Virus genome (UHGV): UHGV-0371278
DNA: 64,000 nucleotides
Source: a virus
Strand: one strand, 5' to 3'
The stretch's first letter is position 1; each line of letters starts with the position of its first letter. The position numbers were made by a program, and so were the translations under genes. The notes below the pieces were generated by a model. The model made no database searches. It was given only the letters and a program-made list of their open reading frames with translations, and was not told where the DNA came from. This document shows positions 1 to 64,000 of the stretch, one piece after another.

Positions 1-266
1 TTCGCATTATCGGCACGAACTATGAGCGCTGGGTGAAGTTCAACCCTCTGAGTTTTTCGGTCGAAGAAGACGTGCGGCTGGAGGCGCAGAAGGCCATTGG
101 CGGATTCGACTTCGGCTGGGCGATGACGTTCCACAAGTCGCAGGGTTCAGAATGGAAACGGGTCGCCATGTTAGAAGAAAACTTGCCGTCCATCCCTTAT
201 AGTCAGTTGATGTATACTGGGATAACTCGCGCAATCGAATACTTACTGTTCTTGCGTAAAAGCTAG
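1..266 (+). CDS. C-terminal fragment of Dda/RecD-like SF1 helicase (5' part lies outside window or wraps to window end)
   Basis: Frame open from nt 3 with no start; motif AMTFHKSQGSEW resembles helicase motif VI of Dda/RecD/Pif1 family; matching N-terminal half at 63354..64000. Confidence 0.6.
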   Translation, partial: RIIGTNYERWVKFNPLSFSVEEDVRLEAQKAIGGFDFGWAMTFHKSQGSEWKRVAMLEENLPSIPYSQLMYTGITRAIEYLLFLRKS

Positions 267-425
267 GAACTTCTCGAACATAAATAAGTTCCCTAGAGTT
301 TGGATTTTCCCGAAAGAAAATATTTAGGAAAGTTCAGGCTAAGGTATTCCCTTCTTCAATTAGTTTAGAGATAATCCCCTCACAGGCCAATAAGCCATCC
401 CTTTAAACATTCCCGGAGTAAGAAC

Positions 426-1271
426 ATGGAACAGAAGGACCAGAACGAACAGACCCAAGGCGAAGAGCTGACCAAGGAACAAGCCGCTGCCCTGCGCAAG
501 GCCGAGAAGGCCGCTGAGCGCCAACGTAAAGAGCGCGAGCGCGCCGAGAAGGCCGAAGCCAAGGCCAAGGAAGCCGAGCAGAAGGAAGCCGAGCGCGCCG
601 AGAAGGCGAAGGAAAAGGCCGCCGCCAAGGAAGCCGAGCGTGCTGAAAAGGCCAAGGCGAAGGAAGCCGAGCAGGCCGAGAAGGCGAAGGCGAAGGAAGC
701 CGAGCGCGAGCAGAAGAAGGCCGAGAAGGAAGCCGAGCGCGCCAAGAAGGCCGAAGAGAAGAAGGCCGCGCAGGAAGCCCAGAAGGCCGCCCGCGAAGAA
801 GAGCGCAAGCGCCTGGCCGAAGAGAAGCAGGCAGAGCGCGAGGCCGAGAAGAAGCGTCGCAAGGAAGAGCAGGAAGAGCGCCGCGCGAAGGCCGAAGCCC
901 GCCGCGAAGACCTGAAGTCCAATGGTTCGCGCCGTCCGCGTGCCACCCACTTCATCCCGACCGGCGACGGCCATGGAACCCCGCAGGCCTTCTCGACTCG
1001 CGGCAAGGTGTTTGCTTACATCAACGAGCACTGCACCGTTGGTGAGCCGGTCGAAATCGAATCCTTCGGCGAGAAGGTGGCCCACCTGCTGTACGGCACC
1101 TCGGTTCGCAGCTATCTGAGCAAGCTGGAAATCATGGGCTGGGTCGATCTGGTTGCCATCGCTTCGAAGGAAGACGAAGCTGGCCAGGGCGATGACGAGA
1201 AGGCCGATGAAGGCCAGGAGCACGACGGTGGTGATCAGGGCGCCGACGGTTCCGATGGTGAAGAAGAGTAA
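426..1271 (+). CDS. highly charged E/K/A-repeat (ER/K single alpha helix-like) protein with C-terminal globular domain and acidic tail
   Basis: RBS GGAG upstream of ATG 426; ~180 aa of AEKAKAKEAE-type repeats then FAYINEHCTVGEPVEIESFGEKVAHLLYG... domain and D/E/G tail; opposite-strand ORF is leucine-rich translation artefact. Confidence 0.6.
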   Translation: MEQKDQNEQTQGEELTKEQAAALRKAEKAAERQRKERERAEKAEAKAKEAEQKEAERAEKAKEKAAAKEAERAEKAKAKEAEQAEKAKAKEAEREQKKAEKEAERAKKAEEKKAAQEAQKAAREEERKRLAEEKQAEREAEKKRRKEEQEERRAKAEARREDLKSNGSRRPRATHFIPTGDGHGTPQAFSTRGKVFAYINEHCTVGEPVEIESFGEKVAHLLYGTSVRSYLSKLEIMGWVDLVAIASKEDEAGQGDDEKADEGQEHDGGDQGADGSDGEEE

Positions 1272-1309
1272 GCCGCCGCTCTTCTGAGACTGAATCGTCT
1301 AGCTCTTCA

Positions 1310-1338
1310 AGGGACTCATGAAAATGGGTCCCTTTTTT
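1310..1338 (+). terminator. rho-independent terminator
   Basis: stem AGGGACTC/GGGTCCCT with 8-nt loop followed by TTTTTT. Confidence 0.55.
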
Positions 1339-1375
1339 ATCCTCTCAAGTTTTGTACACTCAGAAGGAACACATC

Positions 1376-2377
1376 ATGATTCCTGATCAGAAAGTCATCA
1401 TCGTAGGTGCTGGACTCGCCGGACTGATCGCCGCGCATCGCTTTCCTCAAGCCCAAATCATCGACGCGGCGACGCGTGAGAACAAGGAACGTCACAACGC
1501 GCTCTTGCGATTCCGCTCACCAGTCATCGGCCAGCTCACCGGCATCCCATTCCGCGAAGTCACCGTACACAAGGCCATCTACATTGACGGCGAGTTCGTT
1601 TCTCAGCCGCGCATCGACTACTGCAACATGTACTCCAGGAAAGTAACGGGCGGCCTGTCGGATCGGTCCATCTGGAACATGGCGACCGAAAAGCGCTGGA
1701 TCGCGCCGGCCGACTACTATGAGCAGCTGGTCGCTAAGCTGGCGAATCGCATCAGCTGGGGAAGGCCTTTCGACGCCTCTTTCTTCCAGTTCCTTCGCCG
1801 GCAAGACGATCACGTCAATATCATCAGCACGGCACCATTCCGCGCAAATCTGGCTGCGGCAGGGCTGGACCTGGGGATCGACCCGTCATTCGGCGAAGGA
1901 ACCTCCATCGTCGTGAGTCGATACAAGCTTTCCATTCCTTGTGATGTCTTCCAGACGGTGTATTTCCCTGGTCCCGAAGTGGGAACGTTTCGAGCGTCCA
2001 TCACCGGCGACACCCTTATCGTCGAATCCGTTACTAAGGGCGTCGTGGAGACTGCAGATGGTGAAATCGAAACCATCGAATGGGACAGCAACTGGGACCT
2101 GGATGAAGTTTGCTCGGCCTTCGGCATCAGGAAGAAGAATCTCATTCCGGACGGCGAGCCGACCGTCCAGACCAAGGGTAAAATCATTCCGCTCGGTCGC
2201 GACGAGCGCGAATCCATGATCTGGAATCTCACCCATGAAGCCGGCATCTTCTCGCTCGGTCGGTTCGCGACCTGGCGAAACGTCCTTCTGGACGATCTGG
2301 TTTCGGACATGGACGTCATCGAGCGCCTGATGACTTCTTCGTCTTATCAGAAGGCCAAGAAGATGTTCGTGAAATAA
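1376..2377 (+). CDS. FAD/NAD(P)-binding Rossmann-fold oxidoreductase
   Basis: N-terminal VIIVGAGLAGLIAA dinucleotide-binding motif; RBS GGAAC before ATG 1376 (ORF track start 1352 is TTG). Confidence 0.6.
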   Translation: MIPDQKVIIVGAGLAGLIAAHRFPQAQIIDAATRENKERHNALLRFRSPVIGQLTGIPFREVTVHKAIYIDGEFVSQPRIDYCNMYSRKVTGGLSDRSIWNMATEKRWIAPADYYEQLVAKLANRISWGRPFDASFFQFLRRQDDHVNIISTAPFRANLAAAGLDLGIDPSFGEGTSIVVSRYKLSIPCDVFQTVYFPGPEVGTFRASITGDTLIVESVTKGVVETADGEIETIEWDSNWDLDEVCSAFGIRKKNLIPDGEPTVQTKGKIIPLGRDERESMIWNLTHEAGIFSLGRFATWRNVLLDDLVSDMDVIERLMTSSSYQKAKKMFVK

Positions 2378-2388
2378 TTTACACAAAG

Positions 2389-2420
2389 TGCTTTACTTCT
2401 GAGCCAGGTGAGAGTAGTAT
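2389..2420 (+). promoter_or_regulatory. sigma70-like early promoter (TGCTTTACTT -35 region, TAGTAT -10) followed by conserved leader CTCATCGAAACGCGAAAC
   Basis: member of a repeated promoter/leader family seen again at 12169, 44165, 46293, 50098, 50416, 52546, 54447. Confidence 0.45.
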
Positions 2421-2466
2421 TCCCTCATCGAAACGCGAAACCCTTCAACCAAAAGGAATCGACAAA

Positions 2467-2697
2467 ATGGCCCGCGAAGTAACCTTCTCCACCGACAAAA
2501 ACACCACCAAGACCTACGCCACCAAGATCAACCTCGAACGCGCCATCGCCAAGGCCGAATGGCTCGGTGAAAGTGCACGCTACTTCATCCACATGACCGA
2601 GGATGGACGCCTGACCCCTGTATTCCTTCTTAACAGCCTTCCTGAGGGAGCTGGCGCGGTATGGTGCGCCCAGCACGGCTGGAACGTGGTAGGTTAA
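2467..2697 (+). CDS. hypothetical protein
   Basis: RBS AAAAGGAA 8 nt upstream of ATG. Confidence 0.55.
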   Translation: MAREVTFSTDKNTTKTYATKINLERAIAKAEWLGESARYFIHMTEDGRLTPVFLLNSLPEGAGAVWCAQHGWNVVG

Positions 2698-2915
2698 TGG
2701 CAGTCGATCCTCGCGAGGCAGCGCTCAAGCGGGCGCTGCTGGCTTTCTTCAGGGACACGGATGCCCTTGGCGGCGGGAGTCTCACAATAACAGCCCGAAT
2801 CGTCGGGCCAGAAGGCGACAGGAAGTTTCGCGCCAGTTATTTTCTGAACGGCGAGAAGTTAAGCCTGTCCGATATAATCGCTAAAGTGGAGGCCGAAGAT
2901 GGGCCGGATCGTTAA
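2697..2915 (+). CDS. hypothetical protein
   Basis: ATG overlaps upstream stop (TAATG); track ORF 2661 start is upstream non-ATG. Confidence 0.45.
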   Translation: MAVDPREAALKRALLAFFRDTDALGGGSLTITARIVGPEGDRKFRASYFLNGEKLSLSDIIAKVEAEDGPDR

Positions 2916-3117
2916 CATCAAAGTTGTCATTTCTCGCACGACAGAGCGCGACTTCATGGGTTCGCCGTACATCCATGAGTCTTATCGAACTTTCACCTTC
3001 GGCGCCGACACAACGATGGTTGCGGCAATCGACTGGGTGAAAAGCCAGTGCCCGGAAATCGTGGACATGCTCATCTACGAACCGGAAACAGTGGCCGCTC
3101 AGCAGGAGCGCTATTAA
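2899..3117 (+). CDS. hypothetical protein
   Basis: GGAGG 6 nt upstream of ATG 2899. Confidence 0.5.
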   Translation: MGRIVNIKVVISRTTERDFMGSPYIHESYRTFTFGADTTMVAAIDWVKSQCPEIVDMLIYEPETVAAQQERY

Positions 3118-3383
3118 TGTACTCACCAGACCATCCTGAAGAGGTTCCCATGTCTTTCCTCGAAATGCAAATCGACCCGCCGCAAACGCGACAGACAGCG
3201 CCGTCTTTCGTGCTGGTAGGCATCCTGTACCTGATCGGCGATGGGCGCCTGGACGATAAGCCTTTCACTTCGTTCAACCTGTCGTTCGGCAGTCGCGAAG
3301 AGGCCGAGCGCGCCCGCGACAAGATTATTGAGCATTACCTGGACCGTCGCGATATTCGCGCCGAAATCATCCGCTGCTACTGA
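3117..3383 (+). CDS. hypothetical protein
   Basis: TAATG coupling to upstream gene. Confidence 0.45.
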   Translation: MYSPDHPEEVPMSFLEMQIDPPQTRQTAPSFVLVGILYLIGDGRLDDKPFTSFNLSFGSREEAERARDKIIEHYLDRRDIRAEIIRCY

Positions 3384-3390
3384 GGTCACC

Positions 3391-3597
3391 ATGTCGATTG
3401 AACTTGTGTACCGAACCTCTGATGGAACCGTCTTCTCATCCATTCAGGAGGCTGAAGAGTATGAGTCGCGTCTGGAGGCCTGCGAACTGCTCAAGGAAGA
3501 GATAGAGCAGTATGGCCTTCGTAAAGAGCAAGCCCAAGGCCTGGCCCTGGCTCTCACCGAAAAATTCCACTTCACACCAATTCCGGAAGATTTCTGA
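3391..3597 (+). CDS. hypothetical protein
   Basis: RBS GAGGT before ATG 3391; stop overlaps thyX start (TGATG). Confidence 0.5.
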   Translation: MSIELVYRTSDGTVFSSIQEAEEYESRLEACELLKEEIEQYGLRKEQAQGLALALTEKFHFTPIPEDF

Positions 3598-4514
3598 TGA
3601 AGATTTCTCTGATCAGTTACACCCAGAACGCCTGGGAATTGCTCTTGGGAACGAAGTCCACCCGCATGCGCGGCCAAGACCCGGCGACCATGACCGAGGC
3701 CGAAAAGCTCGACCACTGGAAGTACATGCTGGACACCATCCGCTCGCCGTTCGAGTTCGTGGACTTCATTTTCCAGATCGAGGGTGTCAGCAAGAACTTC
3801 ACCCATCAACTAGTTCGGACTCGTACCGGGGCTTACCAGCAGGAAACCAGTCGCGCTCTGGAAATCAGCGCCGTCGTTCAGCCGGAAGCATTCCGCTGGG
3901 AATTCGACGAACCGGCTACGGTAAATGGCGAGCCTGACCCGACCTACCATGTCCGCGAAGAGCTGAACCGTCTGTGGCATGACGCCATTGCCGACGCGCA
4001 AACCAGCTACCAGAAGCTTCTGGAGGCCGGCGCGTCGCTCCAGGACGCTCGTGCCATCATCCCTTCCAACATGGAAACGAAGATCGCGGCCAAGTTCAAT
4101 CTGCGGACTCTCAGCGACATGGCGAAGGTTCGCCTGTGCGTTCGGACCCAGGGTGAATATCAGGAAGCGTTCCGCGAAATGCGCCGGCTGGTTCTGGAAG
4201 TCTATCCGATGTTCGACAGCCTGCTTCAGCCGCACTGCGTCGCCACCGGCTCCTGCGCCTTCCCGCGCTATGGGTCGAAGGTGATGAATGAAGAGGAAAT
4301 CCAGCAGAAATCCTATGACCGGTTCATGTCCGCTCTGGAGACGAAGCCCGGCCAGATTCCTGTGGTTGATGTTACGTTGGAACCTATCTACCAGTGCAAG
4401 TTCTATCGCCCCTGGATGGATCGCTCGGCCGAGCAGGAAGAGCTGCGCCGCGATTTCTGGGGATCGGAAAAACAGGAGGCCAACCCTGTGGCCGTCAACG
4501 GGAAGTCCATGTAA
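3597..4514 (+). CDS. thyX: flavin-dependent thymidylate synthase ThyX (variant RTR in place of RHR motif, C-terminal extension)
   Basis: FQIEGVSKNFTHQLVRTRTGAYQQETSRAL matches the ThyX signature region (ISRAxxHQLVRHRxxSxSQxSxRY). Confidence 0.75.
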   Translation: MKISLISYTQNAWELLLGTKSTRMRGQDPATMTEAEKLDHWKYMLDTIRSPFEFVDFIFQIEGVSKNFTHQLVRTRTGAYQQETSRALEISAVVQPEAFRWEFDEPATVNGEPDPTYHVREELNRLWHDAIADAQTSYQKLLEAGASLQDARAIIPSNMETKIAAKFNLRTLSDMAKVRLCVRTQGEYQEAFREMRRLVLEVYPMFDSLLQPHCVATGSCAFPRYGSKVMNEEEIQQKSYDRFMSALETKPGQIPVVDVTLEPIYQCKFYRPWMDRSAEQEELRRDFWGSEKQEANPVAVNGKSM

Positions 4515-4515
4515 C

Positions 4516-4707
4516 ATGAAGATCATTGTCGAGAAAGTTGGCGACATCGCACAAGTCGAAGTGACCAACGGCAGCGAATCCATTCGCATCACGATGAACG
4601 TGCAATCGTTCGATTTGGTTCAGAACGGCGAAGTTTTCCGCCTCACTTCTGATGGGACGTTCATCGAGAAAACCGTCACCCAGAAAGCAACCACCAAGGA
4701 AATCTGA
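4516..4707 (+). CDS. hypothetical small protein
   Basis: ATG 2 nt after thyX stop; 63 aa. Confidence 0.45.
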   Translation: MKIIVEKVGDIAQVEVTNGSESIRITMNVQSFDLVQNGEVFRLTSDGTFIEKTVTQKATTKEI

Positions 4708-4709
4708 AT

Positions 4710-5750
4710 ATGGAACGCAAACCCAAGAATGGCATCATCATCTTCGACCTGGACGGCTGCGTATTCGACGATAGCCACCGAAAGAGCTTCGCCTTGGAAC
4801 GGCAATGGGACGAGTATCATTCTCGTCTCGACAAGGACGCTCTCAACCCGCACGCTGTAGGTCGCATCAGAAATGCCATCGACGCAGACCTCATGATCTT
4901 CTTCATCACCGGCCGAACCGACAACAACTATTTCCAGACCAGGGCGAAAATCCATCGCGACCTGGGTATCGCCGAACATCGCGAATATGAGCTCATCATG
5001 CGGGAGTATGGAAACACCCAGCCGGCGCCGGAGTTCAAGCGCTCAGTCGCGCTAGATATTCTGAAGAAGATCGACGGCCTGACAAAGATCGTCGCGGCAT
5101 TCGATGATCGCCAGGATATCATCGACGCCTACAAGGGCCTGGGCATCGACGCCTACATTCTGGACCTGGAAGGCTGTAACGCGCCGTTCTTCGCCGTCGC
5201 GGCCGATAGCGACCCCGATAGCGACCCCGGTAGCGCTCCCAACGACATGGCAGGCGAGACGATCGCCGCAGCCTCCTACTCCGCCCCTACTCTCGACGAG
5301 GCGCTTGCGCAGGCCCCGTCTCCGCTCTACGAAGCACCGGCCGAAGAGCAAGCCGAAGAGCCGACCGAAGACGCAGCAGCGCCGTTCGCCATGGAATCCG
5401 CCTGGCCTGGTGACGGTGATGCCGATCCCGATGATTTCGTGGAGGATGTTCTCAACAACCTGTCCTCAGCCGCAGAAATTTTCCGCGACCGCCAGAGCGC
5501 TTATGGTCGAAATGATCTGATGTATGGCAAGATCATGGAAATCCTCTTCCCGAATGGCATGGTGGCGAAGACCGCAGATGACCATCGGCTCGCCCTGTTC
5601 GTGATGCATACAGTTGGCAAACTCACTCGCCTGGCGAATAGTGGGTTTGAGGATGACGATTCGGTATTTGACTTGATCAACTATTCAGCGTTTGTCCACG
5701 CCACCATGCACTCCGGCCGCATCACGCCGAAAGACGGACAGAAGGCATAA
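4710..5750 (+). CDS. HAD-superfamily phosphatase fused via acidic/Pro-rich linker to an all-alpha C-terminal domain
   Basis: motif I IIFDLDGCVF, motif II ITGR, motif IV FDDRQD; linker DSDPDSDPGS...; C-terminal domain FRDRQSAYGRNDLMYGKIMEILFP. Confidence 0.6.
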   Translation: MERKPKNGIIIFDLDGCVFDDSHRKSFALERQWDEYHSRLDKDALNPHAVGRIRNAIDADLMIFFITGRTDNNYFQTRAKIHRDLGIAEHREYELIMREYGNTQPAPEFKRSVALDILKKIDGLTKIVAAFDDRQDIIDAYKGLGIDAYILDLEGCNAPFFAVAADSDPDSDPGSAPNDMAGETIAAASYSAPTLDEALAQAPSPLYEAPAEEQAEEPTEDAAAPFAMESAWPGDGDADPDDFVEDVLNNLSSAAEIFRDRQSAYGRNDLMYGKIMEILFPNGMVAKTADDHRLALFVMHTVGKLTRLANSGFEDDDSVFDLINYSAFVHATMHSGRITPKDGQKA

Positions 5751-5824
5751 CCCTGCGCCGTTGCGGTATACTCTTCAGGCCGGTCGCGAAAGCAGCCGGC
5801 CTTTCGACATAAGAGGGAACAGAC

Positions 5825-6379
5825 ATGAGATTCGCCGTATGGGATACTGAGACCACAGGACTCCCGTTCCACCAAAGGGTAAGTCTGAGAAAGCAACCGA
5901 GGATCATTGAATTCGCCGGAGTGATCACCGATGGCGAGACGATTTTGGATGAAGTAGAGTTCATCTGCAACCCTGGGATTGTGATCGAAGAAATCATTAC
6001 AAAGATCACAGGCCTGAAGAATGAAGACTTAATCAAACACCCATCGTTCCTCGATCAACGCCAGAAAGTTCGCGATTTCTTTTCGAAGGCCGACGCAAAT
6101 ATTGCCCACAACCTTCCATTCGATAAATTCATGCTTACCTGCGATTTGGCTCGCGGAAAGCTCGGCCTGGAAGAAGTCAACTTCCCATCGCTCGATATCT
6201 GTACTGTAGAAGAGTCGGCACCATTGTTCGGCCACCGCATGCGGCTGCAGCATCTGTATGAGCACTACTGCGGCCCTTATGTTCAGAAGCACCGGGCATT
6301 GGACGACGTGCGGCTGCTCCACGAAGTATGCAAGCGCATGGGAGTATATCGGGCGTATCAAGCAATGGAGGCCGCATAA
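5825..6379 (+). CDS. DnaQ-like 3'-5' proofreading exonuclease
   Basis: Exo I WDTETTGL, Exo II AHNLPFD, Exo III HRALDDV; RBS AGAGGGAA. Confidence 0.85.
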   Translation: MRFAVWDTETTGLPFHQRVSLRKQPRIIEFAGVITDGETILDEVEFICNPGIVIEEIITKITGLKNEDLIKHPSFLDQRQKVRDFFSKADANIAHNLPFDKFMLTCDLARGKLGLEEVNFPSLDICTVEESAPLFGHRMRLQHLYEHYCGPYVQKHRALDDVRLLHEVCKRMGVYRAYQAMEAA

Positions 6380-9300
6380 TGTCTTTCCCTCAACTCCGCG
6401 TTCGCTCCGGCTACTCATACGGCGCCGCATATGGCAGGTTTCCGGAAATCATCGAGCGCGCCAAAGAAATCGAATCACCTTTTGTTGCCATCGTCGATGA
6501 TGGGACCTGGGGTCACGTCCGCTGGGAGCAGGCAGCTACCAAAGCAGAATTGCCTCGCGGATTCGGCATGGAAATCCCGATCAAATGCGCCGATGATGGC
6601 GAAAAAGAGCTGAAGCTGAAGGCCTGGGCGCTAGCCAAAGATACCAGAAAATTCTATCGCCTTACTTCGAAGACTGTCCAGAATCAAGGCTTGTCGCCCA
6701 AAGAATTCCAGGATGCTGACGGCATCATCAAGTTTGCCGGCGAGGCCTATGCCCACTTGGACTTGGCCGGAATCGACTACATTGACATCAATCCTGCGTC
6801 GATGGTCGCCGCGCACGGCGCCATGGAGACGGCCAGGGCGTTCGGCAAGCCTGTGGTGATTACCTCCTACAACGACATGCCGTCCATCGGCCATGTAGAT
6901 TTTGCTTCGGCCTGGAAGGTTCGGGAATCGGTCGGACTTCGCCACATCGCGACTGAGGAAGAGTTGTGGACCCGTCTTCGCCATATCATGACCCGCGAAG
7001 AGTTCGACGAGGCCGTGGCCAATACGCATGCGGTGGTCGAGCAGCTGGTCGATGTAAAACTGGCAAAAGCGCCAATGATCCACCTAGATGGTGATATCGT
7101 CGCCCTGGCTCGCGAGGGCCAAGCCTACCGTCTCAGTCGCGGCCACATCAAGGAATGGACCCAAGCTTACGAAGATCGGTTCCAGGAAGAAATCAAGCAA
7201 ATTCAGCTGAAAGACTTCGACAGCTACTTCCTGGTGGTAGCCGATCTGGTTGCGTTCGCCAAGAAGCACATGCTGGTCGGCCCGGCTCGCGGCTCTTCGG
7301 CCGGCTCTTTGGTCTGCTACCTGCTGGGTATTACCGAGGTTGATCCGCTCCCGCATCGCCTTCTCTTCCAGCGCTTTATCGACATTTCCCGTTCCGATCT
7401 TCCCGATATAGATATCGACTTCGCCGATACCCATCGCTATCTAGTGTTCGAATATCTCCAGCAGAAATACGGCACTTGGAACGTGGTGAAGCTCGGTAAC
7501 ATCAATACGCTGAAGGCCGCGTCGGTTATCGCTCACGTCGGGAAGCGCTTCGGCATTCCATTCCATGATACCGACAACATCAAAAACTCGATCATCGAAT
7601 ATACTTCGGCGGACGAACGATATGGAAAAGGATTGGAGGACACGTTCGAAAAAACTCAACCCGGCCGCGACTTCCGCGAAAAGTATGAGATTGCGTCCGC
7701 CTGCATGGGCGACCTCGAAATTCACCCATCCCACTCTGGCGTCCACGCGGCAGGCATCCTGGTCTGCAACGATGAAGTAATCGATTTCTGTACGGTTACC
7801 TCTGAAGGCGTCGCGCAGCTCGACAAGCCTGATTCGGAATATTTGAATCTTCTCAAGATTGACGCGCTAGGCCTTCGAACTCTGGGCGTGATCCAAGATG
7901 CGAATTGTGTGACGGCGCAAGAGTTGTACGACTTGCCGCTGAACGACAAGGCGGTTTTGGATGTTCTGAACGAAGACAAGATGTCAGGCATCTTCCAGTT
8001 CGAAGGCCAGGCCGTCCGCTCAGTTGCCAATGCTATCAACATCACCGCGTTCGAAAACATCGACCACATTACGGCGCTCGCTCGTCCGGGTCCGTTGTCT
8101 TCGGGAATGGCCACTAAATACATCGAGCGCGTGGCCGGTCGCGAGCCTGTGACCTATACCATCCCGCAGGTCGAGCAGTATCTGTCTGGTACGTATGGCG
8201 TGTTCCTGTACCAAGAACAGATCATGTCAATTGTGAAGGATATTGGCCAGTTCGACTGGGAACAAACGTCGGCGATCCGGAAAGCGATGTCGGCGCGGAA
8301 GGGCGAAGAGTTCTTCAACAAGCGCCGAGAATTGTTCATCGAGGGCGCCAAGACCATAGGCGTCGCCCCGGAAGACGCTCACCGAGTTTGGCAGGAAATG
8401 GTGACATTCGGCGCCTGGGGATTCAACCGCTCCCACTCTGTAAGCTATGCCGTGGTGACGTACTGGACTTGCTACATGAAGCGGTATCATCGCCTGGAAT
8501 ACGCGGCCGCGTGTCTTCGGGCGGCGAAAGACGACCAGCAAACTGTGTCCATACTTCGCGAATTGGCCAAGGAAGGCGTAGAATATACGGCCCTGGACCC
8601 GGAGCATTCCGAACTTAACTGGGTAGTGGCGGATGGACGCTTGATCGGCGGCATCATGAACGCCAAAGGCTTCGGCCCGGCTAAGGCCGAGCGATTCTTG
8701 CGTCTTCGCGAGGAAGTCAAGGCCGCGAGGATCGCCCTGGCCAATTGCCCGATTTCGGCGCAGGATGTAGAGGATAAGGCCGATGACGTTGCCGCGCTGG
8801 AAGCCCAGATTCTTTCGGCGAAAGTAAGCAGAGACAAAGAACTGGAGAAGCTACTCAAAGCTGATCTCAAGGAGTTGAAAGCTGAACTGAAGGAGTTGAA
8901 GGCGCAATATAAAGAGCTGGCCGGCTCCCATCTTAAAACGCTTCAGGATTGGGAGAAAGTTGCCGCGAGTTTGTCAAATTCTGAGGTTCAATTCGCGGAT
9001 TTGAATGAATCTCATACGCTCTGGGGTCATGCCTATGACAATCCTGAGTTGGTTGGGGTGACTTCCGGAAATCCCATTCAGAACATTCGTGATATCCGCG
9101 ATGGCGACGATGGCCTAGTTATCGTCAAGCTGGTAAAGAAAGTTCTGTCGGATGAGAATGAACCGATCCGCCAGAAGAAGAGGGCTGACCAAGGAAAGAA
9201 TCCGGTGTACAAAGGCCAGTCGCAGTTCCTCGATTTGATGTGCGTGGATGACTCGGTTGACCAACCGATTCGTTTCAGGATTCGCCCTGAAAAATATCTT

Positions 9301-9486
9301 CAGTACGGTAAGAATATCGCCGAAGGTACGCCGACCGGCTCTTGGTTCCTCATCAAAGGATGGAAGCTCAGCGGAATTGATATGTTCATCGTGAAGGCCG
9401 TCAAGCGGATATTGACCGAACGCGAGAAAGCAAAGTTGGCAGCGCAAGCAGAGAAAGATTCCGAAGAGGGGAATGGCGATGAATGA
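6379..9486 (+). CDS. dnaE: DNA polymerase III alpha-like replicative polymerase (DnaE family)
   Basis: ATAATG coupling to exonuclease; degenerate PHP start LRVRSGYSYG; conserved GPARGSSAGSLVCYLLGITEVDP polymerase motif; 1036 aa. Confidence 0.85.
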   Translation: MSFPQLRVRSGYSYGAAYGRFPEIIERAKEIESPFVAIVDDGTWGHVRWEQAATKAELPRGFGMEIPIKCADDGEKELKLKAWALAKDTRKFYRLTSKTVQNQGLSPKEFQDADGIIKFAGEAYAHLDLAGIDYIDINPASMVAAHGAMETARAFGKPVVITSYNDMPSIGHVDFASAWKVRESVGLRHIATEEELWTRLRHIMTREEFDEAVANTHAVVEQLVDVKLAKAPMIHLDGDIVALAREGQAYRLSRGHIKEWTQAYEDRFQEEIKQIQLKDFDSYFLVVADLVAFAKKHMLVGPARGSSAGSLVCYLLGITEVDPLPHRLLFQRFIDISRSDLPDIDIDFADTHRYLVFEYLQQKYGTWNVVKLGNINTLKAASVIAHVGKRFGIPFHDTDNIKNSIIEYTSADERYGKGLEDTFEKTQPGRDFREKYEIASACMGDLEIHPSHSGVHAAGILVCNDEVIDFCTVTSEGVAQLDKPDSEYLNLLKIDALGLRTLGVIQDANCVTAQELYDLPLNDKAVLDVLNEDKMSGIFQFEGQAVRSVANAINITAFENIDHITALARPGPLSSGMATKYIERVAGREPVTYTIPQVEQYLSGTYGVFLYQEQIMSIVKDIGQFDWEQTSAIRKAMSARKGEEFFNKRRELFIEGAKTIGVAPEDAHRVWQEMVTFGAWGFNRSHSVSYAVVTYWTCYMKRYHRLEYAAACLRAAKDDQQTVSILRELAKEGVEYTALDPEHSELNWVVADGRLIGGIMNAKGFGPAKAERFLRLREEVKAARIALANCPISAQDVEDKADDVAALEAQILSAKVSRDKELEKLLKADLKELKAELKELKAQYKELAGSHLKTLQDWEKVAASLSNSEVQFADLNESHTLWGHAYDNPELVGVTSGNPIQNIRDIRDGDDGLVIVKLVKKVLSDENEPIRQKKRADQGKNPVYKGQSQFLDLMCVDDSVDQPIRFRIRPEKYLQYGKNIAEGTPTGSWFLIKGWKLSGIDMFIVKAVKRILTEREKAKLAAQAEKDSEEGNGDE

Positions 9487-9889
9487 TCGCGAAACGAAAG
9501 CCGCGAATGCGTTTAAGCAACGCTCGCTAGGCAGAATCCTGGTCGATTTCCTGGAGACGCGCCGGTCCGGCATGTCCGATTCGATCTGTCTGAATCGTCA
9601 CGGTGTCCAGTTTTGGGTCGAGTTCAAGGCTCTGGAAGCTTGGCCAAAGCGCACCTCTACCTGCCCAATGGCGCGCTGTTTCGAGCCTGGGCAAATCCCT
9701 TTCCTTCGGGAGCGGATCGGCTGGGGTGGTCGAGGCTTCGTCCTGGCAAAAATCGGGACCGATTGGCTGCTTTTAAATCCCATGCTCGATCTGTTCGATC
9801 TTAACAGCCGCGACCTGGTGGAAGTTGCGAGCTATGCAGAAGGACTGGATAACATTGTTCAGTTCCTCGCCGATTTGGAGAACAAATGA
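9479..9889 (+). CDS. putative PD-(D/E)xK nuclease (VRR-NUC-like)
   Basis: D...VEFK motif; position immediately upstream of SNF2 helicase as in many phage replication modules. Confidence 0.4.
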   Translation: MNDRETKAANAFKQRSLGRILVDFLETRRSGMSDSICLNRHGVQFWVEFKALEAWPKRTSTCPMARCFEPGQIPFLRERIGWGGRGFVLAKIGTDWLLLNPMLDLFDLNSRDLVEVASYAEGLDNIVQFLADLENK

Positions 9890-11451
9890 AAGCCAAAACC
9901 TATCCCGTCAAGGGCATGAAGACCGAGGCTATGCAGCACCAGTTCAATGCCCTGGAGGCTTCCCTTAACAAAAGGAATTTCGCATACCTGATGGAGCAAG
10001 GCACCGGGAAGACATGGACTACTTTGGCAGACTCAGTTAGGCTCTTCCTGCAAGGAAGGGTTGACGCGCTGCTCATCGTCGCCCCCAAGGGCGTACACAC
10101 GAACTGGATTCTGCGCGAGATTCCCACCCACGTTGCTATCAAGACTCTGTGCGTGGATTGGCGCGGCCGACCGACTTCCAAAAAGGCCAGGGCGCGTCTG
10201 GATCGTCTGTATGCCGAGACATTCGCTGATGAAAAAGTTCTTCGGGTCTTTGCCATAAACGTCGATGCCATCAACCACCAGGCTGGCTATGATGAGGTCG
10301 AGCGATTCCTTGATACATTCAAAGTTTGCGCAATTGTGGACGAGTCAACGAGGATCAAAAACCCACAAGCCAAGCGTGCGAAAAAGATCGTAAAGCTGGG
10401 CGAGAAGGCCGTGGCCCGTCGCATCCTTTCCGGAACTCCTCTGACGCGGGCACCGACCGATTTGTTCATGCAGTTCCAATTCTTGCGGAATGGAATTCTG
10501 GGGACTAAATCCTATCGGGCGTTTGTGGCCGAATTTTCCGTTCTGGTTCCCAGCGACGATCCGCGAATGGTCGCCATCATGCGCAAATTGGATGGGAAGA
10601 GTACAGTCCCCCCTCAGCTCGTCGAGAAAGACGATCTTGGACGACCAGTATTCCGAAATCTCGACAAACTGCGGTCCCTGATCGAGCCACACAGCTTCCG
10701 GGTCACGAAGAAAGAGGCATTACCATTCCTGCCAGAAAAGGTTTACAAGCGCATATATTTCGAAATGTCGCCTGAGCAAAGGAAGGTTTATCAGCGAGTG
10801 GAAGAAGACTACCACTTCGTTCTCAAGAACGAAGACTTCATGCTGGACGTATCTTTCGATGCTGCGGCAGCGCGTTCGAAGCTCAAGCAAGTTGCATCCG
10901 GCTATATCAACGTCTATGGCGAGCCGGTGATCCTGCCGCCCGAAGACAACCCGCGATTCGCCGTGTTTACTGATCTTCTGGAGGGTCTGCTGGAGGAAGA
11001 CCAGGAGCGCTCCATCATCATCTGGGCCATGCGCATTCAGGAAATCGACCAGATCAAGGCGTATCTGGAGGCCAAAGGAATTTCGTTTGGAGCCTATTAT
11101 GGCGAGACCAAAGAGGCCGAGCGGGAAAAATTGATCGACGATTTCCAGGCCAAGCGCGTCCAGGTGTTCCTGGGCAACCCGGCCGCTGCTGGGATCGGAA
11201 TCACGCTCACTGCCGCAGACGTGGCAATTTACTACACGACCGACGAAGACAACGAGTTGCGGATGCAGTCCGAAGACAGAAACCATCGCATCGGGACCAT
11301 CAACTCTGTCCTGTACTTCGACCTCATCTGTCTGGACTCCATCGACGAGAAAATCCAGGTTAGCTTGGAGTGGAAGCGCAATCTTGCGAGTTATGTCGTC
11401 GATGGAGTGTTCGAGGCTGACGTTAGCACTCGCGACGAATTTAATATGTAA
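9886..11451 (+). CDS. SNF2-family helicase
   Basis: motif I EQGTGKTW, motif II IVDESTRIKN, C-terminal helicase domain with GNPAAAGIGITL. Confidence 0.85.
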   Translation: MKAKTYPVKGMKTEAMQHQFNALEASLNKRNFAYLMEQGTGKTWTTLADSVRLFLQGRVDALLIVAPKGVHTNWILREIPTHVAIKTLCVDWRGRPTSKKARARLDRLYAETFADEKVLRVFAINVDAINHQAGYDEVERFLDTFKVCAIVDESTRIKNPQAKRAKKIVKLGEKAVARRILSGTPLTRAPTDLFMQFQFLRNGILGTKSYRAFVAEFSVLVPSDDPRMVAIMRKLDGKSTVPPQLVEKDDLGRPVFRNLDKLRSLIEPHSFRVTKKEALPFLPEKVYKRIYFEMSPEQRKVYQRVEEDYHFVLKNEDFMLDVSFDAAAARSKLKQVASGYINVYGEPVILPPEDNPRFAVFTDLLEGLLEEDQERSIIIWAMRIQEIDQIKAYLEAKGISFGAYYGETKEAEREKLIDDFQAKRVQVFLGNPAAAGIGITLTAADVAIYYTTDEDNELRMQSEDRNHRIGTINSVLYFDLICLDSIDEKIQVSLEWKRNLASYVVDGVFEADVSTRDEFNM

Positions 11452-11538
11452 ATCAGTAGCCGTATCAAGGAAGATGCGGCATAATATCTACTCAATACTT
11501 AGTTCAAGTAAGGGAACATCACTAAGTTGGAGGCTGAC

Positions 11539-12159
11539 ATGAGCGAGCAAGAATTGGAAGTTCCGGAGTATCTGAAGGACAATGCGCCGGGCGAAATTGA
11601 CTATTTCGGCGTCATGGATGAAATGGCAGTCGAAGCTACCGACATTGGCCATCGACTGCTGAACTTGGTGGACAAGGCGTCTCAGCTGGACGGCGAAATC
11701 CTCGATTTACAAAAGGCGCTGGCCGAAAAAGAGGAAGAGCTGAAGACCCTCAAGCGCAACACCATTCCTGAGCTTCTGGAGGAACTCGGCCAGAAGACCA
11801 CGACTCTGGCTGATGGCCGCACGGTAAAAGTCGAGCCGAAAGCCATCATTTCCGTCAAGGAAGAGAACAAGTCGAAGTTCTGGAAGTGGCTGGAAGACAC
11901 AGACAACGACGGCATCATCAAGACCAAAGTTCTGGCAGAATTCGGTCGCGGAGAAATGGAAGATGCGAAGAAGGCGGCCGAAGCGATCATCGAAGCCGGC
12001 TATGACGCCACCATCAACCGCGATGTTCACTACCAGACCCTCCAGGCGTTCGGTCGCGAGTACCTGGAGAAGGGCGAAGAGTTGCCAGATTTCATCGGCG
12101 TGCACGAATACAAAGAGGCCAAAATCACGAAACCGAAGGTGAAAAAGAGCAAATCTTAA
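11539..12159 (+). CDS. hypothetical coiled-coil protein (architecture loosely Gam-like)
   Basis: GGAGG 5 nt upstream of ATG 11539; N-terminal coiled coil EILDLQKALAEKEEELKTLK. Confidence 0.5.
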   Translation: MSEQELEVPEYLKDNAPGEIDYFGVMDEMAVEATDIGHRLLNLVDKASQLDGEILDLQKALAEKEEELKTLKRNTIPELLEELGQKTTTLADGRTVKVEPKAIISVKEENKSKFWKWLEDTDNDGIIKTKVLAEFGRGEMEDAKKAAEAIIEAGYDATINRDVHYQTLQAFGREYLEKGEELPDFIGVHEYKEAKITKPKVKKSKS

Positions 12160-12168
12160 TATGTAATT

Positions 12169-12202
12169 TGCTTTACTTAGTTGCAACTTCCGTTATTATA
12201 AA
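12169..12202 (+). promoter_or_regulatory. early promoter of the TGCTTTACTT family
   Basis: TTTGCTTTACTT then TATTAT/TTATAA 16-17 nt downstream. Confidence 0.35.
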
Positions 12203-12247
12203 CCCACAGTTAGCGATAACTGAAATTCGACAAACAAGGAGCCTAAC

Positions 12248-13147
12248 ATGGCTGGTAAGAAAACCGAAACTTCCGAAGCAACCGAAGAAACCAAGGCCGT
12301 AGCAGTTGCCACCGGTGGCGGCGCCGTCGCGACTACCGAAGTTCCCGACTTCATGGATTTGGGATCGTATGACGGCGCAGGCTTCGAAGGCGCCGATGCC
12401 GAGTCCTATGCCATCCCCTTCATCCAGGTTTTGCAGAAGATGTCTCCCCAGGTCGATGAAGATGACCCGAAGTACATCGAAGGCGCGAAGGCCGGCATGT
12501 TCCTGAACACAGTCACCGGCAAGGTTTACGACGGCAAGACCGGCCTGCTGATCATTCCGGCCGCGTACCGCCGCGAGTTCATCCGCTGGGCCGGTCGCGA
12601 GGCCGAGGGCGGTTTCAAGGGTGCCATCAGCGTCGAAGACTTCAAGGAAATGATGAAAGACCCGACCAAGGTGAAGGAAGTCGAAGGACGCCTGTACGCG
12701 CCGAACGAAGACGGTTCGGTCAGCGACAAGAAGTCTGACTACTTCGCCGACACCCGTGGTCATTACGTCATCGTCATCGATCCTGACACCGGCGATTTCG
12801 GCCAGGCTCTGATCTCCCTGTCGTCTTCGCAGATCAAGGCCTCGAAGAAGCTCATGACCGCGCTGTCCCAGAAAAAGGTTCAGACCCCGCAGGGCCTGCG
12901 CACCCCGCCGACTTTCGCCAACCTGGTCCGTATGACCACCGTAGGCATGTCGAACGACAAGGGCAGCTGGTCCGGCGTCCAGTTCGAGCTGGAAGGCCTG
13001 GTGAAGAACCCGGATCACTTCAAGGCTGCGGCCGACCTGTACAAGTCGTTCGTCGGCGGCGAGGTGAAGGTGGACTACAGCAAGCAGGAACAGCCTCGCA
13101 GTGACGCCGGTGGCGTCGGCGATGCGACCGAAGCCGAAGAGTTCTAA
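12248..13147 (+). CDS. hypothetical protein, possible ssDNA-binding protein (acidic C-terminal tail ending in Phe)
   Basis: Gly-rich linker then ...DATEAEEF C-terminus resembling SSB / T7 gp2.5 tails; RBS AAGGAG. Confidence 0.35.
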   Translation: MAGKKTETSEATEETKAVAVATGGGAVATTEVPDFMDLGSYDGAGFEGADAESYAIPFIQVLQKMSPQVDEDDPKYIEGAKAGMFLNTVTGKVYDGKTGLLIIPAAYRREFIRWAGREAEGGFKGAISVEDFKEMMKDPTKVKEVEGRLYAPNEDGSVSDKKSDYFADTRGHYVIVIDPDTGDFGQALISLSSSQIKASKKLMTALSQKKVQTPQGLRTPPTFANLVRMTTVGMSNDKGSWSGVQFELEGLVKNPDHFKAAADLYKSFVGGEVKVDYSKQEQPRSDAGGVGDATEAEEF

Positions 13148-13161
13148 ATCACCGGCCGGAT

Positions 13162-13189
13162 AAAGGCGCTGTAATGGCGCCTTTCTTTT
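13162..13189 (+). terminator. rho-independent terminator
   Basis: AAAGGCGC-TGTAATG-GCGCCTTT then CTTTTG. Confidence 0.55.
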
Positions 13190-13200
13190 GAGGAGTCAAA

Positions 13201-13640
13201 ATGGACTGGAAAGACATAGGTAGTAAGATCGGCGCGGCTGCCCCGGCTCTGGGGTCGCTCCTGGGTGGGCCTGCAGGCGCCGCCGTTGGCGCTATCGTCG
13301 CGACGGCGCTGGGGTCGAAGGCCGACCCAGCCTCGGTCGCTAGCGCTCTAGACGCGAATCCGGAAGCTCTAGCGCGTCTCGCCGAACTCCAGAGCGCCGA
13401 GCGCGTTCGTCTCCAGGAGCTTGCGATTCAAGCCGAACAAAATCGCCTTCAGTCTGAGCAGAACCAGCTCCATGCCGAGCTTAGCCAGTTCGCCGCAGAG
13501 GCGGCCGACAGGGATTCTGCGAGGAGGCTTGCGGCGGCGCAGCAGAACGATTTCGTTCGCCCGGCGATCAAATTCGCTCTTCTGACAGGCTCCATTCTCA
13601 TCATCATCGCAATCTTCACATTCGGCCTGCGAGGCTCTGA
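13201..13640 (+). CDS. membrane protein with Gly-zipper N-terminal TM, coiled coil and C-terminal TM; reading frame lacks its own stop (runs into downstream gene)
   Basis: frame 1 protein-like to ~13625 then H/R-rich junk; frame 3 TGA at 13638 overlaps ATG 13640 (TGATG). Confidence 0.4.
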
Positions 13641-13810
13641 TGGACCCGACATCCTCGGTCGCCATCGGCACCATCATCGGCTATTGGTTCGCCGAGCTGA
13701 AGTCGGTAATGGCCTTCTACTTCGGCACAACCAAGGATGGATCGCGCCAGAGCACGGCGTCCATAATCAACGCAGTCAAATCCCAAATCCAAAAGGAATC
13801 GAAAGAATGA
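13640..13810 (+). CDS. small membrane protein (56 aa)
   Basis: MDPTSSVAIGTIIGYWF... TM helix; stop overlaps MazG-like start (ATGA). Confidence 0.4.
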   Translation: MDPTSSVAIGTIIGYWFAELKSVMAFYFGTTKDGSRQSTASIINAVKSQIQKESKE

Positions 13811-14361
13811 ATATCGAACAAATCATGAGTCGCGAACTTCACGACCTGGTTGTTAAATGGGGTTCCGACCGGAACCTGATCAAAGGCTCTTCGGCCAAGG
13901 ATCAATTCCTGAAGTTGGTCGAAGAGTTCGCAGAAGTTTGCGAAGCCTGGGTTTATAACAAACCAGTCGAGGTGAAAGACGGCATCGGCGACGTAATGGT
14001 GGTTGCCACGATCATGGCCGCGCAACTCGGTGAAAATCTGTTCGATCATCTATCGGTCTTCAGCGAGACTGTCGAAGTTCATCCCACCTACGGCGACGAT
14101 TTGCAGCACCTCGGACATCTGGCCGGCGCGCTGGCACGCGGAAATCATGGATTAGCCATCAAGAGCCTGGTCTTGGCCGTCATGACTCTGTTCGATGTGA
14201 CGGAAGAGCACGACACTACCATGCTCGCCTGCTACGCTGCGGCCTACGACACCATCAAGGATCGCAAAGGCGTCATGTACGACGGCGTGTTCATCAAGGA
14301 GTCGGACGAGCGCTATGCGTCGATCATGGCCGAACTGAACCACGCCAACGAAACCATCTGA
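13807..14361 (+). CDS. MazG-like nucleoside triphosphate pyrophosphohydrolase
   Basis: KLVEEFAEVCEA ... DGIGDVMVVATIMAAQLG all-alpha NTP-PPase motifs; RBS AAGGAA. Confidence 0.6.
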   Translation: MNIEQIMSRELHDLVVKWGSDRNLIKGSSAKDQFLKLVEEFAEVCEAWVYNKPVEVKDGIGDVMVVATIMAAQLGENLFDHLSVFSETVEVHPTYGDDLQHLGHLAGALARGNHGLAIKSLVLAVMTLFDVTEEHDTTMLACYAAAYDTIKDRKGVMYDGVFIKESDERYASIMAELNHANETI

Positions 14362-14415
14362 GCCGGCTTACCGCCATTTAGCCCGGTTCGCCGGGCTTCT
14401 TTTCTGGAGAACTGT

Positions 14416-15327
14416 ATGAAACCCATGCTCGCATCGAATTTTGACCCGAAGCTGCTGGAAGGCCAACTGCCGATGTATTTCTCGCCGAAGATCGATGGAT
14501 TTCGCTGCTTCGTATTCGAAGGTGAGGCGCTGACTCGTCAACTCAAGCGGCAGAACAATCAATCGATCTACGAATACCTCAGCGATAAACTGTTCAACGG
14601 CCTGGACGGCGAGCTGGTCTGCGGCGACATCAGCGACCCGAAAGTTTTCCAGAAGTCGTCCGGCGATCTTCGCCGCCACAGCGGTGAGCCGGACTGGTCT
14701 TTCCATGTGTTCGATGATTTCACCGATCCTCGCGCACCGACCGAAGATCGCCTAGCCAGGGCGGCCGAGCGCGTGAACTTCCTTCGTCACTGCCTCGGCT
14801 ATGAGAGGATTCACCTGGTCGAGCAGGAACTGGTGACTTCCATCGAACAGTTCAGCGAAGTCGAGCGCCGCCACACAATGCTGGGATTCGAAGGTTCCAT
14901 GGGCAAGCGCGCTGATGGACTGTACAAGTTCGGTCGCTCGACTGCCAAGGAAGGGCACTGTGTGAAAGTCAAGCGATACGACTACGATGAAGCTGAGATC
15001 ATCGACGTGGAAGAGTTGATGCACAACAACAATGAAGCTTTCATCAATGAACTTGGCCACACGGCCCGCTCCAGCCACGCAGAAAACCTGTCGCCGTCCG
15101 GAATGGTCGGTGCGTTCGTCTGCCGCAACGAACGTCTGTGGCCTGGAGTCACCTTCAACGTGTCGGCCTCCAGCCTGACCCACGATGAGAAACAGCGCCG
15201 CTGGAATGACAGGGAGTATCTCAAGGGCCAGGTCATCCGGTTCAAGCACTTCTCCCATGGCGCCAAGGACAAGCCGAGGCACGCCGTCTTCGACTGCTGG
15301 TTGGACGGATGGGGCGCGAGCCACTGA
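14416..15327 (+). CDS. ATP-dependent DNA ligase
   Basis: nucleotidyltransferase motif I KIDGFR, motif III DGELV, motif IV EGSMGK, motif V VKVKRY. Confidence 0.85.
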   Translation: MKPMLASNFDPKLLEGQLPMYFSPKIDGFRCFVFEGEALTRQLKRQNNQSIYEYLSDKLFNGLDGELVCGDISDPKVFQKSSGDLRRHSGEPDWSFHVFDDFTDPRAPTEDRLARAAERVNFLRHCLGYERIHLVEQELVTSIEQFSEVERRHTMLGFEGSMGKRADGLYKFGRSTAKEGHCVKVKRYDYDEAEIIDVEELMHNNNEAFINELGHTARSSHAENLSPSGMVGAFVCRNERLWPGVTFNVSASSLTHDEKQRRWNDREYLKGQVIRFKHFSHGAKDKPRHAVFDCWLDGWGASH

Positions 15328-15335
15328 TTCTAGCG

Positions 15336-15403
15336 GACACTAGATCGAAATAAACCCGGACGCCTTATCCTAAAGGCGTCCGGGTTTATTTCGATCTAGT
15401 GTC
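15336..15403. terminator. bidirectional terminator: 31-bp perfect inverted repeat with 6-nt loop
   Basis: GACACTAGATCGAAATAAACCCGGACGCCTT-ATCCTA-AAGGCGTCCGGGTTTATTTCGATCTAGTGTC between convergent ligase gene and the leftward lysis/tail operon. Confidence 0.7.
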
Positions 15404-15605
15404 GACAAATTAAGCCTTAGACCGGACTCGGCCGCCAGAGTTCCTTGGCCAGAAAGAAGGCGATTTAATATCGCGGTGCGTATCGTTAAACAGTTAAGCG
15501 CGAGCATTTTCGTCGAGTTATAATAACACCCGACCCTTCCGATTAACACAGCGCATCCCAAGCCATTATCGGGGTGAGGAGAAGACCGCAAACAGAGGAC
15601 TAAAC

Positions 15606-15857
15606 ATGAAACGCAAAGAGCATCGCAAGCGCTTTCGGCCAAGAATAAGCCCAAGACTCCGGGAAGAGTTGATATCCGTTCTGACAAAGATCATAGGCGA
15701 GACAGTCAAGGACAAGGTGGTAAGAGCGCTGTTAATCGGCGTTCTGAGTTCGCTAGGGAACTATGTGGACTCGGTCACCCAGGAAGAGTCTGCCGCGCCT
15801 ATTGAAGGCAGGACGATTGAAGAGGCAAAGCCGGAAAGCAAAAAGGCCGCTGAATAA
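15606..15857 (+). CDS. hypothetical basic protein
   Basis: RBS AACAGAGGA; TTATAAT -10-like box upstream. Confidence 0.5.
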   Translation: MKRKEHRKRFRPRISPRLREELISVLTKIIGETVKDKVVRALLIGVLSSLGNYVDSVTQEESAAPIEGRTIEEAKPESKKAAE

Positions 15858-15872
15858 GCGGCCTTTTCTTTT
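15841..15872. terminator. bidirectional rho-independent terminator
   Basis: AAAAGGCCGC-TGAATAA-GCGGCCTTTT flanked by A and T runs, between convergent genes. Confidence 0.7.
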
Positions 15873-15880
15873 AGGGAAGA

Positions 15881-16543
15881 TCAGGAGCCTTGACTGATAG
15901 CGGCGATGGTCTTCGTATAGCGGTTTATCCGGAGCTGACCGTGGTTCGCATCGTTCGGCGCGGCGCCGTTGATGGTCTTCACTACCATGGAGAAGTTGTT
16001 GGATTCCGCCATGGGGATACAGCGATTGCGCCAGAAGAACCAGGCAGAAGACATCGACGCGCCGGCCGGAGTTTCCAGAAGCTCCGGTTTCTCCAGAACG
16101 TCCATGCCGGAGTCTTCGGCGAACAGGGCATAGTTCGATTTTCCGGTCAGCTGGATCAGGCCGCGACCGCGATACTTCCAGCCGTCCCCGTCCTGCTCGC
16201 AGCCATTACCCATGCGGTCAGCGTACACGTTGTTGGCGATGGCGACCGGATTGCGAGCTAGGCGGTTCGCCAGAGCATTCGGGACATACGGGCGGACTCG
16301 CGGGTCTACTGCGTACCGGCGAGGCCAGGTGTTGGCCAGTCCTTGGGCGCTGTAGTTGAGATTTTCCACCAGACTCACCAGCCCACTGGATTCGACACCG
16401 ATGTTGGCGAGGTAAGCCGCGATGGCTCGCGGCGACTCGATCTGGAATTTATCCATGGCCGCCTGGATGTCATCCAGCCACTTGATCGCCCGATCCGTGG
16501 TGCATCCGGTTCCTGTGATCAAAATATCCTTCGTTATTTTCAT
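15881..16543 (-). CDS. endolysin, glycoside hydrolase family 19
   Basis: AAYLANIGVESSG ... YRGRGLIQLTGKSNY GH19 motifs. Confidence 0.85.
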   Translation of the reverse strand: MKITKDILITGTGCTTDRAIKWLDDIQAAMDKFQIESPRAIAAYLANIGVESSGLVSLVENLNYSAQGLANTWPRRYAVDPRVRPYVPNALANRLARNPVAIANNVYADRMGNGCEQDGDGWKYRGRGLIQLTGKSNYALFAEDSGMDVLEKPELLETPAGASMSSAWFFWRNRCIPMAESNNFSMVVKTINGAAPNDANHGQLRINRYTKTIAAISQGS

Positions 16544-16962
16544 CAGTACTCCTGATTTTTGAACATTGTTTTCAAAGCCATGGGAAGTCGCGGCCGATCC
16601 CCGCTATTCCAATCGCGAATCTGCTGCCTCCAGTAAACAAGGGCTGCGATCAGCCCAGGTCCATCCGTGGGTTCGATACCCAGCCGCCTCTGCTCGTCGT
16701 GACGATCTATGGGCCAGCGGGTATCACGAAGGATAGCCCGCTTTTCCCTGGCCCGTATAGCGTCCTGCTCCCGCTTCGCATCGACCGGGGCGATAGGTCC
16801 GTGCGCCCCGGATAGGATCGCAGCGTGGATGGCCCTTCCGTGGGCCTCCACGTCGTGCGGATTGGCGGTGAAAGGAACTTCCCCGATCCCATCGAAAGTC
16901 ACCATGGCGTGGATGTTTGTTTCATCCAGCCAACGAGGGTTTCTGATCCGCGTCCATTTCAT
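16543..16962 (-). CDS. tail fibre assembly chaperone
   Basis: immediately downstream of the tail fibre gene; C-terminal WRQQIRDWNSGDRPRLP resembles the Tfa family; TGATG coupling to endolysin. Confidence 0.55.
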   Translation of the reverse strand: MKWTRIRNPRWLDETNIHAMVTFDGIGEVPFTANPHDVEAHGRAIHAAILSGAHGPIAPVDAKREQDAIRAREKRAILRDTRWPIDRHDEQRRLGIEPTDGPGLIAALVYWRQQIRDWNSGDRPRLPMALKTMFKNQEY

Positions 16963-16963
16963 T

Positions 16964-19495
16964 TTACGTCACTCGCTGGAAAAGGGTCGCGGAGTCAGCA
17001 GTGTTGGCATCCCGGTTGACTACATATCCCATGCAGCGCCAAGTTCCGGCAGGCCTTTTACCGCTATTGTAGTTTGCGGCGCAAGACGAGTAGATGAGAA
17101 TGGAACCGTCCACAACCACTCCCGGTTGAACGGTCGCGGTTCGAGCGCCATCGTCCAGAACCGCGAAAATGCCATAGGAGCCGACGCCTTTCAGACCGAC
17201 CTGAACCAGCGCTTGATTGATGTAGTTGTTGTAGTTCCCGGCGTGGATGACTGGGTAGGCGTTTGCCCCTAGGTTTCCGCCACCTACTTTGAGAACGTTG
17301 TCGGCATCCAAGCCGAAGTTGACGAAGAAATCGCCGCCCCGGTCGAATGTTACGGCTGCGGCCGCGCCTGCCGCTGCGCCGTTCTGCAGGTTGATGGCAC
17401 CGACTCGACCGGACGAAGCTATGTCGCTACCAGTTCCGGCGATGCGGTTGAAGACCATGTTTCCGTTGGTGGCGTTCGCGGCGTTCAAATCCACTTTCGT
17501 CGCCGGATCAAAGTTCCACGGCCCCCAGAATTCGTTTCCGCCCCAAACAGGAGTGCCAGCCATGGAATTCACGTGGGAACGAATGTTGGATTCGTCGGTA
17601 ATCACGTAGGCGTTATTGCCGAGAGACCAGCCGGCCCGCTTGAGCTGTCCATCCTTGTCCATCCCCAGATACCATCCTGTCTGGGAGTTGTCGAAATAAA
17701 GCGCGGCAGGCTCGCCACCATCTTTCCCGAAGATTTGAAGAGCAGCGTTTCCGTATGAAGCCGTCGTGGAACTGGAGCCCCATGTGTTCATGTTGCCGGT
17801 GTTGCCGTTTGTATTCCGAATCCCGGTCGGGCCGGCGATTCGGTTATTGGCATTCACAGTCAACTTGGTGGAGGGATCAAAGTTTCCAGAATCCCAAGGA
17901 GTGTATTGACCGGCAAACAGAGGGCGATTGTTGAATATGACGTTCGTGGACGCCCAGTCCCATCGCATGATTTGCGAGCGATAAGAGCCGTCAGGATTGG
18001 TGGTATTGACTGCGATCACCGCGTCGTTGTTGGCGCCCACGCCTTGTGTGAAGGTGAATTTCCAACCAGGCTGATCGGCAGTGGTGTTCTGCCAAAGGGG
18101 GCCAGAGTTCGCGATGTACGCGAGGTTTTTCGCAACATCCAGTCGCGGCTGGAGGAATGTAACATTCGACCTGCTGAACAGGATATCCTGGGTAGGACCA
18201 GCGGACCCCTGGCGAGAGTAGAACGCCATCGACCCATCAGCTTCAGAGATAAAGCGATAGTCGAAGTCTTTGGCGCGGTTGTTGTTGAAGTGGAAATCGA
18301 TGAAAGGCCGAGCGTCAGACAACTCCAGATTGGCGAACCACGGCGTAGTGTCTTGGATAGCGACGTTCGGCTTGTTGATGACGTCAGCCCAGTCCACTGC
18401 ATTCAGCTTTTGGGACGCGACGTAATCCTTCACCTGTTTCCAGCTGGGGGCCTGGTAATCTTGATCGGCGTTGCCAACTTGGATGCGTGGCGCGCCTGCG
18501 AGGATTCTCCAGCGGTCGCCTGCTGCGTCGAATACAAGCTCAGCGATGAGTCCTTGGCCAAGTTCGCCGCCGGTGAGAGGGAAGTTGGCCGCGCCGACGA
18601 TGGCTTTGGCGCCGAGTCCGGAGACGTTGATGGTAGACGCGCCGGTGTTCATGGTGTTGAACTTGACCCGGAGAATCATGCCGTCCACCAGGCCGCCTTG
18701 GAGCTGCGGAACGAGAGTCAAGGTGTAGGCATTCGCCGGACCGGCCGCGATTCCATAGGTTACACGGCCGTGTTGGAGGGCCATGACGTTTACAGCGTAC
18801 ATCCAGTTGGTCCAGGCCCCGGCATTGAGCCCGCGCACGGCGACGTTTCCGACGCGATCAGTGTAGCGTTGGACGCAGAACGTATTTGACCCGGACACCC
18901 AAGATTTCGCCTCCAGCATTCCAGCTGCTGCACCAGCCGAAGCGGGATATACGGGGGCGTTCTGAGAAGCGACGACCACTGAATCAGAGAAGAACTCCCA
19001 CGTCCCATTCAACAGGTCATTGAAGTTGCGGCCGGTCGTGATGACTTCTCCGCCAGAAGATAGGCCTGGGCCTCCAGCTGGCATCGGTATGTTGGAGCGC
19101 ATCACCGACCATGCGGGTTGTTCTTCCCAAGTCGTGCTGCTGAGAGGGTCTCTCACATTGGCATTCACCATGGAACGATAACGCCGCATTATGCCGTCAT
19201 TGCCGACTCGCACGACTTCTGCATTCTGTTCGTAGCCGCCAGGCATGTCCTGAAACCACGGCGGCGCCATTTGCCGCTGCCACGCCTGTGCGTTCTGGGT
19301 CGCGATGAAGAAGAGTTGGTTTTGAATTTTCCGCTCGACCGCTTTGGCCTGCGGGTTGTTCGACGCCAGACTGATTTCGTAGTCCGGCGTGTAGCCGTCG
19401 CGAAGGTTGGCAAAGCCAGTGGAAGAGGTCTGCGGGATCGGGTCTTTGTCGCCCTGCGCAGCAAACGGACTGGGTATCAGTTCGGGTGTGATCAC
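16964..19495 (-). CDS. tail fibre protein
   Basis: 843 aa, Gly/Asn/Thr-rich repeats; GTG start with AGGAG RBS overlapping upstream stop. Confidence 0.75.
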   Translation of the reverse strand: MITPELIPSPFAAQGDKDPIPQTSSTGFANLRDGYTPDYEISLASNNPQAKAVERKIQNQLFFIATQNAQAWQRQMAPPWFQDMPGGYEQNAEVVRVGNDGIMRRYRSMVNANVRDPLSSTTWEEQPAWSVMRSNIPMPAGGPGLSSGGEVITTGRNFNDLLNGTWEFFSDSVVVASQNAPVYPASAGAAAGMLEAKSWVSGSNTFCVQRYTDRVGNVAVRGLNAGAWTNWMYAVNVMALQHGRVTYGIAAGPANAYTLTLVPQLQGGLVDGMILRVKFNTMNTGASTINVSGLGAKAIVGAANFPLTGGELGQGLIAELVFDAAGDRWRILAGAPRIQVGNADQDYQAPSWKQVKDYVASQKLNAVDWADVINKPNVAIQDTTPWFANLELSDARPFIDFHFNNNRAKDFDYRFISEADGSMAFYSRQGSAGPTQDILFSRSNVTFLQPRLDVAKNLAYIANSGPLWQNTTADQPGWKFTFTQGVGANNDAVIAVNTTNPDGSYRSQIMRWDWASTNVIFNNRPLFAGQYTPWDSGNFDPSTKLTVNANNRIAGPTGIRNTNGNTGNMNTWGSSSTTASYGNAALQIFGKDGGEPAALYFDNSQTGWYLGMDKDGQLKRAGWSLGNNAYVITDESNIRSHVNSMAGTPVWGGNEFWGPWNFDPATKVDLNAANATNGNMVFNRIAGTGSDIASSGRVGAINLQNGAAAGAAAAVTFDRGGDFFVNFGLDADNVLKVGGGNLGANAYPVIHAGNYNNYINQALVQVGLKGVGSYGIFAVLDDGARTATVQPGVVVDGSILIYSSCAANYNSGKRPAGTWRCMGYVVNRDANTADSATLFQRVT

Positions 19496-19499
19496 GTCA

Positions 19500-21014
19500 T
19501 TACTCCTGAATGACTTTTACATCGCAACCGGCGCAAGTCGGCATGATACCGACCGCCCGGTCATTCATGAGGTTGATCAATTGCGGCGACAAATTAAGCG
19601 CCGGACCAACTCTGTATTCTAGCTTGAACGCCCCACTAGTGGGTAGGCCGATGTATGCAGGACTGGACAAATTGAATGTATCTTGAATCCCATCCCCTAC
19701 TGCGAATCTGGCCGGCTCGGCCGCAGTCCCACCTTTCCAGTCTCCAGTCCAATACGCTTCGGCTCCAGTCGGAAGAGGCTGGGTGAACTTGACCGTTCCG
19801 GTTTGGACGTTCTGCAGAACATAATCGGTGATGGTGGCAGGGGTTCCTGTGGTCGCCAAGTATCCGGTTGGAGTATCACCCAGTTCGATCTGAGCACCCC
19901 AAATTAGGACATCAATCGCCCCGCTGGAACTCGAATCAATCCAGCTGAAGTTGGTTTCTGCCGGAGCGACGTAAGCAGCGCGGAACGAAGAACTGACGGT
20001 TTTGGTCGTGAGAACGCAACGCCACCAGCCATCTTCCAAACGAATCATGCGAGCGCTTACCACGCTGCTGTCCAACATCTGATCGCTGATTACGTTCCCG
20101 GCGTCCAGATCGAAAACGGCATCGGCGCGACTAGGAAAGTCGGCAGCGGACTGGATTGCAATGAAACGGGTGGAGCCGGCTTTCGCGAAGAACGAGAATG
20201 TGACAGTTTTACCGGCCTCTAGCGGCCCATCTATCGACGCGGAGACGTAGGCGGTACTCCCGGCCGGCTTAGTAAGCTTGCACACCGTAGCGGAGCCGTC
20301 CGGGGCCGTAGCGGACGCCGTTTCGACCGTTACCGGACGGCCGCTCGCGGCCGGATCGACACCAGGCCAATCAGCGTCACTGGCAGGGGTCGATATCAGC
20401 ACATGGTTCGTCCTGGGCGAGCTAGACAATAAAACCATCCCTTCCCAATCTTTCCGATATATGGCCAAGTTCTCCACAGGTCCATTCTCGCCGGTTGAGT
20501 CCATGAGATAGAAGTACAACCCGGCCGCCACGTCCCACGGCTCATCATCGTTGAATATGTAGCGAAGCATGCGATTGATATATGCAATCGAGCCGTTCGA
20601 AATCAGCGCTACATATCTTAGCTGAAGCACTTTCCTGATTTCGTCCAAGTTGAGGATTTCGGCATTGCCGCCACCGTAGAAGTTGCCGCCCGGCGATGCG
20701 TCTGCAGGCGGCGGAACCTGATTCCCGCTATAAACGAAGTTATGGCGCAGCCGACCGAACGCCCAAGAGCGGTTTTTTTGATACAGGCCGAAGCCTTTCG
20801 AAGGCGTGCCGAGGATGATGCACCACACCACAAGGCCGAACGGGTTGGCAGTCTTCAAATTGAAAACGTCGCGCTCCCAGTTCACCCAAAATTGACGGCT
20901 GAAACGATCATACCATTGAGCTTTTCGCTGAACCAAGCCGGTGATCCCAGGAGCCTGGTTTTGGAGCCACTTCAGCGCCTGTTGAATATCGGAATTGTAC
21001 GCAGGCAAAGTCAT
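19500..21014 (-). CDS. baseplate/tail fibre-associated protein (I-like N-terminal domain plus C-terminal beta-rich putative receptor-binding domain)
   Basis: position between baseplate J-like and tail fibre genes; N-terminus MTLPAYNSDIQQALKWLQNQAPG...WYDRF. Confidence 0.5.
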   Translation of the reverse strand: MTLPAYNSDIQQALKWLQNQAPGITGLVQRKAQWYDRFSRQFWVNWERDVFNLKTANPFGLVVWCIILGTPSKGFGLYQKNRSWAFGRLRHNFVYSGNQVPPPADASPGGNFYGGGNAEILNLDEIRKVLQLRYVALISNGSIAYINRMLRYIFNDDEPWDVAAGLYFYLMDSTGENGPVENLAIYRKDWEGMVLLSSSPRTNHVLISTPASDADWPGVDPAASGRPVTVETASATAPDGSATVCKLTKPAGSTAYVSASIDGPLEAGKTVTFSFFAKAGSTRFIAIQSAADFPSRADAVFDLDAGNVISDQMLDSSVVSARMIRLEDGWWRCVLTTKTVSSSFRAAYVAPAETNFSWIDSSSSGAIDVLIWGAQIELGDTPTGYLATTGTPATITDYVLQNVQTGTVKFTQPLPTGAEAYWTGDWKGGTAAEPARFAVGDGIQDTFNLSSPAYIGLPTSGAFKLEYRVGPALNLSPQLINLMNDRAVGIMPTCAGCDVKVIQE

Positions 21015-22264
21015 ACGAAAGTCACCCTAACGTTACCTACCGAAATGGTAGCCTGACCGAATGCGCTCATGACGTATTCTGGCGAGAAGTCGCCGGGAGC
21101 CGGGGCCGGCGATCCAGCCGCGACGCAAGCCACCTGGCATAGTTTGATGTAGATTCCGGGAATCTCGCGAGCGATGGCCCCGGCGACTTCGAATGCCGAC
21201 AGGCTCGCGCCCACCACCAGCCCCTCTTCCCCTTCCACTTTCCCCTGGGCGTAATTGACCACTGCGTTCTGAATGGCTTCCGGAGCTACAGAGGAGGAAC
21301 CTTGCTGGACTGTTACGTTAACATATCCATCGTACATAATTGGAGTGGTCCACTTCACGACATACTTTCGACCGGACGCCGGATCGCGCACAGGAACGCC
21401 ATTCGGACCGTCCACCGGGACGCCGTTGTTCGTCGCGCCATAGTCCCAGGGAGTTCCGCCGTTGTGGGCCGTCCACAAGGCATCTGCGACAGCCTGCTTA
21501 TCCGGATTTCCGGCGACGCAGACCCATACCGCATACGGAAGGGTGAAGGATACGCCATTAACCACTTGGACCGTGCCAGTGTTGTTTTCGATGACGTTAA
21601 CCGAGGTGACGTTGGGCACGGCGCTAACATACGCCTTGATGGCCAGAGTCGAGTTGCGGCCTTGGAGGGCCAATCGATTCACGCGGGCATTCTTCAGCTC
21701 GGCATCGCTCATTTGGCGGCTGCCCGGATCGACGCGAGTGGAGGCGATGACTTTTGCTCCGGCCCAACCGATGGTTCCATCGATGATGATCAGATCTCCT
21801 ACGGGAAGAGGGATGTTTCCATATTCCTGCGATTTTACGTCGATGGTGGCGACTCCGGTTGCCGGAATCAGAACGTCACTCATGACCGTGAAAATCGCTC
21901 CGGCCGGAGTCTGCACACGCGACCCGGTGGAAATTCGGGTCTGGCTGCGGCCGGTCACTTGGACGCCATAGCCGAACGTCGAAAGATCAGAGCCGCGCTC
22001 GATTCCCATCAGCGCACAGATGGCGTCCAGGAACGTCCCGAAGGAAACGTTTGGGTTGATGGTGTTGGCAATGCGAGCTTCATTCCTCATCACGCTAGAA
22101 CGCGCAATGGTCTCAGCCGCGACCAGAGTTCCCTGGGGTGTTGAAGCCGCCAGGTTGATATTGGCGCCGAGGGCCGCTCTGAATTCCGCTTCAACGTCTT
22201 TCAAAACGTCAGCAGTATCGGCGACTATGACTCCAGTACCTACTATGTAGTCATAATTAGCCAT
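21011..22264 (-). CDS. baseplate J-like protein
   Basis: size and position in a Mu/P2-like baseplate order; ATG 22264 with GGGGTGG upstream. Confidence 0.6.
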   Translation of the reverse strand: MANYDYIVGTGVIVADTADVLKDVEAEFRAALGANINLAASTPQGTLVAAETIARSSVMRNEARIANTINPNVSFGTFLDAICALMGIERGSDLSTFGYGVQVTGRSQTRISTGSRVQTPAGAIFTVMSDVLIPATGVATIDVKSQEYGNIPLPVGDLIIIDGTIGWAGAKVIASTRVDPGSRQMSDAELKNARVNRLALQGRNSTLAIKAYVSAVPNVTSVNVIENNTGTVQVVNGVSFTLPYAVWVCVAGNPDKQAVADALWTAHNGGTPWDYGATNNGVPVDGPNGVPVRDPASGRKYVVKWTTPIMYDGYVNVTVQQGSSSVAPEAIQNAVVNYAQGKVEGEEGLVVGASLSAFEVAGAIAREIPGIYIKLCQVACVAAGSPAPAPGDFSPEYVMSAFGQATISVGNVRVTFV

Positions 22265-22318
22265 TACAACCACCCCGCTGTTAAATCAGAAAAATCAAAA
22301 TTAGCCATGAAATTCTCC

Positions 22319-23008
<690 letters not shown>

Positions 23009-23039
23009 CTAGTATAGCCTTCCCAGGCTCGCTTAGGAA

Positions 23040-23573
23040 TTATCCCTTTTTGATTCTGTTCTGTGATGCTTCGGACGCTAGAGCCTCATTCACGCTCTTC
23101 GCCGTCATGATGTCAATCATCTTAAAGGCATCTTGAGTCGAATAATACTCTTCCAACTCGCGCATAGAGGCTGAGCCGTTCGCGACCAAGCTCGCAACTA
23201 CAGAAGGTGAATGTGCCGTCTTCACGCTTTTGATATCTTCGACAAATCTGGATGGAATCTTGACTCCGGTCCAGTCTTTGAGAAAACCAAAGTTCCAGTC
23301 GATTACCACTTCGGACAGAAGTGCAAGAACTTGTACGGGAGCTATTACTTTCGCTCGATCAACGACATAAAGATTGATGTTCGCAGCGGTCAAGGGAAGC
23401 CAAACGCCTTCCGGTTGTTCCTCCGTATGGGCCAACACGTCGGTCCCTTTGAGCAATTCTTCCGGAGGAACATCATGGATTCCCGACATCATCCTGAGTC
23501 CATCGACCGCAGAGAATTGCCGCGAGTTGTAGTGCACGCCGAACATATTGAATGATTTGATTTCCCTGGCCAT
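23040..23573 (-). CDS. hypothetical baseplate/tail protein
   Basis: in tail operon, coupled starts. Confidence 0.4.
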   Translation of the reverse strand: MAREIKSFNMFGVHYNSRQFSAVDGLRMMSGIHDVPPEELLKGTDVLAHTEEQPEGVWLPLTAANINLYVVDRAKVIAPVQVLALLSEVVIDWNFGFLKDWTGVKIPSRFVEDIKSVKTAHSPSVVASLVANGSASMRELEEYYSTQDAFKMIDIMTAKSVNEALASEASQNRIKKG

Positions 23574-24436
23574 TACGCTGCTGGGCTCCCCATGACTTTG
23601 ATATAGAACGGCCGATCCCGGCTGGCCAAATCATACTCTAGAGCGGTGATCACATAGTTGCCGTTGACGCTTGGATTCATGAGAGATTCGACCGCTACGC
23701 CTCCAGCCACACGAATCGATGGCTCAAACAGACACTGGAATTCCACGCCCCATTCAGACCAAGATGGAATTCCAACAAACGAGTTGACGTTGGTCACCTC
23801 ATCCGGACGAATGACTTTATCGCGGTCCTTCACGATCAATATGTCATCATCGACGAACGCGGCCACGTCCGGCATGTACATATCCTGAATCGACGCCAGG
23901 ATTGCCGACGCGACAGTGATAGACCGGCCCGGATTCTTCAGAACTTGATCGTTGTAACTGGTATCGCAGATGAAGTTCAATCCCATTTCGTTCGCGCCCC
24001 ACTCGACGAACTTGACAAACGTCGTGTTGGCGGGCGGCATATTCCGAATGGTCTTCGTCCTGTCGATTTGCCTGGTATAGCACTGGATGCGGATTCCAAT
24101 GTCAGGTGGCGGAGAAATGATATCGACAATGGCAACTTCGCCGACAAAGACTCTGGAAACTTGCTCGCGCCCCTGGTCAGAGTAGCCGGCTTCCACCGAC
24201 ACCTTGATCATCAATTCATCTTCCCTGCCCACTTGACGTTGCCGGTGCTTCCACGCGGTGAACTGCGACAGAAGAGACTCGCGCAGCTGAGTGGTGAGGC
24301 CGAAAATTTCCATCGTCGCCCGGTTCTGAATCCGCAACGCAGCCTTCATAATCCGGACCCGAACATCCAGATCTTCGCGGATGACTTCGGGTCCATAAGG
24401 CATGTTGAATGTTACTCGCAGAATTCTCTTTTTCAT
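23573..24436 (-). CDS. putative baseplate hub / distal tail protein
   Basis: first gene after tape measure; stop/start overlap. Confidence 0.4.
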   Translation of the reverse strand: MKKRILRVTFNMPYGPEVIREDLDVRVRIMKAALRIQNRATMEIFGLTTQLRESLLSQFTAWKHRQRQVGREDELMIKVSVEAGYSDQGREQVSRVFVGEVAIVDIISPPPDIGIRIQCYTRQIDRTKTIRNMPPANTTFVKFVEWGANEMGLNFICDTSYNDQVLKNPGRSITVASAILASIQDMYMPDVAAFVDDDILIVKDRDKVIRPDEVTNVNSFVGIPSWSEWGVEFQCLFEPSIRVAGGVAVESLMNPSVNGNYVITALEYDLASRDRPFYIKVMGSPAA

Positions 24437-27018
24437 CAGTAGAGTATCTTAGTTGCGGAATCGTTTTGAGCGTCCTGGATTGCCGTAGTCAGCTGGTCTG
24501 CAGTCTGCTTGCTGAATATCTCACGAGCCTCTTCCGGAGAATTCGCGCCGGTGACGTTGACCAACATGTCGATCCGACCGATGGTCAGCTCCTGGCCGCG
24601 CTCTGGAGCGCTCTTCAGAAGTTGCTCGCCGTACGTCCTGAGAATATCCATTTCTCGCGATGCGGCGTTCACCTTGGCCGTGGCTTCGGCAAGCTTGGCT
24701 GGAGACAGGAATACGTTGTTGGCTTCGGTCGCGGCGGCCTTGATCTCCTGTTGCTTGCCCAGGATGGCTTGGTTGTATCCGAACAGCAAGTCAGAACGGC
24801 TGATTTCGCGGCGCATGATCTGGTTGGGGTTAACGCCGATCACTTGCGCGATAGCTCCGGCAGTGAGTTGAGCCTGGATGTTCTGCTTGGTCTCGCCGCG
24901 AACTTGATTCGGGAACTTCCGGAATCCAGAATCTGCCCGGTCGGCCTCTTGACGTCTAGACATCTTAAGGATTTCGCCGTCGCTGCGGTCTGGCATGCGG
25001 TCGATGATGCGAATTTCCGGTCGTACAACCCTGTCGTCATATCGACGGGCTTCGCGGCGCTCATCTTCCTTCTTGCCCTGGTCTGGGGTTTCCAGTCGCC
25101 CGCCATCATAGGGACGAATGTCCATGTCGCCGCCTTCCGGGGCGAACGTCTCGTTGGCGACGGTCATGGCCGCGGCCTTCTGCTTGCGCTGGGCTTCCTC
25201 CATCAGTTCAATTGGTGCGCTCATCACCAAACCAGGATATGCGCGAGTCCTTGGTCCCCAGTTCTTCGGATCGAGTCCGCCATGATAGTAGGTCAAGGCC
25301 AACCGCATGTCGCCATTTGCTCGATCTAGGTTTTCCCGCAGTAGGCGCGTTCCACCGAGGATGTTTTGGCGCGGGTCATACACATCGGTGATTCCATACG
25401 CCTTGGCGATTTCCGGCATCAGCTGCATGAGGCCTTTGGCTCCGGCTTCGCTGGTCGCTCTGGCATTGAATCGGCTTTCTGTGTATATGAGCTTCTTGAT
25501 GTCCAGCTCAGGAACGTTGTACATCTTAGACGCATCTTTGATGATATCATTGATGTACGATGGGACATTTATCGGCTCGGCCTTGCGCTGCGGCGAGAAC
25601 ATACGATTGCGCAGAGACTGGGCGCCGATAGGCTCGCCGAATACTTGACCAGCCGCGCCACTCTTCGACTGATCGTAGATCGCGTGCGGATAAACCCCTG
25701 TGGCTCGCGAAGTCGGCGCGGTGCTTCCCATGCCAACTGCGCGCCCGATTTCCCCCGCCCATGCCGCCCATGCTTGACGCTCGTCAACTGCATTGGCGAA
25801 CGATGATACGGCTCCGCTGAACATGTTGATCGCCACCGCAAAATCATTCGTTGACTTCGTAGTCTGGTCGGCCAATTTCTCCAGCTCTTTCATCGACTTC
25901 GTAGCTTTGTCCTGGTCTTCCTGTTTCTTGGCCAGGTCTTCGCTGGTTTGACCTTGGGAGCCTGGGACCTTCGACTTGTCGATTAATCCGGCCTCTTCCA
26001 TGCCGCGCCGAGTACCCCAGGAAGCCAGGCGACCTAGCAGAGCACCAGGGCTGAGAAGGGACAGAATATCGCCGCCCACCGTAGCCTTTCCGGTGATTCC
26101 ATCGTCCCAGCGGGCTTTCGTGTCCTTGGCGAATTCTTCCACTTCGTTGGGAATGGCCTGGACAATTTTGTCGATGATTTCGATCAGCTTGGTGAATGCA
26201 GGCGCGAGTTTTTCGCCAACGCGGTTTTCCAGAGTCGTGAAAGTTTGGTTGAGGTTTGCCAAAGCATCATTGAACTTCTGGATGTTTGACTCGCCCTTGA
26301 CCCTGGCCTGAAGCTCTTCTGACGTCATTTCAGTGACTTTGCCCATGGCCGGGCCAATCTTCGCCAGGGTACTCAGGTAATCTCGCGAGACGCCGAGGGC
26401 ATCAGCATAGGCCGAAATCTCGTCCGGTTTCAGCTTGGCCATCTTCGTGGCCAGCTCAGTGATTATGTCGTTGAGCGGCCGCATGCCCTTTTGGAAGCTC
26501 CCGACATCAACGCCGGCCATACGCAGAATTCGCGCTTCCGGGCCGACTCGCCCGATATCGCGATAAGCACGCCGGAAAGTGTCTGCCAGATTTTTGGTCA
26601 TCTCCGCGCCCTGCTCGCGGCTGATGGTTCCACCGGACTGGCGAACGAATTTTCTCTGGTACTCTTCCAAGCGTGCCGGGGCGATGCCGATGTCCATCGC
26701 CTGGATGCGCTGCTGATTGTACTGGTCCCTGGTGTTCATGAACGCCTTGACGCCGGCCGCGACCAGGGCCACGCCAGTGGCGCCTATCGCGAGCTGGGCG
26801 TTCATCCCGCGAATCGCGCTCGTCACGGCATCAACCTGCGGAACCACGCGGCCGAGCTCAGTTGCCGCGCCGTCTGCGAAGTGGCGCAAATCTTGAAGGC
26901 CACTCGTCGATGCGCTGTTCACGCGCCTGATCTGGTTCTGGAGGCGCTCCAGATTGCGCTCGGCTCTGGCAGTATCGGCCTCATACCGAAGTATGAATTC
27001 ATCCAAATCACTAGACAT
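24436..27018 (-). CDS. tail tape measure protein with C-terminal lytic transglycosylase (SLT) domain
   Basis: 860 aa, coiled-coil rich; SLT motif IYTESRFNARATSEAGAKGLMQLMP; RBS GGAGTG. Confidence 0.85.
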   Translation of the reverse strand: MSSDLDEFILRYEADTARAERNLERLQNQIRRVNSASTSGLQDLRHFADGAATELGRVVPQVDAVTSAIRGMNAQLAIGATGVALVAAGVKAFMNTRDQYNQQRIQAMDIGIAPARLEEYQRKFVRQSGGTISREQGAEMTKNLADTFRRAYRDIGRVGPEARILRMAGVDVGSFQKGMRPLNDIITELATKMAKLKPDEISAYADALGVSRDYLSTLAKIGPAMGKVTEMTSEELQARVKGESNIQKFNDALANLNQTFTTLENRVGEKLAPAFTKLIEIIDKIVQAIPNEVEEFAKDTKARWDDGITGKATVGGDILSLLSPGALLGRLASWGTRRGMEEAGLIDKSKVPGSQGQTSEDLAKKQEDQDKATKSMKELEKLADQTTKSTNDFAVAINMFSGAVSSFANAVDERQAWAAWAGEIGRAVGMGSTAPTSRATGVYPHAIYDQSKSGAAGQVFGEPIGAQSLRNRMFSPQRKAEPINVPSYINDIIKDASKMYNVPELDIKKLIYTESRFNARATSEAGAKGLMQLMPEIAKAYGITDVYDPRQNILGGTRLLRENLDRANGDMRLALTYYHGGLDPKNWGPRTRAYPGLVMSAPIELMEEAQRKQKAAAMTVANETFAPEGGDMDIRPYDGGRLETPDQGKKEDERREARRYDDRVVRPEIRIIDRMPDRSDGEILKMSRRQEADRADSGFRKFPNQVRGETKQNIQAQLTAGAIAQVIGVNPNQIMRREISRSDLLFGYNQAILGKQQEIKAAATEANNVFLSPAKLAEATAKVNAASREMDILRTYGEQLLKSAPERGQELTIGRIDMLVNVTGANSPEEAREIFSKQTADQLTTAIQDAQNDSATKILY

Positions 27019-27021
27019 GAA

Positions 27022-27450
27022 TCACTCCGGCTTGTTGGCGAGTCCTTCGGCGATCTTCATTGCTGGACCAATGAGCTTGGACGCCTCGGCCAGAAATGCG
27101 ATGGCCATCTGCGATCCGACTTGTTCCCAATAGTCCGGCCGGTCGGCGTGCGTTGTCGGATCGATGCCGTTGTGCTTGAGGACAGAATCGAAGACGAATT
27201 CAACGTTCTTCCAGTTGCCGAGGTGGTTGTTGATAACCGCAGCAGTAGTCAACGGAATTTCGGAATCATCGTCGCCAAGCAGCACTTTCGCATAGCTCAG
27301 GATTTCCATGGTGAAAGCGCGGCGGAAGTCGGCATCCTTGCTGACTGCGAACTCGACGAAACGGCGCTGGAGTTCCCAGCCGTCCAATGCCGACCACGCC
27401 TCGATTTGTACGCGAGTTTGACGGCCATCGGGAAGATTGATTTCAAGCAT
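27022..27450 (-). CDS. putative tail assembly chaperone
   Basis: small acidic protein immediately upstream of tape measure. Confidence 0.4.
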   Translation of the reverse strand: MLEINLPDGRQTRVQIEAWSALDGWELQRRFVEFAVSKDADFRRAFTMEILSYAKVLLGDDDSEIPLTTAAVINNHLGNWKNVEFVFDSVLKHNGIDPTTHADRPDYWEQVGSQMAIAFLAEASKLIGPAMKIAEGLANKPE

Positions 27451-27459
27451 GATACATCC

Positions 27460-28053
27460 TCAGAAGTAGCTGGTCACGCGATTATATAGCGATTTTGCGG
27501 CCGAAGATATCGAATCGCCGATGGCGCCCAAATCCAGCAAATTAGCATCAGAAAGAGATTGAATCTGTACCCCATAAGTCGGACTATCTTGAGGGAACGC
27601 AGGATCGAATTTATTCAATACTGGAGGCTCAACCTGCTCGAATTCCATATTGATCTCAGCCGCGTTCAACATGTCTGGAGACTGATCTACATCGAGCGCC
27701 ATGATGGCCATTTTATCGGCCAATATCGACTTAGAAGTGATAGCGAAAGTCGAGGTGTTATCATTGAAGGCGTTCATGATGCTTTCAACGGTGGACAGGT
27801 CCGGACAGATAGCATTGATGCGGAGTCGCACCGGTTGGATGATCTTTCCATTCTTCACATCAATGTCCAGAGCTTCGGTGTACACTTGAGCTTCCGTCTG
27901 GTCTTTCGTCGCCAGAGGTTTCGACACTACGGAAGCCGGCGAGTAAATTTCCACTTTCTTGACTTGAAGACTCTTCCAGACAGGAAGTTTGGTGACATCA
28001 TCGCGTATGGTGAGAGTAGGCGTGTTGAGAATAGACTTGAGGAAAGAGTTCAA
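27460..28053 (-). CDS. hypothetical tail protein
   Basis: position. Confidence 0.4.
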   Translation of the reverse strand: MNSFLKSILNTPTLTIRDDVTKLPVWKSLQVKKVEIYSPASVVSKPLATKDQTEAQVYTEALDIDVKNGKIIQPVRLRINAICPDLSTVESIMNAFNDNTSTFAITSKSILADKMAIMALDVDQSPDMLNAAEINMEFEQVEPPVLNKFDPAFPQDSPTYGVQIQSLSDANLLDLGAIGDSISSAAKSLYNRVTSYF

Positions 28054-28061
28054 TTGGCACC

Positions 28062-28601
28062 TCAGAACAAGTCTGCGGCGTTCTGGACGCCGTTCACTGC
28101 GTAGTCGAACAGGTCACTGGCCGAGCCAACCACGTCTTCAGCTAGGGCCAGCCCTCGGTCGATCATAGAAGAGTCCCCTGCATTTCTGAACATTATAGGC
28201 TTGGGATTCTGGACGAGAACTTGGGAGAATGTCAGCCGCGCAGGAGTCGCCGATATCATATCCGGAGTCTGATTGAGCGCTTCGCTGGTACACATCATCC
28301 GTTCGAATACCATGCCGCGAGTGATGACTTTGTACAGTGTGTCGCGATCCAGGAGCAATTGATTGATCTTATCGACGACATCAATTGAAGGGCAAAATAC
28401 TTCGACGATGATTTCCATAGGGTGGATCGTTCTGGAATCCATCTTGGTCGTACCATCTTCCAGCATGTGGCGTTGCCCTACAGAAGAAAACCGGGTGTTG
28501 GCCCGGCTTATCCTCAAATCCGCAGCAACTAGCTGGTTTGTGTTTTGGTCCACAATCGAAAAAGATCGCGAACTTAGGAGGCTGGTGAAAATCCCCAACA
28601 T
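28062..28601 (-). CDS. hypothetical tail protein
   Basis: position. Confidence 0.4.
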   Translation of the reverse strand: MLGIFTSLLSSRSFSIVDQNTNQLVAADLRISRANTRFSSVGQRHMLEDGTTKMDSRTIHPMEIIVEVFCPSIDVVDKINQLLLDRDTLYKVITRGMVFERMMCTSEALNQTPDMISATPARLTFSQVLVQNPKPIMFRNAGDSSMIDRGLALAEDVVGSASDLFDYAVNGVQNAADLF

Positions 28602-29104
28602 CAGACCACCTCCAGTACCGATTGGATAACGTTAGAAATGGCTTGACGCGCAGTCTGGGCGCCAAGATAGCTACCGAAAACAAAAGTATACGTGTTGCCT
28701 TTGCGTCGTCCGTTGTTCTGTATGGTGTCGATGGCCGGACCCTTGATGATAGTCCCATTGGACAGAACGGTGCGGCCGCCATCAGGAAGAGTGGCCACGA
28801 GAGTCGTCATATCCGGGATGATGCCCGGAAGAAATCGGAATGATCCCTTTTTGGAATTGAGAAGGATGCGAAGGTTAATATCATCCTCGCTCCCTGCGAT
28901 GACGGATACAGATACTTCCAGAGGAGCAGCCTTGTCAAAGGCGAATAGGCCGCCGTCATAAAGCATCTCATATCCGAACGGCTCCAGCTCTTTGGAGGAT
29001 ATAGGACTCTCATCATCAGCGAACTTCGACAAGGAAAACCCCATCGGGAACGATGAGGCGGAAACTATTACAATTCCTGTGCCGAAGCCGCTGACGTTGA
29101 TCAT
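28601..29104 (-). CDS. tail tube-like protein (paralogue of 30217..30669; possible tube initiator/terminator)
   Basis: MINVSGFGT...SFPMGFSLSKFADDESPI aligns with MINISAFGS...TFPNGFTVTEFADDADPI. Confidence 0.5.
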   Translation of the reverse strand: MINVSGFGTGIVIVSASSFPMGFSLSKFADDESPISSKELEPFGYEMLYDGGLFAFDKAAPLEVSVSVIAGSEDDINLRILLNSKKGSFRFLPGIIPDMTTLVATLPDGGRTVLSNGTIIKGPAIDTIQNNGRRKGNTYTFVFGSYLGAQTARQAISNVIQSVLEVV

Positions 29105-29113
29105 GTCGATTCC

Positions 29114-29545
29114 TTACTTGCTGGTGGTTTTGCGAGAGGTGGCCTTGGCGGGAGCCGGGGTTTCCTCTTCAGCGGCCGGCGAGGCCGTTTCCTCGGCCTT
29201 TTCTACTTGGGCGGTAGTCGGGGCTTCCTCGGCGCCTTTCTCGTCGCCTTGGCCCGCTGCAGGAGCTTCCTGGGCGCCTTCCGGGGCCGATTCGGCCGCA
29301 GGAGCGTCGGTCGATACCGGAGCCGGGATGGTTCCGCCGTTGTCGACATTGGAATCGACGTTTACCGGGGGAACGGGAAGACCGGCCGGCGAGGAGTCGC
29401 CCTTGTCTGTGTTCTTTTCGCGGTCCAGGCCTTCCAGGTCTTCGACCGACGGGTTGAAAGAAGGAAGCGGGTCCAGGAGCGGCGGGTTTTTGCCGTCCAA
29501 GAATAGTTGGGTGCCGTTGGCGTATTGGATGCGGATGTTACTCAT
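29114..29545 (-). CDS. hypothetical protein with Ala/Pro/Glu-rich disordered C-terminus
   Basis: ORF with coupled neighbours. Confidence 0.4.
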   Translation of the reverse strand: MSNIRIQYANGTQLFLDGKNPPLLDPLPSFNPSVEDLEGLDREKNTDKGDSSPAGLPVPPVNVDSNVDNGGTIPAPVSTDAPAAESAPEGAQEAPAAGQGDEKGAEEAPTTAQVEKAEETASPAAEEETPAPAKATSRKTTSK

Positions 29546-29546
29546 T

Positions 29547-29897
29547 TCAAACTCCTGCAGTTACAGGTCCGTGGATGGTGATGACTTTCGCATCGACGCC
29601 GAAGACTTCACCGGTGATGTCGATGTCAAGTTGCTCGATGCCGGTCACGTCCGGCGATGACAAAATCGCATCGGCGATGGATTTTCGAGCGTCATCATAA
29701 CTCTTCTGCGGCGAGAAGATGTATTCGAAATATCCCACGCCGGCGTTCACATCGAAAATGTTTTCGCCGGTGCGCATGAGCATCGCCGCCCGAACGTCCT
29801 GGGCACACGCTTCTACATCCCTGAGAATGACCATGTTTCCATTGTCGTCCAAAAGGATGTCATTGTTCGCCCCGGTTCTGATCGTTGATGTGCTCAT
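29547..29897 (-). CDS. baseplate wedge gp25/W-like protein (DUF2634/XkdS-like)
   Basis: ILLDDNGNMVILRDVEACAQDVRAAMLMRTGENIFDVNAGVGYFEYIF pattern; ATG 29897 with GAGGAAAGA RBS. Confidence 0.45.
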   Translation of the reverse strand: MSTSTIRTGANNDILLDDNGNMVILRDVEACAQDVRAAMLMRTGENIFDVNAGVGYFEYIFSPQKSYDDARKSIADAILSSPDVTGIEQLDIDITGEVFGVDAKVITIHGPVTAGV

Positions 29898-30217
29898 TCT
29901 TTCCTCGTGGCCAGCGCCTGATATTCTGCGAACTCGACACCGTCCAGATAGAACAGGTTTATGCCGTCGCCGAACAACGTCCAATCGGCGTCACGGTCGA
30001 AAACGAAATTGCCATAGTCGGGTCGGTACTGGTGACTATACTGGAGAAGCGGAATTCCGCCGAAGCAGCGAACCCCATGGCAAACGATCACGTTGTCGCG
30101 GCTGATATCGGCATTCATCATATCCAGATTCTGGTACAGACGAATCTTCCAATAGCTGCTGCCGGCGTTAAATGAGATCGCCTGATTCGGGACTGCTGTC
30201 AGCGGAATCTTCTTCAT
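29894..30217 (-). CDS. hypothetical tail protein
   Basis: TGATG coupling with tube gene. Confidence 0.4.
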   Translation of the reverse strand: MKKIPLTAVPNQAISFNAGSSYWKIRLYQNLDMMNADISRDNVIVCHGVRCFGGIPLLQYSHQYRPDYGNFVFDRDADWTLFGDGINLFYLDGVEFAEYQALATRKE

Positions 30218-30669
30218 CAGCTAGTACCGGCTTTGACCACTTTCTCGAAACGGAATCGATACGGCTTTGTCTTCAGGCGACCGACGCTCGCCACCGCATT
30301 GATCAGAACGCCGTCGATTGGAGTGCCGTTGGTACAGGTGATTTTGCTACCGTCCGGCATCGCCACGACCAGGCCGATGACATCACGAGCACCCGACTTG
30401 TCTTTTCCGGTGCGGTTGGCATCCAGCAGGACGGCCAAGTTGCGCTCGCCCTCGGTGTTCGGGATGACGTTGACGACGACTTCCAGGATGTTGGCCCGGT
30501 TCCAAACCACCATATCGCCATTCAGGCCGACGCCGGTATCGGCCGCAGTGAACGGCGGGCTGTCGATGGGGTCCGCATCATCAGCGAACTCGGTCACGGT
30601 GAATCCGTTCGGGAAGGTTCTGCTTGCCGTGAATTGGGCAATCGAGCCGAACGCAGAAATGTTGATCAT
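30217..30669 (-). CDS. tail tube protein
   Basis: 150 aa gene immediately downstream of sheath. Confidence 0.55.
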   Translation of the reverse strand: MINISAFGSIAQFTASRTFPNGFTVTEFADDADPIDSPPFTAADTGVGLNGDMVVWNRANILEVVVNVIPNTEGERNLAVLLDANRTGKDKSGARDVIGLVVAMPDGSKITCTNGTPIDGVLINAVASVGRLKTKPYRFRFEKVVKAGTS

Positions 30670-30726
30670 TGCTTATTCCTCACTCCATTCATGGAAGGTT
30701 GCGGCGGTCGAGTCCGCCGCAAACCG

Positions 30727-32241
30727 TTAGATCATTACATCCGATCCTTCGACGAAGCGGATTGCATCGCCCTTCGAATAGATCAGGGTGTAGTTGGCCT
30801 TCCACTCGGTCAAGCCGGTGTTGCTGTTGGTATAGCTGGAGAAGGTGATGTTGATCCAATAACCCAAGGTTTGGACTTGACGCCAGGCGCGACGATCACC
30901 GGTGATTTGGGTGATGTACTGCTGTTGAACGGCGCTGATGTCCTTGCCATAGGTGAAAGTGCCGTTGGAAGTCGCCTTGTCCAGAACCGGCTGGAGGACG
31001 GCCAGAGTCATCGCTTCGCCTACCATGCTGGCCGGAACGGCGTTCACATTCAGGAAAAGATCCAGAAGAGCCTGGGCGATGGCGGACTTCAGCCAGATTT
31101 CGTTGGCGTAGACGTTCATGTCCACCGCATCGGTCGGACCGCCACACAGAATGCCGCGCTGGTAGAACGCGAGCTGTTGGCCGTTGGCCTGGGTGACGCC
31201 GATGTAGTTGCCACGGCTCTTGTCGACGGTGTTCGCAACGGTATCGTCGGACACGGTTATGTTGCGGCCAGGGAACTGATAGTACATGTAGTTCTGCGAA
31301 GCGCCCGGCTCGTCATAGTTGGTAGCAGCCAGGATTTCGCTGGGGCACTGCTCAACGAAGTCGTTGGAGGCAGTAGCAGACAGAACGTTCAACGCGGTTC
31401 CGGAGTTACCCTTCACCAAGTCGAAAAGAGCGCCGAGATTCGCCAGAGAGGTCGCAACCGTATAGATGAACTGGTTATTCTGAGCCGCGTTCCAGGTCGA
31501 CACGGCCTTGATCTGATCGTTGTCGAGGGTCGCCCCGGCGAACAGGAACGAGCCGAAGTTGTTGCTGACATTGGTGCTCTTGGCCACAGCCGCGTCGGGA
31601 AGATCGGCCGCCTGGCCGGCGACGTTCGTGACGTTGGAGGTGGACCAGCCGAGGGCGGTAGACATGTCCTGCGGATCGGCCGATTTCGCCACGGCCAGAA
31701 CGCCGGTGCCGATGGTAGCGCCGACCAAGGTGAACTGGTTGGTGTTCGGGTTCCAGGTGACGGTGGCTTGGGCCAACTGCGGATTGGTGTTCTTGCGGAT
31801 TTCGGTCTGAATGATCGACGCCACGTTGTCCATGGAAGTCGCGGCGGACGTATCGATGGCCGTGATGTTTTTCTCAGCCGCGCCGACCATGATGGTCAGA
31901 ACGCCTGCGGAAAAGCCGGCGAAGTCGGCGATGGTTTTCGGCAGGTTGTCACCAACTACCATCGGCGCGATGGCGGTGTTGACCCAGCGAGCGAAGCTGA
32001 TGCTGGATGGTGAATTGACGCTCTTGCTGATGAACTTGAAGTAGGCCGCAGCACGCTGGTATTCTTCAGACTGGGCGCCGAAGTAAGACAGCACCGCGTT
32101 GGCATTGTCGAACTCGATGACGATTCCAGGCGGAATGACGTTGTTGGTGGTCATGACGCGCAGAATCAGCTTTCGGCCTGCGACCGGAGCGCCTGCGCCT
32201 ACGCCGGAAATGATCCGGATATAACGGCTCTGACTGATCAC
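30727..32241 (-). CDS. tail sheath protein
   Basis: 504 aa gene upstream of tube; GTG start with AGGAGA RBS. Confidence 0.55.
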   Translation of the reverse strand: MISQSRYIRIISGVGAGAPVAGRKLILRVMTTNNVIPPGIVIEFDNANAVLSYFGAQSEEYQRAAAYFKFISKSVNSPSSISFARWVNTAIAPMVVGDNLPKTIADFAGFSAGVLTIMVGAAEKNITAIDTSAATSMDNVASIIQTEIRKNTNPQLAQATVTWNPNTNQFTLVGATIGTGVLAVAKSADPQDMSTALGWSTSNVTNVAGQAADLPDAAVAKSTNVSNNFGSFLFAGATLDNDQIKAVSTWNAAQNNQFIYTVATSLANLGALFDLVKGNSGTALNVLSATASNDFVEQCPSEILAATNYDEPGASQNYMYYQFPGRNITVSDDTVANTVDKSRGNYIGVTQANGQQLAFYQRGILCGGPTDAVDMNVYANEIWLKSAIAQALLDLFLNVNAVPASMVGEAMTLAVLQPVLDKATSNGTFTYGKDISAVQQQYITQITGDRRAWRQVQTLGYWINITFSSYTNSNTGLTEWKANYTLIYSKGDAIRFVEGSDVMI

Positions 32242-32257
32242 TGGATGATCTCCTGGT

Positions 32258-32839
32258 TTATGTTACTCTGCTGCTAATCGACTGGAGCATGTGAGCCGTA
32301 TCGACCAGCGGTCTGTTGAAACCCTTTCTCCTGACCGTAGATGCTGAGTTAGCAACCCATGGCCCGGTCCTTATGCTTCTGGCTATGTATCCTTCCAACG
32401 CCAGGCCAATCTGGGCAAGAGCTTGATCCGGCGTTATTTGTCCTCTGGCCAGCCTCATGGCTATTCGATTTTGGATCGCGGCGCGATCTGCTGAAAACAA
32501 GTTCCAAGCATATCGCATAAACGGTCGAGCCGGGATTGTGATCCGGTGAGGTTTTGTCACCTCGGTTTCTCCCGGAAAATCGTTTCTGACGAACCGAACG
32601 CCAACAAACCGACCCCGAACAATGGCGTCCCTAATATACCTGGTCCCGCCCGGATGGTCGATAGTTCCGCCGTACTCATTGAGGCGCGCGATTCTCGCGA
32701 CTTGTATTCCGACCGATCCACCCGCCTTATCAGGATATCGAGCGGTGGAATACCATCCGGCCGAAACGGACCTGCCGCGCATGGCTCTTAACATCTGTAG
32801 GTGTGCGGCGATCAGTTCTGAATCGCGTCTCAGGCTCAT
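32258..32839 (-). CDS. virion morphogenesis / tail completion protein (HK97 gp10 / Mu G-like)
   Basis: position between neck genes and sheath; ARPFM motif. Confidence 0.4.
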   Translation of the reverse strand: MSLRRDSELIAAHLQMLRAMRGRSVSAGWYSTARYPDKAGGSVGIQVARIARLNEYGGTIDHPGGTRYIRDAIVRGRFVGVRFVRNDFPGETEVTKPHRITIPARPFMRYAWNLFSADRAAIQNRIAMRLARGQITPDQALAQIGLALEGYIARSIRTGPWVANSASTVRRKGFNRPLVDTAHMLQSISSRVT

Positions 32840-33387
32840 ATGCCTATCAATACCCCATCGGCCGAATATGCTGCGTTTTCGTGCAGACGAATATACTGAT
32901 TGTAAGTGACAACCATGTCAAAACTTGGGTGGAATTCGAATTGATGATTGTCGTTTTCGAATGCCTCGTTGGATATATGAGACACGCGAAGGATAAGGAA
33001 GTCCAGTTCCTTGACTCGCTGAATGGTTGAACGAGCCTGGAAATAAGCTCTCACATAATTGGCGATATCGGCTGCCGTGACTACATGATCCAGATCAGGA
33101 TTTTGCCAATGAAGGGAACTTATCTGAAAAGTCGTCTCGACATGCTGTCGAGTGATTTCTACATATTTTCTGGTTGCGTTGTCCAGATGCCAATCGGTTG
33201 CCGGCCAGCCGCGAGGGATGTCAAACAGCTTCTGGAAGAAGATGGTAGGCTTGGTTGACGTGCCCTGTTGGGTCGGCTGGGCTTTCTGCACAACCTCAAA
33301 ATCAGGAAGCTGCAAAGTTTCTTTGGCAGACGTCATGGCGGCAGTAAGCTCGACCACCAATTTTTCTATCAGTTCGCCGTCAAACAT
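32836..33387 (-). CDS. hypothetical neck/tail protein
   Basis: ATG 33387 with AGGTGG RBS. Confidence 0.4.
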   Translation of the reverse strand: MFDGELIEKLVVELTAAMTSAKETLQLPDFEVVQKAQPTQQGTSTKPTIFFQKLFDIPRGWPATDWHLDNATRKYVEITRQHVETTFQISSLHWQNPDLDHVVTAADIANYVRAYFQARSTIQRVKELDFLILRVSHISNEAFENDNHQFEFHPSFDMVVTYNQYIRLHENAAYSADGVLIGI

Positions 33388-33394
33388 ACACCAC

Positions 33395-33766
33395 CTAGAA
33401 AGTCGGTTTCCCGTCATCGGTGAACTTGGCAGCACCGATATCCACGGCTAAGCAGACTCCCCAGCCGTCCTGATAAAACCAAGAGCCTTGAGACTCTAGT
33501 TGAAAAACCCTTCCGGTCCAGATAAACTGGTCACCGGCCAAATCTCGATCCAAGTTAACCATCTCAAAGTTGGCGAAGATCATGACGTAATTTCGTTGAA
33601 ACTCCAGATTGAACTGGACATACTGATCGCGACGAACCCTTTGGATGGAAGCGGCCAATTGGAATGGTTCGCCAAACACAGAAACGTACTGCGCCTGGCT
33701 ATTCTTCGTCCTCTGCTCGAATTTGCGATACTGAACGAGCTGCGTTCCTATGACGCTAAATGCCAT
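33395..33766 (-). CDS. hypothetical neck protein
   Basis: internal ATG 33766 avoids 139-nt overlap. Confidence 0.4.
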   Translation of the reverse strand: MAFSVIGTQLVQYRKFEQRTKNSQAQYVSVFGEPFQLAASIQRVRRDQYVQFNLEFQRNYVMIFANFEMVNLDRDLAGDQFIWTGRVFQLESQGSWFYQDGWGVCLAVDIGAAKFTDDGKPTF

Positions 33767-33789
33767 ACGCAGCAGATTCGCTCCAGGGA

Positions 33790-34257
33790 TCACCAGAACG
33801 TCCCTCCAACCTTCCGGAACCCTCGGCGTTCTGGAAGGCCGCCGATGTAGAATCCGCCAACGGCCTTGACACTCAGAAGCGCCCACAGTTCCTGACCGTA
33901 AGGCGTCCCGGAAAGCCACCACTGCCAACCATTCTTGGCAGGGGGCGCGAGCTTGGCAACGCTAACCTCGCCGACCGTAGCGCTAGTGATGAAACCGCCT
34001 TGGGTCCCACCTGCTGTGACCCCGCCACCGGCCGCGCCCTGAACTTGCATCGTCGACAGCGAAAGGAGGTGGGCCGTCAGAAGATACAGACAGGCCTCCA
34101 AAGCTTTGCCATTGAGAATTCGGTATGGAGAATCTCGATCAGAAATGAATTCGCACGCAATGTCGAAATAAAGCTGCAGGCGCACAGCCGGATAGGACTC
34201 TTGGTCAGCAAACTCCGGAAACAGCGTGCGAAACTTTTGCTCGTCGAAAATTACCAT
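33790..34257 (-). CDS. head-tail adaptor-like protein (DUF4054-like)
   Basis: FPEFADQESYPAVRLQLYFDIACEFI ... LLTAHLLSL pattern. Confidence 0.45.
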   Translation of the reverse strand: MVIFDEQKFRTLFPEFADQESYPAVRLQLYFDIACEFISDRDSPYRILNGKALEACLYLLTAHLLSLSTMQVQGAAGGGVTAGGTQGGFITSATVGEVSVAKLAPPAKNGWQWWLSGTPYGQELWALLSVKAVGGFYIGGLPERRGFRKVGGTFW

Positions 34258-34271
34258 ACCGAAACCCTCGG

Positions 34272-34709
34272 TTAAACCCGGAACTCTTGTTCCTGGGAAG
34301 CGCTGGCAGTAGTCACTTTAATCTTCTGCTTCAGGCGAGCAGAATCCAGAGGCTGAAAACCATCGCGCTCCATGGTGCGAGTCTCTTTCGCAATCCGCTG
34401 GTGGTCATTGGTGATGTCGGTTTTCACGACTCGCAGATAACCTTTCTCCATGTGCCGCATGAAGATTTTGTTGGTCTGGAGCAGTTCGAAATCGGAATCG
34501 CTCACCGCCGTGCAATCGCCCTGCGGCGTCCAGATCGGGCGCCCGGATGCGTCGGAAATCATGTCGCCGAAGCCGGATGTTTCGGATGCAATGCCAGCGC
34601 GGCCGCGAATCAGCACCTTTCTCTGGAGACGAGGGTTGGACGGATCAGAGGTGTCATACGCATTGTAAGACACGGATTGAGTCATTGCGGAAACGATGTA
34701 AACAGTCAT
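34272..34709 (-). CDS. hypothetical head-completion protein
   Basis: position downstream of capsid gene. Confidence 0.4.
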   Translation of the reverse strand: MTVYIVSAMTQSVSYNAYDTSDPSNPRLQRKVLIRGRAGIASETSGFGDMISDASGRPIWTPQGDCTAVSDSDFELLQTNKIFMRHMEKGYLRVVKTDITNDHQRIAKETRTMERDGFQPLDSARLKQKIKVTTASASQEQEFRV

Positions 34710-34772
34710 TGGCGTAGTCCTATTAATTATGCCCTAACCGGCCCCTACAACCGAGTCAGAGTCAGAGTGAAC

Positions 34773-34794
34773 AAAGGCCGGAAGCCCGGCCTTT
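34773..34794 (-). terminator. hairpin (attenuator/terminator) just downstream of major capsid gene
   Basis: AAAGGCCGG-GCTT-CCGGCCTTT on transcribed strand; weak U tract. Confidence 0.4.
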
Positions 34795-34810
34795 GGTGAG
34801 TCAGCATCGG

Positions 34811-35959
34811 TTAGATGCCGAGGTAGCGCACCACAGCCCAAGGGCGTTTGCAAAGAGCACCGGCAGTGCCGTTGGAGAAATCCTCCACATACGACTTCGC
34901 CCGCTTTTCGACGCCAAGGGTGATGAACTTGCTCTGAACCAGCTGGCTGAACACGCTGCCGCCATCGGTGCTGCCATCGACGGACGCGTCCACTTCTTCG
35001 ACGAAGAGGACCAGGGCGTCTTCCGGCGTTTGGCCCTGCATCTGGATGCCGGACAGCTCCGGAGCCGACACGATCCGCATCTTCGGATAGGTCTGTTCGA
35101 TCCAGTCAGAAACCGAAATGCCGTAAGGCGTGGTCACCGACAGGTAGTCCACCTTGCTGGTGGCCAGGGCCATGGTGATCTTCTCGGCCTTCGGGTCGAT
35201 CTGGTCTTGGCTCTGGATGCGCAGCTGGCGGACGGCCTCACGGATATCCCCGATGATACCCGCCCAATCGGCAGTGGCCCAGCCCTGGCTCGGCGGAGTC
35301 TGGAACGGCGGCAGGTGGGGGTCATTCAGGAAACCATAGGTGCGGTTGCCCAGGCCGCTCTGCCAGCCGTAAAAACCGATGGCGTTGCGGAAGATTTCCA
35401 GACCGATGGCCGCCTGCTGACGCTTGGTCTCTGCGCTGTTCAGTCGAATGGCCGAAGCGCGGCCCTCTTCCAGAGTACCCACGAGCAGACCCAGCTCACC
35501 ACGAACGATGGTGCGGCGCTCGAAGTTGGCGTTCCAACTGGTCAGCGGGATGTTGGTGTGGTCACCGTATTCCACCGCAGTGCCGGCCGGCTCAACGATA
35601 CCCTGAACGATTTCCTGGTCTTCCCAGGAGCCAACGGTGTCGATGCCGATGATCTCATCGATTTTCCGCGCGGCGGTCATGACCTTCACGAACCCAGGCA
35701 ACCAGGTCTGAAGGAACTGGATGGGGGTCGGGATGGACGGCGTAGTCACCGGGGCGGTGAAGTTGCTGTCCATGGCCGAGCCGGAACGGAATGCGCCGGC
35801 CTTCGCCAAGGCCTTGATCTGGTCCTGGACGACGGCGTGATCGAATACCAGGCCGATGCGACCCAGGGCGGCCACGGCTTCGTGGGTGATGTTCTTCAGG
35901 TCGAATGGCCTTGCGTGACGGCCTGCGAGGCGCGAATGGGTCTTACTGATATGGCTCAT
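34811..35959 (-). CDS. major capsid protein
   Basis: perfect AAGGAGG RBS; 382 aa; position after scaffold gene; hairpin downstream. Confidence 0.75.
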
Positions 35960-35968
35960 GACGCCTCC

Positions 35969-36604
35969 TTACTGCGTGAGCTGGACGATGGTAACGCCAG
36001 CCACCAGATTTCCCGCCGACTGGGCGGGCAGGCTGATGGAATTGACGATACGCGCGTTGGGGATTTGAACCAGGCCGGTTGGCATGGCGCCGGCCTTGAA
36101 ACCGACCAGGGCGCCGGCCGGCAGGCCCAGGGCATTGTCGGCGGTAGGCAGTCTGTTCGGTACATATGCCACCGGATCGCCGTAACTCAAATCCAGAGCG
36201 GTGGCGGCGCCGTTGAAGATTTCGACAACCAGGCCGGTGGCCATGTCGAAGAACTCGCCTTCGGAACCATCGGGCAGGTCATAGCTGGGGGCCAGGGAAT
36301 CGCCGGCCGACCCGTACAAAGCATAATGCTTCGGGTGGCCGAGGATGCCGAAGAAGGTTGCGCCGCCGACCACGACTTCAGAAGCGCGCGCGGCAACGGT
36401 CTTCGGCTGGCCTTCACCGAGGGAGCCGACATCACCTGCGTAGCCAAACGCGCGACTGATACGGTTGGGTCCGGTGGCAGTAGCGGCCGGAGTGACGGAT
36501 GCCAGCGCCATGATCCGACCCGGCCGCGCCCGCTTCGGGCCGTCCTCGATCAGATCACCAGGAAAACCAGGAGTGTACTGGCGATAGACTTGTTTCTGGA
36601 ACAT
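35969..36604 (-). CDS. hypothetical head protein (possible decoration)
   Basis: between scaffold and capsid genes. Confidence 0.4.
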   Translation of the reverse strand: MFQKQVYRQYTPGFPGDLIEDGPKRARPGRIMALASVTPAATATGPNRISRAFGYAGDVGSLGEGQPKTVAARASEVVVGGATFFGILGHPKHYALYGSAGDSLAPSYDLPDGSEGEFFDMATGLVVEIFNGAATALDLSYGDPVAYVPNRLPTADNALGLPAGALVGFKAGAMPTGLVQIPNARIVNSISLPAQSAGNLVAGVTIVQLTQ

Positions 36605-36607
36605 GGG

Positions 36608-38050
36608 TTACTCCCCCTTCAGGTAACTGTCCAGCTCGGCGCACTGCGGAGCAGAACTGGCCGAATCCTGGGCTTTCGATTGACGGCTGGCCGCGCCACG
36701 AGCAGCTTCGACGCCTTTCAGGTACATGTCGAGCGCCAGAACTTCCTGGCCCTTCTCACAGCGGATCGCCAGCTTCTTCACGCCGTAAACAGCGACTTCA
36801 GCCGAGTCCATAGCTCGGTGATCGAACGCACCAACCACGGAACTAAGACGCTTGTAGAGGCGATCTTTAGCAGCAATGTCGCGATAGAGACCGCGAATTG
36901 CTGCATCTTGCGCGTTCTTCTGTGCCATTTCAGGAAGTTCCTCGCTGTTATCCTTGCTCTCACCACCATCGTCGCTGGCTGTTTGCGAGCCGCTGAGGCT
37001 GCTCTGCTCCTCCAAACCCTCGACGACATCTTGGCCTTCGCCATGTTCTTCGTCCGCCTCTTCGGCTACCGTGCCTTCCAGTCGAGCCAGAATGGCTTTG
37101 ACCTGAGAGATCAGTTCGGCGACTTCGCCTTCACCGGACATTTCGGATGCGGCGCTTTCTTGATGCTCCGGCTCGACGGCGGCCACGGCCGGATCGACAA
37201 CGGAAGGCTCCTCTTCCTGCTCTTCGTCGTCCTTCTGGGCACCTTCCAGAGTCGGATGCTCGGTCAGGTGCTCGCTGTCGGTCGGTTCGGCCGGAGCGGC
37301 TGCGCCTTCTTGGTGCTCCGGCTCCTGCGCCTGCGCCTCTTCGCCCAGGAACTTCTGGACAGATGCAGAGAGCTTCGGCCACAGGGCGCGCAACTCTTCG
37401 ACCGCCGAATCAGCAGCTTGTCCTGCGCGCTGGACAGGAGTCTTCTGCTTGGCTTTCTTGAGACCCATTTCATTACCCTCATCGGATGGTCTGAAATCAA
37501 AACTGAGATGGTCAAAGCACAGACCATCCAATACTCTGGCCCCCGGCACACGACCCTCTTTTACCAGGGCGATGTGGTTGCCGCGCATCTTGTCCTGGAC
37601 GACTTCATAAGGCGTTCCATTCCAGATGCCGGGTTGCTCAGTGTAGCGGCAACTATAGCCTAGGGACAGATCTTCCTTGCCCCTTTCCAGCTGATTCTGC
37701 ATGTTGCGGGAATAGATGCGGATATCGCCGCGAGCCCATGGAGCTTCGTAGTAGGCGTTGGCTGTGATGATGCCTTCCACGCCTTTGTCTTCGGGAGCCA
37801 CGCCGTCGTCATCGCCGTCGAATCCCGACAGCATTTCGTGCTCGTCGATCAGCGGGAGATTCTTCAGAGATTCGATGTACTCAGGATCGCTAACGGCAGA
37901 CTCCGGACGATACACGTTGACAATCCGCATCGGATCGCCCGGAAGACCGAGTTGACCGGCAGAATATTGGAAAATGCCATAAGAGCTGATTGGACAACCC
38001 TCGATGGTCATATATCCATTTTCGTCAATTTTTCTTTTCGACTTTGCCAT
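36608..38050 (-). CDS. head scaffolding protein / putative prohead protease (DUF2213-like N-terminal domain, long acidic region)
   Basis: 480 aa, central D/E-rich low-complexity region typical of scaffolds. Confidence 0.5.
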   Translation of the reverse strand: MAKSKRKIDENGYMTIEGCPISSYGIFQYSAGQLGLPGDPMRIVNVYRPESAVSDPEYIESLKNLPLIDEHEMLSGFDGDDDGVAPEDKGVEGIITANAYYEAPWARGDIRIYSRNMQNQLERGKEDLSLGYSCRYTEQPGIWNGTPYEVVQDKMRGNHIALVKEGRVPGARVLDGLCFDHLSFDFRPSDEGNEMGLKKAKQKTPVQRAGQAADSAVEELRALWPKLSASVQKFLGEEAQAQEPEHQEGAAAPAEPTDSEHLTEHPTLEGAQKDDEEQEEEPSVVDPAVAAVEPEHQESAASEMSGEGEVAELISQVKAILARLEGTVAEEADEEHGEGQDVVEGLEEQSSLSGSQTASDDGGESKDNSEELPEMAQKNAQDAAIRGLYRDIAAKDRLYKRLSSVVGAFDHRAMDSAEVAVYGVKKLAIRCEKGQEVLALDMYLKGVEAARGAASRQSKAQDSASSAPQCAELDSYLKGE

Positions 38051-38169
38051 CGTTAATTCGAAGAGTCGTGGACTATGGCTGTATTATATACGCAGGACAT
38101 CCAAGGGTAAATAAGCGGAACAATAATTAGATGTAGCCGCGACTGTTAATTTACACTAGAATCTGTATT

Positions 38170-38570
38170 GTGATCTAATTACCGGATTTCCTCAGCCGCG
38201 AAACTGGTAACTTGGTTTCGGAAATTTGACGGGATTTGTCTAAGCCTACTGCCGCAAGACTTTCAATCTTTAAACTAATCCAAATTACCAATTTACCAAT
38301 TAAAAATTGAATTTCAATACGTATATAGCATATAGATTGACGTTATATTATAACGTTCCTTATAGATGGATTCTATTAGAACGCTACTCCTAATTTCTCA
38401 TGCTATATACTTTTGCAGCATGCGGCGAAATCGGAAATTAGGAATTTAGCATGTTAAAGCCTTGCGGCAGTAGGCTTTCCAAATTACCGCTATTTCCCCA
38501 GAAACGGTAATTTGCGGCTATCCGGACCCGAATTTTTATTCAGAATCCGGATTTTCGCGGCATCATCAGC
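38170..38570. repeat. AT-rich noncoding element flanked by imperfect ~100-bp inverted repeats (core TIR AAGCCTACTGCCGCAAG / CTTGCGGCAGTAGGCTT)
   Basis: no ORF; internal palindrome ACGTTATAttATAACGT; homologous copy at 56390..56700. Confidence 0.55.
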
Positions 38571-38699
38571 CGAAAGCAATCAGGATTGAGACGCCGATGA
38601 TGGCCAGATCAACGGCGGCAAACTTCAAGCTGAAGAATCCGCCATGGATATTGGCCCTTATCACATCGGCCACGAGTCGGCGCGCGTATGTTTTTCGGT

Positions 38700-38906
38700 T
38701 CATTTCACGAGCCTCGACAGAGCGTCCACCAGGGCGCGAAGATCGGCGACGAGCTCAGGCGAACAATCTTTCGCCTTCTTCCCTTTCTCGCTGCGCTGGA
38801 CAGAATAGGCTATGGCGGCTGCCTGTTTCGGGTCTTTCCCTGCTTCAATCTCCCGCTTGATGTTTTCAGAACGGGCTTCATTGGAAGTTCCATGGACTAA
38901 CGGCAT
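38700..38906 (-). CDS. hypothetical small protein
   Basis: 68 aa downstream of MuF-like gene. Confidence 0.4.
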
Positions 38907-38925
38907 ATCGCACTCCTATCGACGA

Positions 38926-39765
38926 CTAAATGATTGGGATTTTTCTGCACCGGCAGTTAATCGCCCAACCTGGCGGTCCTTGGTCGGCCTTTGGACCTTC
39001 CCAAAGTCTAGGGTCATTCAGTTTGAATCTTTTCCCGTCCTTTTCCAGGTGGGTATGGCGAGGTGTCTTTCCTGCCGAAGAGTGCATCCATTCAAACTCT
39101 TCGACTCCATTCTCTGCCATTCTCTCATCACTCAACGAGCTGTAAAGTTTACTGGTTTGATCTCTTGCGATGAGTTCGATTCGGTTTTCAGAAAACTTTC
39201 CGACTTCTCTAAGTGCATTTGTTATCCCGGAAGTTCCTTGCTCCTCTGGGTTTGGAGAAGTCAGCGACAACATCACAGATGTGTAAATTTTCTCGTGGAC
39301 TTCCTCTTGAATGTTGGTGATGAGGGTATGGTTGTAAGTAGTCGCGGCTTCCAGGGTGTTCCTGACGCTTTCGTTGTATGAAGCTCGCGGCTGATCGACA
39401 CCAGCCACCGACAGGCTATGCAGAGTCGCAGCGGTCGCGGCTTCGTCGGCCAGATTGACGAACTCCGGGGCGATCTTGGCCGCGAAACCTTCAAAGATGC
39501 GATTCCATCGCTGCTGAAGGCTTCGCAGAGTCATCTTGAACAGGACGTTCACAGATTCGTCTTTCGCGAAGAACCGTTCGGCCGCAGGCTGGGATAAGGC
39601 CTTTTCAATTTCACTTCGATAATCGGCGATCATGAGTTTGGTAATATCCTTCATTTGCTTTCGATACCAGGCTTCGATTCCAGCAGAAGGAATTATGGGC
39701 TTGCCTCTTCCGACTGGAAGAGGCGCCCGGCGTTCGCGTTTCTTGGAGGCTTTGAACGCCATCAC
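38926..39765 (-). CDS. minor head protein, phage Mu F-like (SPP1 gp7 family)
   Basis: C-terminal ...PRHTHLEKDGKRF...PPGWAINCRCR motif. Confidence 0.8.
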   Translation of the reverse strand: MMAFKASKKRERRAPLPVGRGKPIIPSAGIEAWYRKQMKDITKLMIADYRSEIEKALSQPAAERFFAKDESVNVLFKMTLRSLQQRWNRIFEGFAAKIAPEFVNLADEAATAATLHSLSVAGVDQPRASYNESVRNTLEAATTYNHTLITNIQEEVHEKIYTSVMLSLTSPNPEEQGTSGITNALREVGKFSENRIELIARDQTSKLYSSLSDERMAENGVEEFEWMHSSAGKTPRHTHLEKDGKRFKLNDPRLWEGPKADQGPPGWAINCRCRKIPII

Positions 39766-42059
39766 TTACCTCCAAATGGCTTCGTCGTGTCGCCATTTGC
39801 CAGCCAACGACGGAAGGCGGGCAGATCAACTTCATGGATGGAGCCGAGTCCATCCCAGCCCGGACGGAAGCAAGACAGATATCCAGACTTGGCGTCGTTA
39901 ATGTTGTTGAAGCCGAGCATACACTTGTGCTCGTCAAACTGACCTTCCTTGTTCACCTGGTTGACGACGAAGACCCGTTTGGATCCCAGATTCGGACCGA
40001 CGAAGCAATCGACTTCATCCCCATCAGCGCCTTTCGTTCCCTTGATGAACCCGTAGTGGTGCTTCATCTGGACTCGCCAGCTCCCGTCCTTCCCTTGCCG
40101 GATGCTTCCGCGCGGATTTTCGATCAAGGTGGTTATTCCATTCACCTTGATTCTCTGGAGTTCCGAATGATCACGAGGCCCGACGATGCGGTTGGACGAA
40201 AACACTGAAGGCTCCATGCCAGACACGCCAGGTTTGGACGTGCGCTTTAAGCCAGGCGCATCATTGTGCTCTATGTCTACGCCGTCCGGCGCCTTAATGT
40301 CGTCCAGGTCTTGGAGCTTCGACAAAAGATCGACCAACAAGTTCCGCAGCTCGGCCTTGGGGTCCGGCCGCGACGGCGGTTCAGCGGCCTCGCTGGCCCC
40401 TTCCTCGGCCGCTTTCGCGAGGGGCTTAGTCGCGCGTGGAGCGGCGGGAACCGGGCCGCCTGCGCCCTCTACGGCTCCCGCCTGGGCTTCGGCTCGCTCG
40501 GCTTCGCCTTTCGCCTTGACCGACTGTGCACCGGCCTTCTCGAATTCGGCCAGGTTTTCCGGAGACATGCCCGGTTCGGTTTCTGCCTGATCGTCGGTGA
40601 GTCGGTTGTAGCCGGAACGCGGATCGTCGCGCAGACGCTCGCGAACTTCATCCGGAGACACAACGCCAGAGTTGATGTAGATTTCGTCGGTAGCGGCTTT
40701 CTTGTTGTTCAATTCGGCTTGTTGCTGGCTGGACGTGGAGTCTACAGGATTCCAGACGATTTCCAGCTGCACATCGATTTCTTCCGACTTCGCCAGAAGC
40801 AAATAGTGACGTTCGAGAAGTGGGTCGAATATGTGCTCCTGAATGGATTCCAACTCTTCGTGATAAGAAATCGTCTCATGCTCGCCAGTAGCATTGAAAC
40901 CTTTCGGCGAAGTGCCGAGCAACTTCGTGGCTGGAGTCTTGGCGATGGCTGCGACCAGCTGATATTGGTTCATGATGACGCTGTCGAAGTCGGCCAAGTT
41001 CGTATCGAACTGCTCCATGGCTTCATCAATACCCAAAACTTTCACGCCGTGGTTATCGCGATTGGCGATCCAGAACGCCAGGCGGGCGTTGAAGGCATCT
41101 TCATTCGCAATGGCCTTTTCCACATCAACATGAATGGTGCTGGTTCGCTTCGACATCGCCAGCAGCGGCGCTTCGTTCGCGGTCCGCTCGGCCGCATATA
41201 CGCGCTCATAAATGCGCTGGGTAAGCGGGATGCCGCCGAAGAGATATGTTGGCTTCAGGATATCTGGCGGCTGCGGCCCGCGAACGACTACCAGGTGGCT
41301 GCGGTGATATTTCTTCCCGCTGATGATCCAAAAATCGGGCTCATAGAAGTGTTCTGCAGACGGGTCGGCCGTCGAGGCTGCTGTGAGCTGCGGCATCGCC
41401 CAATACGGGTCTATCTGGGAGATTCCCTTGTAAGAGCCGGGGGTGATTCCATCGGGGTTGAATGGCTTCTCATAGTAGTCCGGATCGTCGGACTCAACGA
41501 CGAACAGTGCGATGCGAACGCCGAAGACGTTTTTGAATCGGTTCAACTCGACGATGTTGTCTTTGACGCGAAACTCCATGTCGCGCCGAGCGATCAGCGC
41601 GCTTTGCTCATCGGATAGCTTCCGGCCGTCCGACTTGAGTTCCCATCCGTTCCGTGCTGCGTCTTCGCCTGACATGGAGCAGGCTTTGTCCACCAACCAG
41701 TGCTGAGAAATGATGGCGCAAGCTTGGTGTCCGATGAAGCCTTGGGAGTTGTACCAGTCCTGCAACATGGTCGGAACTACATAGGGATTCTGGCCGCCCG
41801 CAGCAGCCTTCGCGGCCGGAGTCGGTCCGTCACCATACGCGCTGTCCATTGCGACGGATAGGCCCGGTTCCAGAAAATCCTTCACGCTACGGATGACCGG
41901 GGTTTTCTCCGGCTCGACGTTCCAGCCGCGAATCCTTCCCAGCTTGATCATGGGGTCGAGCGGATCGTGTTGAGGGATTTGTGCGACTTTCTCCGGCGCC
42001 GATTCAGAACAGGCAGCATTATCCTTTTTGCGCCCGAATATCCAGGAAAGTTTAAACAT
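39762..42059 (-). CDS. portal protein with C-terminal inorganic pyrophosphatase-like domain
   Basis: first gene of late operon, followed by MuF-like gene; C-terminal HHYGFIKGTKGADGDEVDCFV resembles PPase NYGYI..T...DGDPVDVLV. Confidence 0.65.
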   Translation of the reverse strand: MFKLSWIFGRKKDNAACSESAPEKVAQIPQHDPLDPMIKLGRIRGWNVEPEKTPVIRSVKDFLEPGLSVAMDSAYGDGPTPAAKAAAGGQNPYVVPTMLQDWYNSQGFIGHQACAIISQHWLVDKACSMSGEDAARNGWELKSDGRKLSDEQSALIARRDMEFRVKDNIVELNRFKNVFGVRIALFVVESDDPDYYEKPFNPDGITPGSYKGISQIDPYWAMPQLTAASTADPSAEHFYEPDFWIISGKKYHRSHLVVVRGPQPPDILKPTYLFGGIPLTQRIYERVYAAERTANEAPLLAMSKRTSTIHVDVEKAIANEDAFNARLAFWIANRDNHGVKVLGIDEAMEQFDTNLADFDSVIMNQYQLVAAIAKTPATKLLGTSPKGFNATGEHETISYHEELESIQEHIFDPLLERHYLLLAKSEEIDVQLEIVWNPVDSTSSQQQAELNNKKAATDEIYINSGVVSPDEVRERLRDDPRSGYNRLTDDQAETEPGMSPENLAEFEKAGAQSVKAKGEAERAEAQAGAVEGAGGPVPAAPRATKPLAKAAEEGASEAAEPPSRPDPKAELRNLLVDLLSKLQDLDDIKAPDGVDIEHNDAPGLKRTSKPGVSGMEPSVFSSNRIVGPRDHSELQRIKVNGITTLIENPRGSIRQGKDGSWRVQMKHHYGFIKGTKGADGDEVDCFVGPNLGSKRVFVVNQVNKEGQFDEHKCMLGFNNINDAKSGYLSCFRPGWDGLGSIHEVDLPAFRRWLANGDTTKPFGGK

Positions 42060-42237
42060 TTTAATTCCATGCGGTTGCTGGTTGTGTGCACTTATTATAG
42101 GGGAAACATCAAACGTTCAAAAGAGATTCAAACATATACATCACATTAACAGTCGCAACTAATCAGTTATGAGAAAATAATTCTTACGGGAACTTTTCGG
42201 CAGATTAGACTCTAATTATCAACCAATGGAGATTAAC

Positions 42238-42639
42238 ATGAATCCTCTTCTTCCTATCGTACATATCGTGTTGAAGGACGGCGAAGTTCTGGGCGTGTTC
42301 GATTGCGACAAGTCGGCGCGTCTGTACTGTAACGTGAAAGATGGCGTTTTGGATTCCTGGGTGGTGGAATCGCCGAATAGCTCGCGCTCGCGCCTCGTCA
42401 CGAAAGAGCGCTATGAAGTTGGCGATCACGTCATGTATCGCGACGAGCATGGAGAAGGACACGGCCGCATCCTGGCGGTCGAGCCTCGCGGCGAACGTGC
42501 TCGTGATGAGAAAGAGCTGTACAACCTGTATCAGATCAGCAGCGACGATCCATCTGTGGAAATTTGGATGCTCGACGCAGACATCATCGGCATTTATCCC
42601 GACGAAAAGCGCTTCACTTCTGAAGAGCAGATGGAATAA
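42238..42639 (+). CDS. hypothetical protein
   Basis: GGAGA 8 nt upstream of ATG 42238. Confidence 0.5.
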   Translation: MNPLLPIVHIVLKDGEVLGVFDCDKSARLYCNVKDGVLDSWVVESPNSSRSRLVTKERYEVGDHVMYRDEHGEGHGRILAVEPRGERARDEKELYNLYQISSDDPSVEIWMLDADIIGIYPDEKRFTSEEQME

Positions 42640-42670
42640 AATCTGCTCATCTACCAAAGAGGGTGACGAA

Positions 42671-42994
42671 ATGGCAAGCATCACAGTATGGATCGCCACT
42701 GCTTTCCTTTGTACTGGCGATGGCTGTGTCCAGATGCCGGATCATACCAGCAGACGGTTCGACAGCAAAGCTCAGTGCGAAGACGTCATGCTAAGAGCGA
42801 TTGATAAGATGTGGGAGCGACATCAGCTGGTTGTTCGGGCCGTTTGCACACCTTATTTCCTCAGCAGTACAGAAGTTCCCGGTTTTTACAGTCCGCCGCC
42901 CCAGCCGCCCACTGGTCTGAACCATATGTGGGACAGTTGGATTCGCGGCGGCAGCATCCCGTCTTATGAGCCGGGAAGGGGTTGGAGCGAATGA
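42671..42994 (+). CDS. hypothetical membrane/secreted small protein
   Basis: RBS AGAGGGTGA; N-terminal hydrophobic segment. Confidence 0.45.
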   Translation: MASITVWIATAFLCTGDGCVQMPDHTSRRFDSKAQCEDVMLRAIDKMWERHQLVVRAVCTPYFLSSTEVPGFYSPPPQPPTGLNHMWDSWIRGGSIPSYEPGRGWSE

Positions 42995-43194
42995 AGCCGC
43001 GCCGACCGGAAGTGCGGGTCAGCCTGGAAACTGCCCTGTGGATGTCGACATCCGCTGCTCTGCTCGCGGCGATAATCGCCGGCGCGGTTTTCCCGCCTTC
43101 GACGATTCAGTGTCCGGAAGAAAGACCGCCTGCGGCCGAGCGCTTCCACCATCCGGAAAACAGCAAATTCTTCCCTCACACACAAAAAGGATAG
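42991..43194 (+). CDS. small membrane protein
   Basis: ATGA coupling; TM LWMSTSAALLAAIIAGAVF. Confidence 0.4.
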   Translation: MKPRRPEVRVSLETALWMSTSAALLAAIIAGAVFPPSTIQCPEERPPAAERFHHPENSKFFPHTQKG

Positions 43195-43199
43195 TGAGT

Positions 43200-43511
43200 A
43201 TGAAGTATGTAGTCCTGAAGATGACTGTTCGTGGCATGTCGCGTGAAGTTCCTGTGATCTTCCCCGATCTAATCAGTCACGTGAACATGGCCGCGAGTGC
43301 GGTTGTGGCCCTCGATGCTGAGTGCGAAGGTTTCAAGAAAGCCGGCGACAAAGTTGACATCGCGGTGGTGTCGGCAGGCTTTCTGTCTTCGATGGATATC
43401 GATGCGAAATGCGACGGCCAGTCGGACTCTTTGGGAGGTCTGAAGTCGAGGGAATCAGAGGACGACGAACTCATTCGCATGATCGACTACACCCATGGTT
43501 ACGTCGGTTAA
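43200..43511 (+). CDS. hypothetical protein
   Basis: RBS AAAGGATAG. Confidence 0.45.
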   Translation: MKYVVLKMTVRGMSREVPVIFPDLISHVNMAASAVVALDAECEGFKKAGDKVDIAVVSAGFLSSMDIDAKCDGQSDSLGGLKSRESEDDELIRMIDYTHGYVG

Positions 43512-43752
43512 GGCTCGCTGCCTTTCCTGCGACAGACGCGCCGTCCTGGACGAACGAAAACTGAAGTCGAAACGCCCACCAGCATGTAGGTGGTGTGGAG
43601 GATCGACATGGCGAATCGTCAAAGAAGTTACTTGTTACAGTTCGTGCAGGCATTATCCCCATAGGGCAGGATCGGTCGGATGCATCCTCGACCGCTCAGG
43701 CTCAACAACAATCGTCGAGCTTCCTGGAGTTCCAGACGATTTTCCTTTCTGA
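43495..43752 (+). CDS. possible Cys4 zinc-ribbon protein
   Basis: CLSCDRR ... CRWCGG; weak RBS. Confidence 0.3.
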   Translation: MVTSVKARCLSCDRRAVLDERKLKSKRPPACRWCGGSTWRIVKEVTCYSSCRHYPHRAGSVGCILDRSGSTTIVELPGVPDDFPF

Positions 43753-43759
43753 GGTAAGT

Positions 43760-44023
43760 ATGGCTACTAAGGCCGATTTGGAATTTGAAGTTCAGCAGCT
43801 TCGACGAGTCGTCAAATCTCGCGAACGCGAAATTGAAGAGCTGCAGAGCCGACTGGAGCGCCATCGCGATATGATTCGCCGGGTCCGGCTCTATCTTTGG
43901 AGCCGTTTGCTGATCCATCGTCGGACCGCCGAAACCCTGGAAGTCGGCGACAGCATTGCCAAGACCATCGCCGCGAAGCGTCACAGGTCGCGAACGACGT
44001 TCTTGGAATCATCCAGCATATGA
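43760..44023 (+). CDS. hypothetical coiled-coil protein
   Basis: RBS GAGGTAAGT. Confidence 0.45.
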   Translation: MATKADLEFEVQQLRRVVKSREREIEELQSRLERHRDMIRRVRLYLWSRLLIHRRTAETLEVGDSIAKTIAAKRHRSRTTFLESSSI

Positions 44024-44125
44024 ATGACTATTGCGACAGTTATGCTGAGTATGATTACAACGACGGCGCTGAGCATGGGTTCAAGATCGGCAGCGACATT
44101 TATTGATTGCCTGTGACCCGACGAA

Positions 44126-44155
44126 CGGTAGTGCGAAAGTGCTACCGTTTTTCCA
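44126..44155 (+). terminator. terminator hairpin with GAAA tetraloop and G-U pairs followed by GTTTTTCC
   Basis: GGTAGTGC-GAAA-GTGCTACC. Confidence 0.4.
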
Positions 44156-44164
44156 TTTCTGGCG

Positions 44165-44209
44165 TATAGTCAGCTCATCGAAACGAACTTTCCAAACAGG
44201 AGAATCGAT
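44165..44209 (+). promoter_or_regulatory. -10 TATAGT plus conserved leader CTCATCGAAACGAAC
   Basis: same leader motif as 2421, 46326, 50128, 50448. Confidence 0.4.
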
Positions 44210-45139
44210 ATGAACGCAGCAGCCACCTTCAGCGGTTTCGACGATCTGGAATCCGAAATTGGATCCATCGAAATCTCGTCCGAAAAGCCCGCCACTCTGG
44301 AAGATGCGTCCATGGGTGCCAAAGAGAATCCATTCAAAGCGGTCAAGATGTACCGCGAAAAATGCATGAAGTGCGCAGGCACTGGAATATATCGCGGACC
44401 TTCCTCCTATGGGCACCAGTGCTTCGCCTGCGGCGGCGTCGGCTACAAAGAGTACAAAACCAGCCCCGAAGCACGCGCCAAGAGCCGGTCGAAGGCGGCT
44501 GAGAAGCGCCAGCAGAAACGCATGTCGGCCTTTGAGGCGAAACAAGCCAGCATCGCCAAGTTCGAGCAGGATCACCCGGACATCATCGAATGGTGGAGCG
44601 ACAACAATTTCAGTTTCGCCTGCAGCCTTCGCGATTCGCTGTATCAGTGGGGTCGCCTGTCCGACAACCAGATTGCCGCCGCGAAACGCTCCATCGAGAG
44701 TCTGGCTAAGCACCGCGAAGAGCAAAAGGCGAAAGTCGAGGCTCTTCCGACCCTGGACACTTCCGGCATCGAAGAGGCTTTCGATAAGGCCAAAAATTCC
44801 GGCATCAAAAGCCCGAAGCTGCGCCTGGCCGGCGAAGGCGAAGACCCGTTGCTTGTGGTGATCAAAGAAGCGAGCGTAAACAGCCGCAACTACGGAAGCT
44901 TGTACGTCATCGGCGATGTGTACCTGGGCAAGATCACTGGCGGCAAGTTCATCAAAAGCCGCGACTGCACCGACACTGAGAACGAAGAGATTCTGAAGAT
45001 GTTCGAAAGGCCAATGGAATCGGCAGTCGCCTACGGTCGGAAGACTGGTCAATGCTCCTGCTGCGGTCGCGAGTTGACCAACCACGCATCCATCGAAATG
45101 GGAATCGGCCCTATCTGCGCCGGAAAGTTCTTCGGATGA
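44210..45139 (+). CDS. zinc-finger protein (two DnaJ-type CxxCxGxG motifs; C-terminal CSCCGRELT...GIGPICAGKF motif)
   Basis: CMKCAGTG / CFACGGVG; RBS ACAGGAGAA. Confidence 0.55.
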   Translation: MNAAATFSGFDDLESEIGSIEISSEKPATLEDASMGAKENPFKAVKMYREKCMKCAGTGIYRGPSSYGHQCFACGGVGYKEYKTSPEARAKSRSKAAEKRQQKRMSAFEAKQASIAKFEQDHPDIIEWWSDNNFSFACSLRDSLYQWGRLSDNQIAAAKRSIESLAKHREEQKAKVEALPTLDTSGIEEAFDKAKNSGIKSPKLRLAGEGEDPLLVVIKEASVNSRNYGSLYVIGDVYLGKITGGKFIKSRDCTDTENEEILKMFERPMESAVAYGRKTGQCSCCGRELTNHASIEMGIGPICAGKFFG

Positions 45140-45240
45140 TCCATCTTACAATCAAAGTCACGGCCTGGTTCGCCCTTCTATGGGCGACCGGCTTGGCCCT
45201 CATAACCTTTGCCATCCACTTCTGCTACTGAGGATTATCC

Positions 45241-45729
45241 ATGGATACCGTCGCTGATCCGATGAAGGACAAAATCACGCTGCAAGGCCTGGGCTTCATC
45301 CAGGTCCAGCTTCCGGCAGGCCGCCTCCATGTATGGCATCCGGAGCTGCCGCGCCGGATTTGCTTCCATCACTCTTCCATCCACGATCATCGATTCGATT
45401 TCGAGTCCTTGGTTCTGGTTGGGTCTATGGAGAACATAAACTATTACGTTGACCGTTCGGCGCGCCTCTGTGAATTGACTCATGAAGGGTATGAGCACTC
45501 TTCGGCTCGCCAGGCCTGTGGCGGTCGCGGTTGGGAGCCTGTAGGCTCTGTATGCCTGCGCCAGAGGCAAGAATTCATCATCGGCGCCGGACAGCAATAC
45601 TCGATGTCGGCTTATGTCCCTCACAGGACGAATCCGCTCGGTGACGGTCGCGTGGCCACTCTCATTCGAAAGGGCGCCGTTCACAAATGGCCGGCCACTT
45701 CCTATGTGACCCTGGGAGTCGACCACTGA
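45241..45729 (+). CDS. hypothetical protein (His-rich, possible metal-binding)
   Basis: RBS GAGGA; HVWHPE...IHDHRFDF. Confidence 0.5.
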   Translation: MDTVADPMKDKITLQGLGFIQVQLPAGRLHVWHPELPRRICFHHSSIHDHRFDFESLVLVGSMENINYYVDRSARLCELTHEGYEHSSARQACGGRGWEPVGSVCLRQRQEFIIGAGQQYSMSAYVPHRTNPLGDGRVATLIRKGAVHKWPATSYVTLGVDH

Positions 45730-45844
45730 AACCGACTTCGACCGTTATCAGTGGTCGGCTCCGACGCTCTGGGAAGTCGTCACTGATGTCCTCGGCGGCG
45801 CAGAGTTCCAAATCCCATCCATTCCTTGACCGAAGGAACCTAAA

Positions 45845-46282
45845 ATGAAGAAATTCTGTATCGACATCACCAATGGTCTGGCCGGCTTCATCATCTGGGG
45901 CGGCGCCATCGTCCTAGCGGCTTCCGTCTTCATCATCGGTCCGCTGGCGCTCCTGCTGACCGGCGCCTGGGTCGTTTGCACGGCAGTGGTGTTCGCACTC
46001 TGGTTCGCCGTCGCCGGCATCTACGAAGAGTCGCAAAAGCAGACCGAGTATTTGAAATCCATAGCATCTATCCAGGCACGCGAGCGCGGCGCCGGCTTTG
46101 GTCCAGAAGACTCCGGGCCAAGCACCAGCGCTCCGGCGAATCCGGTAGAGCCAAAACTCAGCCACCCCAAGCTGAAGCCTGGCGCACAATTGGCCTCTGC
46201 AGTTGTGTTCTTCGCAGTTATCGTCGTTGTCCTGGCCGCAGGCGACTGGATCTGGAACTATTTCCAGGCTCTTACGAAATAA
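45845..46282 (+). CDS. integral membrane protein
   Basis: 3-4 predicted TM helices; RBS GAAGGAAC. Confidence 0.5.
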   Translation: MKKFCIDITNGLAGFIIWGGAIVLAASVFIIGPLALLLTGAWVVCTAVVFALWFAVAGIYEESQKQTEYLKSIASIQARERGAGFGPEDSGPSTSAPANPVEPKLSHPKLKPGAQLASAVVFFAVIVVVLAAGDWIWNYFQALTK

Positions 46283-46292
46283 TGGAAGAAAA

Positions 46293-46345
46293 TGCTTTAC
46301 TCCACTCTGGATGAAGGCAGAATAGCTCCATCGAAACGCGAAACC
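46293..46345 (+). promoter_or_regulatory. early promoter (TGCTTTACT, CAGAAT) plus conserved leader CTCCATCGAAACGCGAAACC
   Basis: repeat family. Confidence 0.45.
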
Positions 46346-46366
46346 TTCAAACAAAAGGAACCGACC

Positions 46367-47146
46367 ATGACCGACCAGAACGAATTCACTCCTGAAGCCA
46401 TCGAGAAGGCGAAAGATCGCATTCGCAAGCTGACCGCAATGGCGGCCGACTCGTCCAGTCCGCACGAAGCGGCCATCGCGGCCGAGCGGGTGAAGAAGTT
46501 AAAGGACAAATATGATCTTCACGACTTCGAAGCGACCGGCGAGATTCGCGAAGAATTCGACGAGCAAATTGCTACCCGTTACTATTCCGCAATCCCGAAC
46601 TGGATGAAGTTCTTCTCGGTGGCCGTGGCGACGTACAATGATTGCATCATGGATTTCGTCGGCGGCATCAACAATCACCGAGCATCGGCTAAGGCGTCCA
46701 GGAGCGCTCGCGACGGCAGCACCACCAAGCGCTGGGGTCATGCCGTTCGATTTAAAGGCTACAAATCTGACGTTGAGCTGGCGGTAAACATGTTCAACTC
46801 CCTGGTCGATGCAGTAGACCGTCTGTGCCGGGAATATCAGAAGGCTCAAGGTTTCGAGCGGTTCAACGTCAAGGTCGCCGCGCAATTTAAGCTCGCCGCG
46901 ACCCAGGAAATCAGCTATCGCCTCCAATCCATCACCCGGAAACGTATGGAGCTGGTTTCTTCGGCCGGAACGTCTCTGGTGGTGGTTAAGGAAGCTGCGG
47001 TCCACGAACATTTCGGCGATCCGGGTTACAAGAAGTCGAATGTTACCAAACTCATGCGTCTGGACGACAGCGACGGTCGGCGCGCCTACACTGCCGGGAC
47101 CAATGCCGGTCGCAACATGGAAATCGTTCGGTCGGTGGAGGATTAA
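46367..47146 (+). CDS. hypothetical protein (DUF2786-like N-terminal helix)
   Basis: KAKDRIRKLTAMAADSSSPHEAAIAAERVKKL; RBS AAAAGGAA. Confidence 0.5.
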   Translation: MTDQNEFTPEAIEKAKDRIRKLTAMAADSSSPHEAAIAAERVKKLKDKYDLHDFEATGEIREEFDEQIATRYYSAIPNWMKFFSVAVATYNDCIMDFVGGINNHRASAKASRSARDGSTTKRWGHAVRFKGYKSDVELAVNMFNSLVDAVDRLCREYQKAQGFERFNVKVAAQFKLAATQEISYRLQSITRKRMELVSSAGTSLVVVKEAAVHEHFGDPGYKKSNVTKLMRLDDSDGRRAYTAGTNAGRNMEIVRSVED

Positions 47147-47148
47147 CC

Positions 47149-47583
47149 ATGGGCTTTCCTAGCGACAAAGTGATGCTGCGAATCGTCCAGTCCATCCTCG
47201 CGATCCTCATCGGGATCGCTTGGGCCTGCGCCGACTATGGAGTCGTGGCCGCCGAACTTCCTCCATCGCTGCAGGCCCATCCCGCAAGGCCAGGGTACAG
47301 CGAAGTCTCGGCCCGCGACCCTAGGCTGGTCGAGGCCGAAAAAGCGCGGGAAGAGGCCTTAGAATATGTCCTGTCGCTGCGCCCGGAAGTTATCGAGGCG
47401 AAAGCCCGCTTCGCGGCCGAGGCGGCGCAGCAAGGAATGTCCACTAAGAAGTATGCTGAGGTGCATAGCCAAGCCAGAATGCTCACAGGAACGCTATTGG
47501 CGTTTGCAGTATTTATGTTGGCTGGAACGCTATTGACGTTTGCAGTCTTCTTGTTCATCTTCATCAAAACGACCAGGCTTTGA
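47149..47583 (+). CDS. membrane protein with internal 33-nt tandem duplication
   Basis: GTLLAFAVFML / GTLLTFAVFLF. Confidence 0.45.
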   Translation: MGFPSDKVMLRIVQSILAILIGIAWACADYGVVAAELPPSLQAHPARPGYSEVSARDPRLVEAEKAREEALEYVLSLRPEVIEAKARFAAEAAQQGMSTKKYAEVHSQARMLTGTLLAFAVFMLAGTLLTFAVFLFIFIKTTRL

Positions 47584-47628
47584 ATAGGCCTGGGCGGACC
47601 ACAAACCCCCAGCCAAAAGAGAATCACC

Positions 47629-47979
47629 ATGAAGAAAGAACCGATTCACCTCAGCTCTATGGCCTCGGCCCGCGCCATCGATGCGGAATTCGCATTCCGG
47701 ATGGACGAGTTCATGGCGCGCGTAGCGAAAGAGCACGAAGCGCTCGCCGCTCGTCTGAATGCCGAGAATGAAGCGCTCTGGGGCGAAATCCGCGCTGTCG
47801 CCGGCCTGAGTGCCACCGACTTCCCGAACATCGCCATGGCGCACGACACTTCCGATGGGAAGCTCTATGTCATGGACGCCGACGAGTTGGAGCGCGTCCG
47901 CCAGGCCTGCCCGTGCCCGGACTGCGCATCCGCTCGCGCAGAAAGAATGCCGTCGCAAGCCAGTGGAGGGATTCACTAA
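47629..47979 (+). CDS. hypothetical protein
   Basis: ORF with RBS. Confidence 0.45.
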   Translation: MKKEPIHLSSMASARAIDAEFAFRMDEFMARVAKEHEALAARLNAENEALWGEIRAVAGLSATDFPNIAMAHDTSDGKLYVMDADELERVRQACPCPDCASARAERMPSQASGGIH

Positions 47980-48197
47980 TGGCTCTGAAGCTATCTTCCG
48001 TTCACGTTCGAATCGACGGACCTGACGGAAAGGTTCTGTCGGAAGGCCGCGCAGAGTTCTCCGGAACTGCATTTTGGATCGCTGCGCAACGCGAAATGCA
48101 GCTCAGGCACCTCGTCGGAACTTCATTCGAAGGTGCCCTGACCTATTTGGCCGATAACGGCTATAACGTAACATTCAGCAAAGGTGAAAAGCGATGA
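47979..48197 (+). CDS. hypothetical protein
   Basis: TAATG coupling. Confidence 0.4.
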   Translation: MALKLSSVHVRIDGPDGKVLSEGRAEFSGTAFWIAAQREMQLRHLVGTSFEGALTYLADNGYNVTFSKGEKR

Positions 48198-48577
48198 TCG
48201 AAAGACACATTGTGGATGCGGAAGTCGTCGAGCGGATTCGTTCTCTTCGCATGCGACTCAACGTCCTGGATGAAACCCTGCAACGGGCCGTCGACATGGC
48301 GATGCTCAGCCACCAGAAATCTCTGCAAGACCTTCGAACCTATGAAGCTCAGCTCTGGGATGCTCTCAATGCACGTTACGGCCTGTCCGTCGAGAAGACA
48401 TATGACCTGCGTTTCGAGGGCGAAGAAGCCGTGCTGGTAGAGGTTCCGCCCGGCGACGGCCAAGGCGATGATTTCATCGTCGAGTCGGAAGCCGAAGCGC
48501 TCGCGGCCGGCCAGGAAGCCCTGGGAGTCGGCGAGGCCGTTGCGTCGACACTCAGCACCAGGAACCACACCGAGTAA
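48194..48577 (+). CDS. hypothetical acidic protein
   Basis: ATGA coupling. Confidence 0.45.
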   Translation: MIERHIVDAEVVERIRSLRMRLNVLDETLQRAVDMAMLSHQKSLQDLRTYEAQLWDALNARYGLSVEKTYDLRFEGEEAVLVEVPPGDGQGDDFIVESEAEALAAGQEALGVGEAVASTLSTRNHTE

Positions 48578-48583
48578 GACCCG

Positions 48584-48607
48584 AAGCCCGGAGCGATCCG
48601 GGCTTTT
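48584..48607. terminator. bidirectional terminator
   Basis: AAGCCCGGA-GCGA-TCCGGGCTT then TTCT; between convergent genes. Confidence 0.6.
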
Positions 48608-48613
48608 CTATGT

Positions 48614-50059
48614 TTAGAAGTCGAAGAAGCCTTTGGGCTTCCGGATCGGCAGAATGGCCGACATAATCACCGAGTCAGCGATGTTCGGCGACTTGATCTT
48701 GCGTTTCTCGCGCATATCCTTCTTGGACTCGACTTTGAACCGGCCGTTCATGTCCAGGTCTTTGCGCGGCGACGAAAGTTCGATACACAGCTGATTTAGT
48801 TTGTCCGGGTGAATCGTTTCAGAGTTGATCGAGATCAATTCGTCAAATGGATAAACCTTTCCATGCTCAACCGCTTCATAAGTCTTCCGGAATCTGGTCG
48901 CGACTTCTTCCCACTTCTGCGCCTTGATGTTGCTGAAGTGGTCTTTGTTCTTGATCGTCGTGTGCGGCAGCTTCATGTAAACGTCATCAGGCTTATCGAC
49001 AGCGCCACCCGCATTGAATGGATCATAGATCAGTTTGAAGTCGGGGCTGGCATCGTTCAACTCGGCAAACTTCGAACCGACGTGGGCGCCGACGCCGATG
49101 GAGTCATAAGTGACCGAGGCGCCTTTCATCTTCGCAAGATTGTAAACGCGACTGGACGACTTAAGCAGCTCATCTTCCAGACCATCCCATTCGTCCACTT
49201 CCATGATGACGTTGCCGTGCATGAGAGTAGTGGCGTTCGCATCCTCGCCGTCGTCCGCAACGTCGAAGCCGATGCGCTTCGATCCGGCCGGCTCCCAGCC
49301 GAGTTTCTTGTGGGCGTCGATGGCCGCGAAAATGAACTTGAGGTTGATGACGGATTTGTCGCCTCCAGTCTTCGGAATCCCGCCATAAATGTGCTCGGCC
49401 TGCTCCCGGTCGCGTTCATAGGCTTCGTGAATCACTTTGAGCATCGTCTCGCTTAGGAACGGATTTTCGTTCCAGTTGATCATCTTGACGCAGGAGTCTT
49501 TCGGTGGTTTGACCACGAAGTTCTGATACACGAAATCGGTGACTTCGTTAGGGTTGAAGATGATCCAGATTTCAGAGTTTTCTTTCCGGATGGTCGGCTC
49601 GATAACTTCCCACTGCTCCTGTGTCAGGTAGTGAGCTTCCTCAAGCCAGAGAATGTCGATGCCTTCGGTGGACTTGATTTCCGACAGGTTACGGGCGATC
49701 CCATAAAACAGGAACTCTGAGCCGGTAATCTTGTGCTTGATGGAGTTCTTGGTGAAGATGAATTCGCCATTATACTCTGAGTTTTCGATCTTGTCCTTGA
49801 CCAACGTGTAGACCGATTCGCTGATGCGGTTCTGAAACTGGCGAGCACAGAGGAACTTGAGTCTATAGTTGGCCGCGAGGTAAACGGCGATACCGCCTGC
49901 GTCGTGTGACTTCGAAGACGCCCGGCCGCCATAAATGACTTTGTAACGGGCGCGAGTTCGCCAGACCGCTCGCAGTGCAGGGTTGAGTTTGTACATTCTA
50001 ATCAATCCGGTGTTAGCAATAGGTCGAGTATATCGACGCCGCAACAGACGGTCGAGCAC
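48614..50059 (-). CDS. terminase large subunit (PBSX/Terminase_3-like)
   Basis: KLNPALRAVW...ARYKVIYGGRASSKS Walker A; DILWLEEAHY; GTG start at 50059 (alternative ATG 49996). Confidence 0.85.
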   Translation of the reverse strand: MLDRLLRRRYTRPIANTGLIRMYKLNPALRAVWRTRARYKVIYGGRASSKSHDAGGIAVYLAANYRLKFLCARQFQNRISESVYTLVKDKIENSEYNGEFIFTKNSIKHKITGSEFLFYGIARNLSEIKSTEGIDILWLEEAHYLTQEQWEVIEPTIRKENSEIWIIFNPNEVTDFVYQNFVVKPPKDSCVKMINWNENPFLSETMLKVIHEAYERDREQAEHIYGGIPKTGGDKSVINLKFIFAAIDAHKKLGWEPAGSKRIGFDVADDGEDANATTLMHGNVIMEVDEWDGLEDELLKSSSRVYNLAKMKGASVTYDSIGVGAHVGSKFAELNDASPDFKLIYDPFNAGGAVDKPDDVYMKLPHTTIKNKDHFSNIKAQKWEEVATRFRKTYEAVEHGKVYPFDELISINSETIHPDKLNQLCIELSSPRKDLDMNGRFKVESKKDMREKRKIKSPNIADSVIMSAILPIRKPKGFFDF

Positions 50060-50097
50060 AACCGTTCGTCGGTGAAAATAATTTTCTCACTCAGACA

Positions 50098-50127
50098 CTT
50101 TACTTCCATTCTGACCAACGGCATAAT
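50098..50127 (+). promoter_or_regulatory. early promoter TTTACT-17-CATAAT
   Basis: repeat family; leader CTCTTCATCGAAACGAAC follows. Confidence 0.45.
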
Positions 50128-50166
50128 CTCTTCATCGAAACGAACAAACACCTGGAGGGTAAGACG

Positions 50167-50325
50167 ATGAACGCAAACCAGCAAATAGAAGCATTCTTCC
50201 TGGCTCGCAAAGCGGAAGGGTGCGGCAATAGCAGAGCCTTGGATGCGACCGTCGAGCACTTCGCACAATACAACCCTATGTACGTGCGGACTCACATTCG
50301 CCACTGCGCGCTTTGGGATACCTAA
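50167..50325 (+). CDS. hypothetical small protein (52 aa, below ORF-track cutoff)
   Basis: GGAGGG RBS 7 nt upstream; promoter and leader upstream. Confidence 0.4.
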   Translation: MNANQQIEAFFLARKAEGCGNSRALDATVEHFAQYNPMYVRTHIRHCALWDT

Positions 50326-50415
50326 TCAACATTCGGATGCGGACACGCCTTCCATGGGAGGAAATATTCCTGACGAACAGACCGCTCGTCCACTTTGAGA
50401 AATATTTCACAATTC

Positions 50416-50447
50416 TGCTTTACTTCCATTCTGAATAGCGTCATAAT
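50416..50447 (+). promoter_or_regulatory. early promoter TGCTTTACTT-17-CATAAT
   Basis: repeat family; leader CTCTTCATCGAAACGCGAAAC. Confidence 0.45.
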
Positions 50448-50492
50448 CTCTTCATCGAAACGCGAAACACTCCAAAACAGAGGAACGCAGAA

Positions 50493-50744
50493 ATGACCAA
50501 ATCCAAATGGAACATCGGCAGAAACGACACCATCGCAGTCGAGGCCGTAAACAGCCGCGAAGACTTCCGCTGGAATGGCAAGATTCGCGTCATCCACTAC
50601 AGCGCCGGTCAAATCGTCAACATCATCGAGTTCTATCACCACGACCTGGACTGGGCGATCAAGAATTTCGGCATCAAGCTCAAGGCCATCTCCAAGGGCC
50701 TGGAAATCCTCCACACCTGCTACTTCGGGAAGTATGTCAAGTGA
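50493..50744 (+). CDS. hypothetical protein
   Basis: RBS CAGAGGAAC. Confidence 0.5.
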   Translation: MTKSKWNIGRNDTIAVEAVNSREDFRWNGKIRVIHYSAGQIVNIIEFYHHDLDWAIKNFGIKLKAISKGLEILHTCYFGKYVK

Positions 50745-50941
50745 TCGTCCAATTCGATTCCCAAGAAGAGAAAATCATCAGCCTGAGAACGCTGTCCAAG
50801 TATCGTCGCGCCGGTGGCAAGTTCGCGCCGGTGGACGGAACTCAGACCGGTCCCTGGGGTCCAGTAGACAACGCGCTCTGGGCGAAGTTCGAAGCCGAAG
50901 TCAGGGCAGAATACATCCGCAAACAGGAGCGTAAAGCATGA
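50741..50941 (+). CDS. hypothetical protein (GTG start)
   Basis: GTGA overlap with upstream stop. Confidence 0.35.
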   Translation: MIVQFDSQEEKIISLRTLSKYRRAGGKFAPVDGTQTGPWGPVDNALWAKFEAEVRAEYIRKQERKA

Positions 50942-51153
50942 TCAAGCAAGACCTGTACAAGCAGATCGCCTTCGCGGCGATTGGCTCCGGCATCAAGATG
51001 TTCGTCAAGCTGTACTGCAACGACACCATCCTGGAAGTCATCGGCGTCGAGGAAGCCCACATTGATGGGACGACTCGGCTTCGTTACACTGGCTACGCAG
51101 ATGGAATTGGTTTTAACTTCTTCGCCGACGAAATTGACGTGGTGATGGTATGA
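50938..51153 (+). CDS. hypothetical protein
   Basis: ATGA coupling. Confidence 0.45.
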   Translation: MIKQDLYKQIAFAAIGSGIKMFVKLYCNDTILEVIGVEEAHIDGTTRLRYTGYADGIGFNFFADEIDVVMV

Positions 51154-51362
51154 GTTGCCATTCGATGTTCGACTTTGAAGTCGATTTCAATAGCGCCACC
51201 AATAGCGCCACCAATAGCGCCACCATGGAGATCGATCCCGGCTCATTCTATGTAGGCTTCGGGTTTGGCGCGACTGCTCTGTCAGTCCTGATCTATGTAG
51301 ATGGAGTATGGGTGAGCGAACGGACGGCATGGATTCCAGATCCAAAGGAAATATCGCCATGA
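51150..51362 (+). CDS. hypothetical protein with NSAT x3 tandem repeat
   Basis: ATGA coupling; AATAGCGCCACC x3. Confidence 0.4.
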   Translation: MSCHSMFDFEVDFNSATNSATNSATMEIDPGSFYVGFGFGATALSVLIYVDGVWVSERTAWIPDPKEISP

Positions 51363-51571
51363 GCAAGCGCAAAAACGATCAAGGCGGCTGGGCGCAACCC
51401 GGCGCTGCTCGCAAAGTCCACTTCTTCACGGCGGACGGCCGCAGTCTGTGCAAGCGCTGGCTGTACTTCGGCAAGATTTACAACGAGCTGCCTGATCTGG
51501 AAATCACCTGCGCGATATGCGAGAAGAAGCGCCAGAGTCCTTTCGAGAAATACTGCGACACCATTCTCTAA
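51359..51571 (+). CDS. hypothetical Cys-containing small protein
   Basis: ATGA coupling. Confidence 0.4.
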   Translation: MSKRKNDQGGWAQPGAARKVHFFTADGRSLCKRWLYFGKIYNELPDLEITCAICEKKRQSPFEKYCDTIL

Positions 51572-51602
51572 CTTTCAAATCTTCCAAAACCGAGGAACAG
51601 TT

Positions 51603-52247
51603 ATGAAACTCTACCATGCAAAAGTCAGCCCTCCATCCTTCTATCGCCACAACCAGACCGACGAAGAGCGGAAAGCCTTGGAAGCGGAATATGTCAGCAA
51701 GCTCCATGTTCTACTGGGGAACCTGGAAGGCGTAACAATCGGGAATCCTGGTGAGCGGAACTGGGAGCCGTCCACCTGGAGCAACGACGTTCCCGTGGTG
51801 TGTAATGAAATCGGCCTGGGCCGTCTGACCGCTTCAGCCTGGGATCTGGACAATGACTATCCGTACACCATCATCAGCCTGGTCCTTCTCTGGGACGACG
51901 TTGACCCGGAAGCTGCTCTGCGACCCATGTTGGAACGCCTGGAGCTGGCCGCGAGCCGGTTGGCTGGCAGGTCCGAAGGCTACATCAACCAACCGCAGAT
52001 GGTGCACGGAATCGAGGGCTGGAATTCACTCACCGGTTCGGCTATTCCTGGCCCGAACCTCCAGAACGTCAACCGTCTTCTGCTCAAGGAAGACTGCTGC
52101 ACGGACGAACTCCAGAATGCCCTGGACGCAGGATGGCGCCTTCTCGCCGTATGTCCGCAGGAAGCGCGTCGGCCCGACTACATCCTGGGTCGATTCGATC
52201 CTGTCCCGCCGACCGGACCGCGTGGTGCGGACAGGAGCATCGATTAA
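51603..52247 (+). CDS. hypothetical protein
   Basis: RBS CCGAGGAAC. Confidence 0.5.
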   Translation: MKLYHAKVSPPSFYRHNQTDEERKALEAEYVSKLHVLLGNLEGVTIGNPGERNWEPSTWSNDVPVVCNEIGLGRLTASAWDLDNDYPYTIISLVLLWDDVDPEAALRPMLERLELAASRLAGRSEGYINQPQMVHGIEGWNSLTGSAIPGPNLQNVNRLLLKEDCCTDELQNALDAGWRLLAVCPQEARRPDYILGRFDPVPPTGPRGADRSID

Positions 52248-52574
52248 ATGACCATGGTAGGCCCGGCTGGCAAGCGCTACTGGCTTCGGTATGAAACCAG
52301 ATACTGGGAGTGTCTTGACGGACAAACCCTGCGGCTGGTCTTCGTCATCAACGGTCGCCGGTACGAGGTCAATCGACGAGTGAATGTCGACATCCTGTCC
52401 AGTCGGCGCAGGTTTGAATCTTTCGGCCGAGTCCTGGCAAGGATGGAAATAAGCTTGTGGTTCGCAGTGTGCGAGCAAGAAGGTCCATGGCGCGGTAGCG
52501 TAGCCATAAGCGATACCGCACTTTGGTTCCACCTGACGGGAGAATTGGTACACAAATGCTTTACTCGGCGGTGA
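52248..52574 (+). CDS. hypothetical protein
   Basis: TAAATG coupling. Confidence 0.4.
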   Translation: MTMVGPAGKRYWLRYETRYWECLDGQTLRLVFVINGRRYEVNRRVNVDILSSRRRFESFGRVLARMEISLWFAVCEQEGPWRGSVAISDTALWFHLTGELVHKCFTRR

Positions 52575-52578
52575 GAAT
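52546..52578 (+). promoter_or_regulatory. early promoter TGCTTTACTC-18-CATAAT (lies within 3' end of upstream ORF)
   Basis: repeat family. Confidence 0.4.
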
Positions 52579-52639
52579 CATGGCATAATCTCTTCACCGG
52601 CTGAGAAGTCGGACCCGAAGTCCAAAAAGGAATCTCGAA

Positions 52640-52864
52640 ATGTACAGAACTCCCTCGTCCAAATTCACGTTCATCTGCAACGGACTCGCCCAGAGTACTG
52701 AAGTGACGGTCCTGCTCCGGACGCAGAAACCGGAAGACGTATGGGTGGTGGACGAAGCTCCATCCGCTGATCTGATTCGTATTCACGAACGCAGCAACAA
52801 ACGCCGTCGCCGTACCATCAAAATCATCGACGTGGACTCCGTGTCCATCCTTCACAAACGTTAA
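52640..52864 (+). CDS. hypothetical protein
   Basis: RBS AAAAGGAA. Confidence 0.45.
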   Translation: MYRTPSSKFTFICNGLAQSTEVTVLLRTQKPEDVWVVDEAPSADLIRIHERSNKRRRRTIKIIDVDSVSILHKR

Positions 52865-52916
52865 TCCATCGGCGCGGTCGGGATCGTTCTGGCCGCGCCT
52901 TCCACAGGAGGTTATT

Positions 52917-53144
52917 ATGGCCAAGGTTATGTTGGCTTGTGAACTGACCGTAGGCGACGAAATACTCACCCATGTGGACGACAGTGACCCCATTCGGCGT
53001 CGAGCCATAGTCCTGCGCACCAGTCCTGCTCCGAACAACAAAATAAGCGTCGGACTGTCAGCACTTATCGGCGGTGAGTGGAAGGACTTCGGGATTAAAC
53101 TCAGAAGTGACTACCCAACCATCATCTGGAACTCAATCGAATAG
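52917..53144 (+). CDS. hypothetical protein (paralogue of next gene)
   Basis: RBS AGGAGG; MAKVMLACELTVGDEIL...RRAIVL. Confidence 0.5.
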   Translation: MAKVMLACELTVGDEILTHVDDSDPIRRRAIVLRTSPAPNNKISVGLSALIGGEWKDFGIKLRSDYPTIIWNSIE

Positions 53145-53153
53145 GAGAACGAC

Positions 53154-53375
53154 ATGGCAAAAGTAGTAAGGGTGGACGAACTCAAAACGGGCGACGAGAT
53201 TCTGATCAAGCTCAGTCCCGACAGCGCAGCAAGGAACAGGGCCATCGTCCTGTCGGTCGAACTATGGCGTGGTGAAGTAACTCTGGAGTTGACCTGCCCG
53301 GTCGGCGACTACTGGGAAGACTGGCGCGGGAAATATGTCGAGTACACCAAAGTCGTCCTGATGAAGCGCGACTAA
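53154..53375 (+). CDS. hypothetical protein (paralogue of previous gene)
   Basis: RBS TAGGAGAA; MAKVVRVDELKTGDEIL...RNRAIVL. Confidence 0.5.
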   Translation: MAKVVRVDELKTGDEILIKLSPDSAARNRAIVLSVELWRGEVTLELTCPVGDYWEDWRGKYVEYTKVVLMKRD

Positions 53376-53423
53376 CGACTAGCCTCTGCCATTCGGTGGA
53401 GGCTTCACCATGGGAGATCATTG

Positions 53424-53741
53424 ATGCCTGACAAAGAACAAACAGCAAATGCTCATTACTGGGTGACGGTCAGTCCGACCGATCTGTCAAGCGCGTCGGC
53501 CGCGCAGCGACTCTGCGAAACGATCAATCTGAACATGACGCGAGGCGTCGCAGCCTACATCAAGTTCTACGGCTCGAAAGGCGAAGCATTGGTGACGCGA
53601 GTCATTCCGCACCAGTGCGAACTCTTCGTGAATGACGAGTCCGGAACGAATCGTCGCCGGACTGCGATGATGATCGAGTACATACGCTTCAAAGTTCCGG
53701 CCGGAATGTCTCTGGTCGAGCATACCAAGCAACCTTACTGA
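53424..53741 (+). CDS. hypothetical protein
   Basis: RBS GGGAGA. Confidence 0.45.
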   Translation: MPDKEQTANAHYWVTVSPTDLSSASAAQRLCETINLNMTRGVAAYIKFYGSKGEALVTRVIPHQCELFVNDESGTNRRRTAMMIEYIRFKVPAGMSLVEHTKQPY

Positions 53742-53750
53742 GGGCGCATC

Positions 53751-54356
53751 ATGCTATACATCTGGGAAGATCAAGATATCCATCACGGAACTGAAACTCT
53801 GGCGTTCGTCGGCGAGGAAAAGTCACCCTTTTGGATCACGGAATTCAAACGCGGTAATCTGTTCGCCATCATCGAGGATGGAACCGGCCATATCATGGTT
53901 GGTCCGTTGACCAGCGAAGCGACAGCGGAATGGCTAACGCTGAACGGCCACGTGCCTGCCGAGATTAGCCACGGTCCTGGGAAGTACAAGAACCCGTATG
54001 TATGGGCAGATTCCATCGCCCTGAAAACGCTGGCGAACCATCAGAACATGCGCTGCGTCACCAGGCCAATCGTTGGCGTCGATCCCGCAGAACCGGGCAA
54101 CGACACGACAGTTCACTACGAGCCGAAAGAACCGAGCCTTCCCGACCTCCCAGAAGGGCCGATGTCTCCACCAGCTCCGCCCGCGCCTCCAGTGCCGAAA
54201 GCACCAAAAGCTCCGCCCGCGCCTCCGGCACCGCAGGTAAGCAGGCGGCCTGAACCGCTGGGGCTTCGGTCCGGGGCCATCCCGTCCAGTCCGTCGCCCG
54301 CGTCGGACAACGATAAGCCTGGCGACCTGCCTGTCGAGCCGATCCCGACCTTCTGA
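53751..54356 (+). CDS. hypothetical protein with Pro-rich C-terminal region
   Basis: PPAPPAPPVPKAPKAPPAPPAP. Confidence 0.5.
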   Translation: MLYIWEDQDIHHGTETLAFVGEEKSPFWITEFKRGNLFAIIEDGTGHIMVGPLTSEATAEWLTLNGHVPAEISHGPGKYKNPYVWADSIALKTLANHQNMRCVTRPIVGVDPAEPGNDTTVHYEPKEPSLPDLPEGPMSPPAPPAPPVPKAPKAPPAPPAPQVSRRPEPLGLRSGAIPSSPSPASDNDKPGDLPVEPIPTF

Positions 54357-54446
54357 CCGTCGCAGCATCGTCCAGAAAACACCGCAGCCTGTCCTGCGGT
54401 GTTTTCACATCCGACAACCGTTCGTCGGGTTCGTCGTCATTATGCT

Positions 54447-54475
54447 GAAATAAATGTAGACACGCAGCATCGACC
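54447..54475 (+). promoter_or_regulatory. promoter TAGACA-17-CATAAT
   Basis: -10 and leader resemble repeat family. Confidence 0.4.
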
Positions 54476-54547
54476 TAGGCATAATCTCTTTCAACGGGGC
54501 GACAAACTGAAGCCCGAACGAAATCTTCCAAAACAGAGGATCGCAAA

Positions 54548-55162
54548 ATGACCAACTCCATCAAAACCTTCGGCGACATCCAGAACGCAGAAATGAAAGA
54601 ACTGGTCGCCTTCTACAACGCCCACAACGCCGATGCGACTGTCAAGCGCTTCTCCGACCGCAAGACCGCCGAGCGTCGCTGCCTCGCCATCCTGAACGCT
54701 CTGCCGGCCGAGGAAGAAGCCTTCCAGGAAGAGGAAGTCCCGGCAAAGGTTTACAAAACCCGCACTTCCAAGAAGAAGGAAGAAGAGAAGGCCGAGGAAG
54801 AAAATCTGAAGCCGGAGGAAGAGGTCACCGAAGAGGAAGCGCTGGAAGAAATCCGGAAGATGCGCGAAGAGGCGAAGAAAGCGCCAGAGAAGGTCAAAGA
54901 GACCAAAGACCTGTCAGCAGCCATCGCCAACTCCTGGAAAGACACGGAAGTCGCCCGCAAGCGCACCCAGCGTCATGGCGTGGCTGTAACCGTCAAAGGT
55001 AAACGCGGTGAGTTCCGGTCCACCAACGCAGCATTCATCGAGTTCGGCCTGCCCTCTTCGAAGCACATCCGCTTCCGCATGCAGCTGAAGGGGGCCGGCA
55101 AATTGACCTTCGAGCACGAAGGCGTCAAATACAACTTCGAAATCATCGAAGCTGGAGAATAA
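54548..55162 (+). CDS. hypothetical protein with Glu/Lys-rich central region
   Basis: RBS CAGAGGA. Confidence 0.5.
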   Translation: MTNSIKTFGDIQNAEMKELVAFYNAHNADATVKRFSDRKTAERRCLAILNALPAEEEAFQEEEVPAKVYKTRTSKKKEEEKAEEENLKPEEEVTEEEALEEIRKMREEAKKAPEKVKETKDLSAAIANSWKDTEVARKRTQRHGVAVTVKGKRGEFRSTNAAFIEFGLPSSKHIRFRMQLKGAGKLTFEHEGVKYNFEIIEAGE

Positions 55163-55174
55163 GAAACCCAAAAG

Positions 55175-55209
55175 AAAGCCCCGGATTCTGAACTAGAGTC
55201 CGGGGCTTT
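55175..55209 (+). terminator. rho-independent terminator
   Basis: AAAGCCCCGGA-13 nt loop-TCCGGGGCTTT. Confidence 0.55.
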
Positions 55210-55329
55210 GTCGCTTCTGATCGTTATTGGTCGGCTTCCTAGAACAGCCCTAGAATCGTTTTTCGTCCCTTCCCGCTACCGTCGCCTTAGTTCGGTCCGA
55301 TTCGGGCCTAGAACGATGTTATTTTATGT

Positions 55330-55902
55330 CTAAATGGGGTTGGCGCGGTCTTCCTCGGTCGGTTCCGGCGTCGGGGACGGGAAATCGCCCTCTTCGCCGT
55401 TCTGTACATAGCCATTGGCTTCGGCCGCTGCAGCGACGGTCGCGGTTTGAGCCTCGGCTTCCGATGCGTAGAAGTCTGCCAATCCGCGACCGATCCTGGT
55501 TTTGCCAGACTCGTCAACGAACGTGATTTCGGCCAGAACGTTCAATTCCTTGATGGCCGACAGACGGCTGGAGTCCTTGACAGTGGGATCGCGAACCATC
55601 TGGAGAAGTTCGTGAAGCGCCGTCTTTGGGTTCCACAGATCTGCTGTTCTGGTCGCATTCAGCTTGGCCTTGAACTGCTTGCGATAGTACGGGTTGGACT
55701 CCATTGCGAAGATGCGAGCCTGGGCCGGTCCGTCCATATGCTCTTCGCCCCAGATCGCCCGGAAGACCCGCCAGGAGCTATAGCCTTGAACGCGCAGGTC
55801 GATGTACAGATCGAAACGCTTCTGGTTGATCGCCGCGAACTGCGGATCAGCGAATTCTTGTGGCGTGACTAAATCGTCGGGTCTGTAGGATTTGGCGGTC
55901 AT
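55330..55902 (-). CDS. hypothetical protein, candidate terminase small subunit
   Basis: ~190 aa; weak resemblance to TerS HTH region (LRVQGYSSWRVF); long noncoding leader upstream; ATG 55902 chosen over Pro-rich upstream extension. Confidence 0.3.
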   Translation of the reverse strand: MTAKSYRPDDLVTPQEFADPQFAAINQKRFDLYIDLRVQGYSSWRVFRAIWGEEHMDGPAQARIFAMESNPYYRKQFKAKLNATRTADLWNPKTALHELLQMVRDPTVKDSSRLSAIKELNVLAEITFVDESGKTRIGRGLADFYASEAEAQTATVAAAAEANGYVQNGEEGDFPSPTPEPTEEDRANPI

Positions 55903-56389
55903 TTGTTGCTGCGTCCCTGGAGTTCGATTCTTGGACCATCGCGGTGGCTTGTTTGGCGGATGGGGCCTGGTGCTTTGCCGCGACACTGAGTATGGCGCGA
56001 TTGTACTATGGGGCCAGGGAGCACGTCTATGGGCTGCTGGTGGTTGGCCTGTAGGTCTGGGTGGGTTTGATGGTGAATGAGTGTTAGGTGGTGTTATAGG
56101 ATGTTATATGGGCGGTCCGCTGGCGAGTGAGGATCGGATTGGCTGGTGGCGGGCGATGGTGGCGGTGAGTGTTTGGATTGAATGTTAAATCGAATGTTAG
56201 GAATATGTCCAGATGAGCGATTCTGCCTTGTGGCCAAATTTCCGGTTCCGCTCGTCGAGTTTTGGTCACTGCCGCTTAGTCCGCCGTGGTGTTGCCGCTG
56301 CCCATGGTTTGGAAGGACGGAAGTTTCCGGCGACCCTGCCGCGAGTTGAGCGGAATCGGAAACTTGACTGGTAGTGTACAGGCTTAGTG

Positions 56390-56700
56390 CCGCGAGGCTT
56401 TCAAACCTAAAACCATAACAAATTACCAAATTCCCATTAATTTTATTAATTTTAAAGATAGGTAACGTACGTGATAGATTTTTTCTATTAGGATTGTGCA
56501 ATCGATTTTCGCTGTAGAATAGTTTTAAACCATGCTCGGAAAACTGGGAATTCGGGAAAACGGCCGCAAACCCACGCGGCAGTAGGCCTCCCGAATTCCC
56601 AGTCAGAATAGCAATCCAGGAATTTGCGGCTATTTCCCACAAAAAATCCACCTCAAACCCACAATTTCTCAACATTTCACGCAAAATCCAACCATCATAC
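56390..56700. repeat. second copy of AT-rich IR-flanked element (homologous to 38170..38570)
   Basis: shared GCGGCAGTAGGC, AATTTGCGGCTAT, CTTTCAA..CAAATTACCAA blocks. Confidence 0.5.
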
Positions 56701-56873
56701 ACTCCAGACCAATACCGAAAATCTATCAATTCCCCACAATACACCGCCGCCACAACACCCTAATTCCCACATAGCTTTCGAACCTCACCCGTTCACAGGC
56801 TAAATTAATGTTCTCCGCGCCAAAGAAAAGACCGCCCGAAGGCGGCCTAATCCAATCCATCTGCATCAGTACA

Positions 56874-58604
56874 CTAGAAATCCTCGCCCAATATCTTGGC
56901 TCGCTCTGCCTTGACCCTGCGGATATGCGACATTGCGTCATCATCAGAGACAGCGGCGTCATTCTTCCTGACCATATATATCAGCGCATCGTTGAATGAC
57001 GGCAAGGACCCAATCATTTCCTGACCGGCAACTTTATCAGCAGGCAGTAGCCATCCATTCAGGCCGTTCTTATTCGGAATGAATCCAAGCGATTTCAGGT
57101 GTGGAGTTAAATGGCGAGAAATCGGCTTCTTCCTGGCGAGAATATCGAACCACTTCAAGATTTCCACCGTATTGACACGCCACCCAGGAGTCTTGGAATT
57201 CCCACCAGGCTTAATCTCTTCAAACTCGCAACTGATCAGGACATTGATCAGATACATATCAATCGTATCGTCGCGAACCACGCCACGCGCATTCTCCATT
57301 TCCGAAATAGAGAAGTTCTGGACTTCGCGGTTTGCTTCCGACACCATATTCAGGTAGCCATCGACGCCATGCTCTTCGATCCAGGCGCGGCACTCGGCCA
57401 TCGCTTGCCAGAATTTGCGGCCGAAGTCGGTGAAGTCCACTTTGAACGGTTCGTTGCCGTCGCCTGGCTTTACCCAGTTCGGCTTTCCATCCTCATCGGG
57501 CAGTTGCGCCACGAACATTGGATAGAAACGGCGGTTACCAGAGTCGTCCCGCTGGAGTCCATCGTAGCCGTTGCCGTCCATGATGGTGATCCATTGTCGC
57601 TTGATCGTCTCGCCCGGCTCAAACTTCTGGTCGAATGTATCAGAAGATCGCACCAGGAACTCTTTGATGCGTTCCATGTCGCCCTTTTTGAAGCCGGACA
57701 TTTCACCGACGTTCGCAATAACCGAGTTACCGGTGATGTTGCGCAGGAATGGTGTCTGGTCATGCCGGCTCAGGTCGAGCTGGACTGGAGCCAGATCGCG
57801 ACCGCCCGACAGTTCCTTGCATATCAGCAAGCCGAAATAGGATTTACCCGCATCTTGCCCACCAATCAACGCCAGAGAAATCGGCGCCGAAATTCCCGGA
57901 TAATTGATGCGACAGTACAGGCTCAGCCAGAAATACTTGCTCACCATCCGGTTCAATTCGGTGTCGAACGGCTTAAACAGATCGATCAGCAGCGTGCCAA
58001 TTCGCTCTTCGCCGTCCCACTCCGGTATCTTCTTCTCAAACGTCTCGATCAGAGAGTTGCGGCGATATCGACGCGCCCAAACGCAGCAAGTCTCAATCGT
58101 CTTCTTGATCGAGGGATCGTCCAAGGCCGCAGCCGCGAGGGCGCCCATCAGGTCAATCGGGTCGAGGGTCTTGTTGTTGAACGCTACGCCGCGATGGTCC
58201 ACCAGCCGGCCGCGAAACTCATCGAAGTGCGGATGCGGGACGGTTCCATCGCCCTTGCAGAACAAAGTATCGTACACCGCGAGATAGTTGCTGTCGGAAG
58301 TCGAGCTGTATTTCGTGATGAAGTCATCGAACGGCCCTTTCACGACCCGGCTGACCGGAAGATCGAACGCCTGGTCGAGCATCAACAACCGCGCTCGCTT
58401 CCTCAAGTCTGGTTCCGCATACGCCTCGGCGTATCTTGCCGCCTTTTGTGCGCGATGCGTTTCGTTCCTCGCAATCGCATCATCGGCCGCCTTGCTCGCG
58501 GCGGTCATCAAAGGGTCCATTCCAGCATCTTCTATCTGTGTGAGATCAAACTCACTGGACCCTGATTCGCCATCATCAAAAATATTATCTTCGTCGATAA
58601 TCAT
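56874..58604 (-). CDS. VirE-like / P4-alpha C-terminal-type NTPase (primase-associated helicase)
   Basis: Walker A LIGGQDAGKSYF; 576 aa. Confidence 0.6.
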   Translation of the reverse strand: MIIDEDNIFDDGESGSSEFDLTQIEDAGMDPLMTAASKAADDAIARNETHRAQKAARYAEAYAEPDLRKRARLLMLDQAFDLPVSRVVKGPFDDFITKYSSTSDSNYLAVYDTLFCKGDGTVPHPHFDEFRGRLVDHRGVAFNNKTLDPIDLMGALAAAALDDPSIKKTIETCCVWARRYRRNSLIETFEKKIPEWDGEERIGTLLIDLFKPFDTELNRMVSKYFWLSLYCRINYPGISAPISLALIGGQDAGKSYFGLLICKELSGGRDLAPVQLDLSRHDQTPFLRNITGNSVIANVGEMSGFKKGDMERIKEFLVRSSDTFDQKFEPGETIKRQWITIMDGNGYDGLQRDDSGNRRFYPMFVAQLPDEDGKPNWVKPGDGNEPFKVDFTDFGRKFWQAMAECRAWIEEHGVDGYLNMVSEANREVQNFSISEMENARGVVRDDTIDMYLINVLISCEFEEIKPGGNSKTPGWRVNTVEILKWFDILARKKPISRHLTPHLKSLGFIPNKNGLNGWLLPADKVAGQEMIGSLPSFNDALIYMVRKNDAAVSDDDAMSHIRRVKAERAKILGEDF

Positions 58605-58751
58605 GTTAGGGTTGCCGCCTTCTGCTTTACATGATCGGATTCAACATTGCCTCTACATATTGAGGCGAAAGGGACTGTTATTATCTCCTACCTAAACCGG
58701 CATAGCTAATAAGTTCCGTCCCCATCCGAAAATTTCTGTACCGTTCGTCGA

Positions 58752-58937
58752 TTAAAATACGTCAAACGCAACGACGAACCAGAACGTCAAAGCGGAAAGA
58801 CCGAAGAAGAAGCACAGAAGCGACGCGAGGAAGTTTGCGACTTGTATTTTCCACCCCTTTAGGCCTTCGAAGAAGATGATAAGGCCGAGGAACAGCAAGC
58901 CGATGGCGGTAATCAGAATTCCAGGATCATTTTGCAT
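58752..58937 (-). CDS. small membrane protein
   Basis: GAGGAG RBS; two TM helices. Confidence 0.5.
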   Translation of the reverse strand: MQNDPGILITAIGLLFLGLIIFFEGLKGWKIQVANFLASLLCFFFGLSALTFWFVVAFDVF

Positions 58938-58942
58938 AGTTA

Positions 58943-60019
58943 CTACTCCTCGCCGATATGACGGCGGTTGATGCGTTCAAGTTGTTCGACAATATACGGC
59001 AGGACGACTTCATCGGTGAAGGCCGCCCATGTCCGTCGATGCTCTTTGCGGCAAGTATCGTGCCCGCATCCGAACACATATTCGTGCTCGGCGCCAGGTA
59101 TCGGTCCGCGAAAGTATGCGCCGAAAGGATCGCCATTTGTGTGCTCGTCGCCCCAGGGACAGCGGATGCGGTATTTGCCGGACATATTCTGCTGGACCTG
59201 GCCGCCTGCCGCTTCTCCCATCTTGTATTTCGTGCAGATGTGCTCGGCATACTTCAACCATACTTGGTCATACAACCAATCGTCGCGGTTTATCTCCACC
59301 TTCTTCATCTGTGGCATGATGATGCGGACGCCAAAGGCCTGGGCGATTTCCTCTGGTGAGTAGCGCTTGGAATAGTCTGCGTGATACAGGCGAACCAGTT
59401 CGGGCTTGCCGTTTTCGTCTGCATATTTGAAGTTGCCGTCTTTCCCGCGCTTGTTGTTGAAGCCGAAAGGCATGCGACCATAACGGCTGACGTCTTTGAC
59501 GGTGTTGTCGCCGCCTTTCTTTAGCACCTGGTCCACGAACGAATAGAGCAGCGCCTTGAACTGGAGCATGTGGGCCATCGGCTCTTTGAAGAAATACCAG
59601 AACTGGTAGTTGTTCGGCGAAGTCTCCACAATCGCGGTCGGCTCCAGGCGTTCGCGGAACTCGTCGCGGTCGAAGTCGCCTTTGGAACCTTTGCCGGAGC
59701 CGATGTCATCGACCATTAACGCCAGGCCGTGGCCGAAAGAGGCCTCGCCGCGCCAGTATCGCATCTGGCCGGTCTTCGGGTTGGGCGTCTTGATGGATGA
59801 CGAGATACAGGCATATGCGTTGGATCTGGAATTGATGTACTTGCCTTCCTTCCAGGGAACTGGCCACCAGCCTGCGTTGAGCTTGCGGCCGTTTTCGTCG
59901 GTCTGGACTGTGGCCTCTTCAGCGTAGCCGACCATCACCCGTTCGTCGTCCGGAATCCCTCTGCCGAGTTCTCGCAGGAATTCTTCGGCCTGAGCCAGTC
60001 TTATTTCGTGAGGCTTCAT
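58943..60019 (-). CDS. DNA primase-polymerase (AEP family prim-pol) with C-terminal zinc-binding motif
   Basis: GHGLALMVDDIGSGKGS catalytic Asp motif; CPWGDEH...GCGHDTC; ATG 60019 after GGAG. Confidence 0.55.
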   Translation of the reverse strand: MKPHEIRLAQAEEFLRELGRGIPDDERVMVGYAEEATVQTDENGRKLNAGWWPVPWKEGKYINSRSNAYACISSSIKTPNPKTGQMRYWRGEASFGHGLALMVDDIGSGKGSKGDFDRDEFRERLEPTAIVETSPNNYQFWYFFKEPMAHMLQFKALLYSFVDQVLKKGGDNTVKDVSRYGRMPFGFNNKRGKDGNFKYADENGKPELVRLYHADYSKRYSPEEIAQAFGVRIIMPQMKKVEINRDDWLYDQVWLKYAEHICTKYKMGEAAGGQVQQNMSGKYRIRCPWGDEHTNGDPFGAYFRGPIPGAEHEYVFGCGHDTCRKEHRRTWAAFTDEVVLPYIVEQLERINRRHIGEE

Positions 60020-60465
60020 GCAAGTCGCTCCGGGCGCCCCTTGCGTCGAGGCACTTCCACGAACTGTCGCGCAGCACTCGCCTTTCTGGCGGAGTTTAGT
60101 CCATCTTCGTGGACCCGACTCCATGCTTCCATGATCTTGTGCTGCCGCGCCTTTTCGAGCGCCGGGGGAATCTTCGCATCGTCGATGCCGCGCACCCACA
60201 TGAACATCAGGAACGTCGCCAGGTCCAAGAGGTTGTTCTCATTTCCCTTCAGCGCATGTTCGGCGAATCCGTTGATCAGAATATCTTCGTCGCAGTCGAT
60301 CCAGCCGCCTCGGCCTTTATCGCGGGAGCGCTGTAACTTCTGGCGGATCGCCGTTGCGAACATGGACAGGGCATACTCGTCCTGAGCTTCAGGCTTTGCC
60401 TTCCTGAGAACGTCGAGGCTGGTCATGATGACTCCATCTACTGGTGAAGGTTTCTTCTGTTCCAT
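60016..60465 (-). CDS. hypothetical protein
   Basis: AAGGAA RBS. Confidence 0.45.
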   Translation of the reverse strand: MEQKKPSPVDGVIMTSLDVLRKAKPEAQDEYALSMFATAIRQKLQRSRDKGRGGWIDCDEDILINGFAEHALKGNENNLLDLATFLMFMWVRGIDDAKIPPALEKARQHKIMEAWSRVHEDGLNSARKASAARQFVEVPRRKGRPERLA

Positions 60466-60620
60466 TACATGAATTCCTTACTTGGCACTTACCGCTCGCA
60501 CCCGCAGCGGGCAGGATGGGCCTGTGGTTGCTGGCACGGCTGAGGATGCGCGGCCGGATCGATGGGTGAGGGAGCTACGGCGAGCATTTGCCGTAAATCT
60601 CGCCGATGCTGTTTACCGCG

Positions 60621-60983
60621 TCATAACGCAGGGACTGACCGACATAGGTCATCTGCGATGTCGGGTCCATCGGTACGAGCTTCCACCCCCTCCGGCACGC
60701 TGTGCTGAGCCGAGCTGCCGGGCGCGGCGATAAACTTCCCATCTTCAAACGCCGTAGCCAATTCGGTCGCTACCCGCTGACACTGCTTCAAGTGGCCGAC
60801 GAACAGTTCACGCGTTCCATCCCCCGCACGCACGCAGTATGGCCAGAAACCCTTCCCAGTTTTTTCTACGCGGTACCGCTCAAGCCCGAACACCTCCGGC
60901 ACAACATCCGCCCTTGCGCGCAGTGCTGCGACTTCCTGCCTTAGCGCCTGGGCCTCGACCTGCCGGCGGCGCTCTGCCTGCAC
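60621..60983 (-). pseudogene. in-frame continuation of upstream gene after a single amber codon (possible pseudogene fragment or readthrough extension)
   Basis: same frame as 60999..61982; carries another AQHSVPE repeat. Confidence 0.3.
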
Positions 60984-60998
60984 GTCGAGGCCCAGGCG

Positions 60999-61982
60999 CT
61001 AAGGCACCGAGTTGCCGGGCGCGGCGGCGAGCAGTTCGCGAGCCGCCAACAGAACCTGCTCTGTAGCCTCCATGCTCGTGGTGTATTCCGTCCGACTCGC
61101 TGCAAGATCGGTAACACGCTCGACGAACCGGTAGTCGAGAGTCCAGCCCTGTTCTTTTTCCTGCTCAGAAGCTTCCGGCACGCTGTGCAGGGCCTGGGTG
61201 AGCACGTCGGCGGATATGGCGCGCAAAAAGTTCTGAATTGCTCGCATATCTTCCTCGCTGGGTTCGTTACGCAGATACAGCACTACAGCTCTGGGATGTT
61301 CGGCATCGCGACCGATGCCAGATATTTCCGGCACGCTGTGCTGAGCCTTGGCGACCGCTAGCGCCTCGTTGAGCCGGAACCCTTCGTGCACCCAGTCCGT
61401 CAACTTCCCTTCCAGCTCCGCGACCCTGGCCAAGGCGGCGTCGCGTTCCACTTTATAACGACAATAAGGATGGCCGTATTCATCGCCGACTACGCCGTCA
61501 CAATAGCTCGCGGCCAGCTCGCTCCCGCGCTTTTCGGATTCGGCCAGTGCCTTTTCCAGCCGGCCGATTTCTTCAATGGCGTCTGCAAGCCTATTCGCAT
61601 CGGTCTTTTCGAACTTAGGGGCAATTTGAGGATTATCTTCGATTGGCTTCTGCGACCATTCGCTGATCCACCCCTGGCCGCGGCCATTGCAAACAGTACA
61701 CTTCCCCCGAAGCAACGTCTGACCGATTCCCTTGCAAGCGGCGCACTTCCCCAGAAACCCGACTTCGACGCGCTCAATCCCGGCCTTGGTGAGCGTCCAT
61801 TCCATCCTAAGATGGCCGGTGCCTGCCCAGTTTTCGAATTTTTTCGCCTTTACATACCCCATCTGCCGAAGTTCATTTAGCGCCTGATTGTTGGGGCCTG
61901 TGAAGGCCGGCTGATCGGGATTGTTATACAGATATAACAATGCGGTTTGATGGTGGTGATTCAAAGTCGGTTTATTATACAT
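60999..61982 (-). CDS. hypothetical protein with DnaJ-type CxxCxGxG zinc finger pair, coiled coil and AQHSVPE-type repeats
   Basis: GAGGTG RBS before ATG 61982; GKCAACKGIG...GKCTVCNGRG. Confidence 0.45.
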   Translation of the reverse strand: MYNKPTLNHHHQTALLYLYNNPDQPAFTGPNNQALNELRQMGYVKAKKFENWAGTGHLRMEWTLTKAGIERVEVGFLGKCAACKGIGQTLLRGKCTVCNGRGQGWISEWSQKPIEDNPQIAPKFEKTDANRLADAIEEIGRLEKALAESEKRGSELAASYCDGVVGDEYGHPYCRYKVERDAALARVAELEGKLTDWVHEGFRLNEALAVAKAQHSVPEISGIGRDAEHPRAVVLYLRNEPSEEDMRAIQNFLRAISADVLTQALHSVPEASEQEKEQGWTLDYRFVERVTDLAASRTEYTTSMEATEQVLLAARELLAAAPGNSVP

Positions 61983-61992
61983 GCCATTCACC

Positions 61993-62778
61993 TCAATTAC
62001 AGATGGCGATGTTGAGAACTTTATCGCGCCCGGCCGCGAACTTCTCCAGGAAGTCCACCAGGTCATTCAGGATGGTCCCCGCTCGACCTAGCTTGTGGCC
62101 GATCAGGAGCTGCGCGACTCGGTGTCCGACGAATTTCCCCGAAGGAATCTTCGGCCATGTTTCGCCGATGCTTTTGAGTACTGCATCAGTATAGGTTTTG
62201 TCCGCGCCGACTTTGTGGTGATCGAGGATCGTGCGATCACGAACGTATCGATTGATGATCCGCCGCAGGAACTCGTCTTCAGTCCCGGCCAGGGCGCCGC
62301 ACTCGCGGAGTTGGCGCAGGAGACGCCACCCCAAGTTCCGCTCCCACTTTTCGGCGAACTCTTCGGCTTCGGCGAATGACGCTCGCATGATGTGATCGAC
62401 TGGAATAATGACGGCGCCGCCTTCTTTCGTTCCGGCTTCCATGACCGCCCATTCGCCATGCTCGCGATGCTCGATGAAGCCGATCAGCATGCCGATGAAA
62501 GCTCCATCTTCCGGAACTCCGGTCACGCGAACGACGGAATGGCGCGGGAAGGCTTTCGATCCATAAAGGCTGGACTGTGAATTGACCCATCCGGCCTTGG
62601 CCAAGTCGGATGCTTCGGCGTGGATCAGCTCGCGACGGATGCGAACGGCCAGCGCCGGGTCCAGCTCGCGGCTGCGACGCAGGAAACCGGGCTTAAGGTT
62701 CGGGTCGCGGGTCTTGTCGACATTGGGATTCGGATTACCGACCGGGAGTTGGTCGCGGGAAATCTTGCATTCTTGCAT
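61993..62778 (-). CDS. hypothetical protein
   Basis: 261 aa ORF, first gene of leftward cluster. Confidence 0.5.
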   Translation of the reverse strand: MQECKISRDQLPVGNPNPNVDKTRDPNLKPGFLRRSRELDPALAVRIRRELIHAEASDLAKAGWVNSQSSLYGSKAFPRHSVVRVTGVPEDGAFIGMLIGFIEHREHGEWAVMEAGTKEGGAVIIPVDHIMRASFAEAEEFAEKWERNLGWRLLRQLRECGALAGTEDEFLRRIINRYVRDRTILDHHKVGADKTYTDAVLKSIGETWPKIPSGKFVGHRVAQLLIGHKLGRAGTILNDLVDFLEKFAAGRDKVLNIAICN

Positions 62779-62944
62779 TTAATGTATCCTCTGTTTTGGA
62801 GGGCAGTGCAGGGCGGCGCTAGTATCGGCCACTTTCCTGCCGAAGTAAAGTTGGATTAAATTCGCTCGCTTTGGCGAGTCAGCTGATAGTATACTCTTCC
62901 TGCGCAGAGGTAAAGCATAACTGTACGTTATAAAGGAACATTCG

Positions 62945-63367
62945 ATGGCGGAACATATTTTAACTCACGAAGGCGCTGTGGTGTTCGAGGGGCGATCCCG
63001 AACGGTCAAGCTCCGGCGCGGCAACCACCACTGGGTAGACTTCGATAGACATCGCTATAGCCCAAAGGACGGCCGCGCCGCTTCCCAGGCTATTAAGGGG
63101 GCGGTCCTGGTCCTTTCGACCGTCCGCTGGCTCCCTGGGGCCAAGGAGGCCGCAGAGCAGGCGAAGGCCTTCCCATATAAAGGAAGAGTCCACGCGCTCG
63201 GCGCCGCTTGGCATTATGTTCTGCTGCGGCGCACGAAGAACTTCTATGTCGATCCGCAAGGCCGCAAGTATCGTCGTGATACTGGATGGTCTGTGGACGG
63301 CTTGCTTAAACTGAGTCCCAATTCAATTAAACCTAGCGTTGGAGAACGCAAATATGTCAGCATCTAA
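62945..63367 (+). CDS. hypothetical protein
   Basis: RBS AAAGGAAC. Confidence 0.5.
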   Translation: MAEHILTHEGAVVFEGRSRTVKLRRGNHHWVDFDRHRYSPKDGRAASQAIKGAVLVLSTVRWLPGAKEAAEQAKAFPYKGRVHALGAAWHYVLLRRTKNFYVDPQGRKYRRDTGWSVDGLLKLSPNSIKPSVGERKYVSI

Positions 63368-64000
63368 CTTCACCGTCGATCAGATCGAAGAGCGATTCGG
63401 ATTCCGACCCAATAGCCAGCAGATCGACGCGATTAATTCCGTCGTTAACTGGTATCGTGGTTGGTGTGATCGAGCGCACCGCCGCCAGGTCTATCGACTC
63501 GCCGGTTTTGCCGGAACTGGTAAGACTTCCATTGCGAAAATCATCGCCGAACTTTGCTGCTCGATGGACTGGACTGTTTTCATCGCGCCGACCGGAAAGG
63601 CCGCCGCGCGTCTTCGTGAGAAAGGCTGCGTCAATGCCAGGACTCTTCACAGCTTTATCTATCGACCGATTGGTGAAGATGAAGACGGCGAAATCATGTT
63701 CGCCAACAAAGACTCGCTTGACGAGAAGCCGAAGTTGGTAGTGCTCGACGAGTCGTCCATGATCGGCGAGTGGGATGAAGAGCGCCTTCTGTCGCATCGA
63801 ATTCCGGTCCTGGAGATTGGCGACTTTGGCCAAGTTCCTCCTGTGCGCGGCGTCCAGATTTTCCACGAGAACAGTTGTGATACCATCATGACCGAAATCG
63901 AGCGCAACGCCGGCAATATTGTTCGGGCGTCGATGTTTGTTCGCCAGGGCAAGCGCTTGCCATGCCGCGAGTATGATGACATAGTGGTCCGGGCCGGCTT
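63354..64000 (+). CDS. Dda/RecD-like SF1 helicase, N-terminal part (runs off window end)
   Basis: Walker A GFAGTGKTS, motif II VVLDESSM; no stop before nt 64000. Confidence 0.8.
   Translation, partial: MSASNFTVDQIEERFGFRPNSQQIDAINSVVNWYRGWCDRAHRRQVYRLAGFAGTGKTSIAKIIAELCCSMDWTVFIAPTGKAAARLREKGCVNARTLHSFIYRPIGEDEDGEIMFANKDSLDEKPKLVVLDESSMIGEWDEERLLSHRIPVLEIGDFGQVPPVRGVQIFHENSCDTIMTEIERNAGNIVRASMFVRQGKRLPCREYDDIVVRAG

What the first reader, a model, noticed from the sequence alone, without database searches (positions are those of the whole stretch)
2389..2466. Repeated early promoter plus conserved 5'-UTR element in front of the + strand gene clusters
At least eight copies of a near-identical module were found: TGCTTTACT(T/C), 16-18 nt, (C/T)ATAAT-like box, then leader (C)TCTTCATCGAAACG(C)GAAAC, then AAAAGGAA/CAGAGGA RBS. 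Starts are at 2389, 12169, 44165, 46293, 50098, 50416, 52546 and 54447. Conservation of the transcribed CATCGAAACGCGAAAC block suggests a function beyond the promoter, such as a processing site, regulator-binding site or translational control.
Basis: seen in the sequence. Interest (0 to 1): 0.6.

Follow-up and report, generated by a model that had tools for sequence, protein, structure and literature searches.

The report
Phage promoters sharing one transcript start
The repeated module is a set of host-type (sigma-70) promoters of a PB1-like Pseudomonas phage, and the conserved "leader" is the first 9-15 transcribed bases (ATCGAAACG...), a start sequence that also follows the promoters of many unrelated phages and so looks like an undescribed, widely selected part of the promoter.

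Summary
The window is a Pbunavirus (PB1-like) genome, reversed and permuted relative to phage 14-1. All eight sites are sigma-70-type promoters in front of + strand genes, but only five (A 2427, C 44177, D 46330, E 50134, F 50454) carry the leader core CATCGAAACG. Only three (A, D, F) carry the full 16-mer. Sites B, G and H lack it.

Published ONT-cappable-seq start sites of 14-1 fall exactly on the A of ATCGAAACG (or ATTGAAACG) at all five orthologous promoters. The block is therefore the initial transcribed sequence (ITS, +1 to +9/+15), not a processing site. It is 100% identical among the five copies, whereas the -10 is 67% identical, the -35 53% and the spacer 41%.

The block is not specific to this lineage. 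It sits in the same register (6 nt after the -10) in relatives with 59-79% terminase (TerL) identity, at the annotated pL of phi80, and in phages Rtp, ECD7 and Pantoea phage Kyle. It also has that register in 27 of 57 independent virome occurrences of ATCGAAACGAAACA. Controls show nothing comparable. T7 A1 starts ATCGAGAGGG.

The leaders are unstructured, match no Rfam family and show no special complementarity to 16S rRNA. My best reading is an ITS read by host RNA polymerase that favours productive initiation. The modules also bound exchangeable early-gene cassettes. The mechanism is inferred, not shown.

The parts
2371..2378 (+). Module A: AT-rich upstream stretch GAAATAAT that contains the stop codon of the upstream gene (gp66 homologue)
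   Evidence: the same octamer is at 46276 in module D
2392..2397 (+). Module A -35 hexamer TTTACT (within TGCTTTACTT, 2389-2398)
2415..2420 (+). Module A -10 hexamer TAGTAT, 17-nt spacer
2427..2441 (+). Module A initial transcribed sequence ATCGAAACGCGAAAC. +1 = 2427, inferred from the orthologous mapped start 14-1 P028
2451..2469 (+). Module A Shine-Dalgarno AAAAGGAA and ATG (2467) of the gp65 homologue; the 5' UTR is 40 nt and unstructured
12169..12250 (+). Module B: promoter TTTACT-16-TATTAT, +1 near 12206 (ACAGTTAGCG), no leader block; upstream of the gp52 homologue. Orthologue of 14-1 P024
44123..44212 (+). Module C: terminator hairpin (44123-44150) overlapping a weak -35, -10 TATAGT (44165-44170), ITS ATCGAAACGAAC (44177-44188), ATG 44210 of the gp12 homologue. 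Orthologue of 14-1 P009
46293..46369 (+). Module D: TGCTTTACTC, -10 CAGAAT (46318-46323), ITS ATCGAAACGCGAAAC (46330-46344), ATG 46367 of the gp08 homologue. Orthologue of 14-1 P006
50098..50169 (+). Module E: CTTTACTT, CATAAT (50122-50127), ITS ATCGAAACGAAC (50134-50145), ATG 50167 of a 52-aa ORF. The promoter is orthologous to 14-1 P001; the downstream cassette differs
50416..50495 (+). Module F: TGCTTTACTT, CATAAT (50442-50447), ITS ATCGAAACGCGAAAC (50454-50468), ATG 50493 of the gp88 homologue. ITS and gene are orthologous to 14-1 P049; the promoter part is of a different type
52557..52642 (+). Module G: TGCTTTACTC-18-CATAAT, expected +1 at 52596, leader starts with a 5' hairpin (ACCGGCUGAGAAGUCGG), no leader block; upstream of the gp82 homologue. 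Orthologue of 14-1 P048
54457..54550 (+). Module H: TAGACA-17-CATAAT, +1 near 54493, leader has a hairpin from +5, no leader block; upstream of the gp77 homologue. Orthologue of 14-1 P043
42613..42673 (+). Additional promoter of the same style (TTCACT-18-TAAAAT, +1 near 42649, ATCTACC) upstream of the gp16 homologue. Orthologue of 14-1 P010
42180..42240 (+). Additional promoter (-10 TAGACT 42206-42211, +1 near 42218, ATCAACC) upstream of the gp17 homologue. Orthologue of 14-1 P012

Best explanation
The modules are promoters used by the host sigma-70 RNA polymerase for the early and DNA-metabolism gene clusters of a PB1-like phage. The conserved 'leader' begins at the transcription start itself. 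ATCGAAACG is +1 to +9, often extended to about +15 as CGAAAC (here) or AAAC(A) (in the wider virome).

I propose that this block is an initial transcribed sequence read mainly by RNA polymerase during initial transcription. Its features are: an A start after a pyrimidine, U at +2, no further T, purines at +5 to +7 where initiating complexes tend to pause, and a length equal to the first RNA-DNA hybrid. This would give a high yield of productive transcripts (few abortive cycles, fast promoter escape). As a by-product it gives a short, U-poor, unstructured 5' UTR that leaves the ribosome-binding site open.

Within Pbunaviruses the promoter-ITS-RBS modules also mark the borders of exchangeable early-gene cassettes.

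Shown: promoter identity, position of +1, the degree and breadth of conservation, fixed register, absence of RNA structure. Inferred: the effect on initiation and escape.
For: - Identity of the window: Pbunavirus.
- Start sites: 14-1 Table S3 start sites, checked on the 14-1 sequence, fall on the A of ATCGAAACG at P001, P009, P028 and P049, and on the A of ATTGAAACG at P006.
- Conservation inside the module: ITS +1..+9 is 100% identical among the five window copies. The -10 is 67%, the -35 53%, the spacer 41% and the discriminator 50%. This is selection, not simple recent duplication.
- Relatives: phages with 59-79% TerL identity carry ATCGAAACG(A/G)AA 6-7 nt after their own -10 boxes. Examples are four copies in L028, and copies in L023, L029 and L053.
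- Virome probes without any promoter in the pattern: for ATCGAAACGAAACA, 82 of 120 sites and 27 of 57 independent clusters have a -10-like hexamer exactly 6 nt upstream, and no other distance is enriched. For a second probe, ATCGAAACGAACAA, 16 of 86 clusters do; chance is about 1.6% per cluster.
- Negative controls: GAACGAAACGAAGC shows no promoter association (4 of 97 clusters). Bacterial-genome hits of the 17-mer give 1 of 117.
- Named cases: phi80 pL, whose annotated -35 and -10 are followed by ATCGAAACGAAAC; phage Rtp; ECD7, a Krischvirus; Pantoea phage Kyle; and an uncultured 155-kb phage with at least 6 tandem modules.
- T7: A1 starts ATCGAGAGGG and A3 starts ATGAAACGAC at their annotated starts.
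- Literature: the first ~10 transcribed bases have the largest effect on escape, over about 3 orders of magnitude. T's and (T/C)G near +5/+6 slow escape, GA/GG favour it, and purine content correlates with productive yield (PMC5961368).
- RNA-level features are absent: leaders are unstructured (z from -0.7 to +1.5), there is no Rfam family, and 16S complementarity is at shuffle level.
Against: - No experiment here or in the literature I could read shows that this ITS changes promoter output.
- 14-1 P001 cloned as -50..+1 only, without its ITS, is already a potent promoter in E. coli and P. aeruginosa. The block is therefore not required for activity.
- Three of the eight modules work without it (B, G, H), and orthologues tolerate variants such as ATTGAAACG, AGCGAAACG and ATCGAACG.
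- Physical rules for escape (purine-rich, T-poor) would be met by many sequences. They do not obviously explain conservation of one exact 9-mer.
- Whole short 5' UTRs, such as ATCGAAACGAACAACGGAGCAAGACGAGATG, recur in front of different genes. That is equally compatible with selection at the mRNA or translation level.
- The ITS carries CG at +3/+4 and +8/+9, a dinucleotide that can be mildly pause-prone.
Confidence: 0.5

Rival explanations
1. The block acts as RNA: a 5'-terminal mRNA element. A single-stranded pppAUCGAAACG... end would protect the transcript (poor substrate for 5'-end-dependent decay) or recruit a conserved host factor or the 30S subunit, giving high translation from very short leaders.
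For: - The block is always in the transcribed strand at the very 5' end.
- 5' UTRs are short (21-40 nt), with the SD usually 2-18 nt after the block.
- A complete conserved 5' UTR recurs behind unrelated promoters and in front of different ORFs.
- Modules G and H, which lack the block, have a 5' hairpin instead, a classical 5'-end stabiliser.
Against: - The register to the -10 is rigid. A closely related 14-mer without the ATC start (GAACGAAACGAAGC) is not enriched in leaders at any distance. A free-standing RNA motif should tolerate displacement.
- There is no 16S complementarity beyond shuffles, no structure and no Rfam family.
- In phi80 the same start heads a long nutL leader far from any start codon.
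- I know of no RNA-binding protein with this specificity (my own knowledge).
Confidence: 0.22
2. The block is an operator on DNA. A phage-encoded or host DNA-binding protein binds +1..+15 (direct repeat CGAAAC-G-CGAAAC) and shuts these promoters off or modulates them when the phage switches to its CTGGG-type promoters.
For: - Three of five copies here and four of five in 14-1 carry the tandem CGAAAC G CGAAAC.
- The position over +1 is typical for repressors.
- Pbunaviruses do switch promoter classes, and gp12 binds the RNA polymerase alpha subunit (PMC10914365).
Against: - The same sequence in the same register occurs in unrelated phages with different regulators: lambdoid, T1-like, RB49-like, and L007 which carries the identical 17-mer.
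- In phi80-type pL the immunity operators vary while the ITS stays constant.
- The invariant part is +1..+9, not the repeat.
- No candidate binding protein was identified.
Confidence: 0.1
3. The block has no function of its own. The similarity is a by-product of duplication, gene conversion and recombination between repeated promoter cassettes (PeSL-like modular shuffling), and the block is simply the downstream edge of the recombining unit.
For: - Modules E and F share spacer sequence.
- The number of modules and cassettes between TerL and gp84 varies from 2 to 4 among six genomes.
- Homology breakpoints between genomes fall at +9..+15 of the E ITS and at -2 of the F ITS.
- The architecture (stop codon in an AT-rich stretch, sigma-70 promoter, SD, ATG) matches the description of PeSLs (PMC2839356).
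Against: - A, C, D and F have unrelated spacers, different -10 hexamers and different flanks, yet identical +1..+9. A conversion tract would not skip the spacer.
- The motif recurs at promoters of unrelated phages with no flanking similarity.
- This reading explains the spread of modules, not the choice of sequence. It is best seen as complementary.
Confidence: 0.1
4. The block is an RNA processing site or a structured cis-regulatory RNA (attenuator or riboswitch-like).
For: None beyond its conservation in the transcribed region.
Against: - 5' ends at the block come from the cap-enriched (primary transcript) library and lie 7 nt after a -10.
- Leaders fold no better than shuffles.
- No Rfam family matches.
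Confidence: 0.03

Closest known systems
Mapped sigma-70-like promoters of Pseudomonas phage 14-1 (ONT-cappable-seq; Putzeys et al. 2024, PMC10914365; bioRxiv 10.1101/2023.10.13.562163, Table S3)
   Same: Direct orthologues: A=P028, B=P024, C=P009, D=P006, E=P001, F=P049, G=P048, H=P043. The start site is at the A of ATCGAAACG. P001 was validated in vivo.
   Different: That study analysed only -50..+1 with MEME and does not mention the conserved transcribed block. The window differs in cassette content (no gp01, gp02, gp89, gp90 or gp13; an extra 52-aa ORF).
Initial transcribed sequences of strong coliphage promoters (T7 A1 ATCGAGAGGG..., T7 A3 ATGAAACGAC...; T5 N25 ITS as the classic functional example)
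   Same: CA start, AU as the first two nucleotides and a T-poor, purine-rich first 10-20 nt. The first five nt are identical to T7 A1, and T7 A3 matches ATCGAAACGA apart from the missing C at +3. ITS is known to change promoter output by more than 10-fold (PMC5961368).
   Different: Here one exact 9-14-mer recurs at many unrelated promoters. Published work states that no obvious conserved ITS motif had been identified. No functional data exist for this sequence.
phi80 / HK225-type lambdoid pL promoter
   Same: The annotated -35 and -10 are followed, after 6 nt, by ATCGAAACGAAACA. The sequence stays constant across immunity types whose operators differ.
   Different: It heads a long leader with nutL boxA about 58 nt downstream and the N gene about 400 nt away, not a short 5' UTR with an SD.
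PeSLs (promoter-early stem-loop cassettes) of RB49-like T4-type phages (Arbiol et al. 2010, PMC2839356)
   Same: Repeated sigma-70 early promoters, with an AT-rich upstream part holding the previous stop codon, and an SD and ATG at the 3' end. They flank variable small ORFs, and indel breakpoints between close relatives fall at the repeats. An RB49-like phage (ECD7) carries the same ITS behind one such promoter.
   Different: Most window modules lack the defining stem-loop; it is present only at C, weakly at G, and in the LBL3-type gp88 promoter. The passages of the PeSL paper I read (section 14 with the legend of its Fig. 2, and the passages containing 'consensus') do not mention a conserved transcribed motif.

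Membership tests
Sigma-70 (housekeeping) bacterial promoter | -10 hexamer close to TATAAT with A at position 2 and T at position 6 | tested here: met
   TAGTAT, TATTAT, TATAGT, CAGAAT and CATAAT (x4)
Sigma-70 (housekeeping) bacterial promoter | -35 hexamer close to TTGACA, 16-18 bp upstream of the -10 | tested here: met
   TTTACT (4 of 6) at A, B, D, E, F and G; TAGACA (5 of 6) at H; weak at C (CTACCG)
Sigma-70 (housekeeping) bacterial promoter | Primary transcript 5' end 6-8 nt downstream of the -10 | tested here: met
   Published 14-1 start sites checked against the 14-1 sequence: 7 nt after the -10 at P001, P006, P009, P024, P028, P043 and P049. Shown for the orthologues, not for this isolate.
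Sigma-70 (housekeeping) bacterial promoter | Activity with host RNA polymerase alone | not testable with these tools
   Literature only: 14-1 P001 drives msfGFP in uninfected E. coli and P. aeruginosa
Initial transcribed sequence (ITS) as promoter element | Lies within about +1..+20 and keeps a fixed register to the -10 and start site | tested here: met
   +1..+9/+15. The distance to the -10 is 6 nt in all 5 window copies, in 82 of 120 virome sites and in 27 of 57 clusters
Initial transcribed sequence (ITS) as promoter element | Sequence features associated with fast escape (purine-rich, few T, no (T/C)G at +5..+7) | tested here: met
   ATCGAAACG has a single T at +2 and AAA at +5..+7. Compared with the rules in PMC5961368.
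Initial transcribed sequence (ITS) as promoter element | Changing it alters the abortive/productive ratio or promoter output | not testable with these tools
   No data. P001 without its ITS is still strong.
PeSL-type mobile regulatory cassette | Sigma-70 early promoter with AT-rich upstream region containing the upstream stop codon, and SD plus start codon at the 3' end | tested here: met
   GAAATAAT with TAA at modules A and D; SD and ATG 33-55 nt after +1
PeSL-type mobile regulatory cassette | Stable stem-loop within or next to the promoter | tested here: not met
   DNA folds of A, B, D, E, F and H are at shuffle level. A stem-loop is present only at C (terminator, z -1.8), at G (z -2.0) and in the LBL3-type gp88 promoter (z -6.0).
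PeSL-type mobile regulatory cassette | Flanks variable ORFs, with indel breakpoints between close relatives at the repeats | tested here: met
   2-4 modules with different cassettes between TerL and gp84 in six genomes. Breakpoints fall at window 50142-50148 and at 50452.
Structured cis-regulatory RNA / Rfam family | Conserved secondary structure or a covariance-model match | tested here: not met
   z-scores from -0.7 to +1.5 for block-containing leaders; 0 Rfam matches in the window
Repressor operator | Repeated half-sites bound by a cognate regulator encoded in the same lineage | tested here: inconclusive
   The direct repeat CGAAAC-G-CGAAAC is present in 3 of 5 copies, but the invariant part is +1..+9 and the motif occurs in unrelated phages. 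Binding could not be tested.
RNA processing site | 5' ends generated by cleavage of a longer transcript | tested here: not met
   The ends are called from the library enriched for primary transcripts and lie at canonical distance from a -10

The most novel reading that the evidence does not exclude
ATCGAAACG(A/C)(A/G)AAAC anchored at +1 is a consensus 'start element' for phage promoters that use the host sigma-70 polymerase, selected independently in many phage lineages. It carries specific information read by a conserved host component. That component is either RNA polymerase during the first 9 nt of synthesis, in a sequence-specific way that composition rules do not predict, or a still unknown factor that recognises the 5' end of the nascent RNA. 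In either case phage early transcripts would gain a kinetic advantage over host transcripts.
Probability: 0.3. Interest if true: 0.8.

Novelty: new variant of a known kind. Interest (0 to 1): 0.6.

Why it matters
Bacterial promoters are usually defined by what lies upstream of +1, and large-scale work found no obvious conserved ITS motif. Here a single 9-14-nt transcribed sequence is more conserved than the -10 and -35 within one phage. It also recurs in exact register at promoters of unrelated phages of Pseudomonas, Escherichia and Pantoea. Examples are a PB1-like phage, lambdoid pL, and T1-like and RB49-like phages.

If the polymerase reads it, this gives a natural, evolution-tested answer to what an optimal initial transcribed sequence looks like. 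That answer can be tested directly with existing in vitro escape assays and ITS libraries, and it is useful for designing strong, portable expression cassettes.

It also improves phage annotation, because the motif marks transcription starts to the nucleotide. And it explains where early-gene cassettes are exchanged in Pbunaviruses, which are used in phage therapy.

Tried and rejected
- **Translational enhancer pairing with rRNA.** The longest complementary run to E. coli 16S is 7, at the mode of shuffles. Rejected.
- **Structured leader or known RNA family.** Folds are at shuffle level, and there is no Rfam hit in the window or in six lambdoid-type loci. Rejected.
- **A free-standing GAAACGAA RNA motif.** This was suggested by displaced copies in L022, L030 and L044 and by a hairpin-loop display in L044. 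The virome probe GAACGAAACGAAGC gave 97 clusters that lie almost entirely inside genes, with no promoter association. Rejected, and kept as a negative control.
- **Mimicry of a host sequence.** The bacterial-genome scan for the 17-mer gave taxonomically scattered, chance-like hits with no promoter context (1 of 117), including two Pseudomonas species.
- **Literature string searches.** ATCGAAACGAAAC and ATCGAAACGCGAAAC were found in 0 papers; the 10-mer hits are unrelated primers.
- **rrn/lambda boxA, IHF, Fur, Hfq ARN, Crc CA-motif and CsrA GGA resemblances.** I checked these by eye from remembered consensus sequences. None fits. They were not pursued.
- **L153.** It has no relative among GenBank phages, so its host stays unknown.
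- **PMC copy of the 14-1 paper.** It holds no supplements. The bioRxiv copy does.
Full report
**What the window is.** A 12-kb piece (44000-56000) matches 303 phage records, almost all Pseudomonas PB1-like phages (Pbunavirus), at 90-95% identity. Alignment to phage 14-1 (NC_011703) shows that the window is the reverse complement, circularly permuted, at about 92% identity. The + strand clusters of the window therefore correspond to the minus-strand clusters of 14-1: small early genes gp01-17 and gp77-90, and DNA-metabolism genes gp48-69.

**Check of the observation.** I read all eight sites.
- CATCGAAACG occurs exactly five times, all on the + strand, at 2426, 44176, 46329, 50133 and 50453. Shuffles give 0.29 on average, and none of 100 reaches five.
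- The 16-mer CATCGAAACGCGAAAC occurs three times.
- TGCTTTACTY occurs five times exactly on the + strand.
- Every block starts 5 nt after a -10-like hexamer, so its A lies 6 nt after the hexamer.

The sites at 12169, 52546/52557 and 54447/54457 are promoters of the same style (TTTACT or TAGACA, 16-18 nt, TATTAT or CATAAT), but their transcribed parts are unrelated to the block. The site at 44165 has the -10 and the block but only a weak -35, buried in a terminator hairpin. Two more promoters of the family, upstream of the gp16 and gp17 homologues, were missed.

**Downstream genes** (14-1 homologues):

| Module | Gene downstream |
|---|---|
| A | gp65 |
| B | gp52 |
| C | gp12 |
| D | gp08 |
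| E | a 52-aa ORF that replaces gp02/gp01 |
| F | gp88 |
| G | gp82 |
| H | gp77 |

**Where transcription starts.** Putzeys et al. mapped 50 primary 5' ends in 14-1 by ONT-cappable-seq, and 26 of them have sigma-70-like promoters (PMC10914365). Their motif search used only -50..+1, and a term search of the main text found no occurrence of 'leader' and no 5'-UTR passage about these promoters. The PMC copy holds no supplements, but the bioRxiv copy holds Table S3.

I placed each listed start on the 14-1 sequence. The start is the A of ATCGAAACG at P001 (707, orthologue of E), P009 (6637, C), P028 (49234, A) and P049 (65240, F). At P006 (4479, D) it is the A of ATTGAAACGCGAAAC. B corresponds to P024 and H to P043. 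G corresponds to P048, whose mapped end lies 10 nt downstream of the expected +1, inside a 5' hairpin.

The block is the initial transcribed sequence (ITS) of primary transcripts, which excludes a processing site. P001 was cloned as -50..+1 only and was still called potent in E. coli and P. aeruginosa. The block is therefore not needed for promoter activity as such.

**Is the block selected or merely copied?** Among the five block-containing modules of the window, pairwise identity is as follows:

| Segment | Identity |
|---|---|
| +1..+9 | 100% |
| -10 hexamer | 67% |
| -35 hexamer | 53% |
| Discriminator | 50% |
| +10..+15 | 45% |
| Spacer | 41% (34% without the E/F pair) |
| Upstream region | 31% |

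The transcribed 9-mer is the best conserved part of the module, flanked by unrelated sequence. A recent duplication or a conversion tract would not give this pattern. Across Pbunavirus genomes the block is kept, with occasional variants (ATTGAAACG, AGCGAAACG, ATCGAACG), even where the promoter in front of it has been replaced by another type. An example is the gp88 promoter, which is CATAAT-type here and TATAGT-type in 14-1 and the LBL3-like genome.

**Breadth.**
- An exact scan of IMG/VR for the 17-mer found Pbunaviruses plus L007. L007 is a 47.7% GC phage contig with no similarity to the window (gp32-like and SAM-lyase-like genes). There the 17-mer follows TTGACA-17-TACAAT in the same register.
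- Loci fetched through the terminase, and so independently of the motif, show ATCGAAACG(A/G)AA 6-7 nt after -10 boxes in relatives with only 59-79% TerL identity. L028 has four copies. L023, L029/31, L053 and even L055 (48% TerL identity) have it. L040-42 have ATCGAGA(C/G)G.
In 82 of them a -10-like hexamer ends exactly 6 nt upstream, and every other distance from 0 to 15 has at most 7.
- After clustering on flanking sequence, 27 of 57 independent clusters keep this register, against about 1.6% per cluster expected by chance.
- A second probe, ATCGAAACGAACAA, gave 16 of 86 clusters.

Controls:
- The related 14-mer GAACGAAACGAAGC gave 97 clusters, nearly all inside genes, with 4 at that distance.
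- 117 bacterial-genome hits of the 17-mer gave 1.

The largest cluster is the pL promoter of phi80/HK225-type lambdoid phages. In the annotated phi80 record the -35 and -10 signals of pL are followed, after 6 nt, by ATCGAAACGAAACATCGACAG, with nutL boxA 58 nt downstream. The operators differ between immunity types, but the start sequence does not. Other named carriers are phage Rtp (T1-like), ECD7 (Krischvirus, RB49-like) and Pantoea phage Kyle. An uncultured 155-kb phage has at least six such modules in 9 kb. At their annotated starts, T7 A1 begins ATCGAGAGGG and T7 A3 begins ATGAAACGAC. Full-text searches for the 13- and 15-mers returned no paper.

**What it is not.**
- Leaders with the block fold no better than shuffles (minimum free energy -2.3 to -6.3 kcal/mol, z from -0.7 to +1.5).
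- The window has no Rfam match.
- Complementarity to 16S rRNA is at shuffle level.
- The distance from the block to the start codon ranges from about 20 nt to several hundred (phi80). A purely translational role is therefore unlikely, though it is not excluded for the short leaders.
- A Pbunavirus-specific regulator site is hard to reconcile with the occurrence in unrelated phages.

**How it most likely works.** The invariant part is nine nucleotides, the length of the first RNA-DNA hybrid.

Published large-scale work shows the following (PMC5961368):
- The first ~10 transcribed bases have the largest effect on escape, over about three orders of magnitude.
- T's and (T/C)G around +5/+6 slow escape, GA and GG favour it, and purine content correlates with productive yield.
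- The authors argue that the promoter definition should include the ITS, and they note that no obvious conserved ITS motif had been seen.

ATCGAAACG has one T (at +2), AAA at +5..+7 and a pyrimidine at -1. I therefore commit to an ITS that favours productive initiation, with the unstructured U-poor leader as a by-product. Confidence is about 0.5. The step from conservation to effect on escape is an inference. The exactness of the conserved sequence, and the recurrence of whole 5' UTRs in front of different genes, keep an RNA-level function alive (about 0.2).

**Second role: cassette borders.** Between the terminase gene and gp84, six Pbunavirus genomes carry two to four promoter-ITS modules with different small ORFs between them. 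Homology between the window and other genomes ends at +9..+15 of the E block (window 50142-50148) in four comparisons and resumes at -2 of the F block (50452) in three.

The module architecture is a stop codon inside an AT-rich stretch, then a sigma-70 promoter, then SD and ATG. This is what Arbiol et al. described for PeSLs of RB49-like phages, which mediate shuffling of ORFans (PMC2839356). The defining stem-loop is missing from most window modules. It is present at C, weakly at G, and clearly in the LBL3-type gp88 promoter (z = -6.0). These modules therefore work like PeSLs, but I do not file them as members.

**Novelty and verdict.** The promoters are known from 14-1. Recognising the conserved block as a +1-anchored element, its rank as the most conserved part of the module, and its virome-wide recurrence are, as far as the searchable literature shows, new. 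I rate it a new variant of a known kind (ITS as a promoter element, and phage regulatory cassettes), with interest 0.6.

Noticed in passing
window 50143-50451 and 44102-44111: Relative to 14-1 the window lacks gp02, gp01, gp90 and gp89, and has a 52-aa ORF (ATG 50167) between modules E and F instead. The gp13 methyltransferase of 14-1 is also absent, at the junction 44102/44111.
   Followed up: partly
window 50142|50143 (L016 end / L006 start): The 64,427-bp IMG/VR Pbunavirus record (UViG_642918907) begins and ends exactly after the ATCGAAACG-type block of module E. Either the deposited linear ends or the assembly break coincide with this promoter.
   Followed up: no
window 11441-11451 and 12156-12166: The 11-mer TTAATATGTAA occurs twice, each time directly upstream of the -35 of a mapped promoter (the gp53 and gp52 homologues; 14-1 P025 and P024). 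It may be a shared UP element or factor site.
   Followed up: no
window 52596-52613 and 54497-54515: The two promoters without the block (G, H) give leaders that start with a 5' hairpin. The G stem changes T to C on one side among genomes (G-U to G-C), and the mapped 5' end of 14-1 P048 lies inside it.
   Followed up: partly
L006 (rc 308 region); 14-1 65240 region: The TATAGT-type promoter of gp88 in other Pbunaviruses contains an inverted repeat that spans the -10 and +1..+3. In the LBL3-like genome this is a 9-bp repeat (GATGAGGTG...CACCTCATC; DNA fold z = -6.0); 14-1 has a shorter stem over the -10 (z = -2.6). It is a PeSL-like stem-loop.
   Followed up: partly
L217, L290 and about 50 other loci; phi80 JX871397 33134-33200: phi80/HK225-type lambdoid pL leaders share about 60 nt (ATCGAAACGAAACATCGACAGCTGAGCGAAGTTAGCCAGCGGCG...) upstream of nutL, while the operators differ between phages. 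No Rfam family matches.
   Followed up: partly
L141, L578, L607, L631, L661, L674: A complete 31-nt 5' UTR, ATCGAAACGAACAACGGAGCAAGACGAGATG, recurs behind unrelated promoters and in front of different ORFs. Module E of the window and L649 share a related ...CCTGGAGGG(T/C)AAGACGATG ending.
   Followed up: no
L153 3486-11700: An uncultured 155-kb phage with no GenBank relative carries at least six tandem TTGACA-16-TATAAT promoters followed by ATCGAAACGAA... in front of small ORFs. This is the same design as in the window.
   Followed up: partly
window 50472, 51584, 54528 (+) and 62787 (-): The ribosome-binding context CCAAAAC(A/C)GAGGA recurs on both strands, also before genes without a promoter. 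It is a general translation-initiation signature of the phage, not part of the promoter module.
   Followed up: partly
L007 10250-10900 (- strand): An unrelated 47.7% GC phage contig (gp32-like SSB, SAM-lyase-like gene) has the identical 17-mer TCATCGAAACGCGAAAC behind a consensus TTGACA-17-TACAAT promoter, upstream of a small (~90-aa) ORF.
   Followed up: partly

What the first reader, a model, noticed from the sequence alone, without database searches (positions are those of the whole stretch)
38170..38570. AT-rich noncoding element with ~100-bp imperfect terminal inverted repeats inside the head gene module
A ~640-bp ORF-free region sits between the MuF-like/68-aa genes and the scaffold gene. 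Its arms (AAGCCTACTGCCGCAAG ... CTTGCGGCAGTAGGCTT, extended imperfectly to ~100 bp each) flank a ~200-bp AT-rich core. The core holds the palindrome ACGTTATAttATAACGT and a TATAAT box on the leftward strand. A diverged second copy lies at 56390..56700. It could be a late promoter/activator-binding module, an origin-like element, or a MITE-like insertion.
Basis: seen in the sequence. Interest (0 to 1): 0.65.

Follow-up and report, generated by a model that had tools for sequence, protein, structure and literature searches.

The report
Second copy of the phage packaging site
The AT-rich inverted-repeat element in the head genes of this Pseudomonas PB1-like phage is real, and it is a diverged duplicate of the region next to the small-terminase gene where DNA packaging starts; four related phage genera keep the same pair, so the phage probably needs two matching packaging-recognition sites.

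Summary
The window is a Pbunavirus (PB1-like) genome. The 515-bp gap at 38051-38565 holds 22-nt inverted arms around a 192-nt AT-rich core. It aligns with 56356-56633 at 61% over 307 columns (E 6e-16).

The interpretation needs changing. Copy 2 lies directly upstream of terS, which matches PDB 7UXE 'Small terminase' (E 1e-80). Its core contains window 56,504. That nucleotide is the JG024 long-read start hotspot proposed as pac, and four other Pbunavirus records begin there. In Wifcevirus WFC and Myosmarvirus MTx, the left end of the direct terminal repeat falls inside their own copy 2.

Four genera (also Bcepfunavirus Maja) keep a copy-1/copy-2 pair. The pairs are similar within a genome (E 1e-14 to 1e-31) and unrecognisable between genera. 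This implies a shared trans-acting factor or gene conversion.

The only mapped transcription start in the copy-1 gap (14-1 P014) is a sigma70 promoter outside the repeat. MITE and ncRNA readings are rejected.

Best reading: copy 1 is a second, normally uncut site for the packaging-recognition factor. Its role, synapsis with pac or control of the head operon, is inferred. A replication origin remains the main rival.

The parts
38051..38565 (-). Non-coding gap that holds copy 1. It lies between the 45-aa ORF (38566-38703) and the head maturation protease/scaffold gene (36608-38050).
   Evidence: ORF list. Relatives' annotation. Kept at 88-100% identity in about 295 Pbunavirus records.
38242..38263 (.). 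Left arm of the long inverted repeat (AAGCCTACTGCCGCAAGACTTT). It is the promoter-proximal arm in gene orientation.
   Evidence: Compensatory A-T to G-C change between lineages (window/EPa61 versus 14-1/goonie/E215), read from the sequences.
38456..38477 (.). Right arm of the long inverted repeat (AAAGCCTTGCGGCAGTAGGCTT).
   Evidence: Annotated as repeat_region in the phage goonie record.
38264..38455 (.). AT-rich core (192 nt). It carries internal dyad symmetry and blocks shared with the copy-2 core (TAATAGAA, ATCTAT, ACGTTA, TTGGTAATTTG).
38340..38356 (.). Inner palindrome ACGTTATA-tt-ATAACGT with TATAAT on the minus strand. It is a predicted sigma70 promoter in older annotations, but no TSS was mapped here in 14-1.
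   Evidence: JG024 Table 3. LMA2 annotation. 14-1 TSS table.
38480..38514 (.). Flanking hairpin-type inverted repeat CAAATTACCG-N15-CGGTAATTTG. The GGTAATTTG motif recurs in the core at 38281-38299. The pairing is kept by compensatory changes in copy 2 of other lineages.
38135..38255 (-). Three GCGGCW motifs in minus orientation, pointing away from the core (38135-38140, 38194-38199, 38250-38255).
   Evidence: Motif density in the gap is 11.7/kb against 1.9/kb in the genome. The two elements are the top two 500-bp windows for this motif.
38464..38562 (+). Three GCGGCW motifs in plus orientation, pointing away from the core (38464-38469, 38514-38519, 38557-38562).
38076..38111 (-). Sigma70 promoter of the head protease operon. 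The -35 is TTTACC at 38111-38106 and the -10 is TATAAT at 38088-38083. The TSS is at about 38076, giving a 26-nt leader. It lies outside the repeat element.
   Evidence: Consensus scan. 14-1 P014, TSS 13257, with the same upstream sequence. The same -35/-10 is present in WFC, MTx and FoX7.
56356..56633 (.). Copy 2, the paralogue of the finding. Its arms are 56380-56402 and 56568-56589, with an AT-rich core between them.
56503..56504 (-). Packaging-series start (pac cut), between ...GAAAAT and CGATTGC... on the gene strand.
   Evidence: The JG024 59,376 long-read hotspot and pac fragment map here. Records of Pa193, BrSP1, SIIA-P1 and vB3530 start here within 2 nt.
55330..55902 (-). terS (small terminase, 190 aa), immediately downstream of copy 2.
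   Evidence: PDB 7UXE 'Small terminase', E 1e-80. Same PHROG 4783 as WFC gp001 and MTx gp001. Mansfield annotation.
56874..58604 (-). VapE-like primase/helicase upstream of copy 2, with its terminator at 56829-56848.

Best explanation
The element at about 38131-38565 is the head-module member (copy 1) of a two-member family of packaging-recognition modules.

Shown. Its paralogue (copy 2, about 56260-56640) sits directly upstream of terS and contains the site where packaged DNA begins (window 56,504). Each module has a sequence-conserved AT-rich core. The core is flanked by inverted arms and by arrays of short motifs: GCGGCW pointing outward, plus a genus-specific iteron, which here is GGTAATTTG. 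The pairing of a head-module copy with a terS-proximal copy is kept in four genera. Within each genome the two copies match, while orthologous copies in different genera have diverged beyond recognition.

Inferred. Both copies are bound by the same sequence-specific packaging factor. The most likely candidate is the decameric TerS ring, possibly with a host DNA-bending protein. Copy 2 is asymmetric and is cut by terminase. Copy 1 is a strong palindrome and is normally not cut. It would act as a partner or checkpoint site, by synapsis of two sites as proposed for T4 gp16. Alternatively it would act as a TerS-responsive control site 130 bp upstream of the promoter of the protease-scaffold-capsid operon.
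For: Paralogy of the two copies: E 6e-16 in the window.

Copy 2 is the pac region:
- terS is identified by PDB 7UXE.
- The JG024 read-start hotspot at 59,376 and its pac fragment map to window 56,504.
- Four more records from other laboratories start at that nucleotide.
- In WFC the DTR starts inside its copy-2 core.
- In MTx the PhageTerm-predicted DTR start splits its copy 2.

The pair is conserved and evolves in concert. Within-genome E-values are 2e-17, 8e-15, 1e-31 and 2.5e-30 in Pbunavirus, Wifcevirus, Myosmarvirus and Bcepfunavirus. All 12 between-genus comparisons give E >= 0.02.

GCGGCW polarity: 12 of 12, 8 of 8 and 5 of 5 occurrences point outward in the two gaps of the window, WFC and MTx. 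In Maja, counted with the broader pattern GCGGC[A/G/T], it is 8 of 8 in copy 2.

In WFC the copy-2 element stays with terS, although the primase lies 9 kb away.

FoX7 shows no detectable similarity between its two gaps. Its terS-upstream gap is short and GC-rich.

A review reports that E217 TerS may form higher-order oligomers, and it describes the T4 twin-ring pac synapsis model.
Against: - There is no binding data. The review states that E217 TerS showed no appreciable DNA binding in vitro.
- Copy 1 is not a detected terminus. 290 of 292 records span it intact, and only the E215 record breaks in it. Its link to packaging therefore rests on paralogy alone.
- Concerted evolution could come from gene conversion without any shared factor.
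- The strong palindromy of copy 1, which copy 2 lacks, is not explained by simple TerS binding.
- An AT-rich core with flanking repeats also fits an origin.
- In Maja copy 1 the outward GCGGC rule is broken: 2 of 3 occurrences follow it.
Confidence: 0.55

Rival explanations
1. Both copies are replication origins. The AT-rich unwinding core would be flanked by initiator-binding repeats, and the packaging cut happens to lie in or next to one origin.
For: The core has 34% GC in a 55% GC genome. Repeated motifs and dyad symmetry are present. Copy 2 follows the VapE-like primase/helicase gene in Pbunavirus, MTx and Maja. The SCUT-S1 authors speculated that the AT-rich pac region could be an origin.
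Against: In WFC the element is 9 kb from the primase but still directly upstream of terS. The cumulative GC-skew minima in the window lie near 7.4 kb and 62.2 kb, and both copies sit near maxima. The Banzai paper likewise reports two minima about 10 kb apart, whereas the copies are 18 kb apart. No initiator has been identified. The core is conserved in sequence, not only in composition.
Confidence: 0.2
2. It is a transcription-control module. Binding sites for a phage or host regulator would act on the sigma70 promoters that lie downstream of each copy: P014 before the protease operon, and P040/P041 before terS.
For: The order element, then sigma70 promoter, then late gene on the same strand is the same for both copies and in all four genera. 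P040 starts inside the copy-2 core in 14-1. Older annotations predict promoters in both cores.
Against: No TSS was mapped in the arms or core of copy 1. The element is far larger than a typical activator site. This reading does not explain why packaged DNA starts inside copy 2. The -10 region of P040 is not conserved in this window's phage.
Confidence: 0.15
3. It has no function of its own. It would be a duplicated piece of the pac region kept similar to the original by gene conversion, with hairpin-templated repair maintaining the palindrome.
For: Palindrome arms can homogenise without selection. Function is documented only for copy 2.
Against: The pair is kept at the same two syntenic positions in four genera whose flanking proteins are only 40-48% identical. 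About 295 Pbunavirus genomes all retain copy 1. A 500-bp non-coding gap is unusual in a genome reported to have about 7% intergenic space.
Confidence: 0.06
4. It is a structured RNA (a long 5' leader or ncRNA) or a MITE-like mobile insertion.
For: The fold is very stable (z about -8.5). The architecture superficially resembles terminal inverted repeats.
Against: There is no Rfam match. Both strands fold equally well, as any palindrome does. No TSS or TTS delimits an RNA, and the one 14-1 ncRNA candidate appears to lie elsewhere (probably the short TU043 transcript at 53163-53335). The left-arm 17-mer gives 97 single hits in bacterial genomes, none showing a second match as an element with both arms would. 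My own estimate of the chance expectation is about 70. There is no target-site duplication.
Confidence: 0.03

Closest known systems
T4 gene 16 / gene 19 pac-like pair (the 'twin ring pac synapsis' model of Black and co-workers)
   Same: Two dispersed homologous sequences, one by the terminase gene and one in a structural-gene region. They are proposed to be bound together by rings of the small terminase before packaging starts (model described; details of the T4 sites are from my own knowledge).
   Different: The T4 sites are 24 bp, lie inside coding sequence and are about 3 kb apart. Here the sites are about 300-bp non-coding modules 16-20 kb apart. One of them is a mapped packaging start and the other is a strong palindrome. 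No twin ring has been shown for this TerS.
SPP1 pac (pacL-pacC-pacR) and P1 pac (hexamer arrays flanking the cut)
   Same: The recognition repeats lie on both sides of a central region where terminase cuts, and the site sits by the terS gene (SPP1 described; P1 from my own knowledge).
   Different: Those phages have a single pac site. No second copy in the head genes is known for them.
Published Pbunavirus pac proposals (JG024 position 59,376; SCUT-S1 'Pac site in an AT-rich region')
   Same: This is the same locus as copy 2 of this window.
   Different: The passages I read in those papers do not mention the repeat architecture, the head-module paralogue, or the equivalent pairs in Wifcevirus, Myosmarvirus and Bcepfunavirus.
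Two-site replication systems (SPP1 oriL/oriR; P4 ori/crr bound by the alpha primase-helicase)
   Same: Two dispersed related non-coding sites, with one next to a primase/helicase gene (from my own knowledge).
   Different: Here the conserved neighbour is terS, not the primase. A DNA end maps inside one copy. No initiator binding is known.

Membership tests
pac site (headful or DTR packaging-initiation site) | Lies in or next to the small-terminase gene | tested here: not met
   Copy 1 is 18 kb from terS. Copy 2 meets this feature: terS at 55330-55902 lies directly downstream.
pac site (headful or DTR packaging-initiation site) | Ends of packaged DNA, or the start of the packaging series, map to it | tested here: not met
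   For copy 1, 290 of 292 records span it and only the E215 record breaks there. For copy 2 the feature is met. It is also met in WFC and MTx.
pac site (headful or DTR packaging-initiation site) | Sequence homology to a mapped pac region of the same phage | tested here: met
   61% identity over 307 columns, E 6e-16. The same holds in three other genera.
pac site (headful or DTR packaging-initiation site) | Specific binding by TerS, and sufficiency for packaging of foreign DNA | not testable with these tools
   This needs EMSA, footprinting and plasmid-transduction assays. The literature reports no appreciable DNA binding by E217 TerS in vitro.
Replication origin | AT-rich unwinding element flanked by repeated binding motifs | tested here: met
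   This feature is generic and does not discriminate.
Replication origin | Strand-composition switch at the site, or linkage to an initiator gene | tested here: not met
   The cumulative GC-skew minima lie at about 7.4 kb and 62.2 kb, not at the copies. Copy 1 has no replication-gene neighbour. In WFC copy 2 is unlinked from the primase.
Sigma70 or late promoter | A mapped transcription start inside the element | tested here: not met
   ONT-cappable-seq of 14-1 maps only P014, which is outside the repeat. Nothing maps in the arms or core of copy 1.
MITE / mobile element | Many dispersed copies and target-site duplications | tested here: not met
   There are two copies per genome at fixed syntenic sites. 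No element with both arms occurs in the genome collection. The flanks GTCT and TCCA are not a duplication.
Structured non-coding RNA | Known family, or a discrete transcript with strand-specific structure | tested here: not met
   No Rfam match. Both strands fold equally well. No delimiting TSS or TTS.
T4-type dual-site pac synapsis | Two homologous sites bridged by TerS rings | not testable with these tools
   The two homologous sites are present. Bridging needs AFM, EM or 3C. The review mentions possible higher-order TerS oligomers.

The most novel reading that the evidence does not exclude
PB1-like myophages of at least four genera use a two-site packaging-recognition system. TerS rings would bridge the cleavable pac module upstream of terS and its palindromic, uncut paralogue upstream of the head protease operon. 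This would act as a checkpoint on concatemer state, or as a coupling between head-gene expression and the start of packaging. It would be a natural, conserved counterpart of the long-debated T4 'pac synapsis' model.
Probability: 0.2. Interest if true: 0.8.

Novelty: new variant of a known kind. Interest (0 to 1): 0.62.

Why it matters
How small terminases recognise viral DNA is still unresolved. The E217 TerS structure is solved, but its DNA target is unknown, and one review even suggests there may be no pac site. This analysis gives that protein a concrete target of about 300 bp with defined motifs. It pins the cut to one nucleotide using independent data sets. It also shows that a second matching site is kept in the head genes across four genera. 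That makes the two-site (synapsis) idea directly testable. A cryo-EM TerS structure is available, a yeast-based genome reboot platform exists, and these are therapeutic phages, for which knowing pac matters when assessing transduction risk and when engineering genomes.

Tried and rejected
- Rfam (gathering thresholds) and tRNA scans of the whole window found nothing.
- The CTGGG 'phage-specific promoter' core lies on the minus strand in the flanking hairpin loop of both copies. It is far too frequent to mean anything (174 sites), and no 14-1 TSS maps there.
- An IMG/VR scan with GCGGCAGTAGGCYTYCC returned mostly chance hits plus a few Pbunavirus contigs.
- An IMG/VR protein-based scan with TerS returned only the genera already in hand.
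- The genome-collection scan for the left arm gave single hits only, at about the number I estimate for chance. MITE is rejected.
It proved unnecessary after the PDB match.
- One tblastn search was wasted on a mis-set E-value.
- Ceyssens 2009 and the E217 terminase paper are not held in the library.
- Xanthomonas FoX7 shows no recognisable pair. I treat this as absence or divergence, not as refutation.
- E. coli-type Chi as an explanation for the GCGGCW motif is rejected, because the sequences differ. The Chi octamers near the pac end are listed separately as a side observation.

Full report
**Context**

The window is a nearly complete Pbunavirus (PB1-like Pseudomonas aeruginosa myophage) genome. 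It is 94-97% identical to phages PSA09, PSA25 and EPa61 over 36-42 kb. Around the finding all genes run on the minus strand:
- portal, 39762-42059
- MuF-like head morphogenesis protein, 38926-39765
- a 68-aa virion protein, 38700-38906
- a conserved 45-aa ORF, 38566-38703 (phrog_5611)
- a 515-bp non-coding gap, 38051-38565
- the head maturation protease/scaffold gene, 36608-38050, followed by the major capsid gene

Yes.
- The arms 38242-38263 and 38456-38477 are 22 nt long and 95% complementary, with 192 nt between them.
- The symmetry extends further. 38215-38505 aligns with its own reverse complement (E 9e-8). The self-complement score is 7.5 sd above dinucleotide shuffles. Either strand folds with z of about -8.5.
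- GC falls to 0.355 over 38001-38400.
- The small palindrome at 38340-38356 and the minus-strand TATAAT are present.
- The second copy is real. 38218-38521 aligns with 56356-56633 at 61% over 307 columns (E 6e-16), and there is no third copy in the window.

**What the second copy is**

Copy 2 lies in an 887-bp gap. The gap follows the VapE-like primase/helicase gene (56874-58604, Pfam PF05272) and its terminator. It precedes a 190-aa gene at 55330-55902.

A profile of that protein and its WFC and MTx orthologues matches PDB 7UXE, 'Small terminase', at E 1e-80. Going by the review's description of a decameric E217 TerS, I take 7UXE to be that structure. The orthologue in E. coli phage Mansfield is annotated as TerS. 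All three orthologues fall in PHROG 4783.

Ipoutcha et al. (PMC10913387) found that 36 of 161 long reads of JG024 virion DNA start at reference position 59,376. They also saw a matching pac fragment in a restriction digest. Aligning JG024 to the window places 59,376 at window 56,504, inside the AT-rich core of copy 2. A later BLAST search confirmed the mapping exactly.

The GenBank records of Pa193, BrSP1, SIIA-P1 and vB3530, deposited by different laboratories, begin at that nucleotide or within 2 nt of it. By chance, a record should start in a 5-nt interval with probability of about 8e-5. An earlier paper on SCUT-S1 also reported a PhageTerm pac site 'in an AT-rich region'.

Copy 2 is therefore the packaging-initiation region. 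It sits immediately upstream of terS, as is typical of pac phages.

**Distant relatives show the same pair**

Phages whose head protease is only 41-48% identical keep a 350-460-bp gap between the MuF/small-ORF block and the protease gene.

- E. coli phage WFC (Wifcevirus). The gap holds tandem CGGATGATA iterons, a core of about 100 bp that is AT-rich, and inverted iterons. A second copy lies at 68,621-68,819 (E about 1e-14 to 1e-16). The 3,784-bp direct terminal repeat begins at 68,689, inside that copy's core and upstream of the WFC terS.
- Serratia phage MTx (Myosmarvirus). The head-gap element has 19-nt arms and about 220 nt between them. It has a paralogue (69% over 260 nt, E 4e-30) that straddles the PhageTerm-predicted left genome end. 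That end lies 368 nt after the primase stop, and the corresponding distance in JG024 is 369 nt.
- Burkholderia phage Maja (Bcepfunavirus). The head gap and the terS-upstream gap share ATAGTTAAC iterons and align at 72% over 221 nt (E 2.5e-30).
- Xanthomonas phage FoX7 (Carpasinavirus). The terS-upstream gap is short and GC-rich and is unrelated to its head gap.

In an all-against-all comparison of the Pbunavirus, WFC and MTx elements, the three within-genome pairs score E 2e-17, 8e-15 and 1e-31. All twelve between-genus pairs score E >= 0.02.

The two copies therefore evolve in concert within each lineage, while orthologous copies diverge completely. That pattern is expected if both must be read by the same lineage-specific factor, or if they exchange sequence.

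**Shared fine structure**

GCGGCW is enriched six-fold in the copy-1 gap, at 11.7/kb against 1.9/kb genome-wide. The two elements are the top two 500-bp windows of the genome for this motif.

Every occurrence points away from the core: 12 of 12 in the window, 8 of 8 in WFC and 5 of 5 in MTx. In Maja, counted with the broader pattern GCGGC[A/G/T], it is 8 of 8 in copy 2 but 2 of 3 in copy 1. I defined this motif after seeing the data, so the statistics are indicative only.

Among Pbunavirus lineages, the long arms and the flanking CAAATTACC/GGTAATTTG hairpin keep their complementarity through double changes (sequences). The cores are conserved in sequence, not merely in composition.

One consistent difference separates the copies. 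Copy 1 is strongly palindromic in the three genera tested (z 7.5, 10.7 and 3.3). Copy 2 is only weakly so (z -0.3, 3.8 and 0.6).

**Transcription**

ONT-cappable-seq of phage 14-1 (Putzeys et al., supplement of the bioRxiv version) maps one start in the copy-1 gap. This is P014, TSS 13,257, of sigma70 type. Its upstream sequence corresponds to window minus strand 38111-38083, which puts the TSS at about 38076, 26 nt before the protease ATG.

The same -35/-10 pair is visible in WFC, MTx and FoX7. No start or termination site was mapped in the arms or core of copy 1.

In copy 2, P040 (TSS 59,399) starts inside the core just before the downstream arm, and P041 precedes terS. The -10 region of P040 is not conserved in this window's phage.

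**Is copy 1 itself cut?**

Apparently not, at least not often. Of 292 records matching a 221-nt probe across its core, 290 span it intact. Only the E215 record breaks inside it, at window 38,378|38,379. A strong AT-rich palindrome is also a likely place for an assembly to break.

**Interpretation**

Shown:
- The finding is a diverged duplicate of the pac region.
- The pair is conserved in four genera and evolves in concert.
- The promoter of the head operon lies just outside the element.

Inferred:
- Both copies bind the same packaging-recognition factor, most plausibly TerS.
- Copy 1 is a non-cleaved partner or control site.

The closest precedent is the T4 model, in which TerS rings bring together homologous pac-like sequences in genes 16 and 19. 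The review that describes it also notes possible higher-order oligomers of E217 TerS. The same review says that this TerS did not bind DNA appreciably in vitro. That is the main weakness of my reading.

The main rival is a pair of replication origins. The AT-rich core and the primase neighbour favour it. Against it are three points:
- The element stays with terS when the primase is far away in WFC.
- GC-skew minima lie elsewhere.
- The core is conserved at the sequence level.

A transcription-control role is compatible with the packaging reading and cannot be separated from it here. MITE and ncRNA readings are rejected.

**Novelty**

The location of pac in Pbunavirus and the identity of TerS are already in the literature. 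I found no mention of three things in the papers I could read:
- the repeat architecture of that site
- its paralogue in the head module
- the conservation of the pair, with DNA ends mapping in copy 2, across Pbunavirus, Wifcevirus, Myosmarvirus and Bcepfunavirus

I therefore rate it a new variant of a known kind (a pac site with a conserved second copy), of moderate to high interest.

Noticed in passing
window 56000-56400 and 56640-56800; MTx NC_048759 68,254-68,480 and 100-500; WFC 68,090-68,390: Copy 2 is flanked by strongly skewed sequence. In gene orientation it is G/T-rich upstream (GC skew up to +0.6 to +0.7) and C/A-rich downstream (down to -0.6). The pattern is conserved in Pbunavirus and MTx and partly in WFC. 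Maja looks similar by eye. Copy 1 has coding flanks and lacks this.
   Followed up: partly
window 56036-56043 and 56142-56149 (+ strand); MTx record positions 179, 930, 997, 1276: E. coli-type Chi octamers (GCTGGTGG) cluster just inside the packaged pac end. They are oriented so that RecBCD entering at that end would recognise them. That is 2 of 11 in the window within 470 nt, and 4 of 6 in MTx within 1.3 kb of the left end. I do not know the Chi sequence of P. aeruginosa, so the meaning for this phage is uncertain.
   Followed up: partly
window 38378-38379 (copy 1 core): The GenBank record of phage vB_PaeM_E215 (NC_042080) starts and ends exactly here, inside the copy-1 core and 14 nt from the position that aligns with the copy-2 cut. 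This could be a rare cut at copy 1, or an assembly break at an AT-rich palindrome.
   Followed up: partly
window 38120-38146 (minus strand), about 20-30 nt upstream of the -35 of the protease promoter: A GCGCGGCTA-like motif (here GTCGCGGCTACATC) sits at a similar distance, about 85-95 nt, upstream of the protease start codon in WFC (GGCGCGGCTATATC) and MTx (GGCGCGGCCATAGT). It may be a conserved regulator site for the head operon, or the outermost GCGGCW repeat of the element.
   Followed up: no
window 56029-56000 (minus strand): The terS promoter is TAGACG-18-TACAAT and corresponds to 14-1 P041. Its -10 context TACAATCGCGC is also present upstream of terS in Burkholderia phage Maja.
   Followed up: partly
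window 38566-38703 (minus strand): A 45-aa ORF directly upstream of copy 1 is conserved as a small gene in the same position in WFC (gp025), MTx (gp030) and Maja (gp008).
   Followed up: partly
window about 7,400 and about 62,200: The cumulative GC-skew minima lie here, about 11 kb apart on the circular map. This matches the two minima about 10 kb apart reported for phage Banzai as putative origin regions. Both repeat elements lie near skew maxima instead.
   Followed up: partly
window 42001-42400, 32801-33200, 8801-9200, 27601-28000, 1-400: These are other low-GC windows (0.43-0.48) in the composition profile. They share no similarity with the element and were not examined further.
   Followed up: no

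What the first reader, a model, noticed from the sequence alone, without database searches (positions are those of the whole stretch)
56390..56700. Second copy of the IR-flanked AT-rich element, upstream of the TerS-like gene
It shares the blocks GGCTTAGTGCCGCGAGGCTTTCAAACC..CAAATTACCAA, CATGCTCGGAAAACTGGGAATTCGG, GCGGCAGTAGGCC and AATTTGCGGCTATTTCCC with the 38.2-38.6 kb element, in the same orientation. Both copies lie immediately upstream (in the direction of transcription) of leftward genes, suggesting a duplicated regulatory cassette. It contains the ACGTACGT palindrome.
Basis: seen in the sequence. Interest (0 to 1): 0.55.

Follow-up and report, generated by a model that had tools for sequence, protein, structure and literature searches.

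The report
Packaging-start and origin-like repeat module
The flagged DNA is a real second copy of a repeat-flanked AT-rich element in a PB1-like Pseudomonas phage. It is where DNA packaging starts, just upstream of the small-terminase gene. It looks like a replication origin placed next to its helicase gene, with a twin copy in front of the head genes, and related phage genera keep the same two-site layout.

Summary
Element B (56,356-56,640) and element A (38,218-38,521) are true paralogues (local score 62 vs 20 +/- 2.5 in shuffles). They are the only two copies in the window.

The window is a Pbunavirus. B lies in an 890-bp non-coding gap between a SaPI-Rep-like helicase gene and terS (96% identical to E217 TerS, PDB 7UXE).

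- **Packaging start:** published data on close relatives put the packaging-series end at window 56,504/56,505. That is inside B's AT-rich spacer, between its inverted arms.
- **Promoter:** a sigma70-type start site (14-1 P040) maps to the same spacer.
- **Element A:** it has no mapped start site and no known DNA end.
- **Other genera:** Wifcevirus, Myosmarvirus and Bcepfunavirus have the same two loci, helicase-[B-like]-terS and MuF-[A-like]-prohead protease. Each genus has its own short repeats (iterons), shared by its two loci. PhageTerm termini fall between the B-like arms.

Best reading: B is an origin-type iteron/AT-rich module (pri-rep-ori order, as in SaPIs) that also holds the pac cut and a terS promoter. 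A is a second origin-like site. A TerS-binding array is the main rival. The "duplicated promoter cassette" reading is only partly supported. The pac location was already known roughly; the conserved twin-site architecture appears undescribed.

The parts
56356..56640 (.). Element B as a whole: flank block, inverted arms, iterons and AT-rich spacer
   Evidence: Alignment with A. The left half is nearly invariant in six Pbunaviruses.
56380..56401 (.). B inverted-repeat arm, terS-proximal (AGGCTTAGTGCCGCGAGGCTTT)
   Evidence: the repeat finder I1. Invariant core GCTTAGTGCCGC.
56568..56589 (.). B inverted-repeat arm, helicase-proximal (AAACCCACGCGGCAGTAGGCCT). It is A-type here. In 14-1, SN and DP1 it is GCGGCACTAAG, the exact complement of the left-arm core.
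56402..56567 (.). AT-rich spacer between the arms. Candidate DNA-unwinding region; it contains the packaging cut.
   Evidence: GC content 0.417 for 56,401-56,800 against about 0.55 for the genome. Alignment.
56504..56505 (-). Packaging-series (pac) end. Packaged DNA runs leftward through terS.
   Evidence: JG024 long reads start at 59,376 +/- 5, and an XbaI pac fragment fits that site. This maps to window 56,504 through. The records of Ab27, Ab28, Ab29, Pa193 and PA11P1 end or begin at this nucleotide. PA8P1 terS starts at nt 607 of its record. Essoh 2015 reported reads with a fixed end.
56405..56451 (-). Homologue of the 14-1 promoter P040 (-35 TTAATG at 56,440-56,435, -10 TATGGT at 56,417-56,412). 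Its spacer consists of the GGAATTTGGTAATTTG iterons.
   Evidence: Table S3 and TU045 of the 14-1 ONT-cappable-seq study. The -10 region is variable and is not found by the consensus scan.
56463..56491 (.). Central block shared with A (TAACGT..ATAGA-N5-TCTATTAG). It includes the non-conserved ACGTACGT at 56,465-56,472.
56543..56603 (.). Perfect 15-bp hairpin (ACTGGGAATTCGGGA / TCCCGAATTCCCAGT) that encloses the helicase-proximal arm
   Evidence: (I4).
56621..56633 (+). AATTTGCGGCTAT block, 33 nt after the arm core, as in A
56610..56830 (-). Upstream flank. G/T-rich on the terS-sense strand (GC skew +0.57).
   Evidence: The same skew switch is seen in MyoSmar and, more weakly, in SP13.
56040..56375 (-). 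Downstream flank, which is the long terS leader. C/A-rich on the sense strand (GC skew -0.37).
56829..56848 (-). Intrinsic terminator of the helicase gene
   Evidence: Annotated in PB1, Epa6 and JG024.
56000..56029 (-). Promoter directly in front of terS (homologue of 14-1 P041), outside the repeated sequence
55330..55899 (-). terS (small terminase)
   Evidence: About 96% identical to E217 TerS, PDB 7UXE.
56874..58604 (-). VapE-type helicase, homologous to the SaPI Rep. Candidate iteron-binding initiator.
   Evidence: Pfam VapE. phmmer to 7PDS, E 1e-13. AF2 model with pLDDT 88. Foldseek to 7PDS, E 6e-17, near full length.
58943..60199 (-). RepB-type primase (the 'pri' of the pri-rep-ori order)
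   Evidence: Pfam PF16793, E 1.4e-59.
38218..38521 (.). Element A, the paralogous copy upstream of the prohead-protease operon
   Evidence: As single-stranded DNA it folds with z = -9.1.
38242..38263 (.). A inverted-repeat arm, protease-proximal
   Evidence: It covaries with the other arm (AAG/CTT versus GAG/CTC) in 14 copies.
38456..38477 (.). A inverted-repeat arm, distal
38480..38514 (.). Iteron hairpin CAAATTACCG-N15-CGGTAATTTG
   Evidence: I5. GGDAATT motif clustering.
38083..38111 (-). Promoter of the protease operon (homologue of 14-1 P014), outside the repeated sequence

Best explanation
**Element B is a composite control region of a PB1-like phage.** Two inverted arms (core GCYTASTGCCGC) and clusters of short GGDAATT-type repeats bracket a ~170-bp AT-rich spacer. 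The module sits immediately downstream of a primase gene and a SaPI-Rep-like self-loading helicase gene. This is the pri-rep-ori arrangement of staphylococcal pathogenicity islands.

**Proposed mechanism.** I infer that the helicase's C-terminal domain binds the repeats on both sides and opens the AT-rich spacer to start replication.

**Other functions in the same spacer.**
- It holds the terminase series-initiation cut (pac end at 56,504/56,505). Headful packaging proceeds from there leftward through terS.
- It holds a sigma70-type promoter reading into terS. The promoter's spacer is made of the repeats.

**Element A.** A is a second copy of the same arm / AT-rich / arm scaffold in front of the head-gene operon. 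It lacks the cut-site sequence and a mapped promoter. It most likely binds the same phage protein as a second origin-like site, comparable to SPP1 oriL/oriR or P4 ori/crr.

**Shown versus inferred.**
- Shown here: the repeat anatomy, the synteny, the conservation across genera and the helicase homology.
- Shown by others' experiments on relatives: the position of the DNA end and of the transcription start.
- Inferred: helicase binding, origin function and the role of A.
For: **Paralogy**
- The A/B similarity is significant.
- GGDAATT motifs: 12 of the 25 in 64 kb lie in the two elements.

**pac end**
- JG024 long-read starts at 59,376 and a pac restriction fragment map to window 56,504.
- Five records start or end at that nucleotide.
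- Essoh 2015 reported reads with a fixed end. The SCUT-S1 PhageTerm pac site lies 'in an AT-rich region'.
- TerL is Sf6-like, a headful type.

**Promoter**
- 14-1 P040 and TU045.

**Origin-type reading**
- RepB-type primase followed by a VapE-type helicase.
- The helicase matches SaPI1 Rep1, by phmmer at E 1e-13 and by Foldseek at E 6e-17 over about 490-517 columns, from a model with pLDDT 88.
- SaPI origins are iterons immediately downstream of rep, half on each side of an AT-rich centre and in opposite orientation, bound by the Rep C-terminal winged helix.

**Conservation of the two-site layout with genus-specific repeats**
- Wifcevirus: A-like versus B-like scores 84 against 24 +/- 2.6 in shuffles; iteron ATCCGTATC.
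- Myosmarvirus: 62 against 23 +/- 2.8; iteron ACTTTTCGTTTT.
- Bcepfunavirus: the 8-mer CTTAGTTA occurs 8 times and 6 times at the two loci and nowhere else in about 38 kb; blastn E 4e-14.
- PhageTerm termini of Mansfield, SP13, MyoSmar and MTx lie between the B-like arms.
- Two further metagenomic relatives show primase, helicase, a 600-640-bp gap and then terS. One of these gaps (L035) has iterons around an AT-rich core; the other shows only an AT-rich dip.
Against: - No replication data exist for any of these phages.
- Cumulative GC-skew minima reported for Pbunaviruses lie elsewhere.
- The local skew switch at B has the sign opposite to that expected at a bacterial-type origin.
- The terminus lies between the arms in three genera, which fits a terminase recognition array equally well.
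- About 230 bp and a terminator separate the helicase stop codon from the first arm. In Wifcevirus SP13 and in XcP1, small genes lie directly upstream of the gap instead of the helicase gene.
- XcP1 (Carpasinavirus) shows no A/B similarity.
- Banzai PhageTerm saw no significant end peaks.
- All experimental evidence comes from relatives that are 87-97% identical, not from this phage.
Confidence: 0.55

Rival explanations
1. The arms and short repeats are small-terminase (TerS) recognition sites, as in P1 pac or SPP1 pacL/pacR. TerS assembles on both sides of the spacer and TerL cuts in between. Element A would be a second TerS-binding site that is not cut. It could serve for synapsis or sensing, as proposed for the T4 gp16 pac-like pair, or to couple head-gene expression to packaging.
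For: - The virion DNA end lies between the arms in Pbunavirus, Wifcevirus and Myosmarvirus. It is 52-75 nt from the upstream arm in all three.
- The element is directly upstream of terS in every genus.
- The repeats differ by genus, as expected for packaging specificity.
Against: - E217 TerS (96% identical) showed no appreciable DNA binding in vitro.
- A-like copies have more, and more perfect, repeats than B-like copies, yet they are not genome ends. In the DTR genera a cut at A would split the genome.
- No repeats occur at the right DTR boundary of SP13.
- A dedicated iteron-binding initiator homologue is encoded next door.
Confidence: 0.27
2. This is the first reader's view: a duplicated transcriptional regulatory cassette. 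The two copies would be promoter/operator or upstream-activator regions that co-regulate the head operon and terS through one phage regulator.
For: - 14-1 TSS P040 lies inside B.
- The repeats fill the P040 spacer, so a bound protein would occlude the promoter.
- The JG024 authors predicted a sigma70 promoter in A's core.
- Both loci precede late morphogenesis and packaging genes in four genera.
Against: - No TSS was mapped in A.
- The P040 -10 region is the most variable part of B's conserved half.
- The gene-proximal promoters P014 and P041 are outside the repeats.
- Arrays of 6-16 repeats in inverted arms around a 100-200-bp AT-rich spacer are unusual for activator sites.
- Other late operons lack the repeats.
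Confidence: 0.12
3. The elements are structured RNA or single-stranded DNA elements. The long-range stem, especially in A, would act as an RNase III processing site, a terminator or insulator, or a cruciform between operons.
For: - A folds with z = -9.1.
- The 18-22-bp stem is kept in all copies, with one compensatory A-T to G-C change.
- B has a perfect 15-bp hairpin.
Against: - There is only one covarying pair, split between two clades.
- B's arms are mismatched in this phage (82% complementary), and in B the base facing the variable left-arm position does not change with it.
- Rfam has no match.
- No terminator signal is predicted in A.
- Palindrome-templated correction could explain matched arms without any RNA function.
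Confidence: 0.04
4. The elements are mobile or invertible DNA: a MITE-like element with terminal inverted repeats, or an invertible promoter segment.
For: Both elements have terminal inverted repeats around an AT-rich segment, there are two copies per genome, and a promoter lies between B's arms.
Against: - Both copies sit at fixed syntenic positions in about 300 Pbunavirus records, with no genuine presence/absence or orientation polymorphism. The one record lacking A also lacks the essential protease gene.
- There are no target-site duplications, by direct reading.
- The same positions are occupied in other genera by unrelated sequences.
- No recombinase gene was seen among the genes examined.
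Confidence: 0.02

Closest known systems
SaPI pri-rep-ori replication module (Staphylococcus aureus pathogenicity islands; Ubeda 2007/2012, Qiao 2022)
   Same: - The gene order is the same: primase, then helicase/initiator, then a non-coding repeat module.
- The helicase is a near full-length structural homologue of SaPI1 Rep1.
- Short repeats lie on both sides of an AT-rich centre in opposite orientation.
   Different: - The repeats here are longer (7-12 nt) and are embedded in 22-27-nt inverted arms.
- A terminator and a ~230-bp G/T-rich tract separate the helicase gene from the module.
- There are two copies per genome.
- The module also contains a virion DNA end and a promoter.
- Origin activity and helicase binding are untested.
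pac regions of headful phages (P1 pac; SPP1 pacL-pacC-pacR), recalled from my own knowledge
   Same: - The series-initiation cut lies in a spacer flanked by repeated short motifs.
- The region lies next to terS and overlaps a promoter.
- The genome is circularly permuted and packaged by the headful mechanism.
   Different: - TerS binding is not shown, and was not detected for E217 TerS.
- A second, better-formed copy is not cut.
- Sister genera use the same spot as a fixed DTR end rather than a pac site.
Two-site origin systems: SPP1 oriL/oriR and P4 ori/crr, recalled from my own knowledge
   Same: Two separated loci in one phage genome share initiator-binding repeats next to AT-rich DNA. One locus lies near the replication genes and the other lies elsewhere.
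   Different: There is no sequence or protein homology to G38P. The P4 alpha comparison was not tested here. The function of the second site is unknown.
14-1 promoter P040 and the Pbunavirus 'AT-rich pac site' in the literature
   Same: It is the same locus. P040 maps to about 56,401. The JG024 pac site at 59,376 maps to 56,504. The Ab27-29 genome ends map to the same nucleotide. The SCUT-S1 authors noted that the pac site lies in an AT-rich region that could be an origin.
   Different: None of the papers I could read describes the inverted arms, the repeats, the paralogous copy A or their conservation in other genera. Ceyssens 2009 was not available.

Membership tests
pac site of a headful-packaging phage | A fixed double-strand end in a fraction of virion DNA at this position | tested here: met
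   Published end data from close relatives were mapped onto the window. JG024 59,376 equals window 56,504. Five records begin or end at that nucleotide. No reads from this phage itself were available.
pac site of a headful-packaging phage | Lies in or next to terS, and the TerL is of a headful type | tested here: met
   The terS start is 605 bp downstream of the end. TerL matches E217 TerL and Sf6 gp2.
pac site of a headful-packaging phage | Sequence-specific binding by TerS and cleavage by terminase | not testable with these tools
   A review reports no appreciable DNA binding by E217 TerS in vitro. Whether pac DNA was used in that experiment is unknown.
Iteron-type replication origin of a self-loading (SaPI Rep-like) helicase | Short repeats on both sides of an AT-rich centre, in opposite orientation | tested here: met
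   Inverted arms and GGDAATT clusters in B and A. The same holds in three other genera.
Iteron-type replication origin of a self-loading (SaPI Rep-like) helicase | Located immediately downstream of the initiator helicase gene, which follows a primase gene | tested here: met
   Met for B: RepB primase, then VapE helicase, then a terminator, then B. The same order is seen in BcepF1, MyoSmar (one small ORF between), L035 and L036. Not met for A. Not met for SP13 or XcP1, where small genes lie directly upstream.
Iteron-type replication origin of a self-loading (SaPI Rep-like) helicase | The helicase is homologous to Rep, including a C-terminal DNA-binding domain | tested here: met
   phmmer to 7PDS, E 1e-13. 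Foldseek to 7PDS, E 6e-17 with 490-517 aligned columns. The model's C-terminal helix-helix-strand-strand pattern at 479-521 is consistent with a winged helix. No per-domain alignment was inspected.
Iteron-type replication origin of a self-loading (SaPI Rep-like) helicase | Initiator binding, melting and replication start at the site | not testable with these tools
   No replication data exist. GC-skew evidence is unhelpful or contrary.
sigma70 promoter cassette | A mapped transcription start with -35 and -10 elements inside the repeated sequence | tested here: inconclusive
   B: 14-1 P040 lies inside the element, but the -10 has diverged in this phage and the scan finds nothing. A: no TSS in the 14-1 data, only a weak consensus match.
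MITE / mobile element | Target-site duplications and variable presence among genomes | tested here: not met
   There are no duplications flanking the arms. Both copies sit at fixed positions in about 300 records.
Invertible promoter segment | Both orientations of the segment are found, and a cognate recombinase is present | tested here: not met
   All sequences aligned are collinear. No recombinase was seen among the genes examined.
Known RNA family (Rfam) | A match at the gathering score | tested here: not met
   There were 0 matches in the whole window.

The most novel reading that the evidence does not exclude
PB1-like phages of at least four genera carry twin origin-like repeat modules bound by their SaPI-Rep-like helicase. 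Genome packaging, or the fixed genome end, starts inside one of them. Terminase would then be guided by an initiator-loaded or melted origin, or share its recognition scaffold, rather than by a TerS-specific pac sequence. That would explain why E217 TerS shows no DNA binding in vitro. The second module in front of the head genes would couple replication or packaging state to capsid gene expression.
Probability: 0.2. Interest if true: 0.75.

Novelty: new variant of a known kind. Interest (0 to 1): 0.55.

Why it matters
Pbunaviruses are among the phages most used in Pseudomonas therapy and synthetic rebooting, yet reports on their genome ends conflict and their origin of replication is unknown.

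- Fixing the packaging start to a defined nucleotide inside a recognisable module gives engineers a cis element that must be kept intact. The second copy (A) should be kept as well.
- It gives a concrete candidate origin and a candidate initiator.
- It offers a testable link between replication initiation and packaging initiation.
- The conserved two-site layout, with repeats specific to each genus, is a natural experiment for working out which protein reads these sites and how specificity co-evolves.

Tried and rejected
- **Known RNAs:** Rfam and tRNA scans found nothing.
- **IHF site:** the consensus WATCAANNNNTTR has no match in the window.
- **Protein-coding reading of B:** the 219-aa ORF 56,094-56,753 is annotated as 'hypothetical protein' in many records. 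I rejected it because its length and frame differ among six Pbunaviruses.
- **Mobile element or invertible segment:** rejected because positions and orientation are fixed.
- **Metagenome hit with the same arms (L023):** a chance match inside a bacterial gene.
- **FBPa35 record lacking A:** this looked like evidence that A is dispensable, but the record also lacks the essential protease gene, so it is probably misassembled.
- **XcP1 (Carpasinavirus):** no A/B similarity.
- **tabernarius:** the protease-upstream gap is only 153 bp, and I did not analyse it further.
- **Neighbouring small ORFs next to A (68 and 45 aa):** they have no informative family.
- **Word-indexed protein search with the helicase C-terminus alone:** too few homologues, so I modelled the full-length protein instead.
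- **Papers not held:** Ceyssens 2009 and Lokareddy 2022.
- **Covariation test of A's stem:** limited by low divergence.

Full report
**1. What the window is**

Megablast of both regions finds about 300 Pbunavirus (PB1-like Pseudomonas aeruginosa myophage) genomes at 85-99% identity. The window is in the reverse orientation relative to the PB1, 14-1 and JG024 records.

The gene content fits this assignment:
- prohead protease at 36,608-38,050 (-);
- MuF-type head protein and portal upstream of it;
- TerL at 48,614-50,059 (-), matching E217 TerL and Sf6 gp2;
- a RepB-type primase at 58,943-60,199 (-) and a VapE-type helicase at 56,874-58,604 (-).

The "TerS-like" gene at 55,330-55,899 (-) is about 96% identical to the E217 small terminase whose decamer structure is solved, PDB 7UXE.

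**2.

Element B (56,356-56,640) and element A (38,218-38,521) align in the same orientation. They share a 100-nt stretch at 70% identity (D5). The local alignment score is 62, against 20.1 +/- 2.5 for 500 dinucleotide shuffles, and no other part of the window scores above 32.

The motifs GCGGCAGTAGGC, AATTTGCGGCTAT and TCGGAAAYTTGAC occur exactly only in these two elements. The first two are 33 nt apart in both copies.

Each element is bracketed by 22-nt inverted arms:
- A: 38,242-38,263 / 38,456-38,477, 95% complementary;
- B: 56,380-56,401 / 56,568-56,589, 82% complementary.

A short motif, GGDAATT, occurs 25 times in the 64 kb, and 12 of those lie inside the two elements.

The ACGTACGT palindrome at 56,465-56,472 is private to this phage. 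The other five Pbunaviruses aligned have ACGTCCGT.

**3. Anatomy and conservation within the genus**

B sits in an 890-bp non-coding gap. Read in the direction of transcription (leftward in the window), the order is:
1. helicase stop codon and intrinsic terminator (56,829-56,848);
2. a tract that is strongly G/T-rich on the sense strand (GC skew +0.57);
3. the helicase-proximal arm, enclosed in a perfect 15-bp hairpin;
4. a ~166-bp AT-rich spacer;
5. the terS-proximal arm;
6. a C/A-rich leader (GC skew -0.37);
7. a second promoter, then terS.

In six Pbunaviruses the terS-proximal half of B (56,300-56,526) is almost invariant. The exception is a ~13-nt patch that coincides with a promoter -10 region.

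The helicase-proximal half comes in two haplotypes. In 14-1, SN and DP1 the distal arm core is GCGGCACTAAG, the exact complement of the proximal-arm core. In this window, PB1 and JG024 it is GCGGCAGTAGG, the arm type of element A.

Element A is present in essentially all records at 84-100% identity. Its arms covary in 14 copies examined: GCCGC-AAG with CTT-GCGGC, or GCCGC-GAG with CTC-GCGGC. As a single strand it folds far better than shuffles, z = -9.1. B in this phage folds less well, z = -2.6.

The ORF that many records annotate across B is not conserved in frame or length.

**4. Experimental data from relatives, mapped onto the window**

*(a) Transcription.*
ONT-cappable-seq of 14-1 lists TSS P040 at 59,399 (+), sigma70 type, with upstream sequence ATTAATAAAATTAATAGTAATTTGGTAATTTGGTATACTTTAGTATTTGA. 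This is the minus strand of about 56,402-56,451, inside B's spacer. Its transcription unit TU045 covers gp76, which is terS.

P041 (59,807) lies directly in front of terS. P014 (13,257) lies in front of the protease gene. Both fall outside the repeated sequence, at about 56,000-56,029 and 38,083-38,111. No TSS was reported inside A.

*(b) DNA ends.*
- Essoh et al. found reads with a single fixed end and no terminal repeat in Ab27, Ab28 and Ab29.
- Ipoutcha et al. found 36 of 161 long reads of JG024 starting at 59,376 +/- 5, a matching XbaI pac fragment, and a coverage dip just upstream.
- Through the BLAST coordinates and the gap-free alignment, JG024 59,376 is window 56,504.
- The records of Ab27, Ab28, Ab29, Pa193 and PA11P1 begin or end at exactly that nucleotide. 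PA8P1 starts 606 nt before terS.
- Banzai PhageTerm saw no strong peaks but also concluded headful packaging.

The packaging-series end therefore lies in B's spacer. It is 64 nt from the helicase-proximal arm and 103 nt from the terS-proximal arm. Packaging proceeds toward terS.

**5. The same two-site layout in other genera**

TerS homologues at 34-47% identity identify distant relatives.

*B-like loci.*
- In Myosmarvirus, 26-nt arms (92% complementary, 263 nt apart) enclose the PhageTerm DTR boundary of MyoSmar. MTx and KKP 3709 records start about 14 nt away.
- In Wifcevirus, 27-nt arms (85% complementary, 115 nt apart) enclose the DTR start of SP13. Nucleotide 1 of the PhageTerm-oriented Mansfield record is the same position.

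*A-like loci.*
In each genus the ~400-bp gap between MuF plus small ORFs and the prohead protease gene is significantly similar to that genus's terS-upstream region.

| Genus | A-like vs B-like | Shuffle control | Shared repeat |
|---|---|---|---|
| Myosmarvirus | score 62 | 23 +/- 2.8 | ACTTTTCGTTTT |
| Wifcevirus | score 84 | 24 +/- 2.6 | ATCCGTATC, many copies; perfect 22-nt arms 102 nt apart in the A-like locus |
| Bcepfunavirus BcepF1 | 96-nt blastn hit, E 4e-14 | - | 8-mer CTTAGTTA, 8 and 6 copies at the two loci, none elsewhere in about 38 kb |

The BcepF1 B-like locus lies between an unannotated terS homologue and the primase-helicase gene.

Two metagenomic relatives also show primase, helicase, a ~600-640-bp gap with an AT-rich dip, and then terS. 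One of them (L035) has inverted AATTGCGG repeats.

Carpasinavirus XcP1 lacks the A/B similarity.

The repeat sequences are unrelated between genera but shared between the two loci within a genus. The simplest reading is that one phage-encoded, co-evolving DNA-binding protein reads both loci.

**6. Which protein?**

The helicase is a homologue of the SaPI Rep self-loading initiator helicase:
- phmmer to 7PDS gives E 1e-13;
- an AlphaFold model (pLDDT 88) has 7PDS as by far its best Foldseek match, E 6e-17, with about 490-517 aligned columns of a ~454-residue target.

For SaPIs, Qiao et al. summarise the following. The Rep C-terminal winged helix binds 5-6-nt iterons. Six to twelve iterons lie immediately downstream of rep. 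An AT-rich region sits in the middle. Iterons on the two sides point in opposite directions. With the RepB-type primase gene upstream, B reproduces that pri-rep-ori order.

This is why I rank an origin-type module as the best explanation for the scaffold, with the pac cut and a promoter embedded in it.

The main rival is a TerS recognition array. Its support is that the DNA end lies between the arms in three genera. Against it:
- E217 TerS shows no DNA binding in vitro;
- the A-like copies are richer and more perfect yet uncut;
- the right DTR boundary in SP13 has no repeats.

The two readings are not exclusive.

**7. What is shown and what is inferred**

- Shown here: the paralogy, the arm and repeat anatomy, the synteny, cross-genus conservation with genus-specific repeats, the identity of TerS and TerL, and the Rep-like fold of the helicase.
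- Shown by others and mapped here: the pac end and the P040 start site.
- Inferred: helicase binding to the repeats, origin activity, any function of A, and any coupling of replication to packaging.

GC-skew evidence does not support an origin at B, and no replication data exist.

**8. Verdict**

Its promoter-cassette interpretation captures only a secondary, poorly conserved feature.

B's role as the Pbunavirus packaging start was already roughly known. The inverted-arm and repeat architecture, the twin copy A, and their conservation in at least four genera appear undescribed in the literature I could read.

Noticed in passing
window 2,391-2,485; 46,294-46,371; 50,098-50,142; 50,418-50,492 (+ strand): A repeated ~45-90-nt cassette, CTTTACTTCC...CATAATCTCTTCATCGAAACGCGAAAC...AAAGGAA (D4/D6). 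It matches the sigma70-type promoters P001, P006 and P028 of 14-1, followed by a shared leader and ribosome-binding site.
   Followed up: partly
window 474-900 (+ strand, ORF 426-1,271): 33-nt tandem coding repeats rich in AAG/GAA/GCC, giving a Lys/Glu/Ala-rich repeat protein (D1-D3). The 14-1 internal TSS and TTS calls P033 and T010 fall in the homologous repeat.
   Followed up: no
window 15,336-15,403 and 60,928-61,015: A perfect 31-nt palindrome, probably a bidirectional terminator between convergent genes, and a 40-nt, 85% complementary inverted repeat with an 8-nt loop (I2 and I1).
   Followed up: no
window 56,040-56,375 and 56,610-56,830; L004 2,275-2,960; L020 1,495-2,346: A sharp switch in strand composition across the packaging start. 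On the terS-sense strand the upstream side is G/T-rich and the downstream side is C/A-rich. It is conserved in Pbunavirus and Myosmarvirus and weaker in Wifcevirus. The cause is unexplained. The C-rich, G-poor leader resembles a Rho-utilisation tract.
   Followed up: partly
window 56,094-56,753 (- strand): A 219-aa ORF spans the whole of element B and is annotated as 'hypothetical protein' in many GenBank records, for example JG024 PJG24_078. Its frame and length are not conserved among six Pbunaviruses, so it is probably spurious.
   Followed up: yes
L021 (ON857938.1, phage FBPa35) 5,840-6,648: This 'complete genome' record lacks element A, the prohead protease gene and part of the MuF gene. 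It is probably an assembly collapse across the AT-rich element rather than a viable deletion. FBPa21 similarly lacks B.
   Followed up: partly
L034 (BcepF1) 89-499 (- strand): The BcepF1 terS homologue (34% identity, E 8e-25) is not annotated. The record annotates small plus-strand ORFs (.058-.060) over it instead.
   Followed up: partly
L020 (SP13) about 5,760-5,830, near the right end of the terminal repeat: Two direct copies of AATCATTCGCTTTCGAAT lie just inside the right boundary of the 3.9-kb direct terminal repeat. They are a different repeat from the ATCCGTATC iterons at the left boundary.
   Followed up: no
window 47,479-47,550: A 36-nt tandem duplication at 81% identity (D20).
   Followed up: no
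window 42,001-42,400: The third AT-poor dip in GC content in the window (GC 0.43). It corresponds to the divergent 14-1 promoters P012 and P013 and carries none of the A/B motifs.
   Followed up: partly
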